Of a stretch of 64,000 nucleotides of DNA, positions 1-64,000 are shown one piece after another. This stretch comes from Pirellulales bacterium (GTDB lineage: Bacteria > Planctomycetota > Planctomycetia > Pirellulales > PALSA-1355), in assembly GCA_963733035.1 (NCBI GenBank), contig CAVTBU010000008.1, positions 448,001-512,000 on the forward strand, in the 5' to 3' direction. The notes below the pieces were generated by a model. The model searched no databases and was not told the DNA's origin. It saw only the letters and a list, made by a program, of their open reading frames with translations. Each line of letters begins with the position of its first letter. Position 1 is the first letter of the stretch. A program made the position numbers and the translations under genes.

Positions 1-437
1 ACCAGGCAAGCAATGCGGAGCCGCGAAAGACGCTCGTGCAGCATCACGGTTGCCAACATTGCCGTAATGACGGGGATCAGCAGATTCAAGATGGCACCGT
101 TGGAGGCCAGCGAGCGGTGTATCCCAGAGGTCATTCCCAGTTGCGCGAGCACCTGCCCCAGCACGCCGGCCAGCGCGAATCGCCACCAATCGTTCCACGT
201 CGGCCGCACACTGTTCGGGTTGCGACGCCGTTGCCAGATGAGGATCGGCACGAGCAACAGCGTGGTGATGTAAAACGGCAAAAACGTGATCGCGATCGGC
301 GGCCAATCGCGGGCTTCCAGCACTTTGACCGCGGTTCCCTGACCGGCCCAAATCAAGTTCGCCGCCGCCAGGATGAACAAGTACCACAGTCCGATGACTC
401 GGCGCGGAACGACGGCGGCTTCCGTGGAGTGATCCAT
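1..437 (-). CDS. EamA/DMT family transporter (3' end runs off the window)
   Basis: Manual translation from ATG at 437: MDHSTEAAVV..LFILAAANLIWAGQGTAVKVL..FALAGVLGQVLAQLGMTSG..SLASNGAILNLLIPVITAMLATVMLHERLS, a typical EamA repeat. Not in the ORF track because it has no stop in the window. Confidence 0.85.
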   Translation of the reverse strand, partial: MDHSTEAAVVPRRVIGLWYLFILAAANLIWAGQGTAVKVLEARDWPPIAITFLPFYITTLLLVPILIWQRRRNPNSVRPTWNDWWRFALAGVLGQVLAQLGMTSGIHRSLASNGAILNLLIPVITAMLATVMLHERLSRLRIACL

Positions 438-441
438 CGAC

Positions 442-1839
442 TCAAGGCTCCAGAGTAGCGATGCCAAAGCGGTCGGCGCCCATCGAGCTGCCCCGAAAGA
501 CATACGGCGCAACGCCGGTTTCGGCCCGATACTGCTCGACGATTTCGGACAGCGCGTCGTCGGCGCCTGCGCGGCCCAGCACCGCGACGGTGCCGCCCCC
601 GCCGCCGCCGGTAACCTTGGCGCCAAAAATTCCTCGCTGAGGACCTTGCCGGCGTGCCAGCTCGACGAGCAAATCGGTCTCTTGGCAACCGAGGCCGGTG
701 TCGGTGTAGGCCCAATGCGACTGATGCATCAGTTCCCCCATCAGCATCGCGCCCTCCAAGTTTTCGCCCGCCCCCAGCCCACGCAACAGCTCGACGAACA
801 GTTGCACGCGGTAGTTCTCCTCCACTGCGTAACGCGTGCATGCGCGAACGCGATAGACTACATCCGGACGGGCCTGCGTATAGGGATCGACGTGAATACC
901 GGCGGCGTTCAGATACTCCTGGCCGGACATCGCGGTTGGCAGCTCGTTCTCGAAGGTACGAAAAACCGAGGGCGACATGTTGGCGAGATAGCCGTTCCAG
1001 CGCGGATCGGTCCACCGAGCAATCGACGACGATGCATCGAGCGTGACCGGCAGCCCCTCACGATCGCAGATCAGCTTGTAGCCCATGAAACCAGCGGCCC
1101 GGGCGGCTTCGTATTCGATTCCGCTGACCTGATGGCTCACACCCGAGTCGATCCCCCAATAAGTCAGTCCGGCAGGCAGATGCACCAAAGGCAACGGATT
1201 GCATGGCTGGCAGACCAGCGGTAAGACGCAACCTTCGTCGCCGGAGATCACGGCGATTTGATCCATGATTCCGCACGCACTTTGGGCGATGACGTTTTCA
1301 GCCCATTGGCAGGCCTGAGCGAGTGCCACGCCGGCCAAATCGACGCCATAGGCATGGGCGGCGGCCTTCATCACGGCCACTTCCACCGCAGCCGAAGAAC
1401 TGACTCCCTTATTCAGTGGAACGTCTGATTGCACCAAGACGTTCATGCCCCGTTCTACCTGCTCTGGATGGTGTTGCTTGAGCCAGTAGAACAAGCCGAG
1501 CACGTAAGCCGTCCAGCGCACGCTTTCGTCGCCGCCGACCAGCCGACGCACCGTGTCCTCATCGGTCAGCTCGTCGAGCGTAAACGTGACGCGGTCTCGC
1601 CAGCCCAGAGCAGCCATTTGCGGATTGGAAAGCACAATGGTGCGATCTTGGCGCTGCTGAGCGGCGGCCCAGGTCGCTTCGCGAATCGTGGCTTCAAAGA
1701 CCAACCCGCCCGTGTAATCGTCGTTGCCGCCCATCAGGTCCAGGCGACCGGGCGAACGGGCAATGTGAATGGGTTGCTCGCGGTCAAACAACTCGCCACG
1801 CTGGCGCATTGCGCGTGCGGCGGAGACGAATTCGGTCAT
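442..1839 (-). CDS. GHMP-family sugar kinase (galactokinase/L-arabinokinase-like)
   Basis: SPGRLDLMGGNDDY, PLNKGVSSSAA ATP loop, CGIMDQ, GAKVTGGGGGG. Start MTEF overlaps the upstream stop (ATGA). Confidence 0.88.
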   Translation of the reverse strand: MTEFVSAARAMRQRGELFDREQPIHIARSPGRLDLMGGNDDYTGGLVFEATIREATWAAAQQRQDRTIVLSNPQMAALGWRDRVTFTLDELTDEDTVRRLVGGDESVRWTAYVLGLFYWLKQHHPEQVERGMNVLVQSDVPLNKGVSSSAAVEVAVMKAAAHAYGVDLAGVALAQACQWAENVIAQSACGIMDQIAVISGDEGCVLPLVCQPCNPLPLVHLPAGLTYWGIDSGVSHQVSGIEYEAARAAGFMGYKLICDREGLPVTLDASSSIARWTDPRWNGYLANMSPSVFRTFENELPTAMSGQEYLNAAGIHVDPYTQARPDVVYRVRACTRYAVEENYRVQLFVELLRGLGAGENLEGAMLMGELMHQSHWAYTDTGLGCQETDLLVELARRQGPQRGIFGAKVTGGGGGGTVAVLGRAGADDALSEIVEQYRAETGVAPYVFRGSSMGADRFGIATLEP

Positions 1840-3026
1840 GCCAGCCCCTCGATGCTCGAAAGCAGGTAATCGACGGCCTCGTCGGAGAGACGAGGGTGAA
1901 TCGGCAGGCTGACGTACTGATGAAACAGGGCTTCGCAACGCGGACATTCGCCTTCACCGTGGCCCAACTTGCGGTAGGCCGTGGTCAAATGAATGGGCAT
2001 GTAGTGCGACCAGACCTTGATCTGATAGCGGGTATAGAGTTCCCACATGAAGTCTTCCTTGCTCAGGGGAAACTCCGGTTCGACGAGCACGCAAAATACG
2101 TGATAAACGTGGCTGTTTTCTGGAGCCACGTGGGGCATGGTTAATCCGCGGACCTGGGACAGACGCCGGCGATAGGCATCGGCTATCTGCTGCCGGCGCT
2201 GGTTGAAGCCATCCAGCTTAGCCAACTGCACCAGGCCGACGGCAGCCTGAACATCGGTCATGCGAAAGTTATAGCCCACGTCATCAAAATCAAGCAGCCA
2301 GTAGCGTTTGCCCATCGGCTGGGCCGCTTCGTCGATGGGAAGGTACTTGCCTTTGGGGTCGTAAGTGCGGCAACAGAGCGACCGGTACGAGATCAAGCGC
2401 TCGTGCAGCTGGGGATCGTCGGTGGTGACCATGCCGCCTTCGCCCAACGTGACCATGTTCTTCTGTTGATGAAAGCTAAAGACGCCGATATCGCCCAGCG
2501 TGCCGGCTTTGCGTCCACGGTAGGTTGCCCCGGCCGTATGGGCGCAGTCCTCGACGATCCGAATGCCGCGCGGCCGAGCCAAGTCCGCGAGCGCGTCCAT
2601 GTCGGCGCACTGGCCGTACAGGTGCACCGGCAGAATCGCCTTGGTGCGAGGCGTGATTTTTCTAGCCACATCGACTGGATCGAGGTTGAAAGTACGAGGG
2701 TCGATGTCGGCAAAGACAACTCGAGCGCCGCGGGCGGCAATGGCGTTGGCCGTCGATATCCAACTGAGCGGCGTCGTAATGACCTCGTCACCCGGCCCGA
2801 CGCCGCAGGCGATCATGGCCAGTTCGAGGCCGGCGGTGGCGGAGGTCACGGCGAGCCCGAATTTCGTCCCGCAGTACCTAGCAAATGCGTCTTCGAATGC
2901 CTTGACCTTCGGCCCGCACGAGGGGGCCGAGGCCTCGAGCACCTCCAGCAGCGCCGCTCGCTCTTCCTCGCCGTAGCTCGATCCATGATTGAACTCGAGC
3001 TCGTAAAGTGCCTTAGGCAGTTGCAT
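1836..3026 (-). CDS. DegT/DnrJ/EryC1/StrS PLP aminotransferase
   Basis: AVTSATAGL, ILPVHLYG, IVEDCAH, FSFHQQKNMVTLGEGG, GYNFRMTD, SLPIHP. Confidence 0.93.
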   Translation of the reverse strand: MQLPKALYELEFNHGSSYGEEERAALLEVLEASAPSCGPKVKAFEDAFARYCGTKFGLAVTSATAGLELAMIACGVGPGDEVITTPLSWISTANAIAARGARVVFADIDPRTFNLDPVDVARKITPRTKAILPVHLYGQCADMDALADLARPRGIRIVEDCAHTAGATYRGRKAGTLGDIGVFSFHQQKNMVTLGEGGMVTTDDPQLHERLISYRSLCCRTYDPKGKYLPIDEAAQPMGKRYWLLDFDDVGYNFRMTDVQAAVGLVQLAKLDGFNQRRQQIADAYRRRLSQVRGLTMPHVAPENSHVYHVFCVLVEPEFPLSKEDFMWELYTRYQIKVWSHYMPIHLTTAYRKLGHGEGECPRCEALFHQYVSLPIHPRLSDEAVDYLLSSIEGLA

Positions 3027-3903
3027 CAATGGCCCTTTCGATCACTTGTTGGCAGGTGGGAAGCGGCGTACGGCAAACCGTGCGCAGTCGATCGGTCGCC
3101 AGAAAATCATCGCGTCCGCGTGGTGCTCGCCCGGGCACCGCGGAGTCTTGCGGCACAATCAACGATGGCTCCGCGCCCAGCCGGGTGGCGATGGCCCGCG
3201 CCAGTTCGTAGCGCGACATTTTGTCGCTTGCGCCGACGTGAAAAATGCCCCTTGCGTCGGGGTTGGAGCTTAGCTCGAGCAAATACGCGCACAGGGTGCC
3301 GACGTCGATCGGATTGCGAAACTCGTACGTGGGAGAAACGATCTGGTTTCCGGCCTGCAAATTGGCCGTTACTTTCTCGAGATACGAATTACCTCGCCCC
3401 AGAGCGCTACGCCCTAAAACCAGCGACAGTCGCACGATCGTGGCTGAAGGGAGCAACTCGGCAACAGCTTTCTCTGCCCGGGCTTTGGTCTGTCCGTACC
3501 AGTTGGGCGGCGTCGGCGGGTCCTCTTCGTGATAAATTCCCTTGGTGCCATCGAAGACGGCGTCGGTCGATGTGAACAGCATTCGTGCGCCACTTCGGGC
3601 GCAGCATTCCGCCACATGGATCGTGCCTTGCAGGTTGATCCGCTCGGCCAGGTCTCGCTCGCGCTCACAACGGTCGATGTCGGACAGCGCGGCCAAATGG
3701 GTGACGAATTGGGGCCGAACACGATCAAAGGCCTCTAGAACGCTGGGCCGGTCGGTGATGTCGATGGCTAGCGACCGATCCGCCTCGCCGGCGATTCGCG
3801 AGCCGCGCCAAACTTCGAAATGTGGCTCGGCGGCCAGCGTCCAGCGCGAGCCAACAAACCCGGTCGCTCCGACAATTAACAGCCGCGGTCTTGTGTTCGG
3901 CAT
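3013..3903 (-). CDS. RmlD-like NDP-4-keto-sugar reductase (SDR)
   Basis: GATGFVG, HLAALSDIDRCE, STDAVFDG, YGQTK catalytic motif. Confidence 0.88.
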   Translation of the reverse strand: MPNTRPRLLIVGATGFVGSRWTLAAEPHFEVWRGSRIAGEADRSLAIDITDRPSVLEAFDRVRPQFVTHLAALSDIDRCERERDLAERINLQGTIHVAECCARSGARMLFTSTDAVFDGTKGIYHEEDPPTPPNWYGQTKARAEKAVAELLPSATIVRLSLVLGRSALGRGNSYLEKVTANLQAGNQIVSPTYEFRNPIDVGTLCAYLLELSSNPDARGIFHVGASDKMSRYELARAIATRLGAEPSLIVPQDSAVPGRAPRGRDDFLATDRLRTVCRTPLPTCQQVIERAIDATA

Positions 3904-3921
3904 GGAATGATCAACCACCGC

Positions 3922-5497
3922 TCAAGGCATCTTCCGCTCGGCCGCCACAAGTTCCATCGTGCGCCACAAACGTAGCGGATGGTCTGTTTGCACCAGGTCG
4001 ATGCCCCACTCGATGGCCTGGCGATAACCCTGCACATCGACAAAAAAAGGGGCGTCCGAGAACACCTGAATCCCGTGAGCGTGGCAGTGTTCGATATACG
4101 ACTTCGATAACACGCGCCACGGCGTATCGACGGCGTACGGCTTAAGCGTCGTGGCCAGCGCATCGACTTGTGCAAGCGACCCCGCGCCTGGCATCGCACG
4201 AATGCGCGAGTCGATCTGCTTGAGTTTCGCGAGATAACCGGCGCCCTGATAGACAACCGTTCGCTCGGCCAGCCCGTGTTTCTCAAGCGCGGCGGCCAGC
4301 GCTGCGGGCGGAATATCCTTGGCGTCAAAATACAAGTTGACGTCCTTGGGAACGGCGGCCAAAAACTGTTCCAAGGTGGGCACATGCGCGCCTTCGAACC
4401 GACGACCAAACCAACTGCCGGCATCGAGCCCGGCGACGGTCGCGCTGGTCGCCTCACGGATCGGCCCCTTGCCCGTTGTCGTGCGATCAAGTTTGCCGTC
4501 GTGCAGCAGAAAGTATTCGCCGTCTCGCGACGGCCGAACGTCAAACTCGACGTAGTCGGCGTGGAGACGATAGGCCTTTTCGAACGCTGCCAGCGTGTTC
4601 TCCGGTGCATAGCGCGAAGCCCCACGATGACACGCGAACTTCACGGGACGCGGCTGCAATGCTCGATCGAGCAGGTGGGCCACGACTTCCTCGGGCACAT
4701 CGCTCAAGAGAAAATCCTGCGCCCGCCGAAGTGGCCTTGTCCCAAAAACTCGGCCCGTCCTGCTTGCCGGTTGCGTCAGCAAACACCTTGATTCCTCGAG
4801 CCCGCAACGAGGCGGCAATTGCCGGTGTGACATCCTCGGCGTGAAGTGCCACCGCCGCCGGCTGCAATTCGTCGAGCAGCGTGGCACAATCATCGGTCGG
4901 CCGACCTTGTTTGTCGAAATCGTTTGCGGAAACGTCGTTTGGCATGACTGCCAGGGTGCGCTTGGCAACGTCGCGTACGCCCCGCAGAGTGTCTTTGTCG
5001 CCCAAGACAAGGACTTGGCGCTCCATTCCGGCAGCCTTGATGGTCGCCACGAGTGCGTCGGCGGCGACGTCTTTACAGTCGAGGCATAGGTTGATCTTGT
5101 CTTTCGCGAGCGCCAGGCACTCGTCGAGCGAGAGCATCCGTGTTCCGCGAAAGCGTTTGGCAAACCAGCTTCCAGCGTCGAGTTTTTGGAGCTGCTCGAG
5201 CGTGTGATCTGCGACGACGCCTGCGCCATCCGTTTTGATATCCAGACGCTCGTCGGCGAACAGGACGTGATGGCCATCTTTTGTACGACGAACATCGACT
5301 TCGACCCACTCGACGCCGTCGTCGATGCACAATCCGATCGCCCGCTTGGTATTCTCGGGCGCCAGATGGGCCAGGCCGCGGTGGGCCACGACTGCGATGC
5401 TGCGCGGTGGCACAAGGGGCTGGAAGAAATCAATCGCCGGCTCTGCCATGGCCAAGGAACAGACGAGGCAAGCCAATCCTGCTGCAAACGGTTTCAT
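3922..5497 (-). CDS. Secreted tandem glycerophosphodiester phosphodiesterase (two GDPD domains), frameshift near 4717
   Basis: Signal peptide MKPFAAGLACLVCSLAMA, then AHRGLAHLAPENT..EVDVRRTKDG in one frame and CHRGASRYAPENT..EFDVRPSRDG in another. One extra base at GCA-G-GAT separates the frames. Confidence 0.85.
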
Positions 5498-5703
5498 AGG
5501 CTGGGGATCGAGGGAAAAGCGGATACCGGAGGAAAGCAACCGGCGGTTTGTGCGAGACCCTGAAGATAACACAGCCGCGAGACGACGTCTATTCACTGTC
5601 TCGCGACGCGTACTGCCGACTGCAAATCAGCGGAATTTGTGTCCCGCGTCGCGGTCGCACGAGCCGGATGCCATAGCTTACGAAAGTTGCGCCGCGGGCA
5701 ACA

Positions 5704-8295
5704 TCATTTCGTCGAACCTGTCCACTGAAGAGCAGCGGCGGCCAGGCGTCCGAGATCGCTTGTCGGGCCCTGTGCTGCCAGGTCCTTAAGTAGTTGAACT
5801 GCCGCAGGCGTGTCGATTTGGGCGAGCAGTGCCAACGCACGTCGCAATGTCAATTCGCTTTGGACGTCGGGTTCGCCGGCCGCCAATCGCTTTTGCAAGA
5901 TCTGTTGGCGTAGATTCTCTTCGACCATTTCACCTTCGGTTGCGCGGTTGGGATCGACGACGTCCTTGACCGGGCGCAGCTTCTCGCCCAACAAATCGAC
6001 GGCATCGTCGGCCGCGGCAGCCAGTTCCCACATCGCCCGATAGGCCGCCGTGCCGTCGTCGCCAGCCAGATCGTCCCAAAGTGCGGCCGGTGTTTTTCCC
6101 GAGGCCGGCTCAGTCGGCCGCAGGTCCCATTGGTAGCCAACTCCGTCGGCGCCGCCGGTCAGCAGCGATTGGCTATTTCGGCCAAAGTCGACGTGATACA
6201 CGTGGCCCAAATGCTTGCCGACGCTCCAGACCTTGTCGCCGCTGGCTGCGTCGTAGAGGGCGACGTTTCCGTTCATGCTGCCCGTCGCCAGCCACAAACC
6301 GTCCGGAGAAAAGCTCACCGCCCCATAGACGAAACGCCCGTCCACGGCAAACTGGCTTTGCAGTGTCATGCGATCCGCCTGCCAGACATGCACCGTGGCA
6401 TCGAGGTGAGCGGTTGCCAGCAGGCCGCCCTGGGGGGCATAGCAAACCGTGTACATGCGAAGGTCGTTAGCGTCTGGGAAGACGGGCTTCAAGTCGATTT
6501 CTTGCCGTATTTTCCCGCTTTGACCATCCCAAAGTCGCACGGTCGAATCCCAACCGGCCGTGGCCAACTCGCCAGTGGGTCCAAAAGACAGACCATAGAT
6601 GCTTTTGTGGGGGAGTTCGGCAATCTGCTCGCCGGTGGTCAGATCCCAAAGATAGGCAAACGACTGGCGGAACACGCCAGCCGCCAGGCGGCTTCCGTCG
6701 TAGGAAAACTGCAATGCTTCGACCGTTGACTTCGGATCGCGACCGCGCGGCCACTCCCAGCGATGCACAACTTTTCCGGCGGCCATATCCCAGACCGTGA
6801 CCTGATTGTTGCCCCCTTCGCCCCCGCCGCCAGCCAACTGACGGCCGTCCGGCGAGAACGTCAGTTGGGCATAGCGAGTTCCAGGTAGATCAAACTTGCG
6901 CAGTTCGACTCCCCGATCGGCGTCCACGATGCGGATGGCACCCCAACCATCCTGATAGGCTGCGGTGCGGCCGTCGGGTGAGGCAGCCACGACCTCCGAC
7001 CCCCACACACCCTGAGGTAGTTCCATTTGCTTGTGAGCGGCCAGATCCCAACGCCGCACGGCTCCGTCCCATCCCGAGGAGTAAAGCATCTTGCTGTCGG
7101 CCGTGAATGCCAGGGACCAGGGGTACCAAACGTGTCCCTTCATCTCCGTAATTTGTGCGCCATTGAGGGCATCCAAGAGCCGTATCTTGTAGTCCGTGGC
7201 GCATACCCCCACCCAATTGCCATTGGGGCTGAACGCGACGGCTGAGGTGTAGTTTTCATGGGGATCATTAAGTGGGAGCACTTGAGACCAGAGTGGCCGC
7301 GCGGACCGGACGTCGTACATTCGCACGGCGCTGTCGCGCTCGGTGGTTACGATCTGCTTGCCGTCCGGTGAAAAGTCCATGCGAACCAGCCGCGATTTGA
7401 GTGGAATCCGCCGCTGTTGCTGGCCATCTTTCGCGTCGATGATCCGAATGAATTCCGGGTTGTCGCTGGTTACCACGGCCAGGTTGCGTCCATCGGGTGC
7501 AAAACGAACGTACCCATAAGGGCCGCCAAACTGCAGTCGGTCCCGATTCTGGTTTGGCATTTCGTGGGGATGATTTTCGATCTCAAACGCGCTGCCGTCA
7601 TTGCCATGAATCACGAGGATGCCCCCCGCGCTGCCGAGCGCCATCTGTCCGTCGGCCGTGACCTCGATTGAGCGATAGTCTCCCGAGCGCCCGGCAAAAA
7701 AAGCGGCCGGTCCTGCGGCATCATCGCCCCCCCGGTCGATCACCACATCTTGATGGCGGCCGGAGCGGGTCTCCCAAATTATCAGTCCACCGGTTCTTCC
7801 GGGAGTGTAGAACTCCTGGCTGTCGGACGTAAACGCGATGGCGTGGATTCCGTAGGCAGCTCCCGGCAAGCGAAAACCGCAGTCATTTGTCATCGCCTGC
7901 CAGCGCCGTTTGCCGGTGGCTGTGTCCCAGGCGATGACCTCGTCGCCCAATGTGACGAGCGTCTTTTCATCGGGAGACAGGGCCATGTCGTGAACTCCCG
8001 AGGGAGCATGAAACCGAGTCGTGCCGAGCCGAAATCGGGCACCCTCGGGCAGCGGATCACCAAGTGCGTCGTTCTTGGGCTGCGGTGGATTGCCGGCAGC
8101 CGATTGATCGGGGGGATTTTCTGCACCGAGCACGGCTGTTCCGCCTCGTTCAAGCAGGCAGCGCACCAATGGACCAGACGGAGATACCAGGAGAAGGGCG
8201 AAGCCAGCAATGGTGAGGCGAGCCAAGAACCGAAAACGTTGTGAAGATACTCGCGATGGACAGTCACCCGAGACAACCGAATGATTTGTGCGCAA
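5704..8295 (-). CDS. WD40-repeat protein with C-terminal HEAT-like domain
   Basis: DALGDPLPEGARFRLGT leader, many FSPDG..WD repeats, C-terminal LWDDLAG..AYRAMWEL..RRALALLAQI. Confidence 0.88.
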   Translation of the reverse strand: MRTNHSVVSGDCPSRVSSQRFRFLARLTIAGFALLLVSPSGPLVRCLLERGGTAVLGAENPPDQSAAGNPPQPKNDALGDPLPEGARFRLGTTRFHAPSGVHDMALSPDEKTLVTLGDEVIAWDTATGKRRWQAMTNDCGFRLPGAAYGIHAIAFTSDSQEFYTPGRTGGLIIWETRSGRHQDVVIDRGGDDAAGPAAFFAGRSGDYRSIEVTADGQMALGSAGGILVIHGNDGSAFEIENHPHEMPNQNRDRLQFGGPYGYVRFAPDGRNLAVVTSDNPEFIRIIDAKDGQQQRRIPLKSRLVRMDFSPDGKQIVTTERDSAVRMYDVRSARPLWSQVLPLNDPHENYTSAVAFSPNGNWVGVCATDYKIRLLDALNGAQITEMKGHVWYPWSLAFTADSKMLYSSGWDGAVRRWDLAAHKQMELPQGVWGSEVVAASPDGRTAAYQDGWGAIRIVDADRGVELRKFDLPGTRYAQLTFSPDGRQLAGGGGEGGNNQVTVWDMAAGKVVHRWEWPRGRDPKSTVEALQFSYDGSRLAAGVFRQSFAYLWDLTTGEQIAELPHKSIYGLSFGPTGELATAGWDSTVRLWDGQSGKIRQEIDLKPVFPDANDLRMYTVCYAPQGGLLATAHLDATVHVWQADRMTLQSQFAVDGRFVYGAVSFSPDGLWLATGSMNGNVALYDAASGDKVWSVGKHLGHVYHVDFGRNSQSLLTGGADGVGYQWDLRPTEPASGKTPAALWDDLAGDDGTAAYRAMWELAAAADDAVDLLGEKLRPVKDVVDPNRATEGEMVEENLRQQILQKRLAAGEPDVQSELTLRRALALLAQIDTPAAVQLLKDLAAQGPTSDLGRLAAAALQWTGSTK

Positions 8296-8343
8296 GACTG
8301 TCCTCCTAGCCGGCGGTCGTGATTGTTATGTGGTCGTGCGCCG

Positions 8344-9261
8344 TCACTCGGGAAAGTGTCTCCGGGCAAAGGCGATCCACTTGCCGTCGGGCGACCAGGC
8401 TGGGTCGCGACTTTTGTCGGGTTGGCCAGGAAGCCGGCGGGGAGGCTGGTCGCCGTTCACGTCGATCACGTAGATGAACGAATCGATTGTGAAGGCCAAC
8501 TGCGAATCATCGGGCGACCAACTCACGTGGCCGCCAACCATGCCGTCGCGTTCGTAGCGCGGTTTGAACTCCTGACTCACGGCACCGACCCGGGCGATAT
8601 ACAATCCACGCGGACCATCCGCGGTTGCCCGCGAAAAAAATGCCAGACGCTGCCCATCATGCGACCAGTCATAGGCTGTGGGGCGCTGCGCAAACCCATC
8701 GACGAGTAGCCGGTCTTCGTTGTTGCTCAAATCGAGGTAGCGAACCGTGTTCCCTTGATTGAAGGCGATCTTGGTGCCGTCCGCGCTCCAACGGGGCCAG
8801 GTGCCTTCGATCACCCAGTCGCGTCCGCCCGTAGCGAGACTCTGCACCCAGATGCCGGCCCGCAGGCCTCCACCAAAATGATGAAAAACCAATTGCTGGT
8901 CGTCAGGAGACCAGTCGGGAGCGCCATGTCCTTCGATCTCCCGCAGGTTTGTTCCGTCGCGATTGACGATAAAAACCTTGCGTTCGCCGTTGGGTCCTTG
9001 CGAAACGTCGAAGGCAATACGCTGGCCGTCGTGACTCCAGCGGGGCGACCAGTGTTTCTTGAAGCCATCGACCTCCACGACTTTGCGCTCTTCGCTGCCG
9101 TCGATCTTCATGATGTATATTCCCAGGCCGTCGTCCGCACAAAGACCCACGGCCGGTAGCACAATAGCGGCTATCCACAAACCGATCGCCAATTTGCCAG
9201 CGGCGCAAATCACCTGATTCGGGGTCTGTCCTGTTCGCGGGCGACGAGTCGCGGGGATCAT
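8344..9261 (-). CDS. TolB/PD40 beta-propeller secreted protein
   Basis: Repeated PRWSHDG/PDWSPDD/PAWSPDGKWIAF, N-terminal signal peptide, AGGAG RBS. Confidence 0.85.
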   Translation of the reverse strand: MIPATRRPRTGQTPNQVICAAGKLAIGLWIAAIVLPAVGLCADDGLGIYIMKIDGSEERKVVEVDGFKKHWSPRWSHDGQRIAFDVSQGPNGERKVFIVNRDGTNLREIEGHGAPDWSPDDQQLVFHHFGGGLRAGIWVQSLATGGRDWVIEGTWPRWSADGTKIAFNQGNTVRYLDLSNNEDRLLVDGFAQRPTAYDWSHDGQRLAFFSRATADGPRGLYIARVGAVSQEFKPRYERDGMVGGHVSWSPDDSQLAFTIDSFIYVIDVNGDQPPRRLPGQPDKSRDPAWSPDGKWIAFARRHFPE

Positions 9262-9308
9262 GAATTTCTCCTGGTGTTGGATCATCTGGTGATCCAACGC
9301 GCGGCGAA

Positions 9309-12125
9309 TTATGGCTGCGCATCCGGCTGGTCACCACCGGCTGACAACAGACTTTGCAATGCTTGGCGAAGCGTTTCATCAAATCGCGGTCCGCCGCCGA
9401 CGAAGAGCCGCGCGACTTTGCCGTCGCGGTCGATGACGACGGTTTGCGGGATGGCAGTGGCACCATACTTTTCGGCCACCAGCCCGTCGCGATCAAGGAC
9501 TACGGTCATCGTCAGTCCGAGACGCTCCAGTGCCGCTTTGATTTGCTCGGGTGTCTCCTGCAGATTGACCGCGACAAGTTCGACTTGCTGGTCCGCGAAC
9601 TCGCGGGCAACGGCATGAACCTGAGGCATGGCTTGCAAGCAAGGACCACACCAAGAGGCCCAAAAGTCGAGCACGAGCACCTTGTCCTTCCGGTCGGAGA
9701 GACGAAACTTGCCGCCTTCAAGAGATTGCAATTCGAAATCGGGCGCCGGCTTGCCGACCAGCGCAGACTCGACTCCCTCGATCGAGGCGTCCTCGGCCAG
9801 GCCATTTTCCTGAAATTCGAGCGGGTCGAGCGACGGTGTCAGCCTCCAGTTATGAAAGACGAGCGCGGCCGCCGCCTCTTCGATCGCGCTACCGACGAGC
9901 AGTTTGTCGATCTCGTTCAAGTCAACGCGACAATTGCCCAACAGTTTGCTTTGTCCGGTGAGAATCCCGGCTGCCACTTGTTTGGCCTCGAACGTCAAAC
10001 GGTTGCCGTTGGGTGGAATTGCCTGAACCCGCGTGGCGGACTGCTGCTCATCGGCCGGCGGCGACGCGGCCTGGTCGGTTTCATCGGCGTGCAACCAGAT
10101 AATCCGTGCCACGTTTTCGCGCGGAATGGTTTTGGTTTCCAGCCGAATTTCGACCTGTAAGTTTTTGTCGTCCATCGCCACGAGCCGGCCCCGCAGATAG
10201 TCGCCGTTGACGGCTCGTATCAATTGCGTGGGCGGGCTATCGCGCTGCATCCGCGGCAAGGTGAGCAGTCGGTCTCTCTTTTCCTTCGCGATATGAACAG
10301 GAGCTGCGTTGGGCAGCAGTTCCAGTACTTTCACGCTCTCGTGGGGTATGAACGTCGCGTCGGTAACGGGAGACTTGAACAAGATCCCATTCTCGTCGAT
10401 GGAAGCCATGGTACAGGGAAGCTTGTCTCCCGAGCGCAAGTGCAAAACGCATTCAGCAGGCGCGACAGCGGAGGGCTCTACGTTATCGCGGCGGAGGCCA
10501 TGGATGCGGAGTTGCCGGAGCACGTCTTGGTGGACGGCAAGCCTTCGAACCTTCGGCGTCGATCCCGCCGCCGGGTGGCTTACGGGTGGTGGCGGTTCGC
10601 GATAAATCACGCGCGCCGAGGCGCCGCGCTCGAGCGGACTTGCCACGCTACTGGCGATGGGCTGCCAAACGAGACAGCTATTCTTCCCCACGTCACCATC
10701 TACCAGTCGGCCGTGCAGCGTAACGCCATCCATTTCGAGCCGGCCAATGCGACCCTCCTGTTTTGGCGGGTCGCGCTCCGGTCGGACGACCGTGATTGCC
10801 TGCAGTGTGCCAAACTCCGGTGACCACGGCTCCCGGATGCCAGAGGACTTCACGAAAACCCGGTCGCCTTCAACCCGTACCAGATTGCCGCTGATGCGCA
10901 TTCCCGATAACAGCACCACCCGCAGGTTTCCCGACGCGACTTCCGCAGTCGCGCCGAACGTGCAGCCGGCCATCTCGTCGGCGGGAACCCGTCGCTCGCC
11001 ATCGTTGAACTTCACGACGAACTGGTTTTGCGCGGCGTCGTAGGATCGAACCGTGCCCACCTCGGTCGTGCCGCCGGCCAGAAGAACTTTGGTCTGGTCG
11101 GGTGGGCCAATCTGCGGGGGTTCGGCGTTCCATTTGTAGATCCGCAGATTCTCAACTCGCAGGTCGCCACCAAGGTTGTCGATGCTCAGACCGCCGAACG
11201 TCTGCCGATTCTTGCTCGCGACTTTCAGATCGGCAAGGAGTTTACCGTCGGCCGAGGCAACCAACATATGTCCTCCGGGCTGATCTAAGTAGATCTCGAG
11301 AGAAATCCTTCCCGGTTCCGAACTGAGTTGCTTCAGAACGCTAACGTCGCCGTCCCGCTCCGATTCGCACACGGCGACAAGCCGGTCGCCCCAAACTTCG
11401 ACGGAGTTCGAGCTGAGTTTTGTTTTCACTCCTTTTTTGACACCCAGGGACAGTTTGAAATTCGGCTTGGCAGTCCAGGAAAGATCAATTTCCAGCCGGG
11501 CTTTTCCAGGGATGTTCAGATCGCGATAGATGCCAGTCCCCTTGTCACTGGCGACGAAATGCCCGGCGTCCTCTCGCCAGCCGCCGTCCTTGCCGGAAAC
11601 TTCCCAACCATCGAGGCCCGTCAGGCCACTGAAGACAAACTCGGAATTGGTGCGACGCTGCATACGGCGAAGGACGGCCCGGTCGATGTGCAATGTCCCA
11701 AGTCTGGGAACCTCGACAACCGCGGATTCCTCGTCAAGCGCCTTGAGCGTGCCGACAAGCAAGTCGCCGCCGACTAATTCGAAGAAATAGGCACCCTCTG
11801 CCTGAGGAAACTCCCGAGGCGGCGGAAAGCGAATCCCCTCGACCGACGCGAGCGAAAACTGAAAAGGGCCGCCGAATCCGGGCGACTTCCAAACGAAGTG
11901 TTCACGGTCTCCCGACGCAACCAACTCGCCGACGGCACGGTCGCCGTTGGAAAGTAGGATAACCGCCTCGCTTGCATCGGCGGCCCGCGCCGCGCCGGCA
12001 ACCATTGCGGCCAGCACACAGACTCCGCCTGCAAGCCAGCCAGCGGCTTGAGAAGGACGGTCGATTGCCGGCCTTTCAACGGAAATCCGAGGCCGCTCTG
12101 GCAGGCACGCGAGGGGAGTGTTCAT
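9309..12125 (-). CDS. Large secreted protein with C-terminal TlpA/redoxin domain
   Basis: GKPAPDF..VLDFWASWCGPC..AIPQTVVIDRDG. The N-terminal part has repeated L.NGD/SGD..G.L beta motifs. Confidence 0.85.
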   Translation of the reverse strand: MNTPLACLPERPRISVERPAIDRPSQAAGWLAGGVCVLAAMVAGAARAADASEAVILLSNGDRAVGELVASGDREHFVWKSPGFGGPFQFSLASVEGIRFPPPREFPQAEGAYFFELVGGDLLVGTLKALDEESAVVEVPRLGTLHIDRAVLRRMQRRTNSEFVFSGLTGLDGWEVSGKDGGWREDAGHFVASDKGTGIYRDLNIPGKARLEIDLSWTAKPNFKLSLGVKKGVKTKLSSNSVEVWGDRLVAVCESERDGDVSVLKQLSSEPGRISLEIYLDQPGGHMLVASADGKLLADLKVASKNRQTFGGLSIDNLGGDLRVENLRIYKWNAEPPQIGPPDQTKVLLAGGTTEVGTVRSYDAAQNQFVVKFNDGERRVPADEMAGCTFGATAEVASGNLRVVLLSGMRISGNLVRVEGDRVFVKSSGIREPWSPEFGTLQAITVVRPERDPPKQEGRIGRLEMDGVTLHGRLVDGDVGKNSCLVWQPIASSVASPLERGASARVIYREPPPPVSHPAAGSTPKVRRLAVHQDVLRQLRIHGLRRDNVEPSAVAPAECVLHLRSGDKLPCTMASIDENGILFKSPVTDATFIPHESVKVLELLPNAAPVHIAKEKRDRLLTLPRMQRDSPPTQLIRAVNGDYLRGRLVAMDDKNLQVEIRLETKTIPRENVARIIWLHADETDQAASPPADEQQSATRVQAIPPNGNRLTFEAKQVAAGILTGQSKLLGNCRVDLNEIDKLLVGSAIEEAAAALVFHNWRLTPSLDPLEFQENGLAEDASIEGVESALVGKPAPDFELQSLEGGKFRLSDRKDKVLVLDFWASWCGPCLQAMPQVHAVAREFADQQVELVAVNLQETPEQIKAALERLGLTMTVVLDRDGLVAEKYGATAIPQTVVIDRDGKVARLFVGGGPRFDETLRQALQSLLSAGGDQPDAQP

Positions 12126-12146
12126 GATCACAACCGGGAGTGCTGT

Positions 12147-13256
12147 CTATCGTTCGTAAATTGGCAAAAATCGAAAGTTCAAGGCCAAACCCAACAGCGA
12201 CATCGACGTGCCCAGCGGCTTGCCAAACTGAGACGGGATACTGCCGTCGTCGGCCTGAATCGATTTGAGCTGCCGAACCAAGAGCTTGTTCCATTTTTCC
12301 CAAGCCTCGACGTCTCCTTGAAACAGCGCCTGGGCCTGGTAGTAGCGGGTGTACTCGGGATAACTGTTGGATGTATTTTCGAGTCGTTCGGTGAGGTTGC
12401 CCAGCGCGGCCTTGAACTGCGGCAAATCCTTGCGCCGCGCGACCGCAAAGACCAACGTGGCGATGGAAGTGCGGGCTGGCGACTCGCCGCCCCCAATGCC
12501 TGAGTAGCCCACCTGTCCCGAGTTGGTGGTCATATTCGCGTAGTACTTGATAGCCCTGTCGACGGCTTCGTCCGGAACTTCAATGCCTGCATTCCGCGCG
12601 GCCAGCAGTCCAACCAGCACCGCGCCGCTGACCGAGGTGTCGGCGTCGCGGCTATCGGGCGAATAGCGCCAGGCCCCGAGGGGATTTTTCTTTTGCGAGG
12701 TGATCGCCGCGCGAACCGCCAGTTGCAGGGCCTCTCCGATGGAACGATGCTTTGGCTCGCTGCCAGTCCATAGGTTGCGGTCGTCGACCGTTCCGTAGGC
12801 CTCCGCCAATGCAAGCATGCCGAACCCGTGATGGTACATGCTGGAGCCGAGGTATCCGGTGTTCGAATCTTGTTGCGAGATGATGCTCCGCAGCGCGCGT
12901 CGAACGTGGCTGCTATACAGACCGAAGTTGGGATCCTCGCCCGATGCGAGGAACACCATCAGCGCCAAACCGGTGACACCAGGCCCAGTCTGGCCGCCTT
13001 GCCAATCGCCCGACTCGCGCTGCGTCGTTGCCAGGTACTGCAGACCTCGTTCGTAGATATCGCGCACATCGCGCGGGACGACGTCGCCCACGCGCGCATT
13101 GGGCAGTTGGGCATTGGCAGCCGAACCAATCGTGAATGCCCAGCAAATGACCGACAACAAGACCGGCCAAATGAGATTCTGCGCACGGTGCGACAAGGAC
13201 CGAAGTATCAATCGAGTTTTGCGTGTGTCTACCATCATGTCTCGTGGCGAAATCAC
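12147..13256 (-). CDS. Prenyltransferase/squalene-oxidase repeat (QW-repeat) secreted protein
   Basis: GLQYLATTQRESGDW, SMYHHGFGMLALAE, GAWRY..DADTSVS, IQADDGS. Confidence 0.85.
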   Translation of the reverse strand: MISPRDMMVDTRKTRLILRSLSHRAQNLIWPVLLSVICWAFTIGSAANAQLPNARVGDVVPRDVRDIYERGLQYLATTQRESGDWQGGQTGPGVTGLALMVFLASGEDPNFGLYSSHVRRALRSIISQQDSNTGYLGSSMYHHGFGMLALAEAYGTVDDRNLWTGSEPKHRSIGEALQLAVRAAITSQKKNPLGAWRYSPDSRDADTSVSGAVLVGLLAARNAGIEVPDEAVDRAIKYYANMTTNSGQVGYSGIGGGESPARTSIATLVFAVARRKDLPQFKAALGNLTERLENTSNSYPEYTRYYQAQALFQGDVEAWEKWNKLLVRQLKSIQADDGSIPSQFGKPLGTSMSLLGLALNFRFLPIYER

Positions 13257-14080
13257 TCAGCGTCAATCACCTGCCCCTGAACCAACATTTGTTTCATCGC
13301 CTGACCTTGTTGCAGTTGCGGCTGCAGGAGTTCCCATTGTCGCTCGTCCAACAACGCCTGGAGGTCCTTTTCGGGCAACGTCGACAAGCGATACACGACG
13401 AGGTAGTAGTCGAATTGCCCAAACGTGGCTGGCGGTTGTGTCCGTTCGACCAACAGTTTGATCAAGGCATCGCGTTGCCGTTGTTCGAGCGGAACCCCGT
13501 CTTCCAACATCGAGATCGCCGCCTCGATGGCCGCTCGATACCGGAATCTGCGCCGTTCCTCCAAGGTTGCCTGGTAGTCGGCACCTTGCTCGGAATCGAG
13601 AATTGCTTTAAGCACTTTGGAATACAGCGACTCGGCCCCGAACAAGCCACTCGTCATCTTCGTCTGCAAGGGCTGAATCTCCTGCTGCCAAAACGGCCCC
13701 AGCGCGTTCGGATCATTCGCTAACTCACCAAACTTCCCGCGAACAATTTCGATTTCGTCAAAAAACCGCGCAATATCGCCGTCGGCGGCCAGTTGCAATT
13801 TCCGCTGTTGCGAGTCGGAAAGTCCAAACCTGCGGGCGGCGCTCGTAAGTTGCAGCTTGAGCCGATCTTCAATCTGCGAGCGGGCTTTGGTCGCGTTTTG
13901 GCGATTTTGGAAAACCCATTGATCGAAGTTGGCTTGATTAAAGACCATCTGCGGCTGCTGTGGCTGGGCCGGGGCAGGCGCGCCTTCCAAATCATCCGGC
14001 GCGGCCCAGCTCACGGCGGCATGCGCAAGAAGGGTGGCAATTCCCGACACCAACAACAGTGTTCGTACCGTCTGAGTCAT
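13253..14080 (-). CDS. Secreted alpha-helical hypothetical protein
   Basis: Signal peptide, translationally coupled in the operon, LSDSQ/LDSEQ/LDERQ motifs. Confidence 0.75.
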   Translation of the reverse strand: MTQTVRTLLLVSGIATLLAHAAVSWAAPDDLEGAPAPAQPQQPQMVFNQANFDQWVFQNRQNATKARSQIEDRLKLQLTSAARRFGLSDSQQRKLQLAADGDIARFFDEIEIVRGKFGELANDPNALGPFWQQEIQPLQTKMTSGLFGAESLYSKVLKAILDSEQGADYQATLEERRRFRYRAAIEAAISMLEDGVPLEQRQRDALIKLLVERTQPPATFGQFDYYLVVYRLSTLPEKDLQALLDERQWELLQPQLQQGQAMKQMLVQGQVIDAE

Positions 14081-15111
14081 TCCGCAATGACCTCCAGCAA
14101 ACCGTTGGGACCGACTCGGGGGTCCACGGCAGCATCGGGCGGTTCAACGGGCTTTGCCTGTTCGGCCTGCCACCACTCGGTGTCGTCTTGCGGCTGAACG
14201 ATCGGACTTAAGAACTGAACGCCGCCGATCTTCGACAAACCTTGCCAGATTGACTTCTGTCCGGCATCCAGGTGCGGTTCCAAGAGGTCGTCCGCCACGT
14301 GCGGAAAATACTGCTCTCCGTAACGGCTGATCATAAGCCAGTGCTCCCAATGGTCTCGCCATTTCGACGAGACGGATTGCAAAATCTGCGCGCGTTGCTC
14401 GTCGCTCAAACACAGGGCGTCGTCCAAACGGGAGACGAAACACAGAATCGCTGCGCGTTTTCGCTGCGCGACGCGGGCTTCGGTTTGTTTCGAGTATTCG
14501 GCGAACTGCTCGGGCGACAGAATCGCAGGAAGTTGCTTCATCAGGTCGTCGCGAATGACGGTTGAGGGAGAGAATCCGTACTTGGCCGCGGCGTTGGCGG
14601 CGTTGCCCCCTTGCTGAATCTTGGCGTATTGCACCGCGGCTTCTTGCAGACCCTTTTCACCGGCAGCCAAGATCGCCGGACGCTGTTCGACAGTCGGCTT
14701 GCAGTACTGACGCACGGCGTTGAGCTCCGCCAACAGGATGGGCCGGAATTGCCGCTTCCACTGATCAACCAGCGCATTTTGGTTGTTCGCTCGCTGCATG
14801 AGTCCGTTAACCACAAGGTCCTTGTTGCCCGCATTGCGTATCACCAACCGTCGTACCGCGGGTGCGGCCGCGGCTTTGTTGGCTGCGGGTGCGGGCTTGG
14901 CCGCGGGCGCCGCCGCATCCGCGGCCGGTGCTACTGCCGGAGCCTGCTTGTTTTCGGCCTTCGCTCGCTTCACCGGTTCTTCTGCGCGACTCACAAGCGC
15001 GCAGCTTGAGACCAGAAGTAACATCAGGGCGGTCGTACGACAGCCAGCAATTTTCATAACACGCGTCTCATTTCCATGGGTTGGTTCAACGGCCGGATGT
15101 GCGCACATCAC
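14077..15111 (-). CDS. Secreted alpha-helical hypothetical protein, paralog of 13253-14080
   Basis: Signal peptide (start may be MKIAG near 15057), Ala/Pro linker, LSPEQ/LSDEQ motifs. Confidence 0.75.
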   Translation of the reverse strand: MMCAHPAVEPTHGNETRVMKIAGCRTTALMLLLVSSCALVSRAEEPVKRAKAENKQAPAVAPAADAAAPAAKPAPAANKAAAAPAVRRLVIRNAGNKDLVVNGLMQRANNQNALVDQWKRQFRPILLAELNAVRQYCKPTVEQRPAILAAGEKGLQEAAVQYAKIQQGGNAANAAAKYGFSPSTVIRDDLMKQLPAILSPEQFAEYSKQTEARVAQRKRAAILCFVSRLDDALCLSDEQRAQILQSVSSKWRDHWEHWLMISRYGEQYFPHVADDLLEPHLDAGQKSIWQGLSKIGGVQFLSPIVQPQDDTEWWQAEQAKPVEPPDAAVDPRVGPNGLLEVIAE

Positions 15112-18100
15112 GGTGCGGCGCGGTCGCTTTCCAAGCGGTTGAAGTATTCATCCAAGCCGGCGCGGAACTCCTCGGGAAGCGAATTTCCGGTCTCGCCGGT
15201 CGCTTGCGACACACCGTGATCCTCGCGAACCTCCTTGTCGTTGAGGCCCGAGCCGATCAGCGCCAAGGCCGAGTCGGTGGTGGTTCCGCCGCCACCGCCG
15301 CCGGGGTTGGAACCGCCTCCGCCGCCTCCATTGGGATTGATCCGCTTCGATTGCAGCAGCAGTTCAATCGCCTCGGTTTCGGCCGCAATCGCCGGCGAAC
15401 CGGTTTCCGGACGCCCGAGAATCTCGGCGGCTTCATCCATCACGCTTTCGACCTGCCCCAAAAGGTTGATCTCCTTGGCAAAATCCGCCTCGCCATCCGG
15501 CAGTTCGCGGATCCGCTGGGTCAGCGCGGCCACCCGCTTGGAGAGGCCCTTTTGCGTAGTCTGTAGACCGCCCGCGCGACGAGCATACTCCTTAGCTTCG
15601 AGCGCCGCGCGTGCCTGCTGGGCCACACGGGTGTCCTCTCGCAGGTTCACCTCGGCCTCCAAAATCTGCATCGCTTCGAGCACGATCGACGGCGGCAAGC
15701 TTCCCTTGGATTTGCAGCCCGGGCATTTGCCGGCACAAGCCGGATCGACCAGATTGTCGGCCCAACGATCGAAGGTATCGGACCAAAACTCACACTGAGC
15801 GATCGACATGCCAGTCTCCTTACGGACGTCATCGCTGAGTTGCCGCAGGCCGCCGACGGCGTCCTCCTCGCGCATTTCGTCGAGCACGGTTTTGAATCGC
15901 TGATAACGCCGTCGCTCGAAGTAGGCCTGCATATCGTCCATGATCGTCGATAGGTTTTGACTGCTGGCCTCCTCCAGCGTCGACACCTGTTCAAGAACCA
16001 CCTTCGCAGACGGGATCGGACTGCCGGGATGCCCGAACGTACCGGTGAGTTGATCGGAGATTTTGCCGGCAACCGAGTATTGCTGGCGGGCGGCCGCCTT
16101 GAGCCGTTTGACCAGCGTGCTGCCCTCGAGATTCGCCAGCACCTTGTTCAACTCGTCGGCGATTTTGTCAAACTCGGCCAGCAGGTCTTGCTGTGCCACG
16201 ACCGCCTCTTCGAGTTTTTCGCCCTCAGGTGTCTGGCCGTCCGACTTTTTGCCCTTTCCGGCGACCGTCGTGACCGGCAAGCGGAGCTTGGGACTCGAAT
16301 TCTTCTTGTTCGGTTCCTGAGCCTCTTCATCCTTGCTGGCCGGCTGTTGAGAACTCTCGGCGTCGACCACTTGCGGAACGGGCGAGTGTGGCTTGCTTTC
16401 GGTCGGCCGCGATTTCCCCTGGCCGCCGCGCACCTGGCCCGCCGTGGGTCCCTTGCTGGCCGCGCTTGCGATCTTGGCGGGCAACTGCGACGACTGCTTC
16501 AACAGGTCGGCCACGTTGGGCATGCGATTGCCGGCAATGTCCTTGAGAATCGCCAGCATCTCGGCCCATTGTTCCAGGTGGCCTACGCCAAACTCCGGAT
16601 TCCGCATCGCCTGGCGGACCAGTTCTTCGCCGTTGGTAACGAGTCCGCTCAGTCGGCGCCCGTTGGCGCGCTCGGCGGCCGACTGACTTTCGATGCGGCG
16701 CCGTGTGTCAGGCTGGTCGAGTTCGTCGGCCGACAGCATCCGCAATTGCTGGTTGGCGTGGTGCAACTGCAACTCGCGGTCGCGAACGTCCAGCGACTGG
16801 CGATGCCATTTACTCAGTTGCTCGGTCAACCAGATATAGTGCTGCTCGGCGCTGAGCACATAAAGTTGGTAGACGGGGGAGTACGATCGTTTGCGTCCGG
16901 GAAAGTAATCTTCCGCGAAAATGCGCACGCTGATCGGCTGCGGTTCAATGCCCAGCGTCTGCGCAAAAACGTGCCCGCCAGTTCCACGGCCTGCTTGGCG
17001 CTCGATCCGGCCGCCAGTACTTGCTCGCCGCGCGCGGGGGTTGAAACTTCCGACTTCTCGTCGCCCTGCCATTCGACGCCGACAACCTTGACGCCGAAGT
17101 CATCCTGAGCAGCAACCTTGAAGCTCAGCGTTTCGGAGACCAATACCACCTTCTTCCGAGGCAGGCCTTCGCAAGACACCGCGGGCGGCTCATCGTCGCG
17201 AGCAGTAATTGCGATCTTGAACGGCTCCATTCCGTCTAAACCGAACTCATCGCGCCACGAAATCGATAGCTCGCGCGAGGCATCGACCGTCGTGGGCGGG
17301 CTGCTGACGTCACGGGCCACGGGTGTAGCCGGTTGACCGTTCACGCGAGCGCTCGACAGCTTGCGGTTGGCCGTGGCCAGAAACGTCGCGGTGCTTCCTT
17401 TGACGAGTGAAATCGACCCGCCGCGGACGTCCTTCTTCAAGGGTTGCGAAATCTGCAGATAATCGGGCAATTGCACGTTGGCCACCACGGAGCTCAACTC
17501 GGGACGCAACATCGGCTCGATGCGGATCTGCTGTTTCACGTCGCCCACTTGAAGTCGGAACGATGTCTTGTCGATTTGGGGCGGCAAGTTGAATACGTAG
17601 CCGCCGTTTTGCAACGACGCCTCCACCGGACGCCCACTACCCAGTTGGCCAACGCCGGTCGCCGGTTGCCAGCGAGATTCGTCCAGCAAACGGACGGAAA
17701 TCGTGAGCGGCTCGCCGTGCGCGACGACCAGGTGCTCGGGGAGTTCGGCGATGCGAGTGAACGTGTAGCGCGGAATCGGCTCCCACGGACGAATAAATCG
17801 CGACCAGGCGTTTGAAGCCGCTGCCGGAAACAAAACCGAAACTCCGACTGCCAATGCCAGCGGGACCGCGGCCAGCCAGGCCCACATTCGATGTCGCGGA
17901 TCAGGCACGGCGTCGCGGAAATCTCGCTTTGCCGCGGTCTCGGCGACCTGTTGGATGGCTGCTTCGCAGAGCGCTCGCGAGCGGACCTGCTCGGATTCGC
18001 TGCGCACCAGTTCGATAATGCCGAGAATCTGGTCACCGATACTCGGATAGCGGCGGCTCAACAGGCGAGCCAATTGTTCCAGGCGCCGGTGCCTCCATAT

Positions 18101-18355
18101 CCAGCGATGCATGTAAAGAGGCACCAAAGCACAACTGACCAGCGCCGAAAGAAAGATCGTCACCCGCGCCCAGGTCGCCGTTTCGACGACGCGATCAAGT
18201 GCGAACAGGATGATGAACGCGACCGCGACCCCGAATACCGCGCCGCAGGCGGCTTCGACCAATTTGATGGTCCAGACCCGGCGCCGAAACTCCAATAGTT
18301 GCGCCTGCAACGAATCGGGTAGCTGCAGCTCCGAATTGAATCGTGCAACGCTCAT
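15108..18355 (-). CDS. DUF4175-like membrane-anchored coiled-coil protein, frameshift near 16967
   Basis: N-terminal TM helices, DEFGL..DEPPAV..AQDDFGV Ig-like region, then a frame change in a T-run into a long coiled coil ending LPEEFRAGLDEYFNRL. Confidence 0.75.
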
Positions 18356-18465
18356 GGCAATCCTGCTCCTTCGATATCGGGATCGATCGGCACCACGTCA
18401 CGCAATCGTCGCCTTCGCCGACTCTCTATCCTAGTGAAATCAACGTCGTTGTACTCACATCCATC

Positions 18466-20664
18466 TCAAATCAATCCAATTGTCTTGCGCCCCACCCAAA
18501 ATGCGCCCAGCATCACCACCAAAACCGCCATCACGGCCGGATGGCACCACAGTTGCACGCGCCGCACCGAGGCCGGCGGATCGGGCATGGCGGCCAACGA
18601 CTCTAGCACCTGGTCGAGCCGATTCACGGCAATGACCTTTCCGCGCGTGACACGGGCCAATTCGTCCAACACATCGGGCCGCGCCGCCTGACCAATCCGC
18701 TCGATGGGGGCACCTTGCACGAAGAACGAGGCCTCCAACGTGGCACCCGTCTGCTTGCAAGCCAGTGTCACTTCGTGGCGACCCGACTCTTGCGTGGTAT
18801 AGCGTCCGGAGAAGGCCCCCCACTCGTCTCCAAAGGAACTCAGCCGCACGGTCTGGGCCTTGCCCGACGGAGCGACGACGCGCGCGGTAACGTCCCCCTG
18901 GGGGAGCGGCTCCCCGCTGCGTTCCATGACGTTTGCGTTGAGGGCAACGGTCTGCCGCACCTGGGGCTGTTCGGGCGAGTAGTACATGCGCATGGTTTCT
19001 CCCTTAGCCATGTTGCGCTGGTACGCCATCCAGCGTACCACCTGCCCCCAAAAGCGGTAGTGGTATTTATCCTCCACGCCTTTGCGCCATCGCCAAGCCC
19101 CGTCAGTTCCCATGAACAGCACTTTTCCGGCGCCGAAAGTCCGCGTGACCAATAGCGGTAGGCGGCCAAACTCGTTCGTTATGTCCTGGTGAACGCAGAG
19201 AACTTCGCTGCCCGGTTTGGCACGAACGACCGGCGCGTACCACTGAAACCCCGGCAGACCACCCCAGACCTCGATGTTCTCCCCCTGCGTGTCGGCAAGC
19301 TTGGTGAGCAGGCTGCGACGGCCCAACTCGGTCAATTCAAAATGGCTCGGCATCCGCGATCCCCACCCACCCGGTTGACTTGCATCGAGCACGACCGGCA
19401 GGAGGTCGGCCAGTTCCGAATCGAGCAGTGAGAGCTGCCGGCCTTGCCAGCCGGGCATGAAGACGAGGCCGCTGGCCTGGTGCTCGACCAGCCCGCGCAA
19501 CAGTCGACAGTCCTCGCTCGTTAGCTGGCCGTCTTCCAAGCCGACGTCGCCGAGAAAGACGACGTCGAACTTGGCCAACTCATCCAGCCCACTGGGAAAG
19601 GCCTTGATATAGTCCTTGTTACCTCCGCCAACCTTGCCCAGACCGGGATGAAAGAGCAGGCACGACAAATCGACGCCCGGATCGCGGGACAGGGCATTTC
19701 GCAGGTAGCGATATTCCCAGCGGGGGACCGACTCCACCAGCAGCACTCGCAGCTTTTCCTCGCGAATGGCGATGGGCGCCGAAAGCCGGTTGTTGTCGGC
19801 CAAGAGCTCGTCGCTCTGCTTGGGAACGTCAAGGGTCAACGTGTAGTCGCCAACCTCGGATGGTTTCCACAGAATCCAATCGTTCGTGCGTCCCATCGCG
19901 GCGACGCGTACTTCCTTGGTGAGTTGTTGACCGTCGGAGGCCGTGAGCGTGACATTGGCCAGGTATTCACGGGGCAGGGTGCTATCGATCGTAAAGGGAA
20001 CTCGCACGGCCTTTCCCACGATGCCAAACGTGGGCGAATCCAAACTCAGCAGTTCGACGTCGGGCAATCGCGACGGACTGCCGACCGGCACAACGAATAG
20101 CGGAATGTCTTTCAGTCGCAGCGCCGTCGCGGCCTGCACCGGTGGTTGGCCGGTGTTCCAGTCGCCGTCGGTGGCAAGCACAATGCCACGGAGATTTTTC
20201 AAACGCCTGGGGGCTTGGACCAAGGGCTCATAAAGATTCGTCTCCTTTTTGTCCTCGCCCCCGGAGAACGATTGCACGACCACGTTCATCCGCTCCTCGA
20301 GCGCGTGCCAAAAGGTGCTTTCGATGAGCGGCGCAATGGCCTCCCGGCGGGTTGCAACGGCCGCCGAAGTCGACTCGCCCATGGGAACGTCGCGGGTCTC
20401 CATACTTGCCGAGTCGTCCCACAACACAGCAATCGACGGTTTTTCCTCCGGTCGATATTCCTCAATCCATTCGGGTTGGTTGAACGCGACGGCAATCACA
20501 CAAACCGTGGCAAGCCGCAGCAGTTCCAACACACCATAATCGCGACGGTAGCCGCTGCGCCGCCAAGCCAGAAAGCACAGGGCCGCGGTGCCGCCAATCA
20601 CGGCCAGCGACACCGCGATCGACCACGGCGCCCACAGGAACGTCAAAGAGTGGTTGATCGTCAT
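18466..20664 (-). CDS. vWA + glutamine-amidotransferase-like membrane protein (in frame with the upstream BatA ORF)
   Basis: DDSASM MIDAS-like motif, TDGDWN, PRWEYRYLRNAL, GAGKVLFMGTDGAWRWR. Own GGGAG RBS 7 nt before ATG 20664. Confidence 0.8.
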   Translation of the reverse strand: MTINHSLTFLWAPWSIAVSLAVIGGTAALCFLAWRRSGYRRDYGVLELLRLATVCVIAVAFNQPEWIEEYRPEEKPSIAVLWDDSASMETRDVPMGESTSAAVATRREAIAPLIESTFWHALEERMNVVVQSFSGGEDKKETNLYEPLVQAPRRLKNLRGIVLATDGDWNTGQPPVQAATALRLKDIPLFVVPVGSPSRLPDVELLSLDSPTFGIVGKAVRVPFTIDSTLPREYLANVTLTASDGQQLTKEVRVAAMGRTNDWILWKPSEVGDYTLTLDVPKQSDELLADNNRLSAPIAIREEKLRVLLVESVPRWEYRYLRNALSRDPGVDLSCLLFHPGLGKVGGGNKDYIKAFPSGLDELAKFDVVFLGDVGLEDGQLTSEDCRLLRGLVEHQASGLVFMPGWQGRQLSLLDSELADLLPVVLDASQPGGWGSRMPSHFELTELGRRSLLTKLADTQGENIEVWGGLPGFQWYAPVVRAKPGSEVLCVHQDITNEFGRLPLLVTRTFGAGKVLFMGTDGAWRWRKGVEDKYHYRFWGQVVRWMAYQRNMAKGETMRMYYSPEQPQVRQTVALNANVMERSGEPLPQGDVTARVVAPSGKAQTVRLSSFGDEWGAFSGRYTTQESGRHEVTLACKQTGATLEASFFVQGAPIERIGQAARPDVLDELARVTRGKVIAVNRLDQVLESLAAMPDPPASVRRVQLWCHPAVMAVLVVMLGAFWVGRKTIGLI

Positions 20665-22641
20665 GCGTTTGCTCCCGCGCCGCGCAACTCGGGGCAGACA
20701 CAAGACGGCCTCCAAAATCAAGGCAATCAACATGGCCAGCAGGAATGCTCGCCAAATTTCCTGGACCAACGATCCCAGGTTGCCCGCCTGGTCCTCGACG
20801 CGAAGGTAATTCAGGTCGCGAAACAGCTCGTCGACGCGAGCGTCAGCCAAAACTGCACCTTCATCTTCCGCCGCAGGACGGTTCACGGCGAGCAATCGGT
20901 CATCCGCTTGATACACGCCGCGCTGGTACGCCGCTTCGGTCGACAGGCGATCGTCCTCCCCGCTTACTCGCTGCCAATTTCCTGGACTCTCATCGGTCTC
21001 TTGTCCGGCATCCAATTGCCGGGCCTTGCCAAGCACGGCCGCCCCGGCGGCAAGTGCACGTTGGACCGCGGCATAGAGCACGATGCCTTCGCGGGCCAGC
21101 GAAGAATCGCGCGGCGCCGGCGTCGTCGTCCACAGATAGATGCCGCCCCGATCGGTCGGCAGGCGGGCCAGCAAAGGCGCACCTCCCTCAAGCGTGATCA
21201 GTGAGGTTAGCTCGCCGGCTAACGTGCAATATCGCAGGACGTTAAGCTGTCCGACTGGCAGCGCGGCTCCGCTCAGGGTACGCGACACGAGGTCGTCGTC
21301 GCCGCGCCACGAACCGACCACGAAGCGGTCGTTTTGCGATTGCCAGGCATCCCAACTCAAACCCCACAGCTTTTCGCTCCCAGGGTTATCCGGCGGAAAG
21401 AGCATTACCTCTCCTCCCCGACGGACAAAGTTGTCCAAGAGCTCCGCATTCGCTCCGGTCGGAAGCGGCGCCTGCCAGAGCACCAGACCAATCTGGTCCC
21501 AAGCGACCGCGGCGAGTTGATCACGCGAGATCGATTCGGCCGTTGCCAACAGCGTCGGCTCGGGGCTAATGCCAGCCGCCAGCCGCAACGGGACTTCAGC
21601 CTGCTGGTTTTCCGCAACCACGATAGTCCGGCGTGGCGTTGGATTGGCGAATACAAAATAAAACTCGTCGTCTGTCGGGTTTGCATCAGTAGGGATGGCG
21701 ACGCGCCCCCAACCTTGCTGCCGATCGCGCGCGATCGGGATCCGGTGATTCTTAAGGTCGCTGTAGGCGCCGCTGAGCTCAACCGTTGCCACCGAGCGAG
21801 CTCCCTCGATTTCGAATTGGACGGGTACACTCACTTTGTCGGTCGTGTCGCCTTGGCGAGTCACGCGCAACGAGACGAGGAGCTCGGCGCCGTCGCCGGT
21901 TTCCTGGCGGCGAACCTCGGTCACGCGCACGGCCTGGTTGGCCACCGGCGTGCGGGGATAGGCCAACAGATGGAATCGCACGCCTTGCGGCAGCTCGAGA
22001 AACGCGTCGCGAAGCGTCGCCCAGCGCCCGCTCCGCGCGTTCCAATCGTTCTCGCGGAGGTCCGAGCAAATCCAGATTTCCGTGCGACCGGTGCGATTAT
22101 CGCGAATGTAGTCGTATGCCGCCTGCAAGAGCCTCGGCAGGTCGGCAGGCGCACTGGCCGGACCGGCGCTGGCCACGTTTAATAGCGCGGCGGGAGACTC
22201 CAATTCCATCGGCTCGTGCCGGACGCTTTCGATCAACACCCAGCGGCCGGAGCCGAGCGTTTCGAGCGTCCGCACGAGCTGGTTTCGTCCGGTATCGAGC
22301 TTCGACTCATCCGTCCCCGGCGCATGCTGCTGCATGCTGGGCGAACGATCGAGCAGGATGATCGTGGTATCGGCCTGCGTGCCGACCGTCAGGCCCAACC
22401 AGCCGCTGGCCAACGGCCGACTGACGGCAAACACCAAGGTGGCCACTACCACGGTGCGAAACAACAGAATCAGCCATTGTCGCAGTCGTGAGTAACCGCG
22501 TGCCATCCGCTGGGCGGAAAGCAAGAACATCATGGCGGCCCAACGAATCGTTTGAAACCGCCATTGATTGATGAGGTGGATGATGATCGGCAGTGCGATC
22601 AACGGCAGGCCAAGCAACAACCACGGCTGCAGAAAGCTCAT
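20661..22641 (-). CDS. BatA-domain/vWA protein
   Basis: MSFLQPWLLLGLPLIALPIIIHLIN..WAAMMFL..RP BatA N-terminus, DRSPSM, C-terminal EIWRAFLLAMLIALILEAVLC TM helix. Confidence 0.85.
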
Positions 22642-23549
22642 CGCTGTGTCTTCGATTGAGCACGATTGATAAGGAAGCGCATCAGTGCCTGTTCGTAGTT
22701 CTCGTCAAGACAAATCCGGTGATAGTCGACGACCGATTCCAAGACCACGTCTCGCAACTGTTGCAAGTACTGCTGCAGGGCGCGCTGATAGCGGTCGGCG
22801 ATTTCGTTGGGCTCGGCAAAAATCGCCGGGCCTCCTTCCATATCGAGAAACCGCATCGGCCGACGGAATTGAAAGTCCAGCTCCAACGGATCCAACAAGT
22901 GAAACACGGCCACGTCGTGCCGGCAAAACCGCAAATGCTGGAAACAGCTTTTCAACGCCTCGGGTTCAACAAACAGGTCAGAAACGATAATCACCAGCGC
23001 CCGCTGCCGAATGGTTTCAGCCAACTCATGGAGCACCGAAACGAGCTGCGTTTCCCCCTCGGCCCGAACTTCTTCCAGCGTATCAAGAACCAACCGCAGG
23101 TGCGCGGCGTTTCGTCGTGGAGGGAGTTGCTGCACGATTCCCTTGGCAACGCAGGACAATCCGACCGCGTCTCCTTGTTGGCTGGCCAGATAGCCCAGCG
23201 CCGCCACAATCCTCCGGGCGTAGTCCAGCTTCGTGATTCCCGTCGAACCGAAGGCCATCGAACCGCTGGTGTCGAGGACGAAACAGCACCGCAGATTCGT
23301 ATCTGCCTCGAATTCCTTCACGTAGAAACGATCCGATCGACCAAACGCCCGCCAATCCAGCCGTCGCAGATCATCGCCCGGCACATACTTGCGATACTCG
23401 GCAAACTCGACGCTCGAGCCCCGGTGCGGGCTGGAGTGCCGGCCAGAGACGGTTCCTTGCATCGGCCGTCGAGCGAACAGCGGCACGGCCGCCAGTCGTG
23501 ATAGCGCTTCCGCATCAAGAAGAGTACTGGGCTGACTTGCTGGCAACAT
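22638..23549 (-). CDS. DUF58 family protein
   Basis: GRHSSPHRGSSVEFAEYRKYVPGDDLRRLDW, LDTSGSM, IVSD. Confidence 0.93.
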   Translation of the reverse strand: MLPASQPSTLLDAEALSRLAAVPLFARRPMQGTVSGRHSSPHRGSSVEFAEYRKYVPGDDLRRLDWRAFGRSDRFYVKEFEADTNLRCCFVLDTSGSMAFGSTGITKLDYARRIVAALGYLASQQGDAVGLSCVAKGIVQQLPPRRNAAHLRLVLDTLEEVRAEGETQLVSVLHELAETIRQRALVIIVSDLFVEPEALKSCFQHLRFCRHDVAVFHLLDPLELDFQFRRPMRFLDMEGGPAIFAEPNEIADRYQRALQQYLQQLRDVVLESVVDYHRICLDENYEQALMRFLINRAQSKTQR

Positions 23550-23607
23550 GGCACGCGTCCATCCGGAAAACGACGGCGCAACCTGGTTACAGGATCCGCC
23601 GGGGCCT

Positions 23608-24636
23608 CTAACTCTCCTCGTCCATTTCTCCGATCAAGCGCCGCACGATTTGCTTGGCATCGATGCCCTGCGCTTGCGCGGCGAATGCGGTAATGACACG
23701 GTGCGTCAGCACGGGAATGGCCACTTCATGGACATCCTCCAGTCGCACCATGTAACTGCCGTGGAGAGCGGCACGGGCTTTGGCGCCCAATATCAGGAAC
23801 TGCACGGCCCGCGGGCCGGCTCCCCAGGAAACAAGAGGCTTCATCCACGCCGGGGCCGTGGGATCGGCAGGGCGTGTCTTGCGGACCAGTCGTGCGGCAT
23901 ATTGATAGATGTGATCCGGCACGGGCACGCGGCGCACCAGGTCCTGATGTTCGATGATCTCGGCCGCGGTCAAAATGTGGTTCAATTCCGGCAGTGCATC
24001 GCCCGTCGTCGTGCGGGCAATTAAAACCTCCTCCGCTTCCGACGGATAGTCGAGTTCGATCAGGAACATGAAGCGGTCGAGTTGAGCTTCCGGTAGTGGA
24101 TACGTGCCCTCCTGCTCAACTGGATTCTGCGTGGCCAACACGAAGAAGGGGGGCGGCAGGACAAACGTCTTACCAACCACCGTGACCTTCTGCTCCTGCA
24201 TGGCCTGTAGCATGGCGGCCTGCGTTTTCGGAGGCGCTCGATTGATCTCGTCGGCCAGCACAATGTTGGCAAACACGGGGCCATGAACGAATTGAAACTC
24301 GCGGCGTCCGTCGGCCACTTCCTGCAGGATGTCGGTGCCCGTGATATCCATCGGCATCAGGTCGGGCGTGAATTGGATGCGGCTGAAGTCGAGCGACATC
24401 GTTTCGGCGATCTTGCTCACCAGCAGCGTCTTTGCCAAGCCTGGAACGCCCATCAGCAATCCGTGCCCGCGTGCGAACAGGCAGATCGAAAGACGTTCGA
24501 TGACGTCGCGTTGGCCGATAATGACCCGCGACAATTCCTCCCGCAGCTTTCCATAGACTTCGCGCAAGCGGTCAATCGCTTGCACGTCGTTGTCACTGAG
24601 GCTGTGGGGAGCGACCAGATCGGACGCGCGTTGCAT
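23608..24636 (-). CDS. moxR: MoxR family AAA+ ATPase
   Basis: GVPGLAKT, RIQFTPDLMP, LADEINRAPPKTQ, ATQNPVEQEGTYPLPEAQLDRF. Confidence 0.95.
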   Translation of the reverse strand: MQRASDLVAPHSLSDNDVQAIDRLREVYGKLREELSRVIIGQRDVIERLSICLFARGHGLLMGVPGLAKTLLVSKIAETMSLDFSRIQFTPDLMPMDITGTDILQEVADGRREFQFVHGPVFANIVLADEINRAPPKTQAAMLQAMQEQKVTVVGKTFVLPPPFFVLATQNPVEQEGTYPLPEAQLDRFMFLIELDYPSEAEEVLIARTTTGDALPELNHILTAAEIIEHQDLVRRVPVPDHIYQYAARLVRKTRPADPTAPAWMKPLVSWGAGPRAVQFLILGAKARAALHGSYMVRLEDVHEVAIPVLTHRVITAFAAQAQGIDAKQIVRRLIGEMDEES

Positions 24637-24896
24637 CGCCGTTCTCCTGTTCCGTCATTCGACCAAGACATCCGATTGCCGAACGTTGAGTCCGGCCGTT
24701 GGCAAGCCCGCGCAATCGCACCCCTTCGCCCGAGCTAACCGTCACTGTCCAGATTGCGTACCCTCCATGATAGGCAATCGCCGTGGCGAAGCAAACAAAT
24801 TAAACCGGTGGTAAAAAAGTTCTCGCTACACGCTTCGGCGATGCATAGGAACCGAGACAATCTACGAGGACAGGAGAATGTCAAGGGAAAGGATCT

Positions 24897-25316
24897 TCAA
24901 CCTACATCATTGGACTTAGGTCGCCAGCCGGGCCCCTGCGGAGGTGCAAACACGAAAGTCACCAACACGAGCGTCCCGAAGACGCTGTAGATGACCATGA
25001 ACACCGTCGGGGACAGTTCGTAGAAAAGCAGTTCGTGTACCCAGTAGCCCATGAAGTCGCCCGGATAGCCAGACTGGCCGGAGCGGCTGCGGAAGTAGTT
25101 CTCCAAGTCGGTCAGCGGGCAGGTAATGTTCAGCCAGGATTGCAAAACGACAACGGCAATGGCGAGCAGATGGAGCCAGCGAAAGTAGAAGTTGCGAGCC
25201 CAACTCCGCTTGCGAGCGACGCCGTACATCACGGCCAACTGTCCGAATATCACAAAGGCCACGTAGGAGCCATGCAGTACCACTATCAGGTCGGCAAGGA
25301 TTTGATAGAGAAACAT
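24897..25316 (-). CDS. DUF2784 family membrane protein
   Basis: LADLIVVLH..WLHL..CPLTDLENYFR..GY pattern. Confidence 0.8.
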   Translation of the reverse strand: MFLYQILADLIVVLHGSYVAFVIFGQLAVMYGVARKRSWARNFYFRWLHLLAIAVVVLQSWLNITCPLTDLENYFRSRSGQSGYPGDFMGYWVHELLFYELSPTVFMVIYSVFGTLVLVTFVFAPPQGPGWRPKSNDVG

Positions 25317-25364
25317 CGGCAAAGCGTTCCGACTCTAGCCTGGCTGGCGGCACGATGAGCCTAA

Positions 25365-25622
25365 TCACTTGCCTGCGCCGGGTTGCCGAGCCTCTAGGTA
25401 GTCGACGCAGGCATCCAGAGTCGCGAGTTGCCCATAATCTCGTTCGGGAATGTCAACCTGCAGCCGTTTGTCGAGCGCGATCAGAAAATTCAGAAAGTCC
25501 ATCGAGTCGATGTCGAGTTGATCACGCAAATTTACCTGCGGCTCAATTGACTGTGGGTCAGCCTCTGGCGCGATCTCGCCCAATACGTCCAACACGATGG
25601 CTCGAATCTGGTCGCGGTTCAT
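25365..25622 (-). CDS. Acyl carrier protein
   Basis: LDIDSMDF phosphopantetheine Ser motif, 85 aa, overlaps the E2 stop. Confidence 0.88.
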   Translation of the reverse strand: MNRDQIRAIVLDVLGEIAPEADPQSIEPQVNLRDQLDIDSMDFLNFLIALDKRLQVDIPERDYGQLATLDACVDYLEARQPGAGK

Positions 25623-26842
25623 AATTTGTCGGGTTCCTGTAATAGACGATCCACGGCCGCCAGGAATATTCCCCCGCGATGCCCATCGCTCACACGGTGA
25701 TCGCCCGAAAGCGTCACCGTGACCAGCGGTCGAGGCACGACCTGGCCGTCGACACACCACGGTCGCTCGACGATCTTGCCGACGCCAACCATCGCCACTT
25801 GCGGCGGATAGATGACACCGTAGACCGCTTCGACGCCCTGTTCTCCAAGACTGGTAACCGTGATCGTCGGCTCGGATATTTCGCTGGAGCGCAACGATCC
25901 GGCGCGCGTCCGATTCACCAGATCTCGCATCCGCTGCATGAGTTCGACAAGCGTGAGTTGATCGGCGTTGTGCAAAGCTGGCGCGACGAGACCTCCTTGC
26001 CGCAGTGCGATAGCCACTCCCACGTTGACCTGCCGTTTGAGAACGACCTGCTCATTCTCCCAAGTGGCGTTTAGCTCCGGTACCTCGTGCACCGCCAGCG
26101 CCACGGCCTTGAGCATGATCGCGCCATAAAGGATTCGCTCGGCGACAGGGCGCTCGGCGTTCTGCTTCGTTAACCAGTCGAGCGCACGGTGCATGTCGAT
26201 CGTCGTGTTCAGATAATAGTGTGGAATCTCGCGCTTCGAGCGGCTCATCGCCGCGGCGATCGTCCGGCGGATGCGGGCCTGCCGGTCAGCCGCTGGTGAA
26301 GCAGCCTCGTGCGCGGCCGGCGCTTTTACGGAAGTGGATGACGCCGCTGCCTGCTCGATGTCCTCGCGAGTGATCGCGCCGCCGTGTCCGGTGCCGTGAA
26401 CGGTCGAAGGATCGACGCCGAGTTGCCTGGCCAGCCTGCGGGCGGAAGGCGATATGGCCAGCCGCTGGCCGGTATGTGGCGCCGATATCGGAATCGGCGC
26501 GGCGCGGTGACTTAGCACGATTTTTGGCCTGGGGGTCGGCGGCTGGGACGTTTCGCGCGGCGAGGCGACCGGCGGAATTGTCTCGGACAACCTCGGCGCA
26601 GGCTGTCCATCGTCCCGAATAATTGCAAGCACGGTCCCCACCGGGACCTTTTCGCCCGGTTCGATCAAGAACCGTTCGATCGTACCGCCGGCGAACACTT
26701 CCACATCGATGTTGCCCTTTTCGGTTTCTACTTCGGCGATGATGTCGCCGCGCTGCACGACGTCGCCAACCTGTTTTCGCCAACTCGTAAGCGTGCCGGC
26801 ACTCATATCGGCTCCGAGTTTCGGCATCACGAATTCAGCCAT
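25619..26842 (-). CDS. pdhC: Dihydrolipoamide acyltransferase E2
   Basis: Lipoyl domain [15 protein letters not shown]3-binding [29 protein letters not shown]. Confidence 0.92.
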
Positions 26843-26864
26843 GGCAAGCAATCCTGCGGGAAAA

Positions 26865-27847
26865 TCACTCGTTCCTAGCGCAAAGCTCACGGCACGCGTC
26901 AACGATCGTCGGCACTTGCGGCAATGCGGCGTCTTCCAATTGCTTGGCATACGGCATCGGCACTTCCGCGCTGCAAACGCGGGCAACCGGCGCGTCAAGT
27001 TCGTAAAACGCCTGCTCCATGATTTGAGCGGAGATCTCGGCTGACAGGCTGCCGGTGCGCCAACCTTCATCCACAATCAGCGCCCGATGCGTCTTCGACA
27101 CCGAGGAAATGATCGTTTGGCTATCGAGCGGGCGGAGCGCGCGAAGATCGAGTACCTCGGCTTCGATGCCGAGCTGCGACAGTTGATCGGCGGCGACCAG
27201 TGTTTTGCAAAGCGAGCCGCCATAGGTGATGAGCGTCAAGTCGGTGCCTTCTCGCCGAACGGCCGCTCGGCGAATGTCGGCCAGCGGGGCCTCTTCGTCG
27301 ACTGGTCCCTCCTGAGGGTAAAGCATTGCGTGCTCGAAGATGATGACGGGGTCCGGCTCGCGGAGCGCGGCCAGCAGCATCCCGCGCAGTCCTGGCTCGT
27401 CGCGGGCGCCAAGACGGTCAGCCCGGGAACGTGCGCATACCAGGCTTCGAAACTATGCGAATGCTGCGCCGCCAGTTGCCGGCCGGCACCAGTCGCCATC
27501 CGCACAATGACCGGCACATTGACCTGCCCACCAGACATATGGCGCAACGTCGCGGCGCCGTTGACGATCTGGTCGAGGGCTAACAGGCTGAAGTTGACCG
27601 TCATCACTTCGACGATCGGCCGCATTCCCCCCAGTGCCGCGCCCACGCCCGCCCCGACAAAGGCCGACTCGGAAAGCGGCGTGTCGCGAACCCGTTCGGC
27701 GCCAAATTCCTCGAGTAGACCATGACTACAGGCAAACGCTCCGCCATACCGCCCGACGTCTTCGCCCATCAGGAAAACCCGGTCGTCGCCGCGCAATGCG
27801 TCGCGCAATCCGCTCCGCACCGCCTCACGATAGGTCATCGTCGTCAT
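26865..27847 (-). CDS. pdhB: 2-oxoacid dehydrogenase E1 beta, frameshift near 27385
   Basis: [21 protein letters not shown] in one frame; [22 protein letters not shown] in the next. Confidence 0.9.
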
Positions 27848-28925
27848 GGCTGCACCAGTTGCGAAGCTTGCGAGCGGTCGGCAGTAGGCTCACGGCGTCC
27901 GTTGGAAGAATTGCCGCTGCTTGCATCGGCACCCGCTGCCGGCGTGTGGACGTCCTTGAGCAGATCCTCGACCGGCTCGCAGGGACCGGCCTCGGCAGCC
28001 GCAATGGCCTCGGCAATCTGAGCGTCGACGTTCGCCTCCAACTTTCTCTGTTCCGTCTCCGACAGCAACCCAGCGTTTCGCAGTTTGCCGGCAAAGTTTG
28101 CAATTGGGCAGCGTTTCTTCCACTTCTCGACCTCGGCCTTATCGCGATAGAGCTCCGGGTCGTACATCGAATGCGCACGGTAGCGGTAGGTGCGGGCTTC
28201 CAACAGCATCGGCCCGGCGCCGAGCGTACGATTTCGACGGCTCGCGTCGTGGCGGCCTCGACGGCCAAAACATCCATGCCGTCCACCGCTTCGCCTTTCA
28301 TCGCGTACGCCTGAGCTTTTGCCTGGATGTCGGTCTGCGATTGGTGCCGCGCCAGCCCGGTGCCCATCGCGTACAAGTTATTCTCGCAAAAGAACAGCAC
28401 GGGCAGCTTCCACAGGGCAGCCAGATTAAGCGACTCGTGAAACTCTCCTTCATCGACGGCTCCATCGCCAAAAAAGCACGCCGTGACTCGCTGGCGTCCC
28501 TGCAGTTTGTTGGCCAGTGCCAGACCGACCGCCAGTGGTAAGCCGCCGGCAACGATCGCGTTGCCGCCGTAGAAACGCAGGCCAGCGTCGAACAGATGCA
28601 TCGAGCCGCCGCGCCCGCGACTGCAGCCGTTGGCCTTGCCATACATTTCGGCCATTACGCTGGCGGGCGAGATACCACGGGCAATAGCATGGCCATGTTC
28701 ACGGTAGGTCGCCACAATCTCATCGTCTGGAGTCAATGCCCGCATGGCACCGACGGCGACCGCCTCCTCGCCAATGTACAAATGCAGAAAGCCGTGGATT
28801 TTGCCCACCGTATACAGTTCCGCGGCCTTCTCCTCGAAGTGGCGGATCAACAACATTTCACGGAGCAACACGTGAGCGCGTTCACGTGACAGCGAGGCGA
28901 TATCTTCGAGGGTTTTATCAACCAT
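27844..28925 (-). CDS. pdhA: 2-oxoacid dehydrogenase E1 alpha, frameshift near 28222
   Basis: [31 protein letters not shown] ThDP motif; [11 protein letters not shown] in the next frame. Confidence 0.9.
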
Positions 28926-30690
28926 TGGGTGCGTTTCCTGATTCAAGCGTTGACGTATCGCCTTCCGGCAAACCCAGCTCGCGGGCCTTGAGCAAGCGCC
29001 GCATGATCTTGCCGCTACGTGTTCGCGGGAGCGTTTCGACGAATTCGATTTCCTTGGGTGCGATCGCCGCGCCGAGACGCACCCTGGCAAAACCCAACAG
29101 CTCACGTCGCAGTTCGTCGGACGGTTCGTAGCCGTCATGCAGCGAAAGGAACGCCTTGATCACTTCCCCAGCCACCGGATCGGGTTTGCCGATCACGCCC
29201 GCTTCGGCAACAGACGGATGTTCAAGGAACGTGCTCTCGACTTCAAAGGGTCCCACCAGGTGACCCGAAGTCTTGATCACGTCGTCCTTTCGACCCACGA
29301 ACCAGAAGTAGCCGTCTTGGTCGCGGCGCGCCAGGTCGCCGGTCAGGTAGTAGCCGCCGACAAAACACTTCTGGTATCGCTCGGGCGCATTCCAATAGGC
29401 GCGAAACATGGACGGCCAGCCGGGCCGTAGCGCCAACTCTCCCTCAACATTGGGTTCGACGACTTCCTCGACTCCGCCACCGTCGCGCGTTCTGACAATG
29501 GCGGCCTCGATGCCCGGCAACGGTCGTCCCATTGAACCGGGGCGAATCTCCATGCTGGCGTAGTTGGCCACCATGATCCCGCCCGTCTCGGTTTGCCACC
29601 AGTTATCGTGAAACGGCAAGCCGAGCGCTTCGCGCCCCCAGACGACCGCCTCGGGATTCAGAGGCTCGCCGACGCTCGCCAGAAACCGCAAAGTCGAGAG
29701 ATCATAGTTCTGCGCAACGTCGGCACCCACTTTCATGAGCATGCGAATTGCCGTGGGCGCGGTATACCACACCGTTACATGCTGGTCCTGTAAGAGCCGA
29801 TACCAGCGATCCGCATCGAAGTCCGCTTCGTCGACGATGCTCGTCACGCCGTTTGTCAGAGGGGCGATGATGCCATATGAAGTGCCGGTAACCCAGCCAG
29901 GGTCAGCAGTACACCAGAAAATGTCATCCGGATGCAGATCAAGCGCCAACCTGCCGGTCGTATGGTGTGCGACGACCGCCTGGTGGACATGAACCGCGCC
30001 CTTGGGCGTGCCCGTCGTGCCGCTGGTAAAGTGGAGCAGGGCGGGCAATTCCGGATCGGTGGGCTCAATGGCGTATTGCATGTCCGCCGAGTCCATCAGG
30101 CTGCGGTAGTCGTGAGTGCCGGGAATGGCCGTCGGCTGCTCGCCGATTACGATCACGTGCTCCAACGTCGGTAGCCGGTTTCGCAATTTGGCCACCTTGC
30201 GTTTGTAAAGCGACTCAGTGGTCACCAGCACCTTGGCCTCGCCGATCGACAGTCGGGCTTGGATTGGCTCCGGACCAAACGCCGAGAAAAGCAGTGACAG
30301 GATGCTGCGGTTCTTCCAGGTTCCGAGCGCCGCCACATACAGCTCAGGCACGCGTCCTAGAAGCAGATAGACCCGGTCGCCCGAAGCAACTCCGAGTTGC
30401 GACAAAACGTTGGCGAACTGATTCGACAGTTGGGCGAGGTCGCAAAACGTGAAGTCGCGGGTTGCACTACCTTTGCTGACCCAACGAATCGCCACCTTAT
30501 CACGCAACGGACCGGCTGCGTGGCGGTCTATCGCTTCATAGGCAATGTTCAGCCCGTGTCCACCCGGGAGTCCATCGAGCTGCCGGGCGGCTTCCTTCCA
30601 GGAGAATTCCTTGCACGCCTCGTCATAGTCAACCAAGTTCGGGGTAACTTTCCGATCCCTTGCCGATTTATCGATAACGGCCCACGTCAT
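28918..30690 (-). CDS. acsA: Acetate--CoA ligase
   Basis: [44 protein letters not shown]. Confidence 0.93.
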
Positions 30691-30743
30691 CTTGCGACCT
30701 CGCAGTGACTAAGCATTCGAAGGTTGGCGTCGGAAACGAGTTC

Positions 30744-30758
30744 GCACATTCCATGCCA
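30744..30758 (-). promoter_or_regulatory. Putative sigma54 (-24/-12) promoter of the acsA-pdh-ACP cluster
   Basis: Minus strand TGGCAT-GGAAT-GTGC (GG-N10-GC) about 54 nt upstream of the acsA ATG. Confidence 0.55.
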
Positions 30759-31031
30759 TCTCGTTCCGATAACCGCGACGTCTGACTTTCGCGAGACACC
30801 ATGCCAAACGGGGGCAGCTCGGTCACTTCCCGGAAAGAATCTCAAACCAAAAGAATTGGGAAGCCGCTTCGTGCGAACAAACGCCTTGCCGCCAAAGACG
30901 TGCGATTTCGCTCGCGGAGCGTGCCGGAAAGCACGGCAATTGGTAAACGCCCAATCTTGGGCGGTGCCTGTATGCGAAACCCAGGGAACCGAAATCCATG
31001 CAGTTACGGTCGATCAGCGGCGCGGCCGGGG

Positions 31032-31838
31032 TCAGCGATCGAAGTTGTATTGCGGATTCTTGGGATCGAAGTCTTCATCGGTCAGACCTACGTTGAGACG
31101 GATGCAGGAATAGGTGTATTCCTCGACGAGCACGCAACCCTCGCCTGGCTTCTCGGGCCATGCATATCCTTCGTAGCGAATCGGCAAGTGCAGTTCATCG
31201 TCAACGTACACTCTGGCCATCGCGAATTGGTGTTGGGGGTTCCGTACCGGGTGAGACACCTGGACGCACCAAGTGGAGCGGCCATCGACCTTCGCTCCTT
31301 TGAACCACTTCACGTCGCAGGGACCGTCGACTTGCCGGTCGCGTTTGGCTCGTTCAATGAGCTTGGATGCCAGGTGCTTGAAGCCGATCATTGTAACCGG
31401 ATAACGCTGGCCACGCATTGCAATCAAACCGTCCGGCGCCAGCGAAACCGTGCCGATAATTTCGCCCACGCCGTGAGGATCATGGGCCAATAACATGCCG
31501 TCGTTTCGACCCTCGACGTAAATCAACTCACGACCTGCCAAGTAGGACGGTTTGAGAAACTTGAGATAGACGCTGAATGGCTCGTTGCGAATCTTGAGTT
31601 GCAAGTATTGGTAGTCTTGCAAGCGGTCGCCAACACGCTCTCGTTTCGTCAGCGTGGCGGTGTAATCTTCGATCTTTTCGGCCTGTTTGAATGTTTCTTG
31701 TGCCCAGCGAATCACGGCATCGAGTGGATGGGCTTTCTCGGCAGTCGGTTCGGCGGCCGCCGCAACGACGCACGGCAAACAAACAAGCAGCACGGCCACG
31801 CCTGAGAAGGCGCCGGCGAAGTGATTCGAATTGCTCAT
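31032..31838 (-). CDS. DUF1571 family secreted protein
   Basis: DYTATLTKRERV, PFSVYLKF, GRELIYVEGRNDG, RYPVTMIG, LVEEYTY..LNVGLTDEDFDPKNPQYNF; AGGAGGAG RBS. Confidence 0.88.
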   Translation of the reverse strand: MSNSNHFAGAFSGVAVLLVCLPCVVAAAAEPTAEKAHPLDAVIRWAQETFKQAEKIEDYTATLTKRERVGDRLQDYQYLQLKIRNEPFSVYLKFLKPSYLAGRELIYVEGRNDGMLLAHDPHGVGEIIGTVSLAPDGLIAMRGQRYPVTMIGFKHLASKLIERAKRDRQVDGPCDVKWFKGAKVDGRSTWCVQVSHPVRNPQHQFAMARVYVDDELHLPIRYEGYAWPEKPGEGCVLVEEYTYSCIRLNVGLTDEDFDPKNPQYNFDR

Positions 31839-32432
31839 GAGAATACTCCTCCTTGACGCTCGCCTTTGGTCAGCGAGATTTGTCGTTGAGAATCGTCGCG
31901 CGAGCCAAGCCCGCGCCTGATTCCCGCTCCATAGTCCATCCGTGAAGACCCGCCACATCAGGGGCGGAATATTATTGGTTGGAAGGCATCATAACAGGCC
32001 GCAGCCGGCAGATCCGCCAGAAACCTCACCTGAGCGGCATCGCGTAGCTGCCGTGTACCTGCCGATCTCCGATGCGGTGACGTATTCACTCTGTCTGCTA
32101 GCTTAGGCGCCTTGCATGTGATTTCATCTCGCGATCTCAGAAGAAGGTTCGGAAACGTCATCCAACCGCGCTGATGGGGGCGACGTCGGGCCTGGCAAGA
32201 AGCAAAAGACGTACCGCCGCCAACCGAGTTGCTTTCGCGCGTGATCGTCGCAGTGACTTCATGAGCAATCCCTCCTCATGGCCGCGTCGGATCGGCGAAC
32301 TGCCTGCGGTGCCTGGCGGCACCAGCATTGCATTTTCACAACCCGAGAGTACGGGCTCATCGGCGATGACGACCGTCTCTGCCAGGAATGACTAGCTTGT
32401 CCGGCATTCCGAGCAATCATTTACCCAAATGC

Positions 32433-32461
32433 TTGACGTTCAATTGTTCTGTTTTCATAAT
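32433..32461 (+). promoter_or_regulatory. Sigma70-type promoter of the ROK operon
   Basis: TTGACG-17 bp-CATAAT in an AT-rich patch about 45 nt before ATG 32506. Confidence 0.7.
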
Positions 32462-32505
32462 CTTCGAGACTCCGGACTCTCCCGCTCAAGAATCCGAGCA
32501 ACCGC

Positions 32506-33731
32506 ATGCATCCTCGACCGCGTGAAACCAAGCTGGCCGCCAAGAAAAACGGAATTCTCAACGAGGTTTTCCGGCGCGGAAGCTGCTTGCGGTTCGATTT
32601 GGCGCGACGCTTGAATATCAACGCCACGATGGTCGGCCACTATGTAGAAGCCCTGGTAGCCGACGGGCTGTTGGTGGAAGGCGATCCGGCTGCGGCACCA
32701 CGTGGGCGGGCGCCGCTGCACACCAACCCCCGGCACGGCTGCTTTCTGGGGCTGGACTTCGAGGCACTGCGGGCGCGAGCCGTCTTGTGTGATTTTGCCG
32801 GCGAGGCGTTGCAGCAAAAAGAGGTCCAGTTCCGCTCCGGTATTTCGCGCGAGAGCGTGCTCAAGCAAGTCGTGGCCCTGGCCCAGCGGCTGGCCGAAAG
32901 GGCAGATCGGCCGCTGTTGTCGGTTGGTGTCGCCGCACCGGGACAGGTCGACTGCGCCAGTGGAAGAGTGCTGCACTATCGCTTGCTTCCCGACTTCGAC
33001 CAGGTACCGGTGCGTGACCGCTTCGAAGCGGTGTTCGGCCCCAAGGTATTCGTCGAGGACAATATCCGCGCGGTGGCCTACGGCGAACTTCTGCGCGGCA
33101 GCGGGCAGGGAAACGAAAACTTTCTCTGCCTGGCCATTCGATCGGGAGTGGGCCTGGGAATCGTAATCGACGGCAATCTCTACTCCGGCACGAATTCGAT
33201 GGCCGGGGAGGCGGGGTACTTTGTCTTTCCCACAGCCGAAGGTCCGCAGTTCGCCACGGATCTCGTTTCGGTGAAAGGTTTCGTTGCCTCGACGCTCAAG
33301 CTGATCAGATCGCGACAGTCTACCGAGGCCCGCCGGCTGCTAGTGGCTAAAGGCGACGACCTGATGCTTGCCGAAGTTGTGGAGGCGGCCGAGGCAGGGG
33401 ATCGCTTGTTGCGGCAACGCCTTGAGCAACTCGGCACGCACTTGGGCATGCTCGCCGCGAATCTGGCCAACCTGTTCGCCCCGGAAAAGATCGTGCTGAC
33501 CGGCGAAGTGCCGAACTGCTCGCCGTTGGTGCGCCAGCGGATGGAGCGCGCGTTTCGCCAATTCACGCTACCGACGATCCTCACCACGGCCTACTTGGAA
33601 GACGGCAGCCTCGGGGGTTTCGCCGGCGCGCTGGCGCGGCCTGGTTGGGCTTTGCCAAGACGTTTCCCGCGGACGAGGAGGTGTTGATTCGGCAAGCGAA
33701 CGAAAAACAGCAGGCCAAACAAGCTGGATGA
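32506..33731 (+). CDS. ROK family transcriptional regulator, frameshift near 33634
   Basis: N-terminal HTH (RFDLARRLNINATMV), GVAAPG, VEDNIRA..GE, SGVGLGIV..AGEAG. Restoring one G gives GALGAA and a stop at 33731. Confidence 0.88.
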
Positions 33732-33777
33732 GCACGAAACTCAAACCAATGCACGGCCGGCGAACGAGGGCAATGTC

Positions 33778-34440
33778 ATGAACTTGTTTCTAGATAGCGC
33801 GAAGGTTGACGAAATCCGGCACGCGCTCGAAATGTGGGACGTGGATGGCCTCACGACGAATCCGCGGCACATTCAAGCTGCTGGCAAACCGTTCCGCCGC
33901 GCGATTGCTGAAATCGCCGAACTATTTGCCGGCACGAATAAGCCGGTCAGCGTCGAAGTGAATCCGCATCTGACCGACTGGCGCAAGATCGTCGCCGAAG
34001 GCGTTGAGTTGAGCAAGATCTCCACGAACTTTGTGGTCAAAGTCGGGGCCAGCGAGAGCGGCTTTAAAGCTATCCGCGAACTGACCGCTCAGGGAATTCG
34101 CGTCAACGCGACGCTAATCTTTACCGTCGCACAGGCATGGCACGCGGCCCGGGCTGGTGCGGCGTATATCAGCCCGTTTGTTGGCTGGAAGGAACAATAC
34201 GGCGACGCTCCCGACACGCTGATTCCCGATCTGCGGATGATGCTGGACGCCCACGGTTACGAAGCCCAGATCATCGCCGCGGCCATCCGCAACAGCCGAC
34301 AAATCGCCGACGCCGCGACTGCCGGAGCGCACTGCGTAACCGCCAGACTGGCCGTCTATCAAGAGAGCTTCGCCAATCCTTACACCACCATGGGCGAGAA
34401 GATCTTTCAGAGCGCCTGGGACGCCACGCCAGAAAAGTAA
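33778..34440 (+). CDS. Transaldolase, sulfofructose-transaldolase (SqvA/SftT)-like
   Basis: D6, TTNPR30H, E60, Schiff-base K88, SPF134VGW137, AAA169IR171. Ordinary small transaldolases read TTNPS, SPFVGR and ASIR. Confidence 0.85.
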   Translation: MNLFLDSAKVDEIRHALEMWDVDGLTTNPRHIQAAGKPFRRAIAEIAELFAGTNKPVSVEVNPHLTDWRKIVAEGVELSKISTNFVVKVGASESGFKAIRELTAQGIRVNATLIFTVAQAWHAARAGAAYISPFVGWKEQYGDAPDTLIPDLRMMLDAHGYEAQIIAAAIRNSRQIADAATAGAHCVTARLAVYQESFANPYTTMGEKIFQSAWDATPEK

Positions 34441-34495
34441 GTGAGCGGTTCGAAACGCGTCGGTTGTGAACTCGTCATTCAAAGGGAGACACGAA

Positions 34496-35974
34496 ATGAA
34501 AGCACACGACTTCTCACGACGCGAGTTCATCAAGACCAGCGCGGCGGCCGGGGCAGCTGCCAGTTTCCTCGAAGCACCGTCGCCAGCGCGGGCCGCCGAT
34601 GCGAACCAGCGGCTGCGAATCGGCGTGATCGGCGCGGGGAACCGTGGTTTCAACACGCTCACCAAGACTCTGGTCCGACTGCGAGGTATGGGGCGAAATA
34701 TCGATCTGGTGGCAGTCGCTGACGTGTACAGCGTGCATCGCCAGCGGTTTGTCGACTTCGTCAAGGAGAAGACCAGCGTGACGCCGAGCACGTTCATTGA
34801 CTATCGCGAGCTGCTGCAGGACAAGCGCGTCGATGCCGTCGCCATCGCCACACCCGATCATTGGCATGCCAAACAGACGCTCGACGCACTGGCCGCCGGC
34901 AAACCCGTCTACTGCGAAAAGCCGATGACGCACACCGTCGACGAGGCCAAGCGAGTCGTCGCGGCATGGAAATCGAGCGGACTCGCGATGCAGGTCGGCG
35001 TGCAATCGACCAGCTTGCCGGTCTGGGACATGGCCCGCGAGATGATCGATGCCGGCAAGCTCGGCAAAGTCGTGCAGTTTCAAACGGAGTGTGCCCGCAA
35101 CGGCACGTTCGGCATGTCGCGGCACAACGTGATCACCAAGGAAATGACGCCCGAAACGGTCGACTTTCGACGCTTCCTGGGAGTCGAGGAAGGATTGGCT
35201 CCGGAAATGCCGTTCGATCGGGCGACGTTCGGACAATGGCGCTGTTACTGGCCGTTCGGCTACGGCATGTACTCCGACCTGTTCGTACACCGCGTGACTG
35301 GCATGCTGAAGGCGACTGGATTGCGAATGCCGGGCCGCGTCGTCGGCGGCGGGGGAATCTTTCTCGAATACGACGATCGCGAAGTGGCCGACGTGGCCTC
35401 GATCATCGCCGACTTCCGCGAGGGGGTGCAGGGGCTGGTTAGCAGCACGATGGTCAGCGAGGAACTGAAGTTGGACCATCTCATCCGTGGCCACTACGGA
35501 CTCTTGCGCTTCGACAAGAATTGTACCGGCGACAGCGGCAAGGGAACGTTCGAGTTCATCCCAGAACGGCCGCAAGTGACACTCGACAGCAAACTGACCC
35601 GCGAGAACTTCGAAGCCAAGGCGGAACACAATATCGTTACCACACACATGGGCAACTGGCTCGACGCGATCGACGCGGGCAAGCCCGCCATGGTCAACAA
35701 TGATCCGGAACTGGCTGCCGCGGCCGTGACGCTGGTGAACCTGGCGGTCCGCAGCTATCGCGAAGGCAAAGTGTTTCATGTCGACGCCAGCGGCAACGTC
35801 AGCGACGGCAACGGCAGTTGGGCCGCCGGTTGGGAAAAAATGTCGAAGGAGAGGGCCAAGCCGCATCACGTGCCCGGCTGGGCGGCCGGTGATACCGGCA
35901 GCGTGTTGCGTCCGCCCGACTATCAAAAACTTGCCGGCCCGTGGATCGATGGGAAACCGCCCGAGGCGTCATGA
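34496..35974 (+). CDS. Tat-exported Gfo/Idh/MocA oxidoreductase
   Basis: SRREFIK Tat motif, IGAGNRG, IATPDHWH, YCEKPM. Confidence 0.9.
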   Translation: MKAHDFSRREFIKTSAAAGAAASFLEAPSPARAADANQRLRIGVIGAGNRGFNTLTKTLVRLRGMGRNIDLVAVADVYSVHRQRFVDFVKEKTSVTPSTFIDYRELLQDKRVDAVAIATPDHWHAKQTLDALAAGKPVYCEKPMTHTVDEAKRVVAAWKSSGLAMQVGVQSTSLPVWDMAREMIDAGKLGKVVQFQTECARNGTFGMSRHNVITKEMTPETVDFRRFLGVEEGLAPEMPFDRATFGQWRCYWPFGYGMYSDLFVHRVTGMLKATGLRMPGRVVGGGGIFLEYDDREVADVASIIADFREGVQGLVSSTMVSEELKLDHLIRGHYGLLRFDKNCTGDSGKGTFEFIPERPQVTLDSKLTRENFEAKAEHNIVTTHMGNWLDAIDAGKPAMVNNDPELAAAAVTLVNLAVRSYREGKVFHVDASGNVSDGNGSWAAGWEKMSKERAKPHHVPGWAAGDTGSVLRPPDYQKLAGPWIDGKPPEAS

Positions 35975-36043
35975 CGCGGAGTGCGGTTGGTCTGCGCTTC
36001 GTGGCTGGAGAATCGTCACTTGTAACCTGTTGCATACTGAGAA

Positions 36044-37279
36044 ATGGATATCAACGCCAACTTGACGGCCGAACGTCCCACTTTTGTCACGCACCTCGAG
36101 TGCGGTCTGAAACAGGACCGCTACGAGCCGGATTGTCTGCAGGGTCTGTCAAAAGCCAATAGGCCCCTATTGGTGAAGTATGACTTGGACGCGCTCCGAG
36201 GTGCCGTGACCAAAAGTGAGTTGGCCTCGCGCCCGCCCGATCTGTGGCGGTATCGCGAGTTTCTGCCGCTTCGGCGTGCCGAGAACATCGTCAGTCTGGG
36301 CGAATGCCACACCCCGCTCATTCCACTGACGAAACTGAAGGCCGGCAGCGGGGAGCTATTCATCAAGGACGAAGGGCGACTTCCGACCGGCTCGTTCAAG
36401 GCCCGCGGTCTGTGCATGGCCGTTTCGATGCACAAGGAGTTGGGCGTCAAGAAGATCGCCATGCCCACCAACGGGAACGCCGGCGCGGCCCTGGCCGCCT
36501 ACGCCACCCGCGCAGGCATCGAAAGCCATGTCTTCTGCCCGGAAGACACGCCAGAGATCAACGTCCGCGAAATCGCAGCCCAGGGGGCGAAGGTGTGGCG
36601 GGTCAACGGTCTGATTAATGACTGCGGCCGCATCGTCGGCCAGGGCAAGGAAACCATGGGCTGGTTCGACTTCTCGACGCTCAAGGAGCCGTATCGCATC
36701 GAAGGCAAAAAGACGATGGGTTTGGAACTGGCTGATCAATTCGGTTGGAACGTGCCAGACGTGATCTTTTATCCGACCGGCGGCGGCACTGGCTTAATCG
36801 GCATGTGGAAAGCGTTCGCCGAATTGAAGGAGATCGGCTGGCAAACGGGCAAGTTGCCCCGTATGGTGGCCGTACAAGCGAGCGGCTGCGCGCCGATCGT
36901 CAAGGCCTACAACGAGGAGAGCGAGCACGCCGAGTTGTGGCAAAACGCACACACGGTCGCGGCGGGAATTCGCGTGCCGGTAGCGGTCGGCGACTTTCTC
37001 ATTTTGCGTGCGGTGCGCGAGAGTGGCGGCTTTGCGACGGCGGTCGACGATGAAGCCATTCTGGCCGCCCGCGACGAAGTCGCCCAGCGCGAAGGCTTTT
37101 TGATGTGTCCCGAAGGAGCGGCAACCTACGCAGCCTACAAGCAGGAACTCGCGAGCGGCCGCATCAGTCCCTCCGAGACGGCTGTTTTGTTCAATTGCGC
37201 GAGCGGTTTGAAATACGAACTGCCCCCCATGCCCCGGACGCTCGATTGCACACGGCCAGTTGACTACACGCAACTTTAA
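36044..37279 (+). CDS. Threonine synthase-like PLP enzyme
   Basis: SLGECHTPL, KDEGRLPTGSFKARG, TNGNAG, YRIEGKKT, YPTGGGTG. Confidence 0.88.
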   Translation: MDINANLTAERPTFVTHLECGLKQDRYEPDCLQGLSKANRPLLVKYDLDALRGAVTKSELASRPPDLWRYREFLPLRRAENIVSLGECHTPLIPLTKLKAGSGELFIKDEGRLPTGSFKARGLCMAVSMHKELGVKKIAMPTNGNAGAALAAYATRAGIESHVFCPEDTPEINVREIAAQGAKVWRVNGLINDCGRIVGQGKETMGWFDFSTLKEPYRIEGKKTMGLELADQFGWNVPDVIFYPTGGGTGLIGMWKAFAELKEIGWQTGKLPRMVAVQASGCAPIVKAYNEESEHAELWQNAHTVAAGIRVPVAVGDFLILRAVRESGGFATAVDDEAILAARDEVAQREGFLMCPEGAATYAAYKQELASGRISPSETAVLFNCASGLKYELPPMPRTLDCTRPVDYTQL

Positions 37280-37300
37280 AAAGACCCGCGAAAGGTTTTG

Positions 37301-38059
37301 ATGTACGTACCACGAATCCACAGGTTGCTGTTGGTATTAGCGATGTTGCCGAACATCGCGGCGGCTGCCGAGGCGGCGTTTCCGGGCCAGCGTAGCGAGG
37401 AACAATTGCGGCGAGACGGTTTCACGCCGCTGTTTGCTGGCAAGTCGCTCGACGCCTGGGACGTGAAACCCTGGCACGAAGGTCACTGGGTCGCGCACGA
37501 TGGCGTGATCGACTACGACGGTAAGTCCGCAAACAAGCGTGGGCAGGACGCCTCTCTGTGGACCAGGCAGGACTTCGGTGACTGCGAGCTGTATGTCGAA
37601 TGGCGATTGCCGGCCGAACCGGAAATGAAACCGCACCCCATCGTGCTCTACAACGGCGACTTCCTGATGCAGGAGGACCACCCGAGTCAGCGTGAGACGA
37701 GGATGCGGCGCGACGCCGGCGACAGTGGTCTGTACTTTCGCGGCAGCACGAAGTGCCAGGCCAACATCTGGAGCCAAGAGCTCGGCTCCGGCGAGATCAA
37801 CGGATACCGCACCGATAAGGGCATGCCGCCCGAGGTCCGCCGCGCGTGCATTCCAATCAAGCAGGCCGATCGGCCGTTGGGCGAGTGGAATGCGTTTCTG
37901 ATTACGCTGCGCGGAGACGGTATGACCACCATGCTCAATGGCGAAACGGTGATCAACGTTCCTCATCTTCCCGGTTTGCCCGAGCGTGGTCCCATCGCCC
38001 TGCAGCACCATGGCGACCCGGCGCAGTTTCGACGGATTTGGATCAAGGAGCTGGATTGA
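37301..38059 (+). CDS. DUF1080 (3-keto-glycoside hydrolase family) secreted protein
   Basis: Signal peptide, GFTPLFAGKSL..W, GDSGLYFRG, LGEWN, GPIALQHHG..FRRIWIKEL. Confidence 0.88.
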   Translation: MYVPRIHRLLLVLAMLPNIAAAAEAAFPGQRSEEQLRRDGFTPLFAGKSLDAWDVKPWHEGHWVAHDGVIDYDGKSANKRGQDASLWTRQDFGDCELYVEWRLPAEPEMKPHPIVLYNGDFLMQEDHPSQRETRMRRDAGDSGLYFRGSTKCQANIWSQELGSGEINGYRTDKGMPPEVRRACIPIKQADRPLGEWNAFLITLRGDGMTTMLNGETVINVPHLPGLPERGPIALQHHGDPAQFRRIWIKELD

Positions 38060-38060
38060 A

Positions 38061-39119
38061 ATGACGGCAGCGGCGATTCGATTCGGCCTGATAGGTTTTG
38101 GGGCGTGGGGCAAGTGCCACGCCGAGGCCATCAAGAACACGACCGGCGCGGAATTGGTGGCGATTGCCGCCAAGTCGGAGGCGACCTGCGCCGCGGCGCG
38201 CGAGGCGTTTCCAGCGGCGGCGGTTTGCTCGGACTATCACCAGCTTCTAAGTCTTCAAAATGTGGACATCGTCGATATCGTGCTGCCGAGTTTCCTGCAC
38301 CACGAGGTGGCCTCGGCGGCCCTCGAAGCCGGCAAGCACCTGCTGCTTGAAAAGCCAATGTGCCTGTCGGTTGAAGAGTGCGACGACTTGATTCGCCTCG
38401 CCAAGCGTAGCGAGCGGCTCGTGGCCGTCGGGCACGAGCTGCGCTTGTCGTCATTGTGGAGCAGGGTGAAACAAATGATTGACGAGGGGTACGTCGGCCG
38501 GCCGCAGTACGCGCTGGTCGAGTTGTCGCGCAAGCCGTACCGCCTCGGTGCCGACGGGTGGCGGTATGACATCGGTCGCGTGGGGAACTGGATCCTCGAA
38601 GAACCGATTCATTTTTTCGACCTGGCACGCTGGTACCTCGCTTCGGCCGGCGATCCGGTTTCGATTTATGCCGCCGCCAATTCGCGGCAGCCTGACCACC
38701 CTGAACTGCAGGACAACTTCAGCGCGATCGTGACGTTCGCTGGTGGCGCGTATGCCGTGGTTTCGCAGTCGCTGTCAATGTTCGAACACCATCAGACGGT
38801 CAAGGTGGCCGGTACCGAGGGATCGCTGTGGGCCAGCTGGAGCGGCGCGATGGATCGCACGCGACACCCCACGTTTTCGTTGAAGGGCTCCAATGGGGAT
38901 CAGGTTCACGAAATTCCAATTGAGAAGATCACCGGCGAAGTGTTCGAGCTGGAAGACCAGATGGCGATGCTGGTCAGTGCGATCCGCGATCACAGGCCGC
39001 TTGCGACGAGCGGCGAAGACGGCAGATGGTCCGTCGCCATGTGTGTTGCGGCCGAGCGTTCCGTCGAAACAGGGCAGCCCGTCTTGACGAGTGAAATGAC
39101 CAAGGAACCTGTGGAATGA
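38061..39119 (+). CDS. Cytoplasmic Gfo/Idh/MocA oxidoreductase
   Basis: IGFGAWG, LLEKPM, GHELR, EEPIHFFD. Confidence 0.9.
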   Translation: MTAAAIRFGLIGFGAWGKCHAEAIKNTTGAELVAIAAKSEATCAAAREAFPAAAVCSDYHQLLSLQNVDIVDIVLPSFLHHEVASAALEAGKHLLLEKPMCLSVEECDDLIRLAKRSERLVAVGHELRLSSLWSRVKQMIDEGYVGRPQYALVELSRKPYRLGADGWRYDIGRVGNWILEEPIHFFDLARWYLASAGDPVSIYAAANSRQPDHPELQDNFSAIVTFAGGAYAVVSQSLSMFEHHQTVKVAGTEGSLWASWSGAMDRTRHPTFSLKGSNGDQVHEIPIEKITGEVFELEDQMAMLVSAIRDHRPLATSGEDGRWSVAMCVAAERSVETGQPVLTSEMTKEPVE

Positions 39120-40003
39120 AGGTACAAGGCAGTAACAGCCCGGAGTGGATTTCGCGTCGCGGTTTCCTGGGCGGCGTCGTGGCCGCGACCGCCGGTTCCG
39201 CCATTACGGGCTTCTCGCTTCCCAGCCGTGCAACCGCGTCAAACGAGACGCCGCGCATCAAGAAGGCCGTCAAGTACCAGATGATCCAGGAAGATCTGCC
39301 GGTACTTGACAAATTTAAGCTGCTGGCCGACCTCGGCTTCGATGGCACGGAGATTCACGTCACGACGAAGATCGACCGCGACGAAGTCCGCCGGGCAATC
39401 GACGCGACCGGCGTGGTGGTGCATGGATTCCTCAACAGCGACAAGCCCGACCTGAAGCACGCGATTGACAGCGCGAGGTTCTATGGCGGTACGAGTGTGC
39501 TGGTGGTGGCAGGACGGGTCGACAAGGACCACGCTTACGACCAGGTTTATCGCCAGCAGCAGGAGCGAATCAAAGCCGCGCTGCCGTATGCTGAAAGCCA
39601 GGGAATCAAGCTCCTGATAGAAAATGTGTGGAACAACTTCCTACTTAGCCCTCTGGAGATGGCCCGCTTCATCGATGAGCTGGATAGCCCGGCCATTGGC
39701 GCATATTTCGACGTTGGCAACGTCGTCCGGTTCGGTTGGCCGCAGCAGTGGATTCGCATTCTCGGCAAACGGATCGGCAAGCTCGACATCAAGGAATACA
39801 GTCGCCAGAAGCAAAACAACGAGGGCCCGAGAAAAGGATTTGCCGTCGAGATCGGCGAAGGAGATTGCGACTGGCCAGCAGTACGGCAGGCACTGGTCGA
39901 CGTAGGTTACACCTCGGGCTGGGCCACCGCCGAAGTTCCCGGCGGCGACCGACAGCGGCTGGCCGACATCGCAGCGCGGATGGATCGCGTGCTGCGGTTA
40001 TGA
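39116..40003 (+). CDS. Tat-exported sugar-phosphate isomerase/epimerase (xylose isomerase-like TIM barrel)
   Basis: SRRGFLG, IENVWNNFL, YFDVGN, KLDIKEY, GEGDCDW, TAE. Confidence 0.88.
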   Translation: MKVQGSNSPEWISRRGFLGGVVAATAGSAITGFSLPSRATASNETPRIKKAVKYQMIQEDLPVLDKFKLLADLGFDGTEIHVTTKIDRDEVRRAIDATGVVVHGFLNSDKPDLKHAIDSARFYGGTSVLVVAGRVDKDHAYDQVYRQQQERIKAALPYAESQGIKLLIENVWNNFLLSPLEMARFIDELDSPAIGAYFDVGNVVRFGWPQQWIRILGKRIGKLDIKEYSRQKQNNEGPRKGFAVEIGEGDCDWPAVRQALVDVGYTSGWATAEVPGGDRQRLADIAARMDRVLRL

Positions 40004-40078
40004 CCAACACGTGAAGTCGACGTGCCATAAATCGGCGTAATGCCATTTGTTTAATCTGCGGTAGACAGCCGGACCTGA

Positions 40079-40924
40079 ATGTCACGACTACTAGAAATCC
40101 GTGAGCTGTTGAAATTGTCGCCCGCTGAAATGCAGGAGAGGGCGGGCCGCCGGCTCAAAATCTGCCCCGACATCGACTCGCTGCACCAGCACTTTGCCGA
40201 AGCGATCGCCGCGGAAATCAAGACGAACAATGCCCGGAACCGGCCGACGAAGTTGATCCTGCCGGTCGGACCGGTCGGGCAGTATCCAATTCTTGCCGAG
40301 ATCGTCAACCGCGAGGATATCAGCCTTCGGCAGTGTTGGTTCTTCATGATGGACGAGCACTGCGACGACAACGGCATCGTGCTGCCGACCGAACATCCGC
40401 TCAGCTTTCGGCACGCGTTCAACGAGCTGTTCGCAGTGCGAGTGAACGACGGCCTGATGGTTCCAGCGGAGCAAGTAATCTTTCCCGATCACCTGAACGT
40501 GCAACATCTAAAGGATCAGATCTCCGCCGCCGATGGCATCGACACAACCTACGGCGGCATTGGAATTCACGGCCACATTGCCTACAACGAGCCGGAACCG
40601 GGCGTTCGTCAGTCCGATCCCCGCCTCGTGTACCTGAACGACTTCACACGCACGATCAACGCCATCCGCGCACAAATTGGTGGCAATCTGGAAGGTCACC
40701 CGCGCAAGGGCATCACCCTCGGCATGCGTCAACTACTGGGGGCGAAACGCATTCGTCTCTATTGCCGCAACGGCATCGCGCTCGATTGGGCCAACACCGT
40801 GCTGCGACTCGCGCTGTTCGGTCAGCCGGGCGATGACTATCCGGTCACGTATATCCGTGAGCACGAGGACTATGCCATCGTGACCGATGAAGACACCGCA
40901 CGCACACCGCGTTTCGTAGTTTAG
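40079..40924 (+). CDS. NagB-like hexosamine deaminase/isomerase (atypical)
   Basis: MDEH, HPLSF, GGIGIHGHIAYNEP, ITLGMRQL, YPVT. The N-terminal loop is LPVGPVGQY. Confidence 0.82.
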   Translation: MSRLLEIRELLKLSPAEMQERAGRRLKICPDIDSLHQHFAEAIAAEIKTNNARNRPTKLILPVGPVGQYPILAEIVNREDISLRQCWFFMMDEHCDDNGIVLPTEHPLSFRHAFNELFAVRVNDGLMVPAEQVIFPDHLNVQHLKDQISAADGIDTTYGGIGIHGHIAYNEPEPGVRQSDPRLVYLNDFTRTINAIRAQIGGNLEGHPRKGITLGMRQLLGAKRIRLYCRNGIALDWANTVLRLALFGQPGDDYPVTYIREHEDYAIVTDEDTARTPRFVV

Positions 40925-40956
40925 GGGCGCGGGATCAAGGGCTAGACCAAACAAAC

Positions 40957-41667
40957 ATGAGACTCAAATTTGCTGACGAACGCGTTCTGGCCATTGTTGC
41001 CCACCCCGATGACGCCGAGCTGCTTTGCGCTGGAACTCTGGCCCGGGCCAAGGCTGACGGCGCGTCAATTGGCATCTGCGTGCTCTGTCGCGGCGACAAG
41101 GGTCAGCCGGCGGCGCCAATTGAGAATCTGGCCGAGGTTCGCAATCGAGAGATGCAGGCGGCAGCCGAGCTCTTGGGCGTGCAAGTGCTCACCGCTGGGT
41201 TTGGTGACGGAGAGTTGTTTGACTCCACCGAGGCCCGCAGAGCGGTCGTCGAGCTGGTACGGCAATTTTGCCCCACACTCGTACTGGCCCACGCGGCGAA
41301 CGACTATCACCCAGACCATCGGGCTGCGTCCGAGTTAGCGGAAGCGGCATCGTGGTTTTGTGCGTCGGCGGGGCAGAAAACCGCGTCACCGCCTCTCGAA
41401 AAACCGCCGGCTCTGTGGTGGATGGACACCGTGGAGATGATTGGGTTCGAACCGCATTTCTACGTCGACGTGACCGGATTCCTGGAACTCAAACGGCAGA
41501 TGCTTCATTGCCACCAGAGCCAGCTGGCCCGTGGGGATGACGCTGACTTTTCGCCGCTCGAGGCCGTAATGATCCGGCAATGTGAAACCCGTGGCGCTCA
41601 GGCGGGAGTTCGGGCGGCCGAGGCATTTCGACAACACGAAGCTTGGAAACGGACGAGCGCATGGTGA
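40957..41667 (+). CDS. PIG-L/LmbE family N-deacetylase
   Basis: AHPDD..GT, R..E, DYHPDH, H.SQ, AEAF. Confidence 0.92.
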   Translation: MRLKFADERVLAIVAHPDDAELLCAGTLARAKADGASIGICVLCRGDKGQPAAPIENLAEVRNREMQAAAELLGVQVLTAGFGDGELFDSTEARRAVVELVRQFCPTLVLAHAANDYHPDHRAASELAEAASWFCASAGQKTASPPLEKPPALWWMDTVEMIGFEPHFYVDVTGFLELKRQMLHCHQSQLARGDDADFSPLEAVMIRQCETRGAQAGVRAAEAFRQHEAWKRTSAW

Positions 41668-42969
41668 ACGCAAGCGGCCCGCCGCCGGAATCGAATTTGC
41701 ACGAACCCTGGTACCACGGCGTCAGTGGCTACCAGTGGCTCGTGTTGGCGATCGCCTCGGCGGGCTGGATCTTTGACGTCTATGAAGGCCAGATTTTCAA
41801 CATTACCCGCAACCAAATGCTGTCTGACATCCTGGGCAGCGAAGGAGGCGATGTAAAGAAATACGGCGACATGTTCCTCGGCATCTTTCTGCTGGGTGGA
41901 ACCGTGGGAGGACTGGCCGCGGGATCATTGGCAGACCGTTTCGGTCGGCGGCCGATCATGGTCGTCACAATCTTGATGTATTCGCTCTTCTCCGGGCTCA
42001 CCTACTTTGCAACCGAGCTTTGGCATGTCGCCAGCCTGCGGTTTCTAGTGGCGATGGGCGTTGGCGGCGAATGGGCAGTGGCGGCAAGTCTCGTCGCCGA
42101 GGTATTTCCAGCCCGGGCGCAGGCGCAAGCATCGGGCATCTTCCATGCCTCGAGTGTGCTGGGAACCTGGATGGCGGCCTTGGCCGGCATGGCCGTCGGC
42201 GCACAATGGCGGTATGCCTATCTGTTCGGCATCGTTCCAGCGCTGTTGGTGCTTTGGGTGCGTGCAAGTGTGCGCGAGCCGCGCAAGTGGCAGGAAACGA
42301 AAGCGCAGGCCGAATCCGCCAACCGTGGTGGACAACTCGGAAGCTTTCGCGACCTGTTGCTGAATCCCGTCTGGGGACCTCGAGCGTTCCTGGGAATGGG
42401 ATTGGCTGCCGTGGGATTGGGAACGTTCTGGGCGGTGACCGTGGCGGGCCAGGATTTGGCGCGCGAGCTACTGGTTCGCGGCGGCGCAAGCTCCGAGGTC
42501 GTTGCCCAGCATGCAAAATTTGCTTATGGCATCGTGCAAACAACCGGCGGGGCCGTGGGCTTGCTGTCGTTTGGTCCCCTCTGCGCGGTTCGGGCGCCGG
42601 CGAACGTTCATCGTGATTCAATTGCTGGCGTTCCTTTTCGTCCCGATAACGTGTTTCCTGCCGCAAACCTATCGCGAACTGCTCTGGCTCTTGCCACCGT
42701 TTGGATTCCTGACGCTGGGCCTGCACGCGGGCTATGCGATCTACTTCCCGGAGTTGTTCCCCACGCATTTGCGGGCCACGGGAACCAGTTTCTGTTTCAA
42801 CGGCGGACGCATCCTGGCCGTGCCGGTATTGTTTTTCTCCGGATGGCTCAAGGCGCGGGAAGGCATGGACCTGCGAGTCGCAATCTCGTCGCTGGGAGCG
42901 CTATTTCTCGTGGGTGTGGTGTTGATGCTGTTTCTACCGGAAACAAAAGGAAAAGAACTGCCTGAGTAG
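41661..42969 (+). CDS. MFS transporter, frameshift near 42586
   Basis: GSLADRFGRRP, GVGGEW, then ARFGRRR..YFPELFPTHLRATG..LPETKGKELPE in the next frame. Confidence 0.9.
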
Positions 42970-42980
42970 GCAAGACGCCG

Positions 42981-44066
42981 ATGGACAATTGGACCCTCTT
43001 CATCACGATTGCCGTGGTTATCACGGCCGCGGGCTTTGTGCAGAGTGCGATGGGCTTTGGCTACGCGATCGTGGCGCTGGCAATCCTGCCGCTGGTCATC
43101 GATATCCGCATGGCGAACATCGTGGTCTCGCTGAGCGTGATCTTGCCTTTGGGCGCTGCGGTATGGGCCTACCGCCACGAAATCGATTGGCCAACGATCG
43201 CTTGGTGCCTGACGGGTTCGGTCGTAGGGCTGGCATTCGGTTTAATCGTGTTTTCCACGATCGATGCCACCTGGCTGATGCGTGCAACCGGCGGCGTCAT
43301 CTTTTTGCTGGCGCTCGATGGACTTCGCACGCGACGCGACACCGAAACGCAACGGCAATTCTCCCACGGCTGGAGCGCCGTGGCCGGGGCGGCAGGCGGC
43401 GTGCTATCCGGGTCGATCGGCATGGGCGGCCCGCCGATTGTCGCATTTGCCGCGCGGCAGACGTGGTCGCCGGTCCGCGTCAAAGCGTTCCTGACCAGCG
43501 TGGCATTGATTCTATCCGTGCTCAAGGGGGTGGGGCTCGCGGCGACTGGTTGGGTCGACCAGGCCGTCCTGTTTTATTCCGGGGCATCCATTCCGTTCGG
43601 TTTGGCAGGCAGCCACCTGGGCGTCGTTGCCTCACGAAACATGAACCCTCAACTCTTTCGCAAAATCACGATGCTGGTGCTTCTGCTGCTGTCGATCGGC
43701 ATGATCGTTCGCGGGCAGCCGAATGGCCCAGGTATCGATAAGGCGCAAAACACCCACGGTAAGTCACGCAGTTGGTGTGCTATCGAGAGCTCGGATGATG
43801 CCAAGCACAAGGAACATCCGAAGATGACGGAAAGTGTTCGTCGAGCCTCGTACCATCAGTCCGACTGGCAGCGCCTGGAACCGGACAGCGACGAACAGCC
43901 ATCGCAGGTACTCATGCCATTGGGCCACTCCCCAAGGGAACCCTGTGGGAAACGACCGCTGTCCCGGAACTTAGGGGCAAGCAATGCGCGTCGCGGAAAT
44001 CTTGCTGGAACGAGAGCCGGCTGCCGTCGAGGAAGCCGATGTGATCGAGTACTACCTATAGGTTGA
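42981..44066 (+). CDS. TauE/SafE sulfite/organosulfonate exporter; tail after about 43750 is doubtful
   Basis: AGFVQSAMGFG, AGAAGGVLSGSIGMGGPP, about 8 TM segments. Confidence 0.88.
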   Translation: MDNWTLFITIAVVITAAGFVQSAMGFGYAIVALAILPLVIDIRMANIVVSLSVILPLGAAVWAYRHEIDWPTIAWCLTGSVVGLAFGLIVFSTIDATWLMRATGGVIFLLALDGLRTRRDTETQRQFSHGWSAVAGAAGGVLSGSIGMGGPPIVAFAARQTWSPVRVKAFLTSVALILSVLKGVGLAATGWVDQAVLFYSGASIPFGLAGSHLGVVASRNMNPQLFRKITMLVLLLLSIGMIVRGQPNGPGIDKAQNTHGKSRSWCAIESSDDAKHKEHPKMTESVRRASYHQSDWQRLEPDSDEQPSQVLMPLGHSPREPCGKRPLSRNLGASNARRGNLAGTRAGCRRGSRCDRVLPIG

Positions 44067-44212
44067 AAACGAATACTCGCCGATTCGCGGGTATCCAAGG
44101 CGACGAAGTGCAAGGCTTGTTAGACTGAATTGAGCGTCGCAAGCGACGCAGATTCGCGGAATTCTCGGCCGAGATTCTGATGGCCCGTACGAACACATGT
44201 GGAAACAACCCG

Positions 44213-45659
44213 ATGAAGCGACTCGCTTGTTTGAACTCGCCAAGTGCCATGCTCCCGGCGTTTCTCTATGCATGCTTGGCTTGGTTCCTACCTGGTGTCG
44301 CATCGGCCGCTGACGCGCGGCCGCCGAATGTGGTGTTGATCCTCGCCGATGACCTGGGCTGGTCTGACTTGGGCTGCTACGGAGCCGACCTGCATGAAAC
44401 GCCGCACATCGATCGACTGGCGCGGGACGGCATGCGTTTTACCAGCGCATACGCCGCTTCAATTTGCTCACCCACCCGCGCCGCGCTGATGACCGGCAAA
44501 CATTACGCGCGGTTGCATATGACCATCTGGTACGAAGGCTCGCTGGAGCCAGACCGCAATCACAAGCTGCGGCCGCCGCAGTCCGTGGGCAACCTGCCGC
44601 TGGACGAAGTGACGCTGGCCGAGCGACTGCACGAGGCGGGCTACCTCACGGCGCTGGTGGGTAAGTGGCACCTGGGAGACGCCGGTCACTATCCCGAGAC
44701 GCAAGGCTTCGACGTCAACATCGGCGGCACGCACTGGGGCGCGCCGCAAACTTTCTTCTATCCGTACCGAGGTGATCGCCACTACGGCCGTGAAATGCGC
44801 TACGTGCCGGACCTTCCGTACGGAGACGAGGGCGAATACCTCACCGACCGGCTCACCGACGAAGCGCTCAAGGTCATCGACCGGGCCGGCGATCAACCGT
44901 TTTTCCTCTATCTGGCGCACCACGCGGTCCACACGCCCATCGAGGGCAAGCCGAAGCTTGTCGAACACTACCGGCAGAAGCTTTCGCCAAAACTGCACCA
45001 TCAAAATGCCACGTACGCCGCCATGACGCACAGCCTCGACGACAGCGTCGGCCGAGTGCTCGCGAGGCTCGACGAGCGCAGGACTCGACGACAATACCTT
45101 GGTGATCTTTCTTTCCGACAATGGCGGGCACGTGATGCCGTTCGACGGCAAGGCCGTCACCAACAATTCGCCGTTGCGCAGCGGCAAAGGATCGCTCTAT
45201 GAGGGGGGCGTGCGCGTGCCCATGATTATCCGCTGGCCCGGCGTCACCACGGCTGGCAACGTGTGCGACGAACCGGTCTGCGTCATGGACCTGCTACCGA
45301 CAATCGGCGTAGCCGTGCAACCCTCGCGGAACAAATCTTGGACCGCGCCCGACGGCACCAGCCTCGTGCCGCTGTTGAACGGCTCAGCGGCCACGCTCGA
45401 TCGCGACGCACTTTATTTCCACTATCCACACTACTATCCGACCACCACGCCCGCGAGCGCCATCCGCCAGCGCGACTGGAAGCTGCTTGAGTATTTCGAA
45501 GACGATCATGTCGAATTGTACAACCTCAAGAACGACCTAAGTGAAGAGCACGACCTCGCCGGCGAACAATCCGAGCGCACCAGGCAATTGCGCGACAAAC
45601 TACATGCCTGGCGCCGGCAGATCAACGCGCAAGTGCCGAGCTCAGCGACCGGCGGATGA
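44213..45659 (+). CDS. Secreted formylglycine-dependent sulfatase, frameshift near 45080
   Basis: PNVVLILADDLG, CSPTRAALMTG, GKWHLG; SDNGG..GKGSLYEGGVRVP..ELYNL in the next frame. Confidence 0.92.
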
Positions 45660-45699
45660 TTTGATTTGGCGCTGGTGTGCCCACGCGGCGGCGGCTTGT

Positions 45700-48600
45700 T
45701 CAGTCGACCGGCAGCAACGTTTCGGCCAATGGATTGGTGCGGCGCAAGCGGGTGATGCCGTTGTCGTAACCGGAATAGAGTTGTTTGCCATCGGCTGTAA
45801 ACGCGGCGCACCAAGACAATCCTCGGCCGTCGGCCAGGCCACAACGCTCCTGCCCCGTTACAGCGTCCCAAAACGAGAGCTTGTAGCCGGTCGTAACCAG
45901 AGTTTGGCCATCAGCTGAGATCGCGACCGCGAGTAGCCCGCCGTGATGAGGGCGGATCGTCGTGAGGCACTCGCCTGTGGCGAGGTCCCAAATTCGGGCG
46001 GTGGCATCGGAAGAACAAGACGCAAGCTGCCGACCGTTCGGGTAAAACGCCACGGAGTTGACATCCTGTTGATGGCCGCGCAACGTAGTCAGCAGTTGGC
46101 CGCTGGAGGTGTTCCACAAGCGAATTGCGCCATCGGCCGCGCCGGATGCCACACGGGAACCATCAGCGCTGGCCGCCACACTCTTGGCGGCCGTTGCTAG
46201 TTGCGCGAGCACACGGCGTTTGGTTCCCATCGAGCGGACGTCCCACACGATAACCGCGCCGTCATCGCCGGCCGAAGCCAACGTCGTGCCGTCTCCCACC
46301 AGGGCCAGGCTTCGCACGCAGTCCGTGTGGGCGCGCCATGCGCCGAGTTGCTTCGCGGATTCCACGTTCCACGCCCGCGTCACTCCATCGCGGCCGGCCG
46401 AGAAGGCCGTTTGGCCGTCGGAAGTGAGCACCAGGCTGCAAATCTCGCCGTGGCCGGCAATCCACGTATTTCGCAAGTATCCGTTGGGAGTGTACCAAAG
46501 TGAGATTCGATCTTTGCGACTGCCCGTGACGAGCGTTTCACCATCTGGTGTGGCCGCCAGCGCAACGATTCGTTCGGGCGGGCCGATCAGTTCTTCGGCA
46601 ACGTGTAATCCGCGCACGACGTCCCACACGCGGATCTCGCCGTCGGCTCCGGCAGATACCAGAGATTTGCCGTCGCGAGAAAACGCCAAGGAGAAGACCC
46701 CGGCACGCTCGTGACCCGACAACACGTTCACCAAGCTGCCCGTGGGCGCGTCGAGAAGCGTTATCTCGCGAGCCCACTGGCCGAATGCGATCGTCATTCC
46801 GTCGGGCGAGACAGCCACGGAATTGATGGCATTCGACGGATTGTTGGCGAACCCAGACTTCGACTTCAGAGAAGGAAATTCCCACAAGCGGAGGCGTTCG
46901 CCTCCGGAGACGAGTGTTCGCTGATCGGGAAAGAATGCCAACCCACCAATCGGCTCTTCATGCGCATCGGAAATGCTCCGGCACACACCGCTCGATGTAT
47001 CCCACACGCGGATGGTGCGGTCGAGCTTGTAGGCACTTGACACCAGGTACCGTGCGTCGCGCGAGAAGAGCAGGGACGAGATTGTGTCGGTGTGTCCCAC
47101 CAATTGGTTGCGAATCTTGCCGGTCGTGGCGTCGCAGAGTGTAATGCGGGGCAAAACTCCATCGCCCAAGAAGAATATTCCGCTCGTTGCCCAAGCCAAA
47201 AGCTTTCCCTCAGGAGAGGCGGCCAAAAACTTGATGGCCGTCACGTCGCGAGCGAACACATCCGATGTGCCCGCCTCGAGATTCCAGCGTCGCACCGTCC
47301 AATCGTTGCCGGCCGAAAACAAAATGTTGCCGGCGGGCAGAAAGGCGACGGCGTTCACCGGCCCCTTGTGGCCGCGCAATACGGAGTGCAGCGACCAGTC
47401 AGCGGCGCGCCAAATCCGAATCGTTCCATCGTCGCTGGCCGAGGCCAGCAACGCACTGTCGGGCGAGAATACAACCGAGTTAACTTGTCGGGTGTGACCG
47501 TTCAGTACCCGGTGACCGCGATGGGTCACTCCCGTCAGATACCGCCAGGTGAAATCGCGGAGATGCTCGGGACAGCGCTGCGGGTCGTGCAACAGTCCGA
47601 ACGCTTCGCGCGGCACATGCAGGGCGAGCTGCGTTGCCCGTGCAAGTTGGGCATTGTACGCACTGCGAAGAGCCATTTGCCGCTCATGCTCGGCCTGGTG
47701 GCTGGCCTGAGTTGCCAACGAGAGAGCCGCACCGGCGCGCACGGCAAAATACGTAGCCGTCGCCGTGCCACCAACCAGCGTGAGCACGACCGCCGCAGCC
47801 AGACCGGTTACGACGGGATTGCGACGGCACCACCGCCAGGCTCGCTCAACCCGCCCTACCGGCCGCGCGTGAATAGGTTCGCCGCGCACGAAACGGTCCA
47901 AGTCGTCGGCCAACGCCATTGCGCTCGTATAGCGCCGCGCAGGCTCCTTCTCCAAACACTTCAAGCAGATCGTTTCCAGGTCGCGCGGAACGTCGCTGCG
48001 AAAACGGCGCGGCCGGGGAGGTTCGTCGTGCACGATTTGTTGCGCCAACATCGAGGGGCTGCCACGAAACGGCAGCTCGCCGGTCAGCATCTCAAATAGC
48101 ATCACGCCCAATGAATAAATGTCGCTCGCACCCGTGCAATGATGCGCGGCGCCGCGTGCCTGTTCCGGCGACATGTAAGCGACCGTACCAAGCACTTGAC
48201 CGTCGAGCGTCAACGTCGCGGCCGTATCCCGTTTTGCCAGGCCGAAGTCCAGCAAATGCGGTTGATCAAGAGCGTCCACCACCACGTTCGCCGGTTTCAG
48301 ATCGCGGTGCACGATGCCGGCGCGGTGGGCATGATCCAATCCCAGGGCGATCGCCGCGCACAGACGTGCACACCGCGTGTAGTCCACGTCTTGCGCCGCC
48401 AGCCATTGCGAAACCGAACGGCCCGCGATCAATTCGCTAACGATGTAACATTGATCGCCGTCCTGGCCGATCTCGAAGATCGCTACGATGTCGGGATGTT
48501 GCAACTGCGCGGCTGCGCGAGCTTCGCGAAGAAATAGCTCTGTTTCCCGCGCTGACAACTCGCCGCGGCGGGGTAGTTTTACCGCGACACGGCGGTCGAG

Positions 48601-49038
48601 CTTCGTGTCGTATGCCTCCCAGACCTCGCCGAAACTGCCTTCACCAAGTCGGTGCTGCAACTCGAAGTGGGCCACTCTCCGCGACTCGCGACGGTCGGCC
48701 GGATGGAAGGCTCCGAAACGAAACGAATGGCCACAGGTGGGACACAGGATCTCGTTGCACTCGGTGTCGGTCGACAAGGGAACTGCGTCGGCACAGCGCG
48801 GACAGCGGAGGTTCAATGGAGACGCGGACCCGGCCCGTGCGATTGGATGCTTTTCGGCGGCCGCCCGGGCCGCCGAGATCAATCGCAGCCTCTTGAGTCC
48901 TATTTCGAGAGCAATCGCAAGTTCGGGGTGGGACGCGATAATGGTCGAATCAGAGACGGACTCTCCCTGATGCCGACGACGCATGGCCGCGTCGATGATT
49001 TCTTGCACACGGGACTCGTCGTCAACGATTAGATTCAT
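45700..49038 (-). CDS. Hanks-type Ser/Thr kinase with TM helix and WD40 repeats
   Basis: CPRC..CPTC ribbon, LGEGSFG, VAVK, HRDLKPAN, DFGLA, YMSPEQ, TM helix, many GH..WD repeats. Confidence 0.93.
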   Translation of the reverse strand: MNLIVDDESRVQEIIDAAMRRRHQGESVSDSTIIASHPELAIALEIGLKRLRLISAARAAAEKHPIARAGSASPLNLRCPRCADAVPLSTDTECNEILCPTCGHSFRFGAFHPADRRESRRVAHFELQHRLGEGSFGEVWEAYDTKLDRRVAVKLPRRGELSARETELFLREARAAAQLQHPDIVAIFEIGQDGDQCYIVSELIAGRSVSQWLAAQDVDYTRCARLCAAIALGLDHAHRAGIVHRDLKPANVVVDALDQPHLLDFGLAKRDTAATLTLDGQVLGTVAYMSPEQARGAAHHCTGASDIYSLGVMLFEMLTGELPFRGSPSMLAQQIVHDEPPRPRRFRSDVPRDLETICLKCLEKEPARRYTSAMALADDLDRFVRGEPIHARPVGRVERAWRWCRRNPVVTGLAAAVVLTLVGGTATATYFAVRAGAALSLATQASHQAEHERQMALRSAYNAQLARATQLALHVPREAFGLLHDPQRCPEHLRDFTWRYLTGVTHRGHRVLNGHTRQVNSVVFSPDSALLASASDDGTIRIWRAADWSLHSVLRGHKGPVNAVAFLPAGNILFSAGNDWTVRRWNLEAGTSDVFARDVTAIKFLAASPEGKLLAWATSGIFFLGDGVLPRITLCDATTGKIRNQLVGHTDTISSLLFSRDARYLVSSAYKLDRTIRVWDTSSGVCRSISDAHEEPIGGLAFFPDQRTLVSGGERLRLWEFPSLKSKSGFANNPSNAINSVAVSPDGMTIAFGQWAREITLLDAPTGSLVNVLSGHERAGVFSLAFSRDGKSLVSAGADGEIRVWDVVRGLHVAEELIGPPERIVALAATPDGETLVTGSRKDRISLWYTPNGYLRNTWIAGHGEICSLVLTSDGQTAFSAGRDGVTRAWNVESAKQLGAWRAHTDCVRSLALVGDGTTLASAGDDGAVIVWDVRSMGTKRRVLAQLATAAKSVAASADGSRVASGAADGAIRLWNTSSGQLLTTLRGHQQDVNSVAFYPNGRQLASCSSDATARIWDLATGECLTTIRPHHGGLLAVAISADGQTLVTTGYKLSFWDAVTGQERCGLADGRGLSWCAAFTADGKQLYSGYDNGITRLRRTNPLAETLLPVD

Positions 49039-49667
49039 CGCTTGCTTAACCAAAGCGAAGACCGCACCAAACACTCACGCAGAGCCGTCTTGCCACGCTG
49101 CACCAGCCCACGAACCGCGCCCGGCGTGCGCTGCATGGCGTCGGCCGTTTCTTCCAGCGACATTCGATCCAGACAGTGCATTCGAATCGCATCGCGCTGA
49201 TCCGACGGCAGCGCCGACACGCCCACTTGCACGGCCAGCACGGCTTCTTGCTGCGCGGCGTTTTGGCTGGGAGTGCCGATGTCGCCTCTCAGCAACTCCA
49301 CGAGTGGCAACCATTGACTCCCCTCCTGGGCGCCGCCATCGGCGACGCGTTGAAATTCGCCGCCACGCTTTTTGCGGCGAGCACGTCGCAAGGCATCTTG
49401 TAGCCGATGCTCGGCCACCGTTTCGAGCCACGCAACAAAAGCCTGCTCACTCTGCGGGGCAATGGTGCCAATATCGCGAAACACCTGCACGAACGTGTCC
49501 TGCAAGATATCGTCGACGCCGAGTTGTGAGCGCAGATCGCTGGGCAACTTTCGACCGATTTGCGCCGCCAAGCGGTCGCAATAAAAGAATAGCAGCCGCT
49601 CAAGCGCCGCCCGATCACCCGCCACGGCATGGGCCAGCAACTGCTCGTTGAGTGTCGAAGCCAACAT
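49035..49667 (-). CDS. ECF sigma-70 factor, coupled to the kinase
   Basis: GDRAALERL, DDILQDTF, FVAWL, LPSDQRDAI..SLEETADAM; ATGA overlap with the kinase. Confidence 0.9.
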   Translation of the reverse strand: MLASTLNEQLLAHAVAGDRAALERLLFFYCDRLAAQIGRKLPSDLRSQLGVDDILQDTFVQVFRDIGTIAPQSEQAFVAWLETVAEHRLQDALRRARRKKRGGEFQRVADGGAQEGSQWLPLVELLRGDIGTPSQNAAQQEAVLAVQVGVSALPSDQRDAIRMHCLDRMSLEETADAMQRTPGAVRGLVQRGKTALRECLVRSSLWLSKR

Positions 49668-50122
49668 TCCAGGACCCAATCGGGACCAGCGGTGTCCAGC
49701 CAAAACTCGCGAGAATTTTGTTTTATCGTAACATGCGGTCAGGGCACCAGCAACAAGGCCCCCCAGGCAGTTCTTTGAGGAGTCACTGGCCCCAAGTCAG
49801 AACGCGCGCCTTTTCCGCGCGACCTACCGCGGATTCGTTTCCCAGGAATTTCCTTGTTTTTGCGCGCGCCGCATCGCCGGCGTTGACGCTTTTCCATTTG
49901 GGAGGTGCGACGGCAGGCTGTACTGCCAGTCGCTCGCTGGAGAAGAGGATTGGGGCGTGCTAGTCGCGTCCAGACTCGTTTGCTCGACAGCTCGCCGATT
50001 GATCACCGGCGTGCTCAACCGCAAAACCGCCGCCCTAAGGCTCCTGTTGAAGCAGCTTCTTGGTTTGAGGCTGCATAACGTTTACCAAGCCCTCTGCACA
50101 AAACGACATAAAGGGGTAGCTC

Positions 50123-51571
50123 ATGTTTACCAATACCTTCCGCACGCTGGCTATCGGCTTCTCCATTTTGAGCATCCTGGCCTTGGGATCGGCCAAGAAT
50201 GCGCTGGGCCAACAAATTGGCGAGCCCATTGCCGCTGTCCCGCCGTTTCAGTTGGATTTTGATGAGACCGGTGCAAGTTTTTTGAACGGCCTTCCCAATC
50301 CCAACCAAGTAACGTTCGTGGCCGGGGGCGGAATTCAGTTTTACCTCCCGGGTCCGGTTCAGCCCGGCCAGGTCTTGATCAGCAGCTCAGTCGACGTCGA
50401 CCCCAATAATCCGTCCGGCGATTCCGACCTCCTGACATTCACAAATGGCCCTGACGTGAACGGCTTGATCACGGGCATCATGCTCTACGAGTCGTTGCTT
50501 GACCCATTTGACCCGGTGCTCGCAGCGGATGTTCCGCTGCTCAACTATTTGGCACCGATCCTGACAATTGCGGAGGTGGGACCGGAAGGGGCCAACGGCT
50601 TTTCGTACGTGGTGCCAGGTGCAGTTTACAACGGCATCAGCGACGGCTATCTGGTACCCGAGCCCTCCACATTTGTCATGGCCGGATTCGGCGTCCTGGG
50701 TCTGGCGGGGCTAGCCTTTCGTCGCCGCTTGAGGCGAAGAGGTGTTGTCAGGACGGATCCATTGGCTCGCAGTCTAGGTCGGATGGCACGACTAGTGAGC
50801 GAGTGTGTCACGATCAACAGCAAACGGCGCGCGTTTTGGATACTTTTCGCGGCGGCCATCTACGTCGCGGGATTTGGGTCGCAAGCCCTCGCTTCGTATA
50901 CGACGAGCAATCTCCTGACTGATCCGAGCTTTGAAAACAACCCCTTGAGTAACTTTGTTCAAATTCTCGGCCCCCCGTACAATACGAATACCTGGGGCGC
51001 CGAAATGGCCACCATCTCTGGTGTATCCGACGGGATCACTCCGGCCAATGGTTCCCTGATGCTGAACATGGCAGACGATGGCGGACTCACGACACAAGCA
51101 TTCCAACTCATCGACGTGTCTCCCTACTCGACCGACATCAACGCGGGACTTGTCACCGTCGACGCCAGCGCTCTGTATAACGTTCCGGCAACCGTCGCGG
51201 CGGCCGTTTCATCGGTCAACGTGTCGTTCTATGACGGTGTGCACTCGTCACTTGGCTTTGTGTCGGCCGGCAGCAACACGCTATCTGGCGGATTTGTCGA
51301 CAGCAACGTCAATACGTGGGAATCGATCAACATCGTCGCCGCATCGGTCCCCGTCGGCACGAAGTATATGCTGATGCAGTTCGCCTACAATAATGCCTCC
51401 ATGATTGACTCGCAGGGACTGCCTCGGTCCGGCTATGTGGACGCCGCGACGCTGACGTTGACCGCAGTGCCCGAGCCATCGTCAGTGGCCCTGGTGAGCG
51501 TCGGAGCCGCCATCTTGGGTGTTGCGGCCTCGCGACGGAAACGCTGGGCTCATATTTCCGCGACTCGATGA
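50123..51571 (+). CDS. ORF with two PEP-CTERM sorting signals (possibly two genes)
   Basis: Signal peptide, VPEPST+TM+RRR at about 50654, a second signal-like stretch, VPEPSS+TM+RRKR at about 51467. Confidence 0.8.
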   Translation: MFTNTFRTLAIGFSILSILALGSAKNALGQQIGEPIAAVPPFQLDFDETGASFLNGLPNPNQVTFVAGGGIQFYLPGPVQPGQVLISSSVDVDPNNPSGDSDLLTFTNGPDVNGLITGIMLYESLLDPFDPVLAADVPLLNYLAPILTIAEVGPEGANGFSYVVPGAVYNGISDGYLVPEPSTFVMAGFGVLGLAGLAFRRRLRRRGVVRTDPLARSLGRMARLVSECVTINSKRRAFWILFAAAIYVAGFGSQALASYTTSNLLTDPSFENNPLSNFVQILGPPYNTNTWGAEMATISGVSDGITPANGSLMLNMADDGGLTTQAFQLIDVSPYSTDINAGLVTVDASALYNVPATVAAAVSSVNVSFYDGVHSSLGFVSAGSNTLSGGFVDSNVNTWESINIVAASVPVGTKYMLMQFAYNNASMIDSQGLPRSGYVDAATLTLTAVPEPSSVALVSVGAAILGVAASRRKRWAHISATR

Positions 51572-51584
51572 CGACCTCGGCAAT

Positions 51585-51873
51585 GGCCCGGGCGGCCCGC
51601 TAGGGCGAACCCAATTCCACGTGAACCAAGCTTCTGCTCGACACGGCCGATCTGCCCGCTATCCGCTTCCACGACCTGCGGCACACGTCGGCCACGCTGC
51701 TCCTTGCCGCAGGTGTTCATCCGAAGGTCGTCCAGGAACGCCTGGGCCATTCGCAGATGGGCATCACGCACGACACGTACTCGCACGTCGTGCCGACGAT
51801 GCAACTCGAGGCGGCGACCAAGTTGGACGCGATGATGCGGCCTGGGAGAGGACGGGCGCAGCATCGGGCCTGA
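51585..51873 (+). pseudogene. Tyrosine integrase C-terminal fragment, copy 1
   Basis: Manual translation LLDTADLPAIRFHDLRHTSATLLLAAGVHPKVVQERLGHSQMGITHDTYSHVVPTMQLEAA..stop; no N-terminal part. Confidence 0.9.
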
Positions 51874-52094
51874 TTGCCAAAATCGTGAACCCTGTCCAAA
51901 TCGCCGACCCCCCACAGTCAGGCACCGCAGGACGCCGGCAGACGTGACCAATCGATACTCGCTCGCACCCGAGAAATGGGGTGATCCGATGAACTTTGGA
52001 CTAGCTGGAATATTTGCGATAATGCCATGGTCTGCCCCGTGGTACGCAAAAAGTTCCTGGCAACGATCTATTCCGCCCAAGCTCGGCGACAAAC

Positions 52095-52892
52095 ATGCGT
52101 GTATTCATAACCACACCGGAGCTTGAGACCGAAGCTGGCAAACAATTGTTCGAGATAGTCGTTCGCGTGACTACCGACGGCAAGCTTGACCTTCCCGAGA
52201 TCAAAGAACTGCGAAAGTGGTTACGAGTCAACAAAGACAACGAGTCTATCGCAGCCATTGGTTACCTGCATGACATCATGACTCGGATCACGGCCGATGG
52301 TGTTGTCGATCGTGACGAGCTGCTGGAATTGCACCTTGCCGTCGAGCGCGTGATCCCAACAGCGCATCGGACACTGGTGATCCAAGCGCGAAAAAAGCGC
52401 GAGTGTGATCGCCGCGAGCGGCTGGGAGAACAACGCCGCATCGAAAAGGAAAAAGAGCAGGAGGAGCGTAAGCCGATTCGGGAGGAAGAGTATCAACGCC
52501 GAATGCGGCTGCGTCACTCATTTGCCAAAGTAGCGGGCGTGACTTTTCCAAATGACGACGGCTCAGAACGTCAAGAAATAATCGGTCGGTGCGATCGCGG
52601 TGATGAGTTGATACTCCGACACGACGCCTACAACGAATTCAGCATGTTCGCCGTTCAAGTCTTGCGGACAGATGGTGAGCAACTTGGACATGTGCCTGAG
52701 TACCTGGCGGAAAGGATCTACAACGCAATTGAAGACGGCTACCGGGTGGCGGGGGTCCTATCCGAGATTACCGGTGGGGCTTGGGACAAACCGACACGGG
52801 GCGTCAATTTTGCGGCGATCTTTGCCGCAAACGACGTGACCCATGAAGAACTGCAGCAGTACGCGAGCAATGTGCTGACTCATCGGGATTGA
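52095..52892 (+). CDS. HIRAN-domain protein with helical N-terminal domain
   Basis: KVAGVTF..RQEII..L.LRHDAYNEF..AVQV..LGHVP HIRAN pattern after a charged coiled coil. Confidence 0.75.
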   Translation: MRVFITTPELETEAGKQLFEIVVRVTTDGKLDLPEIKELRKWLRVNKDNESIAAIGYLHDIMTRITADGVVDRDELLELHLAVERVIPTAHRTLVIQARKKRECDRRERLGEQRRIEKEKEQEERKPIREEEYQRRMRLRHSFAKVAGVTFPNDDGSERQEIIGRCDRGDELILRHDAYNEFSMFAVQVLRTDGEQLGHVPEYLAERIYNAIEDGYRVAGVLSEITGGAWDKPTRGVNFAAIFAANDVTHEELQQYASNVLTHRD

Positions 52893-52956
52893 CCAACTAC
52901 GCGAGGCGTTCGAATTTGCGGCTTAAAAATCTAGGCGGCGCGGGAGACGAAGTGTC

Positions 52957-53754
52957 ATGTCTGCGTTGAGCGATAAGTGGGCAGCTGGTGCGACCTATGA
53001 GGACTTCATGGGTCGCTGGAGCCGTCTTCTTGCCCCCCGGTTTGTGTCATGGTTACCAGTGCGCCCGGCTGCCCATTGGCTCGACGTCGGGTGTGGGACG
53101 GGTGCCTTGAGCGAGGCGATCTGCACCGGCACGCGCCCTGCATCGGTGGTTGCATGTGACCCGTCTGAGCCGTTCATCGAATACGCTCGTCAGCATCACG
53201 TCGATCCACGTGTCTCTTTCGTCGTTGCAGGAATCGGGCAGCTTCCAACGCGTCCAGGCGGGTTCGACAGTGTCACTTCCCTGCTCGCCCTGAACTTCTT
53301 TCCCAATCCCGAGGCTGCCATCGAAGAGATGCGGCGTGTCAGCGCCCCGAATGGCGTCGTATCAGCGTGTGTGTGGGACTACGCCGGCCGGATGGAGTTT
53401 CTTAGGCACTTCTGGGATTCCGTCGCAGCCGTGGACCCCAATGCTGTCGAGCTCGACGAAGCCCGACGTTTCCCAATCTGCCGACCGGATGCGCTCGAGA
53501 CTTTGTTTCGCGGGGGCGGTCTTAGCGATGTTGTTTGCGAGTCGATCGAGATCCCCACCCGATTCTCCACGTTCGCCGACTTCTGGACTCCATTCCTGGG
53601 CGGCACAGGCCCTGCACCTTCCTACGTTGCCAGCCTCGAAACCAGTCGACGCGAGGCGTTGGCCGCACACCTTGACCGTTCGCTTGCCCGGGAGCCGGAT
53701 GGCGCGATCTCCTTGGTTGCCAGAGCGTGGGTCGTGCGTGGAGTCGCGAGCTAG
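52957..53754 (+). CDS. Class I SAM-dependent methyltransferase
   Basis: YEDFMGRWS, LDVGCGTG, FDSV..LALNF, SACVWDY. Confidence 0.9.
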   Translation: MSALSDKWAAGATYEDFMGRWSRLLAPRFVSWLPVRPAAHWLDVGCGTGALSEAICTGTRPASVVACDPSEPFIEYARQHHVDPRVSFVVAGIGQLPTRPGGFDSVTSLLALNFFPNPEAAIEEMRRVSAPNGVVSACVWDYAGRMEFLRHFWDSVAAVDPNAVELDEARRFPICRPDALETLFRGGGLSDVVCESIEIPTRFSTFADFWTPFLGGTGPAPSYVASLETSRREALAAHLDRSLAREPDGAISLVARAWVVRGVAS

Positions 53755-53859
53755 TGATCCGCTTGCCTACAAGCCGCTGAAGGTGCTGCCGCGACCGTCC
53801 GCTATGCGGTAATTGTCGCGCGCGAGCGCGGTTTACTTCGAGTTTTGAGGGGCACAAGT

Positions 53860-54116
53860 CTGCAAAGGGCCCCTGGGTCTTCTGCAACTCCACCGGCGGC
53901 CCCGCTGCGGCGCATCCACTTCCACGCTAACAACTTCAAGCCACTGCTCGACACGGCCGGTCTGCCCCCCATCCGCTTTCATGACCTGCGGCACACGTCG
54001 GCCACACTGTTACTGGCCGCCGGCGTCCATCCCAAGGTCGTCCAGGAACGGATTGGCCACTCGCAGATCGGCATAACGCTCGACACGTACTCGCACGTCG
54101 TGCCCAGGCTCCAGCT
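53860..54116 (+). pseudogene. Tyrosine integrase C-terminal fragment, copy 2
   Basis: VFCNSTGG/PLRR..FKPLLDTAGLPPIRFHDLRHTSATLLLAAGVHPKVVQERIGHSQIGITLDTYSHVVP; truncated at both ends. Confidence 0.9.
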
Positions 54117-54265
54117 TTGTTCGACCCGCGCACGAACGCTTAGCAGCAAGCGGCCCCGATGAATATCGCTAGGCGAAACCGTCGAGCCGCGTTATTGCCT
54201 GACGGCAATGGCGATGTTGAGCCGCGCGTTTGTGGCAAGCGAAATTGTTGACATCGCGCCTGAAG

Positions 54266-55342
54266 TTAGGGTTGACCGCCAACGATCAGCACCCGCCCGT
54301 CGTGCAGCAGCGTTGCGCTGTGCTGCGTTCGTGCGCGCATCATAGAGCCGACTTCCGTCCACTGGTCCGCCTCCGCATCATACAGGTCGGCCGAGCGGAA
54401 TGCCCGCTTGCCCCGTTGACCACCCGTCACCAATACCTTGCCATCGTTCAAGAGGGTTGCCGTCTGCCAGTGGACCGCGTGTCGCATTCTAGCGGCGGGA
54501 CTCCAGGATGAATTGGCTCCCTCCTGGTAGCGTTCCACGTCGGCCGTCAATGATGCGCCGCCGCGCTCTCCTTCCCCGCCGGCGATTAACAGATCGCCAT
54601 TGTGGAGGCGAGTCAGCGATTGCCCGTAGGCATGCGGGCGCTGACAAGGCGCAGCCACGGTCCACTTTGCAGCATCGGGATCGAAGATTTCACACGTCGC
54701 CAGATTGTCGGTGGCGTCCTCGCCAGCTGCCATGAAGAGCCGTCCATCAGCAAGCAGGGCCGCGTGTGCATAGGTTCTCGGTCCGGTCATGGGGGCAGTA
54801 GGTCGCCAGCGGTCCGCCCTGGGATCATAGATCTCGACATCCGCTAGTGCTTGGCCTTGGCGGTAACCTCCCGCGACCAGTACTTCGCCGGATGGAAGCA
54901 ACGTGGCGGTATGACGATCGCGGGCCTTGTTCAGGTCACTAGCGCGGCGCCAACGGCGCTCTTTTGGATCGTAGATGTCGACATTGGCCACGTTGGTGCC
55001 GTTGAAGCCGCCCACAACCAACACCTCGCCGGTTGTCAGGAGTGTCGCCGTATGTCCATATCTGGCGACCGACAGGTTCCCCGCGCGCGACCACCTGTCA
55101 GATTTAGGATCGTATACTTCGGCCGAGCTGAGATATCGGGAGCCGTTCGTCCCGCCGGCAATTAGCACCGTGCCGTCAGCGAGGAGCACGGCCGTATGAA
55201 CGAATCGATGGTCGTGGATCGCGTCCGTCGCGGCGAAACCGGCGTTTGCTGGATCGTAGAGCTCAGCCGCTCGAAGGTCGATGCCGGTGGCCGGCTGCGA
55301 GACGATCGTTGTCAGCACGAGCAATCCATGGCAAGCGAACAT
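54266..55342 (-). CDS. Kelch-repeat beta-propeller protein
   Basis: Repeated R..HTATLL..G.VLV.GG..YDP...W units. Confidence 0.9.
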   Translation of the reverse strand: MFACHGLLVLTTIVSQPATGIDLRAAELYDPANAGFAATDAIHDHRFVHTAVLLADGTVLIAGGTNGSRYLSSAEVYDPKSDRWSRAGNLSVARYGHTATLLTTGEVLVVGGFNGTNVANVDIYDPKERRWRRASDLNKARDRHTATLLPSGEVLVAGGYRQGQALADVEIYDPRADRWRPTAPMTGPRTYAHAALLADGRLFMAAGEDATDNLATCEIFDPDAAKWTVAAPCQRPHAYGQSLTRLHNGDLLIAGGEGERGGASLTADVERYQEGANSSWSPAARMRHAVHWQTATLLNDGKVLVTGGQRGKRAFRSADLYDAEADQWTEVGSMMRARTQHSATLLHDGRVLIVGGQP

Positions 55343-55545
55343 TGCAATCCCTATCCTTCATGTAAGAACGACTCTTGAGCCTGCGTATGCGGTGATGCAC
55401 ACCCTGCGTCGCAGTTTCCTCGGCACCCCGTTATACAGCACCACGACGTCCGCCCTAGTCCACCGTTGTTCGATGCCGTCCGCCGCCCGAGCGTCCACGC
55501 AGTTCTAGCAAGTCCACCGCCATCCATCGCGTAGCTGTCCCGAGA

Positions 55546-55565
55546 TTGGCTACATTTTGGCTACA
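55546..55565. repeat. Tandem TTGGCTACA pair, left (putative integrase arm sites)
   Basis: TTGGCTACA-TT-TTGGCTACA. Confidence 0.75.
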
Positions 55566-55606
55566 TTGGGCCGCTGAGGGCGATGATTTCGGCGCTCAGC
55601 GAGCGC

Positions 55607-55638
55607 AAAAGAAGAGCCCCGCAACTCTGGGCGGGGCT
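55607..55638 (-). terminator. Rho-independent terminator after the tRNA fragment
   Basis: AGCCCCGC-N8-GCGGGGCT stem followed by CTTCTTTT on the minus strand. Confidence 0.75.
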
Positions 55639-55654
55639 AGGGCTTCTAGAAAAG

Positions 55655-55709
55655 CGGAGGGCATGGGATTCGAACCCACAACCCCGTTAGGGGCACCTGA
55701 TTTCGAGTC
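55655..55709 (-). tRNA. 3' fragment of tRNA-Ser(CGA), att core; not a complete tRNA
   Basis: Minus strand GA-CTCGAAA-TCAGG, long variable arm, GTGGG-TTCGAAT-CCCAT, GCCCTCC-G. The D-arm and 5' acceptor strand are absent. Confidence 0.85.
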
Positions 55710-55823
55710 CTACCTGGGCATGTGCCACAGACGTCCACGAGCGTCCAAAGTTGCCACGTGTTTGAGCTTGGGGCGACCGCCGGATTCTGCGACTGTCCGC
55801 GACGTGCGCCAGTGTCCGGCGTA

Positions 55824-55843
55824 TTGGCTACAGATTGGCTACA
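55824..55843. repeat. Tandem TTGGCTACA pair, right (putative integrase arm sites)
   Basis: TTGGCTACA-GA-TTGGCTACA, same orientation and spacing as the left pair. Confidence 0.75.
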
Positions 55844-55886
55844 CCGGCACGGAGCGACATCCACAATCGACTGTGCTGCCAAAGGG

Positions 55887-56582
55887 TTACTTTCGCTCCA
55901 GAACCCATTGAACCGCGCGGCGGGTCAGCTCGGCGGCATTCTTTAAATTGAGCTTGGACTTGATCTTTTCACGATGTGTATCGATCGTGTGCATGCTCAG
56001 GTCGAGCCGAGTAGCAATTGCGCGCGTCGTTAGGCCCTCGCCGATCAATTCAAACACTTGCAGCTCCCGATCGGTGAGAATTTCGGTCGCTAAGCCGAGC
56101 GGCATCGGAGTTTCGGCAGTCGAACGCCCTGTCATGCGGTCCAAGACTGAGGTGGCAAAGTACACTCTTCCCCTGAGAACGTCTCGAATTGCTTCGAGCA
56201 ACGTCTGCGGGTCTTCCTGTTTGTTGACATAGCCGCATGCGCCGGCTTGAAGCGCTCGCTCGGCATACATTGACTCGTCATACATTGAGTGAATCAGCAC
56301 TTTTGTGTCGGTTTTGCGCCCTTTGATTTGTTTGGTCAGGTCAAGGCCGTGCCCATCCCTCAAGGAGAGGTCGACGACGGCCAGATGTGGAGACTGCTCG
56401 TCCACCAACTGCAAAGCCTCCTGGACACCAGCAGCCTGACCGCAGATGGCGAGATCGCTTTGGCGGCCGATCAGCGCAGCGATACCCTCTCGCACCGTGG
56501 GATGGTCATCCACGAGGAGAATTCGCGCCGGCTCGGCGGTCAGATTACTTCGCTCTTCGGTTATCGCTTGCATCTCTGTCAA
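55887..56582 (-). CDS. NarL/LuxR family response regulator
   Basis: LVDDH, VVDLSL, GYVNK, LTDRELQV..IATRL..TIDTHREKIKSKL. Confidence 0.93.
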   Translation of the reverse strand: MTEMQAITEERSNLTAEPARILLVDDHPTVREGIAALIGRQSDLAICGQAAGVQEALQLVDEQSPHLAVVDLSLRDGHGLDLTKQIKGRKTDTKVLIHSMYDESMYAERALQAGACGYVNKQEDPQTLLEAIRDVLRGRVYFATSVLDRMTGRSTAETPMPLGLATEILTDRELQVFELIGEGLTTRAIATRLDLSMHTIDTHREKIKSKLNLKNAAELTRRAVQWVLERK

Positions 56583-59500
56583 GTGTGCAGAGCACCTGAA
56601 CGCCGTGTGGCTCGGCTGGCGTCACCTGCAGCGTGGCGCCAATCAGCCCGGCACGATAGTGCATAATTCGCACGCCGCTACCTTGTTCCTGATAATTCGG
56701 GCTGTCAATTCCTTTTCCATCGTCGACGATTTGAAGTTGAATTGTGCCGCCGACCTCGTGCAGACCCATGGTAACGTGTTTCGCATGGCCATGCGTGACC
56801 GCGTTGACGATCGCCTCCTGGCCAATTCGATAGAGGTGTGCGGCAATTAAATCCGTGCGAACGACAACGGGCGGCTCGCAATCGAATACGCATTTGATTC
56901 CAAAAAGCTGGCTGCTGCGCGAGGCTAGATCGTCGAATGCAGCCAAAACTCGATCAGCATTGACATTGAAGGAGATTAGTCCTCGCGATATTTCACGTAC
57001 GTGTTCCAAGGTAGTCTTGATTGACTTGTCGATCTTGGCGACCAATTCGGCTGCTGGTGAATGTTTTTCCGGATTCATGTCTGCCAGCGCCTCCACCAGG
57101 AAACGCAGGCCTGTGAGCTCCTGCCCGATCCCGTCGTGCAATTCCTGCCCGATTCTGCGTTGTTCAAACAAAGCAATCTCCACCACTTCTTTCTCCAATT
57201 GCTTGCGCTTTGACACGTCTTTAACGAAGCCGGTGAATTGCTGTAGGTGGTCGACCTCGGTGACAGACAACTCAATTGGAAATAGGGAGCCATCCTTGCG
57301 GCGTCCGACGAGTTCTCTGCCGACACCAATGATTTTCGCCTGCCCGGTTTGCAAGTATTTCGCCAAGTACCCGTCGTGCTCGTGACAGTACGGTTCAGGC
57401 ATCAGCATCGAAACGTTTTTGCCGATGACCTCCGTCGCGGCATAACCAAACAAAGTCTCGGCCGCAGGATTGAAGGAATCCACGATCCCTTCCTGAGTAA
57501 TTGTGATTATTCCATCTGCAGCCGTGTCGACAATGGCCTGGATCTGAACTTGGCTGTCATGTAACGCAACCTCCACCATCTTTTGTACTGTGATATCATC
57601 AAACGCCAATAGGATGAGTTCCGAAGGCTGTCCCTGCTGATGATAAAGCTGCGCGCATCGACGAGCAGAGTGTGTGCTTCGTGTTCCGGAAACTCATAGG
57701 TGATCGCGTAGTCCTCCGAATGCATGCTCTTCGGCAGGACGTCTTCCAGCAGGTTCCGTAGCTGAGGGCTATTGAAGCGGCCGCCGCCGAGCGTGTAAAT
57801 GAACTGTCGCTCAACCTCCGGCGGCGACAATTGAAAGGCCTGATAAAAAGCGCGGTTTGCGGTTGTCACGCGCAGCTTCCCATCGAGGATCAACAGAGCT
57901 TGCCGAACGGTCTCCACGATGTTGACGGCGTAATCTCGCGCCGCCTCGATCTCGCTTTCGCGGTGTTTGACCGCATCGATGTCGAAAAGCGTGACGGTGG
58001 CCCCGTCGATCTTGTTTTTCGCGGTTTTATAGGGCCGAATCACCATGCGATACCATCGGCCTTCAGGGCCCGTCACCTCACGTTCCTGGACGACCAACGT
58101 ATCGAGCACTTCCCGAATCAGCGGCTCAAGGTCGGAGACGTTGATCTTCGGCTTCAAATCGCCAATGTGTCGCCCGATGTCGCCGGGCATCAAGTTCGAT
58201 ACAAGCCGCGCGCTGGGGCTAAACCGCCGGACGTGCAAGTCATTTCCCACCACCACCGTGGGAATGTTCACGCTGTCGATCAAGTTGGCCAGGTCGTCGC
58301 CGAGCTGGGTGGCCACTCGAATGCGATTGCGCAACTCGTCATTGACGGTTGTCAACTCTTCATTCGTGGCTTGCAGTTCCTCTTTGGCAGTTTCCAGTTC
58401 TTCGTTGGTGGTTTGCAGTTCCTCATTGCTGGAGACAATCTCCTCATTGGCGGCCTTCAATTCCTCGTTGCTGGCGTCGTGCTCCTCAATAACCGAACGC
58501 AGGTAGGCGTCCTTGGCCCGCAGCTCCTGTCGCAGCCGCTCGATCTGGAGGTCTTCGGTCGGACGTGTCGCTGGCGTCTCGCTCTTGGATTGGGAAACGA
58601 CACCAGCTTCAGGCTCGGCGGTCTCGAATAACACGATGAAGAATCGCTCACCCGAAGCGGGCGCCTTGATCGGGATCACTTCCACGCAGACTTCGTGAAG
58701 TTGCGAGTTGGACCTGAATGGCACCGCTTCCTTGCGGACGATTCGGTCGTCGGTCTTGGCGGTGGAAACGGCGGCGCGAAGATCCGGCACCAAGTCTTCT
58801 CGCGCCATCTGCAATAAGTCGGTCGTGGGTGCACCTGGAGGCGCAACAAGGTACATTTCCGTATTTCCCCGATACTGCACGATTCGTAGCCGCTCATCGA
58901 TCACCACGCCGGGCGGAGAATATTTGGAAATAACCACGCGGTCGACCTCCCGCTGCACATCGTTCGTTGCGCGAGCGGGATCGCGAGGCCCCGTGCTGAT
59001 TGCGCCGCTGACCTGGGCTCGGCCGCCGGGCGCGAAGTCGAACTGAAGGCGACTGGCAGTGGCACTACGGGCGTAGATTCTGTGCTGTTTGGCGACGAGG
59101 TCGAAGAGGTCAGTCAGTGTGCCAACCGTTTCTGCGTTGCCAAGGAGCAGATACCCGTGCGGCTTCAATGCATAGTGAAAAATCGGCAGCACCCGCTGCT
59201 GTAGCGCGGGACCGAGGTAAATCAGCAGGTTGCGGCAACTGATCAGGTCGAGTTGCGAAAACGGCGGGTCCTTAGTCACATCGTGCTGCGCGAAAATACA
59301 CATATCACGAGCCGATTTGTCGATTTGATAGCCTCCGTCGACTTTTGCGAAGAACCGTCGGAGGCGCTCAGGCGACACCTCGGCCGAGATGCCTTCTCCG
59401 TAGGTGCCTGAGCGTGCCACGGCGATGGCCTTGGAGCTGATGTCCGTGGCAAAAAGCTTGATCGGTGGTGCATCATTTAGCTCGCCGAGAAACTCCAGCA

Positions 59501-60614
59501 GACAAATGGCCAGCGAGTAGACTTCCTCACCCGTGGCGCAGCCAGCAACCCAGACCCGGATCGGCGCGTCGGCGGAGCGGCCCGCCAGAAGCCTTGGGAA
59601 GACGATCTGCTTAAGAGCTTCGAATGTTTCCGGGTCACGGAAGAAGCTGGTCACTTGGATAAAGACATCATCGAACAAAGCCTGCAATTCAGCGGTATTC
59701 TCACGCAGATAGCGCAGATATTCCTCGATATTGTGCAGCCTGCAGAGCACCATGCGGCGTTGGATTCGCCGCCGCAGCGTGGGATGCTTGTAGTTTGCTA
59801 AGTCGACGCCAAAGGTGGTCGTCAGCAATCGCACCACTTTGCCAAACTGGTCCTCCTTAACTTTGCCAACGGCCGAGGGAACGGGTTCCTTCTCGTGGTT
59901 CGAATAGGGATGCCGTGCAATTCGCACCAACTCGGCGGCAATCTGGGCGGGCGGCAGTATAAAGTCGACGCACCCCGAAGCCACGGCACTGCGCGGCATG
60001 CCGTCATGTTGGGCGCTTTGGTCCTGCGCGAAGGCAATTCCGCCTTCACCCTTGACAGCCTTGAGCCCCAGCGTGCCGTCCGTACCGGTGCCCGACAGGA
60101 TCACGCCGATGGCACGACTCTTTTGGTCCTCGGCCAGCGATCGCAGAAACCTATCGATCGGTAAATGTGGCGTGCGTGCGGTCGTGCGCGGCGTGAGGTG
60201 CAACACCCCATGCTCGATAGTCAAGTCGGCATTCGGCGGAATGATAACCACATGATTGGCGCACGCGGCGGCGCCATCGCTGGCCTCCTCGACGGGCAAC
60301 GATGTCGCCTTGGACAGGATCTCGACGAGCGCACTGGGATGATGAGGATCAAGGTGCTGGATCAGCACGAACGCCATCCCGGAGTCAGATGGTAGTGATT
60401 CCAAGAGCGCTTTGACAGCTTCGAGGCCGCCGGCCGAAGAGCCAATGCCCACGATATAAGTTGGCCGGCCCAGAGCGGCATCCGTCGGCGCCGAAACGGC
60501 TTCGCCGGACGGCCCGCGCGATGCAGTAGCAGGAGCTTCCGACGGGTTTGGATCAGCAGAAACCGGAGTCGGTTGGTTTTTGTTTCTCCTTCGGACAGCC
60601 ATGCGTTGTTCCAT
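56545..60614 (-). CDS. CheB-CheR-PAS-PAS-histidine kinase (HisKA_3) fusion, frameshift near 57650
   Basis: GSSAGG/QHL/SGTGTDG (CheB); VTSFFRD, GCATGEE, ISCRNLLIY (CheR); NEEL coiled coil; PAS domains; IGQELHDGIGQ..DDGKG. One extra A joins ORFs 57507-60980 and 56545-57609. Start is approximate. Confidence 0.88.
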
Positions 60615-61009
60615 GTGGGATGCGAGCCAGATGTAGATTTCCCCATCGCGGATTGGAAATCCTGGTTCATCATCTCGAAAGGCTGGCCGGGTAGCAATGT
60701 CCGACGCCGACCTTCGGGACGGCTCGTCGGCACCGCCGGCTGATTTCCGAGCCCATTTGCCTCGTTTGGCGACCGGTCGGCTGCCAAACGCTCGTTTCCC
60801 GAGGTTTCTCGTGCCATGGTCATTGCTCACGCTTCGGCAAGGCATGGCGGATTTCTCGATCCAGGATTGGGGATCTTCTCGATTGGCGGCGAACCGCGGC
60901 AGCCCCACAATTGGGCAGACTGTCACAGCATTGGCCAGGATAAAAGAGTTTCGCGGCCCAATCGGACAGCCGGCTCTCATCTAACTCTCATCGCCAGCAG
61001 GACCCAACG

Positions 61010-61303
61010 ATGTTTCAAATCAGAACCGACGAGACGGCGCCCAGTTGTGCCAGCTCTGAACCGAGCGAAACCGATCCGGCCGAGTTGGTGGCAGCACGAC
61101 TGCGGCGCAGCGGCTATCCGCCTCTGTGGGACGTTTCGTGTGAGTTCAGCGAGGGCACCCTCACGCTTTCGGGAACCGTCCCATCCTTTCACTTGAAGCA
61201 GGTAGCCCAGGAGTTGGCTGCGCATACGCTGGGGGTCAGGCAGGTCGAAAATGGCTTATATGTGAAAACCACGGCCCGTCGAGCGCAGGCTCAGCCGCGG
61301 TAA
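61010..61303 (+). CDS. BON-domain protein
   Basis: GTLTLSGTVPSFHLKQVAQELA..GVRQVENGL. Confidence 0.8.
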   Translation: MFQIRTDETAPSCASSEPSETDPAELVAARLRRSGYPPLWDVSCEFSEGTLTLSGTVPSFHLKQVAQELAAHTLGVRQVENGLYVKTTARRAQAQPR

Positions 61304-61371
61304 GTGCAAACAGGCTACGGAGACGACGGGCTTGAGCAAGACGTCGATCGCCCAGTCAGGAGCGGATAGCT

Positions 61372-62502
61372 ATGTCAATCGAACCATCAAAGGTGTTGGT
61401 GATCGGGGACCGCCGTGCCGCAACGAACACCCTCCTCAATATGCTGCACTGCTGTGGGCACCGAGTCGATTGCGCCTGCGACGTGGGCAGTGCGAACAGT
61501 GGCGATCTATCCGAGTACATGGCGATCATCATCGACGAAGACGGGGTTGAGGATACGCTGGACAGACTGGTGGCCGGGTTGCGGCATCGGGCGCCGACTG
61601 CGGGAGTTGTCATCATTGCAACTTCACAGCCTGATGATCAGACACTGAGCTCACGATACGAGATCGCCGACGATTGGCTGACAAAACCTGTCACGGCATA
61701 TCACGTTCGGCTGAGCATCGCGCGCGCTATAAAACTGCAACGCATGAAGCAGTCGTTGCGTGACACGGATCGATTGGCGGTGCTGGGGCGAATGGTGGCG
61801 TATCTGGCGCATGAAGGTCGTAATATCTTGTCGACATCCTCCAATTGTGCAGAACTCCTCGAATTCAAGCTTATTGGCTGCCCTAGCTTGATCGAGTTGA
61901 CAACCTTGCTGCGGTCCTCCCACGCCCATTTGTCGCGATTGTTCGATGATGTGTGTGGATACGCCGGGTCCGTTAAGGTGAAGGTCGAGCCGTGCAACTT
62001 GCGAGAACGTTTTCTGTCTGTGTGCGAAGATTTGAAAAGAACCGGCCTCACGAAACGCATCGAGGTGGTTGAGCACTTCGTCGAATCGGATTTGTGTTGC
62101 CAAGCCGATCCTTTCCGTGTGGACCAGGTGTATCGGAATCTTGTGCAGAACTCGCTGGCCGCTAGCCCCGATCCGGTTCGGCTCACCGCCTCCTGGTCGG
62201 CGACCCAACTGGAAGGACGCCCGGCTCTGCGATTGTCCTTGCGTGATAACGGTCCTGGATTCTCAGACGAGCAGAGGCAGCAGGCATTTGAGCCGTTTGC
62301 AACGACCAAGTCCGAGGGCACCGGGCTCGGCTTGGCCATCGCCAAACAAATCGTCGAGGCGCATGGAGGCACAATTGAACTTTGTGCAAGCGACTCCGGG
62401 GGCGCTGAGTTTGTGATCACAATCCCGCGAGGGAACGCCCCGAGCAAGGCACAACCAATTACTGCTGGGAAGCACTGCGGACACGAATCGGTCTGCGTTT
62501 GA
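61372..62502 (+). CDS. Hybrid receiver-histidine kinase
   Basis: Divergent receiver (IIID, WLTKP), AHEGRN, NLVQNS, DNGPG, FEPF.TTK..GTGLGL. Confidence 0.88.
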
Positions 62503-62635
62503 ATATATTCGAGGGTTCATGCGAAAGCCGGAACTCCTCAAAAGAACCGGAGAACATTTGTGGCTGCGGATAATGCGACGGAGCCAACGCAACTGGCGTG
62601 GCCCAACTCAAATACGCCGCTGGGAGAATTCGGCC

Positions 62636-62866
62636 ATGCTTGTATTGTCGCGGAAGCTCGGCGAAAGCATTTGCATCGGAGCCAATATCGCCGTGGTCAT
62701 CACGCAGATCGATGACGGTCGCGTCAAGATCGGGATCGAGGCTCCCAAGTCAATTCCGATCTTTCGGAGAGAGTTGACCAGCAGTTCGCAAACAAGAAAC
62801 GGGAGCACAATCACGGCTCCGAGGAATTCGACAAATGGAGACGGCAAGAGGGATTCTGCGAATTAA
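62636..62866 (+). CDS. csrA: Carbon storage regulator CsrA
   Basis: [40 protein letters not shown]. Confidence 0.9.
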
Positions 62867-62923
62867 CGGGCTAGAGACGGTCACCCAGAACCGTCGGCAC
62901 AGAGGCCGCTAGGGAGGTTACGA

Positions 62924-63205
62924 GTGGACCAACAACCATCAAAAAATGGTCGTGCCGCGCTGGTCGTCCTACCAAGGCAACCCAGCGGAAATGGTAATCG
63001 GTTGGCAGTTACCCCAATCGCTCACGCCGCAGCGATCGGCGAGCCACCAAATGCCTGGCTCTGCCAGCTCAGTTCGGATCGGCCGACGTACGAATGCCCG
63101 AACTGCAAAGAGTCGGGCATGCAATTCTTTGCCGAAAGACGCGACATGCCGGGAAGGGAGGAGTTTTTTTATTGTCATGCCTGCGGATCCAATTGGGAAA
63201 TGTAG
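62924..63205 (+). CDS. Small zinc-ribbon protein
   Basis: CPNC..FFYCHACGSNW; GGAGG RBS before GTG. Confidence 0.55.
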   Translation: MDQQPSKNGRAALVVLPRQPSGNGNRLAVTPIAHAAAIGEPPNAWLCQLSSDRPTYECPNCKESGMQFFAERRDMPGREEFFYCHACGSNWEM

Positions 63206-63219
63206 CAGATCGGACACAC

Positions 63220-63586
63220 TCGCGAAGGACGGTCAGCCTTGGAATCAATCGCTTTGAACTGGAACACATGGGCCGCGGCCCCCCAGGAGATTCACGCTCA
63301 TTTGATCGGCGATCTCCTAGTGGTGCGTCTCGTCGGCGTGTTGACTCTGACCGAACGGCAACTCATTAACGTGGTCGATGCCGAGCAGGGGCGCGACTTA
63401 GTCAAGCAAGTCCGGACGCATCTGATCGAAACGGCACGGCCAGTGTTGCAAGCCATGATCGAGAAGGGCACCGGGGTTCAGTTGATCAGCCTGAACCATG
63501 ACCTCAATACAGTCGGTGAAGAGTTGTTCATCTTCACCCTCGCTACGGCTTCCCGTGTACGCGAAGCAATAAAGAATGGGAATTGA
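63220..63586 (+). pseudogene. DUF2294/MpsC-like protein, frameshifted in a C-run near 63281, no clear start codon
   Basis: GINRFELEHMGRGP in one frame, then QEIHAHLIGDLLVVRLVGVLT..GRDLVKQVR..SLNHDL..GEELFIFTL. Confidence 0.75.
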
Positions 63587-63597
63587 ATAGTTGAACC

Positions 63598-63816
63598 ATG
63601 AAAACTCAGAATGCCGGCACTTTCATCTACCATTGCATCTCATGCGGCCGCGTCGTGCATGCCGAGCTGGACGGCGAGCCGCCCCAATGCTGCGGGCACG
63701 CAATGACGAAAGCCTGCGCGGAGGCGATCCACGAAGGCGACCTCGCTGGAGAGATGGCGGGCGGCGAAACCGAAACGCCGCCGCCGGTGATTAAAGGCAG
63801 CAAGAAGCTCCGGTGA
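63598..63816 (+). CDS. Small desulforedoxin-like Cys-rich protein
   Basis: YHCISCGRVV..CCGHAM (C-x2-C-x14-CC). Confidence 0.6.
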   Translation: MKTQNAGTFIYHCISCGRVVHAELDGEPPQCCGHAMTKACAEAIHEGDLAGEMAGGETETPPPVIKGSKKLR

Positions 63817-63852
63817 TCCGCATTCGGCTTAATTCGAAACTGGAGAACTGAA

Positions 63853-64000
63853 ATGCTTGGCACCATTCTGCTGGTGGTTCTGATTCTGTTGCTACTGGGT
63901 GTGCTTCCCACTTGGCCTCACAGCAGAAGCTGGGGCTATGGCCCGAGTGGTGGGCTTGGATTGATTGTCGTAATTCTGATCATCCTAATACTCCTGGGAT
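63853..64000 (+). CDS. DUF3309 family small membrane protein (stop beyond the window)
   Basis: Manual translation MLGTILLVVLILLLLGVLPTWPHSRSWGYGPSGGLGLIVVILIILILLG; GGAG RBS. Confidence 0.88.
   Translation, partial: MLGTILLVVLILLLLGVLPTWPHSRSWGYGPSGGLGLIVVILIILILLG

Follow-up and report, generated by a model that had tools for sequence, protein, structure and literature searches.

A planctomycete gene cluster that may encode a kinase-free sulfofructose-transaldolase route for a 6-sulfo acetamidohexose

In the window (the whole 64,000-nucleotide stretch analysed here), a tightly packed run of 12 genes occupies positions 32506–45659 of the forward strand, with intergenic gaps of −104 to +113 bases (Table 1). 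Gene content was assigned from Pfam and NCBIfam profile matches. All the parts named in an initial annotation of this DNA (transaldolase, NagB-like enzyme, PIG-L deacetylase, MFS transporter, TauE, sulfatase, ThrC-like enzyme and ROK protein) were found, co-directional, and by the same profiles the run encodes no sugar kinase, as that annotation had stated. The sigma-70-like match upstream of the ROK gene does not exceed chance, with two such sites in the region versus 3.3 expected, and is therefore no evidence of function.

Table 1. Features of the gene run, in window coordinates.
Feature	Position	Strand	Remarks
Sigma-70-like promoter match	32433..32461	+	TTGACG, 17-base spacer, CATAAT, upstream of ROK gene
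ROK-family repressor, NagC/Mlc type	32506..33687	+	ROK domain 112.8 bits; weak N-terminal wHTH
Sulfofructose-type transaldolase (TAL_FSA; SqvA/SftT-like)	33778..34440	+	220 bits to BmSF-TAL
GFO/IDH/MocA oxidoreductase, Tat signal; candidate periplasmic glycoside 3-dehydrogenase	34466..35974	+	
Threonine-synthase-family PLP enzyme, second copy (paralog)	36044..37279	+	NF006050 639.8 bits
DUF1080 (3-keto-disaccharide hydrolase family), Sec-exported; candidate 3-keto-glycoside lyase/hydratase	37298..38059	+	107.5 bits
Second GFO/IDH/MocA oxidoreductase, cytosolic; candidate keto-sugar reductase	37986..39119	+	
Xylose-isomerase-like TIM barrel, Tat signal; candidate 3-keto-glycoside 1,2-lyase	39116..40003	+	
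Divergent NagB-type deaminase/isomerase (proposed sulfofructose-forming step)	40079..40924	+	TIGR00502 71.5 bits
PIG-L/LmbE-family N-deacetylase	40957..41667	+	105.2 bits
MFS transporter, anion:cation symporter kind	41643..42969	+	frameshift near 42585
TauE/SafE-family sulfite or organosulfonate exporter	42981..44066	+	101.3 bits
Sec-exported S1 sulfatase, near family S1_16	44180..45659	+	split by extra base at 45080

Among solved structures, the transaldolase is closest to BmSF-TAL (8bc2-4; 220 bits, with the next structure at 141.5 bits). It keeps the catalytic and pocket residues D6, E60, K88, N110, S132 and W137-A169-R171, a list that includes the published W-A-R sulfonate motif (PMC11659671), and Arg30 is also present. 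W-A-R is kept in 40/40 relatives at 44% identity or more, while the seven lowest-identity relatives (37–42%) have R-S-R or R-A-R instead; at position 30, the W-A-R group has R or K where other relatives have S or T. W-A-R relatives at 44–48% identity are found in canonical sulfoquinovose clusters, beside GH31, DUF4867, an SftI-like isomerase, a YihU-like reductase or a split transketolase. The structural score and the pocket signature bear out the earlier description of this enzyme as SqvA-like, and on its residues it is of the sulfofructose type; since the pocket must also take glyceraldehyde-3-phosphate and fructose-6-phosphate, this signature does not discriminate between sulfonates, sulfate esters and other anions.

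The NagB-like protein is divergent (TIGR00502 71.5 bits, cut-off 236.9; E = 1.6e-12 to B. subtilis NagB), retains the MDE and GHIAYNEP catalytic motifs, and has Arg at both cationic positions of the anion site. An altered anion loop had been noted earlier, and it is indeed present: in contrast to canonical NagB, whose phosphate loop reads TG(S/G)TP, all NagB-like subtypes are two residues shorter there. Such relatives are rare (57 representatives at E <= 1e-30 among 1.84 billion). The PIG-L protein has the metal motifs AHPDD and HPDH, and among solved structures it best matches TT1542, BC1534 and diacetylchitobiose deacetylase. The ThrC-like enzyme scores 639.8 bits to NF006050 (cut-off 303) and 161.5 to TIGR00260 (cut-off 167.1). 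Elsewhere, the genome encodes a canonical NagB (317.8 bits), a NagB-PIG-L fusion (251 bits), which ties the deaminase and deacetylase activities together, and a canonical ThrC (C10, 215.8 bits). Since canonical NagB and ThrC genes are present separately, those in the cluster are paralogs dedicated to it.

The combination of transaldolase, NagB-like and PIG-L genes, whose lack of conservation would have refuted the initial proposal, was surveyed and proved to be conserved across many genomes and contigs. Genomes and MAGs of Planctomycetota, and metagenome contigs, contain the three together at 62–81% identity, and this core recurs across families with its gene order shuffled, in complete genomes as well as metagenome contigs. 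Among 26 NagB-like loci, a transaldolase (at least 60% identity) is present in 11/26 and PIG-L (64–78% identity) in 11/26, or 7/15 and 8/15 respectively where both flanks reach 3 kb or more. In 26 metagenome transaldolase loci (at least 60%), many on contigs of just 1–3 kb, a NagB-like gene is found in 10 (type A in 3, type B in 7). Sampling 301 genomes of the phylum identified three with a transaldolase of at least 71% identity, and all three possess a NagB-like gene within 6 kb. All these counts overstate independence, because related genomes are kin. Neither a NagB-like nor a PIG-L gene lies in the available DNA around the transaldolases of L063 and L068, although both loci are well flanked, and NagB-like orthologs at 48–61% identity are also found without the transaldolase. 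The ThrC paralog lies directly 3' of the transaldolase in L013, L019, L054, L055, L059 and L063.

The earlier mention of glycoside-cleaving candidates can be made more specific, as the cluster matches, part by part, the published AL1–AL4 3-keto-glycoside system, which consists of two exported lyases, a Tat-exported Gfo and a cytosolic Gfo. The correspondence is one of family and cellular location. The first Gfo has the Tat signal SRREFIK, a score of 116.7 bits to BT_2158_fam (cut-off 750), and 8tdf, 8tdh and DgpA as its best solved relatives; its orthologs (65–75% identity) are found in 5/26 NagB-centred loci. The DUF1080 protein, with a signal-peptide-like N-terminus, is a candidate 3-keto-glycoside lyase/hydratase by its likeness to AL2/BT2, and the TIM-barrel protein, with the Tat signal SRRGFLGG, is a candidate 1,2-lyase by its likeness to AL1/BT1; an ortholog of the latter is encoded in Kolteria novifilia (L014), at 76–77% identity. 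The cytosolic Gfo probably starts later than predicted, near 38061. The best match of its substrate domain is 1,5-anhydro-D-fructose reductase (2glx, 51.7 bits), with just 32–34 bits to SqgA (8qc2, 8qc3), and its orthologs (63–73% identity) are found in 3/26 and 3/26 loci.

By its sequence, the ROK protein is a NagC/Mlc-type repressor and not a kinase. It matches HTH_24 at 18.7 bits, below cut-off, and NagC (100.5 bits) and Mlc (82.8 bits) far below theirs, and it has GLDFEAL at the site of the glycine-rich ATP motif of ROK kinases. Orthologs at 60–80% identity adjoin the transaldolase in 6/26 and 4/26 related loci. For the MFS protein, sialate, aromatic-acid and galactonate symporter models score 54–98 bits, every one below its cut-off. 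The Kolteria ortholog aligns to it across two frames (41691–42587 and 42583–42966), which places a frameshift near 42585. In the sulfatase gene, the extra base at 45080 is absent from a contig of run X1, and without it a single 492-codon frame ends at 45659; both frameshifts look like assembly indels. Parts of the stretch also occur in runs X1 and X2, both labelled as soil metagenomes. The sulfatase scores 247.5 bits to 9fo1. Sulfatase or FGE genes belong to, or adjoin, the clusters of the window, L003/L050, L006, L008, L011, L028, L044/L090 and L065; orthology between the sulfatases of different clusters is not supported. Nor is TauE a constant part, being found in 1/26 and 0/26 related loci at the thresholds used (an ortholog in L006 only, at 50% identity); the ThrC module of G070 contains a homolog at 33% identity. 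Neither TauE nor the sulfatase belongs to the core.

The initial annotation had seen no GH31 sulfoquinovosidase in the window, and this extends to the canonical sulfoquinovose entry enzymes in the whole genome (92% complete), where SftI isomerase, DUF4867 and GH31 have no match. SftI-like isomerases adjoin transaldolases only up to 56% identity, and none adjoins a transaldolase at or above 62%. The lack of a sulfolactaldehyde dehydrogenase, reported for the window, extends to this genome, which has no dedicated ALDH, but is not general: known enzymes are of the GabD/SlaB type, and a GabD-type ALDH adjoins the transaldolase in 9/26 related metagenome loci, with EamA exporters in 2/26. The cluster-linked ALDH, 2-hydroxyacid dehydrogenase, RidA and EamA have no close ortholog in this genome.

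From gene content, conservation, residue patterns and export signals, I infer the following chemical steps. In the periplasm, the sulfatase would trim sulfate esters, and the Tat-exported Gfo 3-dehydrogenase, TIM-barrel lyase and DUF1080 lyase/hydratase would free the sugar from its glycoside. The MFS symporter would import the anionic sugar, the cytosolic Gfo reduce its 3-keto group, and PIG-L remove the N-acetyl group. The NagB-like enzyme would then deaminate and isomerise the 2-amino-6-sulfo aldose to a 6-sulfo ketose, from which the transaldolase would transfer C1–C3 to glyceraldehyde-3-phosphate, yielding fructose-6-phosphate and a C3 sulfo-aldehyde. This product may be oxidised, in relatives by the GabD-type ALDH (no dedicated one being present in this genome), and the acid exported, or desulfonated via the ThrC paralog, with TauE exporting acid or sulfite. 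The NagC-like ROK protein would repress the run. As substrate, a 2-acetamido-2-deoxy-hexose that carries a sulfo group on C6 is the most likely, with a slight preference for the 6-deoxy-6-sulfonate (N-acetyl-sulfoquinovosamine) over the 6-O-sulfate. In the literature searched, represented mostly by titles and abstract openings, natural 6-sulfo-quinovosamine is undocumented, and its occurrence in haloarchaeal glycans, invoked earlier, is unsupported.

I give an even chance to this proposal, in which a sulfo-TAL variant without a kinase degrades a 2-acetamido-6-sulfo hexose freed by a periplasmic 3-keto-glycoside system. It could instead serve plain sulfoquinovose, the NagB-like protein being a non-homologous, non-deaminating isomerase, the 3-keto-glycoside system replacing GH31, and PIG-L having a side role on acyl or acetyl decoration. 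Sulfoquinovose is the abundant natural sulfosugar, NAD-dependent non-GH31 sulfoquinovosidases are already known, the soil label of X1 and X2 would fit, enzymes of sulfoquinovose clusters share exactly this transaldolase signature, and the window's cluster offers no isomerase candidate besides the NagB-like protein. However, PIG-L is linked to the NagB-like gene as tightly as the transaldolase is (11/26 loci), and adjoins type B NagB-like genes too; the NagB-specific GHIAxNEP and MDE motifs are kept, and the fusion protein joins NagB to PIG-L. NagB is not known to isomerise glucose-6-phosphate. I consider plain sulfoquinovose unlikely.

Quite improbable is a non-sulfur anionic aminosugar such as an N-acetyl-hexosaminuronic acid, with the transaldolase-type enzyme cleaving a keto-uronate. 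W-A-R and R30 are the same as in bona fide sulfoquinovose-cluster enzymes, TauE/EamA exporters and a GabD-type ALDH suit a dead-end sulfo-C3 product, and sulfatase or FGE genes accompany multiple related clusters. In favour of this reading are the resemblance of the MFS protein to sugar-acid and sialate symporters, the KduI/IolB-like cupins in clusters L014, L060, L068 and L075, and the poor conservation of TauE. It is also conceivable that no single pathway exists, and that abundant planctomycete families lie by chance beside ordinary GlcNAc-6-phosphate or pentose-phosphate genes acting on phosphorylated substrates. These genomes indeed have many genes for Gfo, DUF1080, TIM-barrel and sulfatase proteins, several non-orthologous copies appear across related loci, and the sulfatases of separate clusters are not orthologs. 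But the recurrence of the core in shuffled orders across families, the genome's own canonical NagB, NagB fusion and canonical ThrC, the lack of a kinase, and a transaldolase without the R-S-R phosphate motif of low-identity relatives make chance very improbable. The sulfo-aminosugar pathway proposed initially is partly supported, by its conserved core, sulfonate-pocket signature, dedicated paralogs, the canonical entry enzymes not found in the genome, and the matching 3-keto-glycoside system; the substrates named there are candidates.

In a 2026 review on sulfoquinovose catabolism, the words 'deaminase', 'NagB' and 'Planctomyc' are absent. If true, the proposed sulfo-aminosugar pathway would widen the known microbial ways of recycling sugar-bound sulfur. 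Most likely it follows the known sulfofructose-transaldolase route in a variant that has not been described before, with its own front end: whereas sulfoquinovose enters the sulfo-TAL route through SftI isomerase and GH31, entry in this cluster would be through the NagB-like and PIG-L enzymes.

The run consists of twelve genes, all on the plus strand and separated by intergenic gaps of -104 to +113 bases, whose families were assigned with Pfam and NCBIfam profile searches. The gene run described in the initial annotation is real, and all the parts it named are present; no kinase was found among the twelve genes with either set of profiles, in line with the reported absence of a sugar kinase. 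The upstream flank carries, on the opposite strand, an AMP-binding enzyme and a DUF1571 protein. No functional link of the flanking genes to the run was seen, and a promoter and terminator scan of the run gave matches not above chance. Of the sequencing runs listed as containing 35800-45700, none was of RNA. The gene downstream encodes a Ser/Thr protein kinase of 1124 residues with fused WD40 propellers.

Coordinates of the gene run and of related loci (L numbers; genomes, MAGs and metagenome contigs), with the number of NagB-like loci at which each partner gene was found
Feature	Coordinates (strand)	Description	NagB-like loci with the gene
Whole run	32506-45659 (+)	12 genes
Gene 1	(+)	ROK protein, N-terminal winged-helix region; NagC/Mlc-like, far under both models' cut-offs	6/26
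Gene 2	33778-34440 (+)	TAL_FSA transaldolase, 220 residues	11/26 (at least 60% identity)
Gene 3	(+)	GFO/IDH/MocA oxidoreductase (Gfo1), 502 residues, twin-arginine (Tat) signal	5/26
Gene 4	36044-37279 (+)	Threonine-synthase-family protein (ThrC paralog)	2/26
Gene 5	(+)	DUF1080 protein, Sec-type signal	3/26
Gene 6	(+)	Second GFO/IDH/MocA oxidoreductase (GFO2), cytosolic	3/26
Gene 7	(+)	Xylose-isomerase-like TIM barrel, twin-arginine signal	1/26
Gene 8	40079-40924 (+)	NagB-like protein, weak NCBIfam placement (71.5 bits, cut-off 236.9)
Gene 9	40957-41667 (+)	PIG-L deacetylase	11/26
Gene 10	41643-42965 (+), ORF as listed	MFS transporter; best models are organic-anion symporters	6/26
Gene 11	(+)	TauE-family exporter	1/26
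Gene 12	stop at 45659 (+)	Sulfatase
2-hydroxyacid dehydrogenase			3/26
Aldehyde dehydrogenase (ALDH)			0/26
Downstream flank	45700-49074 (-)	Protein kinase-WD40 fusion
L035 (source genome, contig C10)	412-2295	NagB-PIG-L fusion
L091 (G070:C1:4943000-4958000)	5084-11541	ThrC module
L082	G188:C1:2871000-2890500	Canonical sulfoquinovose cluster
L038	1034-6938	NagB-like gene with split transketolase
L039	7993-13532	NagB-like gene with split transketolase
L003/L050	10864-15237	Dehydrogenase-like neighbours of NagB-like gene
L014 (Kolteria novifilia Pan216)	13294-14274	KduI/IolB-like cupin
L068	8217-9023	KduI/IolB-like cupin

The sulfatase is present in the window as two overlapping frames, split by one extra base at 45080. 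This base is absent from a contig of X1, a DNA run labelled soil metagenome, which is otherwise identical over 161 bases (one contig, depth 3.6), and without it the sulfatase forms a single 492-codon frame with the same stop. For the MFS gene, the Kolteria ortholog aligns to 41691-42587 (80% identity) and then to 42583-42966 in another frame (76%), placing a frame change at 42583-42587, so that the last ~125 codons of the ORF as listed are in the wrong frame. Both frameshifts (45080 and ~42585) are probable assembly indels, judging from that one contig for the sulfatase and from the ortholog alignment for the MFS gene; that the two are pseudogenes is probably not the case, with base 45080 missing from the X1 contig.

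Among all solved structures, the best matches to the transaldolase are the three entries for the sulfofructose transaldolase of Bacillus megaterium (BmSF-TAL, ~220 bits), followed by a Thermotoga transaldolase (141.5 bits) and E. coli FSA (~88 bits). The published account of BmSF-TAL (PMC11659671) describes a catalytic triad of D6, K89 and E61, sugar-orienting residues N111 and S133, and a "sulfonate-orienting WAR motif", including W138, in which W-A-R replaces the R-S-R of phosphate-sugar transaldolases. Aligned to this enzyme, the window transaldolase carries D6, E60, K88, N110 and S132, and its sulfonate motif is intact (W137, A169, R171). By sequence it is of the sulfofructose type, and its original description as "SqvA-like" holds.

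In an alignment of 47 transaldolase relatives from all loci retrieved, W-A-R is found in 40 of the 47, which are all those with at least 44% identity, while the seven relatives of lowest identity (37-42%) possess R-S-R in six cases and R-A-R in one. The W-A-R group has Arg or Lys at position 30, where the other relatives have Ser or Thr. Six of the seven come from phylum-sample genomes (L084-L089) and are regarded as ordinary transaldolases of phosphate sugars; the seventh, L018, adjoins a NagB-like gene. The W-A-R relatives with 44-48% identity, which lie in textbook sulfoquinovose clusters, serve as a positive control. The canonical cluster L082, from the same phylum, encodes GH31, DUF4867, an SftI-like isomerase, a TRAP transporter, a YihU-like reductase, Dak1/Dak2, Fe-ADH and LacI together with its W-A-R transaldolase; L076, L077 and L080 possess ROK, GH31, an SftI-like isomerase, Fe-ADH and a split transketolase, and L083 possesses EamA, a split transketolase, RpiB and Fe-ADH.

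The NagB-like protein aligns to B. subtilis and Vibrio NagB (E 1e-12 to 1e-11), and is under the threshold of the family model TIGR00502 (71.5 bits, cut-off 236.9); Pfam Glucosamine_iso was not reported in it at E <= 0.01. It keeps the motifs MDE and GHIAYNEP, aligned with their canonical counterparts, which contain the catalytic residues Asp72 and His143 plus Glu148, respectively (E. coli NagB numbering). Arg is also kept at the equivalents of Arg172 and Lys208, the cationic positions that accompany the phosphate loop TG(G/S)TP of NagB. The loop itself reads LPVG--PVGQY, and this two-residue deletion, found in all subtypes, bears out the altered anion loop noticed initially; a five-residue insert after MDE is likewise present in every subtype. 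The family is small, with 57 representatives at E <= 1e-30 among 1.84 billion. The source genome also possesses two canonical NagB genes, one of them fused to PIG-L, which argues that the NagB-like gene of the run is a dedicated paralog. The fusion protein (627 residues, Glucosamine_iso and PIG-L domains, NF002557-type) further indicates that both activities are linked elsewhere in this genome.

The PIG-L protein of the run matches Pfam PF02585 with 105.2 bits (cut-off 28.2), and possesses AHPDD (residue 15) and HPDH (residue 118), corresponding to AHPDD and HxxH, the metal-binding motifs of PIG-L/LmbE deacetylases. Its score of 135.5 bits is too low for a BshB1 equivalog (182.5).

I then considered the entry enzymes of the sulfoquinovose routes. 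Neither the SftI/SqvD model (NF048012) nor GH31 has a match in the source genome (92% complete), and GH31 is also missing from the cluster, as noted initially for the sulfoquinovosidase. DUF4867 (SftX) has no match in this genome either, a weak negative since the control matched in 0/14 control genomes; for the YihS-type isomerase (PF07221) the absence of a match is a weak test, as the control, E. coli, which carries YihS, was also without one. Among related loci, SftI-like isomerases are found only beside transaldolases of at most 56% identity (L072, L076, L077, L080, L082) and in L041; none was found beside transaldolases of at least 62% identity among the loci examined. A KduI/IolB-like cupin is encoded in transaldolase clusters L014, L060, L068 and L075 (mutual identity 64-75%), and is absent from the source genome; it might take the role of the canonical cupin SftX (DUF4867).

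In order to assess whether the gene combination is conserved, which had been set beforehand as the survey that could refute the proposal, loci were gathered from both the NagB-like and the transaldolase side. The NagB-like scan, with one genome per species, gave 26 loci. Genes of 70-87% identity occur in Pirellulaceae, Planctomycetaceae, Fuerstiella, Singulisphaera and Kolteria novifilia Pan216, the last with a complete chromosome deposited under that name; others occur in a Verrucomicrobiales MAG (70%), and in Bryobacterales and Kiritimatiellota (51-55%). The combination is conserved: by tblastn with set thresholds, the transaldolase and PIG-L are the most frequent partners (see the table), and where the NagB-like gene is flanked by 3 kb or more on each side (15 loci) they are found in 7/15 and 8/15, respectively. 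Neither was found by tblastn at the four distant NagB-like loci (50-56% identity), nor at L012 and L015 (70-74%).

Scanning metagenomes with the transaldolase yielded 32 loci, 26 of them with a transaldolase of at least 60% identity, most on contigs of 1-3 kb. A NagB-like gene is present in 10 of these 26: three are of the window's type (type A), and seven of a type B, ~35% identical to type A and transcribed divergently together with PIG-L. The ThrC paralog, ROK and PIG-L were each found in 4/26, and TauE in 0/26 at the tblastn thresholds used on these metagenome contigs. Only four transaldolase loci have at least 3 kb on both sides; NagB-like is present in L050 and L060, and not in L063 and L068. 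In an evenly sampled set of 301 genomes of the phylum, a transaldolase of at least 71% identity is found in three (the source genome, G070 and G095; next best 47%), and a NagB-like match at E <= 1e-30 in 14. In both G070 and G095, the transaldolase and NagB-like genes lie ~225 bases apart, with PIG-L (61-62%) alongside. Related genomes are kin, and these counts are not independent; gene order nevertheless varies among loci, which argues for selection on the gene set, beyond inherited synteny alone.

NagB-like orthologs at 48-61% identity occur in other settings. L038 and L039 combine one (55-61%) with a split transketolase, PfkB kinases, a DASS anion symporter and a ROK regulator; Amidohydro_2 accompanies the orthologs of L038, L040 and L041, the last also encoding GH4, an FGGY kinase and an SftI-like isomerase. 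The NagB-like entry enzyme may therefore also feed transketolase- or kinase-type variants. Separately, large periplasmic dehydrogenase-like proteins directly adjoin the NagB-like gene in L003/L050, L004, L013, L007 and L009. These are either DUF7133-HEAT-cytochrome c (~1015 residues) or GSDH-cytochrome c proteins, and are accompanied in L003, L050 and L009 by a conserved 436-residue protein without Pfam or NCBIfam match.

For the release of the sugar from a glycoside, the run encodes a candidate 3-keto-glycoside cleavage system, identified by family and location. A preprint (bioRxiv 10.1101/2024.03.25.586180) describes four such proteins: AL1, a TIM barrel annotated as sugar-phosphate isomerase that acts as a lyase; AL2 (DUF1080), a lipoprotein with 3-keto-alpha-glucoside lyase and hydratase activity; AL3, a Tat-exported Gfo/Idh/MocA oxidoreductase by which the 3-keto sugar is formed; and AL4, a cytosolic Gfo/Idh/MocA enzyme. 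Compared to this AL1-AL4 (BT2156-2160-type) system as described there, the window encodes members of all four families, divided between periplasm and cytosol in the same way, the two candidate lyases and the Tat-Gfo being exported, but its TIM barrel has a Tat signal where the known one has a Sec signal. The window genes are also embedded in a putative sulfoglycolysis cluster. Their scores are far under the NCBIfam cut-offs (BT_2158_fam 116.7 bits, cut-off 750; BT_2159_fam 64.6, cut-off 650), which suggests that the set would work like the AL1-AL4 system and is not its ortholog.

Other assignments of these genes were considered. The identification of GFO2 as a GH188 sulfoquinovosidase was rejected on similarity, its C-terminal substrate domain scoring 32-34 bits to SqgA (8qc2/8qc3) and 51.7 to 1,5-anhydrofructose reductase. 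An inositol reading (IolG/IolE/IolB) was set aside, with Tat signals on both Gfo1 and the TIM barrel and no thiamine-diphosphate (IolD-type) enzyme in the run by Pfam. The sulfatase was not retained as part of a conserved orthologous core: the window enzyme is S1_16-like, that of L003 belongs to another subfamily, and inter-cluster identities are 24-39%.

Sulfofructose transaldolases transfer the C3 unit of sulfofructose to glyceraldehyde-3-phosphate, and the window enzyme would likewise yield a C3 product. Known sulfo-TAL (sulfofructose-transaldolase route) clusters encode a dehydrogenase or reductase for sulfolactaldehyde along with an exporter of the TauE type, the known dehydrogenases being annotated GabD or SlaB. 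Neither a dehydrogenase nor a reductase for sulfolactaldehyde is found in the window's cluster, and the best matches in the source genome to the cluster-linked ALDH of its relatives are only 34-37% identical, with no close ortholog. The initial observation that no such dehydrogenase is visible holds for the window's cluster, but does not extend to its relatives, where a GabD-type ALDH (504 bits to E. coli GabD) abuts the transaldolase in 9/26 related loci, followed by an EamA exporter in two of them (L060, L068). PDB entry 8c54 was not adopted as a Rhizobium sulfolactaldehyde dehydrogenase, the code being absent from the main text of PMC10599462.

The ThrC paralog matches NF006050 with 639.8 bits (cut-off 303), and falls just short of TIGR00260 (161.5, cut-off 167.1), for which contig C10 of the same genome holds a better match (215.8 bits), indicating that the cluster ThrC is a second copy. 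It directly follows the transaldolase in L013, L019, L054, L055, L059 and L063, and is itself followed by a PGDH-like 2-hydroxyacid dehydrogenase in L013 and L055, with RidA in L013. Orthologs of at least 69% identity are found in 11 of the 301 phylum-sample genomes, more than for the transaldolase. G070, a complete genome of the same class, possesses a module of MFS, ThrC (79% identity), 2-hydroxyacid dehydrogenase, MFS and TauE, ~4.8 Mb from its transaldolase/NagB-like/PIG-L cluster. In three genomes of one family (L094, L096 and L097; G183, G263 and G248) the paralog (70-71%) lies directly between two sulfatases, and an FGE gene is near it in L094, the one locus of the three scanned for it.

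Cysteate sulfo-lyase CuyA works with the TauE-family exporter CuyZ. The window and the G070 module likewise combine a PALP-fold PLP enzyme with a TauE-family exporter, and in L013 RidA and the PGDH-like dehydrogenase stand alongside the PLP enzyme. By this analogy, it is conceivable, albeit doubtful, that a branch acting on the C3 sulfo-acid ends in the release of sulfite or sulfate by the ThrC paralog. No aminotransferase was found in the clusters. The window enzyme differs in being a threonine-synthase paralog, and scores only 60.7 bits on TIGR03844 (cut-off 324.9), the model of the ThrC-derived cysteate synthase.

Two sets of features bear on the nature of the substrate. The pairing of a deacetylase with a deaminase, together with a NagC-like regulator and an MFS of the anion type, suggests a hexosamine that is N-acetylated, anionic and not phosphorylated. 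A sulfo group is indicated by the residue signature of the transaldolase, by the exporters and the GabD-type ALDH, and by the sulfatase/FGE genes that recur nearby. Whether this group is a sulfonate (C-SO3) or a sulfate ester (C-O-SO3) is not distinguishable from the transaldolase site, since it must also bind glyceraldehyde-3-phosphate and fructose-6-phosphate. I somewhat favour the sulfonate, because the sulfatases would make a carbon-wasting route unnecessary for a sulfate ester, and because the pocket residues equal those of the sulfoquinovose enzymes. Against it counts that no description of a natural 6-sulfo-quinovosamine was found in the literature searched, which mostly excluded subscription journals. 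The sulfo-aminosugar pathway proposed initially is partly supported: its logic and its conservation are upheld, whereas the substrate, the natural occurrence of sulfoquinovosamine and the roles of TauE, the sulfatase and ThrC are conjectural. With the same coverage, no literature joining sulfoquinovose, Planctomycetes and transaldolase was found, and a 2026 review of sulfoquinovose catabolism does not mention "NagB", "deaminase" or "Planctomyc".

A more speculative proposal, which I consider unlikely, is that N-acetyl-sulfoquinovosamine (2-acetamido-2,6-dideoxy-6-sulfo-hexose) is a real, unrecognised natural sulfosugar and the cluster its catabolic pathway. Sulfoglycolysis with a deamination step would then be seen for the first time, its sugar being supplied by oxidative (3-keto) cleavage of glycosides. 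A new branch for desulfonation, running from sulfolactate via sulfopyruvate and cysteate to sulfite, would in addition be made up of the ThrC paralog, the PGDH-like dehydrogenase, RidA and TauE. If so, the organism would mineralise the sulfonate itself, with no excretion of a C3 sulfonate.

Taken as a variant of sulfo-TAL sulfoglycolysis, a reading that is partly supported and whose chemistry is deduced from the genes, the run has wider implications. Sulfoglycolysis has been described only for sulfoquinovose, and all described routes begin with a sulfoquinovosidase and an isomerase or dehydrogenase. The conserved coupling of a sulfofructose-type transaldolase to a deacetylase and a deaminase would mean either that sulfo-sugar nutrients include a second class, namely N-acetyl-hexosamines that are sulfonated or 6-sulfated, or that sulfofructose can be made in a new way. 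The NagB-like family with its shortened anion loop could serve as a marker for finding the route in soil and marine metagenomes, and a functional hypothesis is gained for a ThrC paralog associated with TauE and sulfatases.

Among the closest known systems is the sulfo-TAL (sulfo-SFT) pathway, with the genes SftA, G, I, T, D or R, E and X, known from Bacillus aryabhattai SOS1 / B. megaterium DSM 1804 and from Eubacterium rectale. The run shares with it the catalytic and W-A-R residues of the transaldolase, the lack of a kinase, and an MFS importer, TauE-type exporter and repressor in one cluster; the window's relatives also share the GabD/SlaB-type aldehyde dehydrogenase. In contrast, the SftI isomerase, GH31 sulfoquinovosidase and DUF4867 are replaced in the run by PIG-L, the divergent NagB and the four-part 3-keto-glycoside system, and the regulator is ROK instead of GntR. 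The ThrC paralog is additional in the run, as are the PGDH-like dehydrogenase and RidA in its relatives.

The entry steps resemble those of GlcNAc-6-phosphate catabolism by NagA and NagB, with the same proposed logic, in which a 2-acetamido sugar is deacetylated and then deaminated and isomerised to a ketose; the NagB catalytic motifs and a NagC-like ROK regulator are shared as well. The diacetylchitobiose route of the Thermococcales, with a PIG-L-type deacetylase, likewise proceeds by deacetylation followed by deamination and isomerisation. Unlike the NagA/NagB route, however, the run possesses no kinase or PTS, its deacetylase is PIG-L and not NagA, and its NagB-like protein is far under the family cut-off, with a phosphate loop shorter by two residues. 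The ketose would then go to a sulfofructose-type transaldolase, and not into glycolysis.
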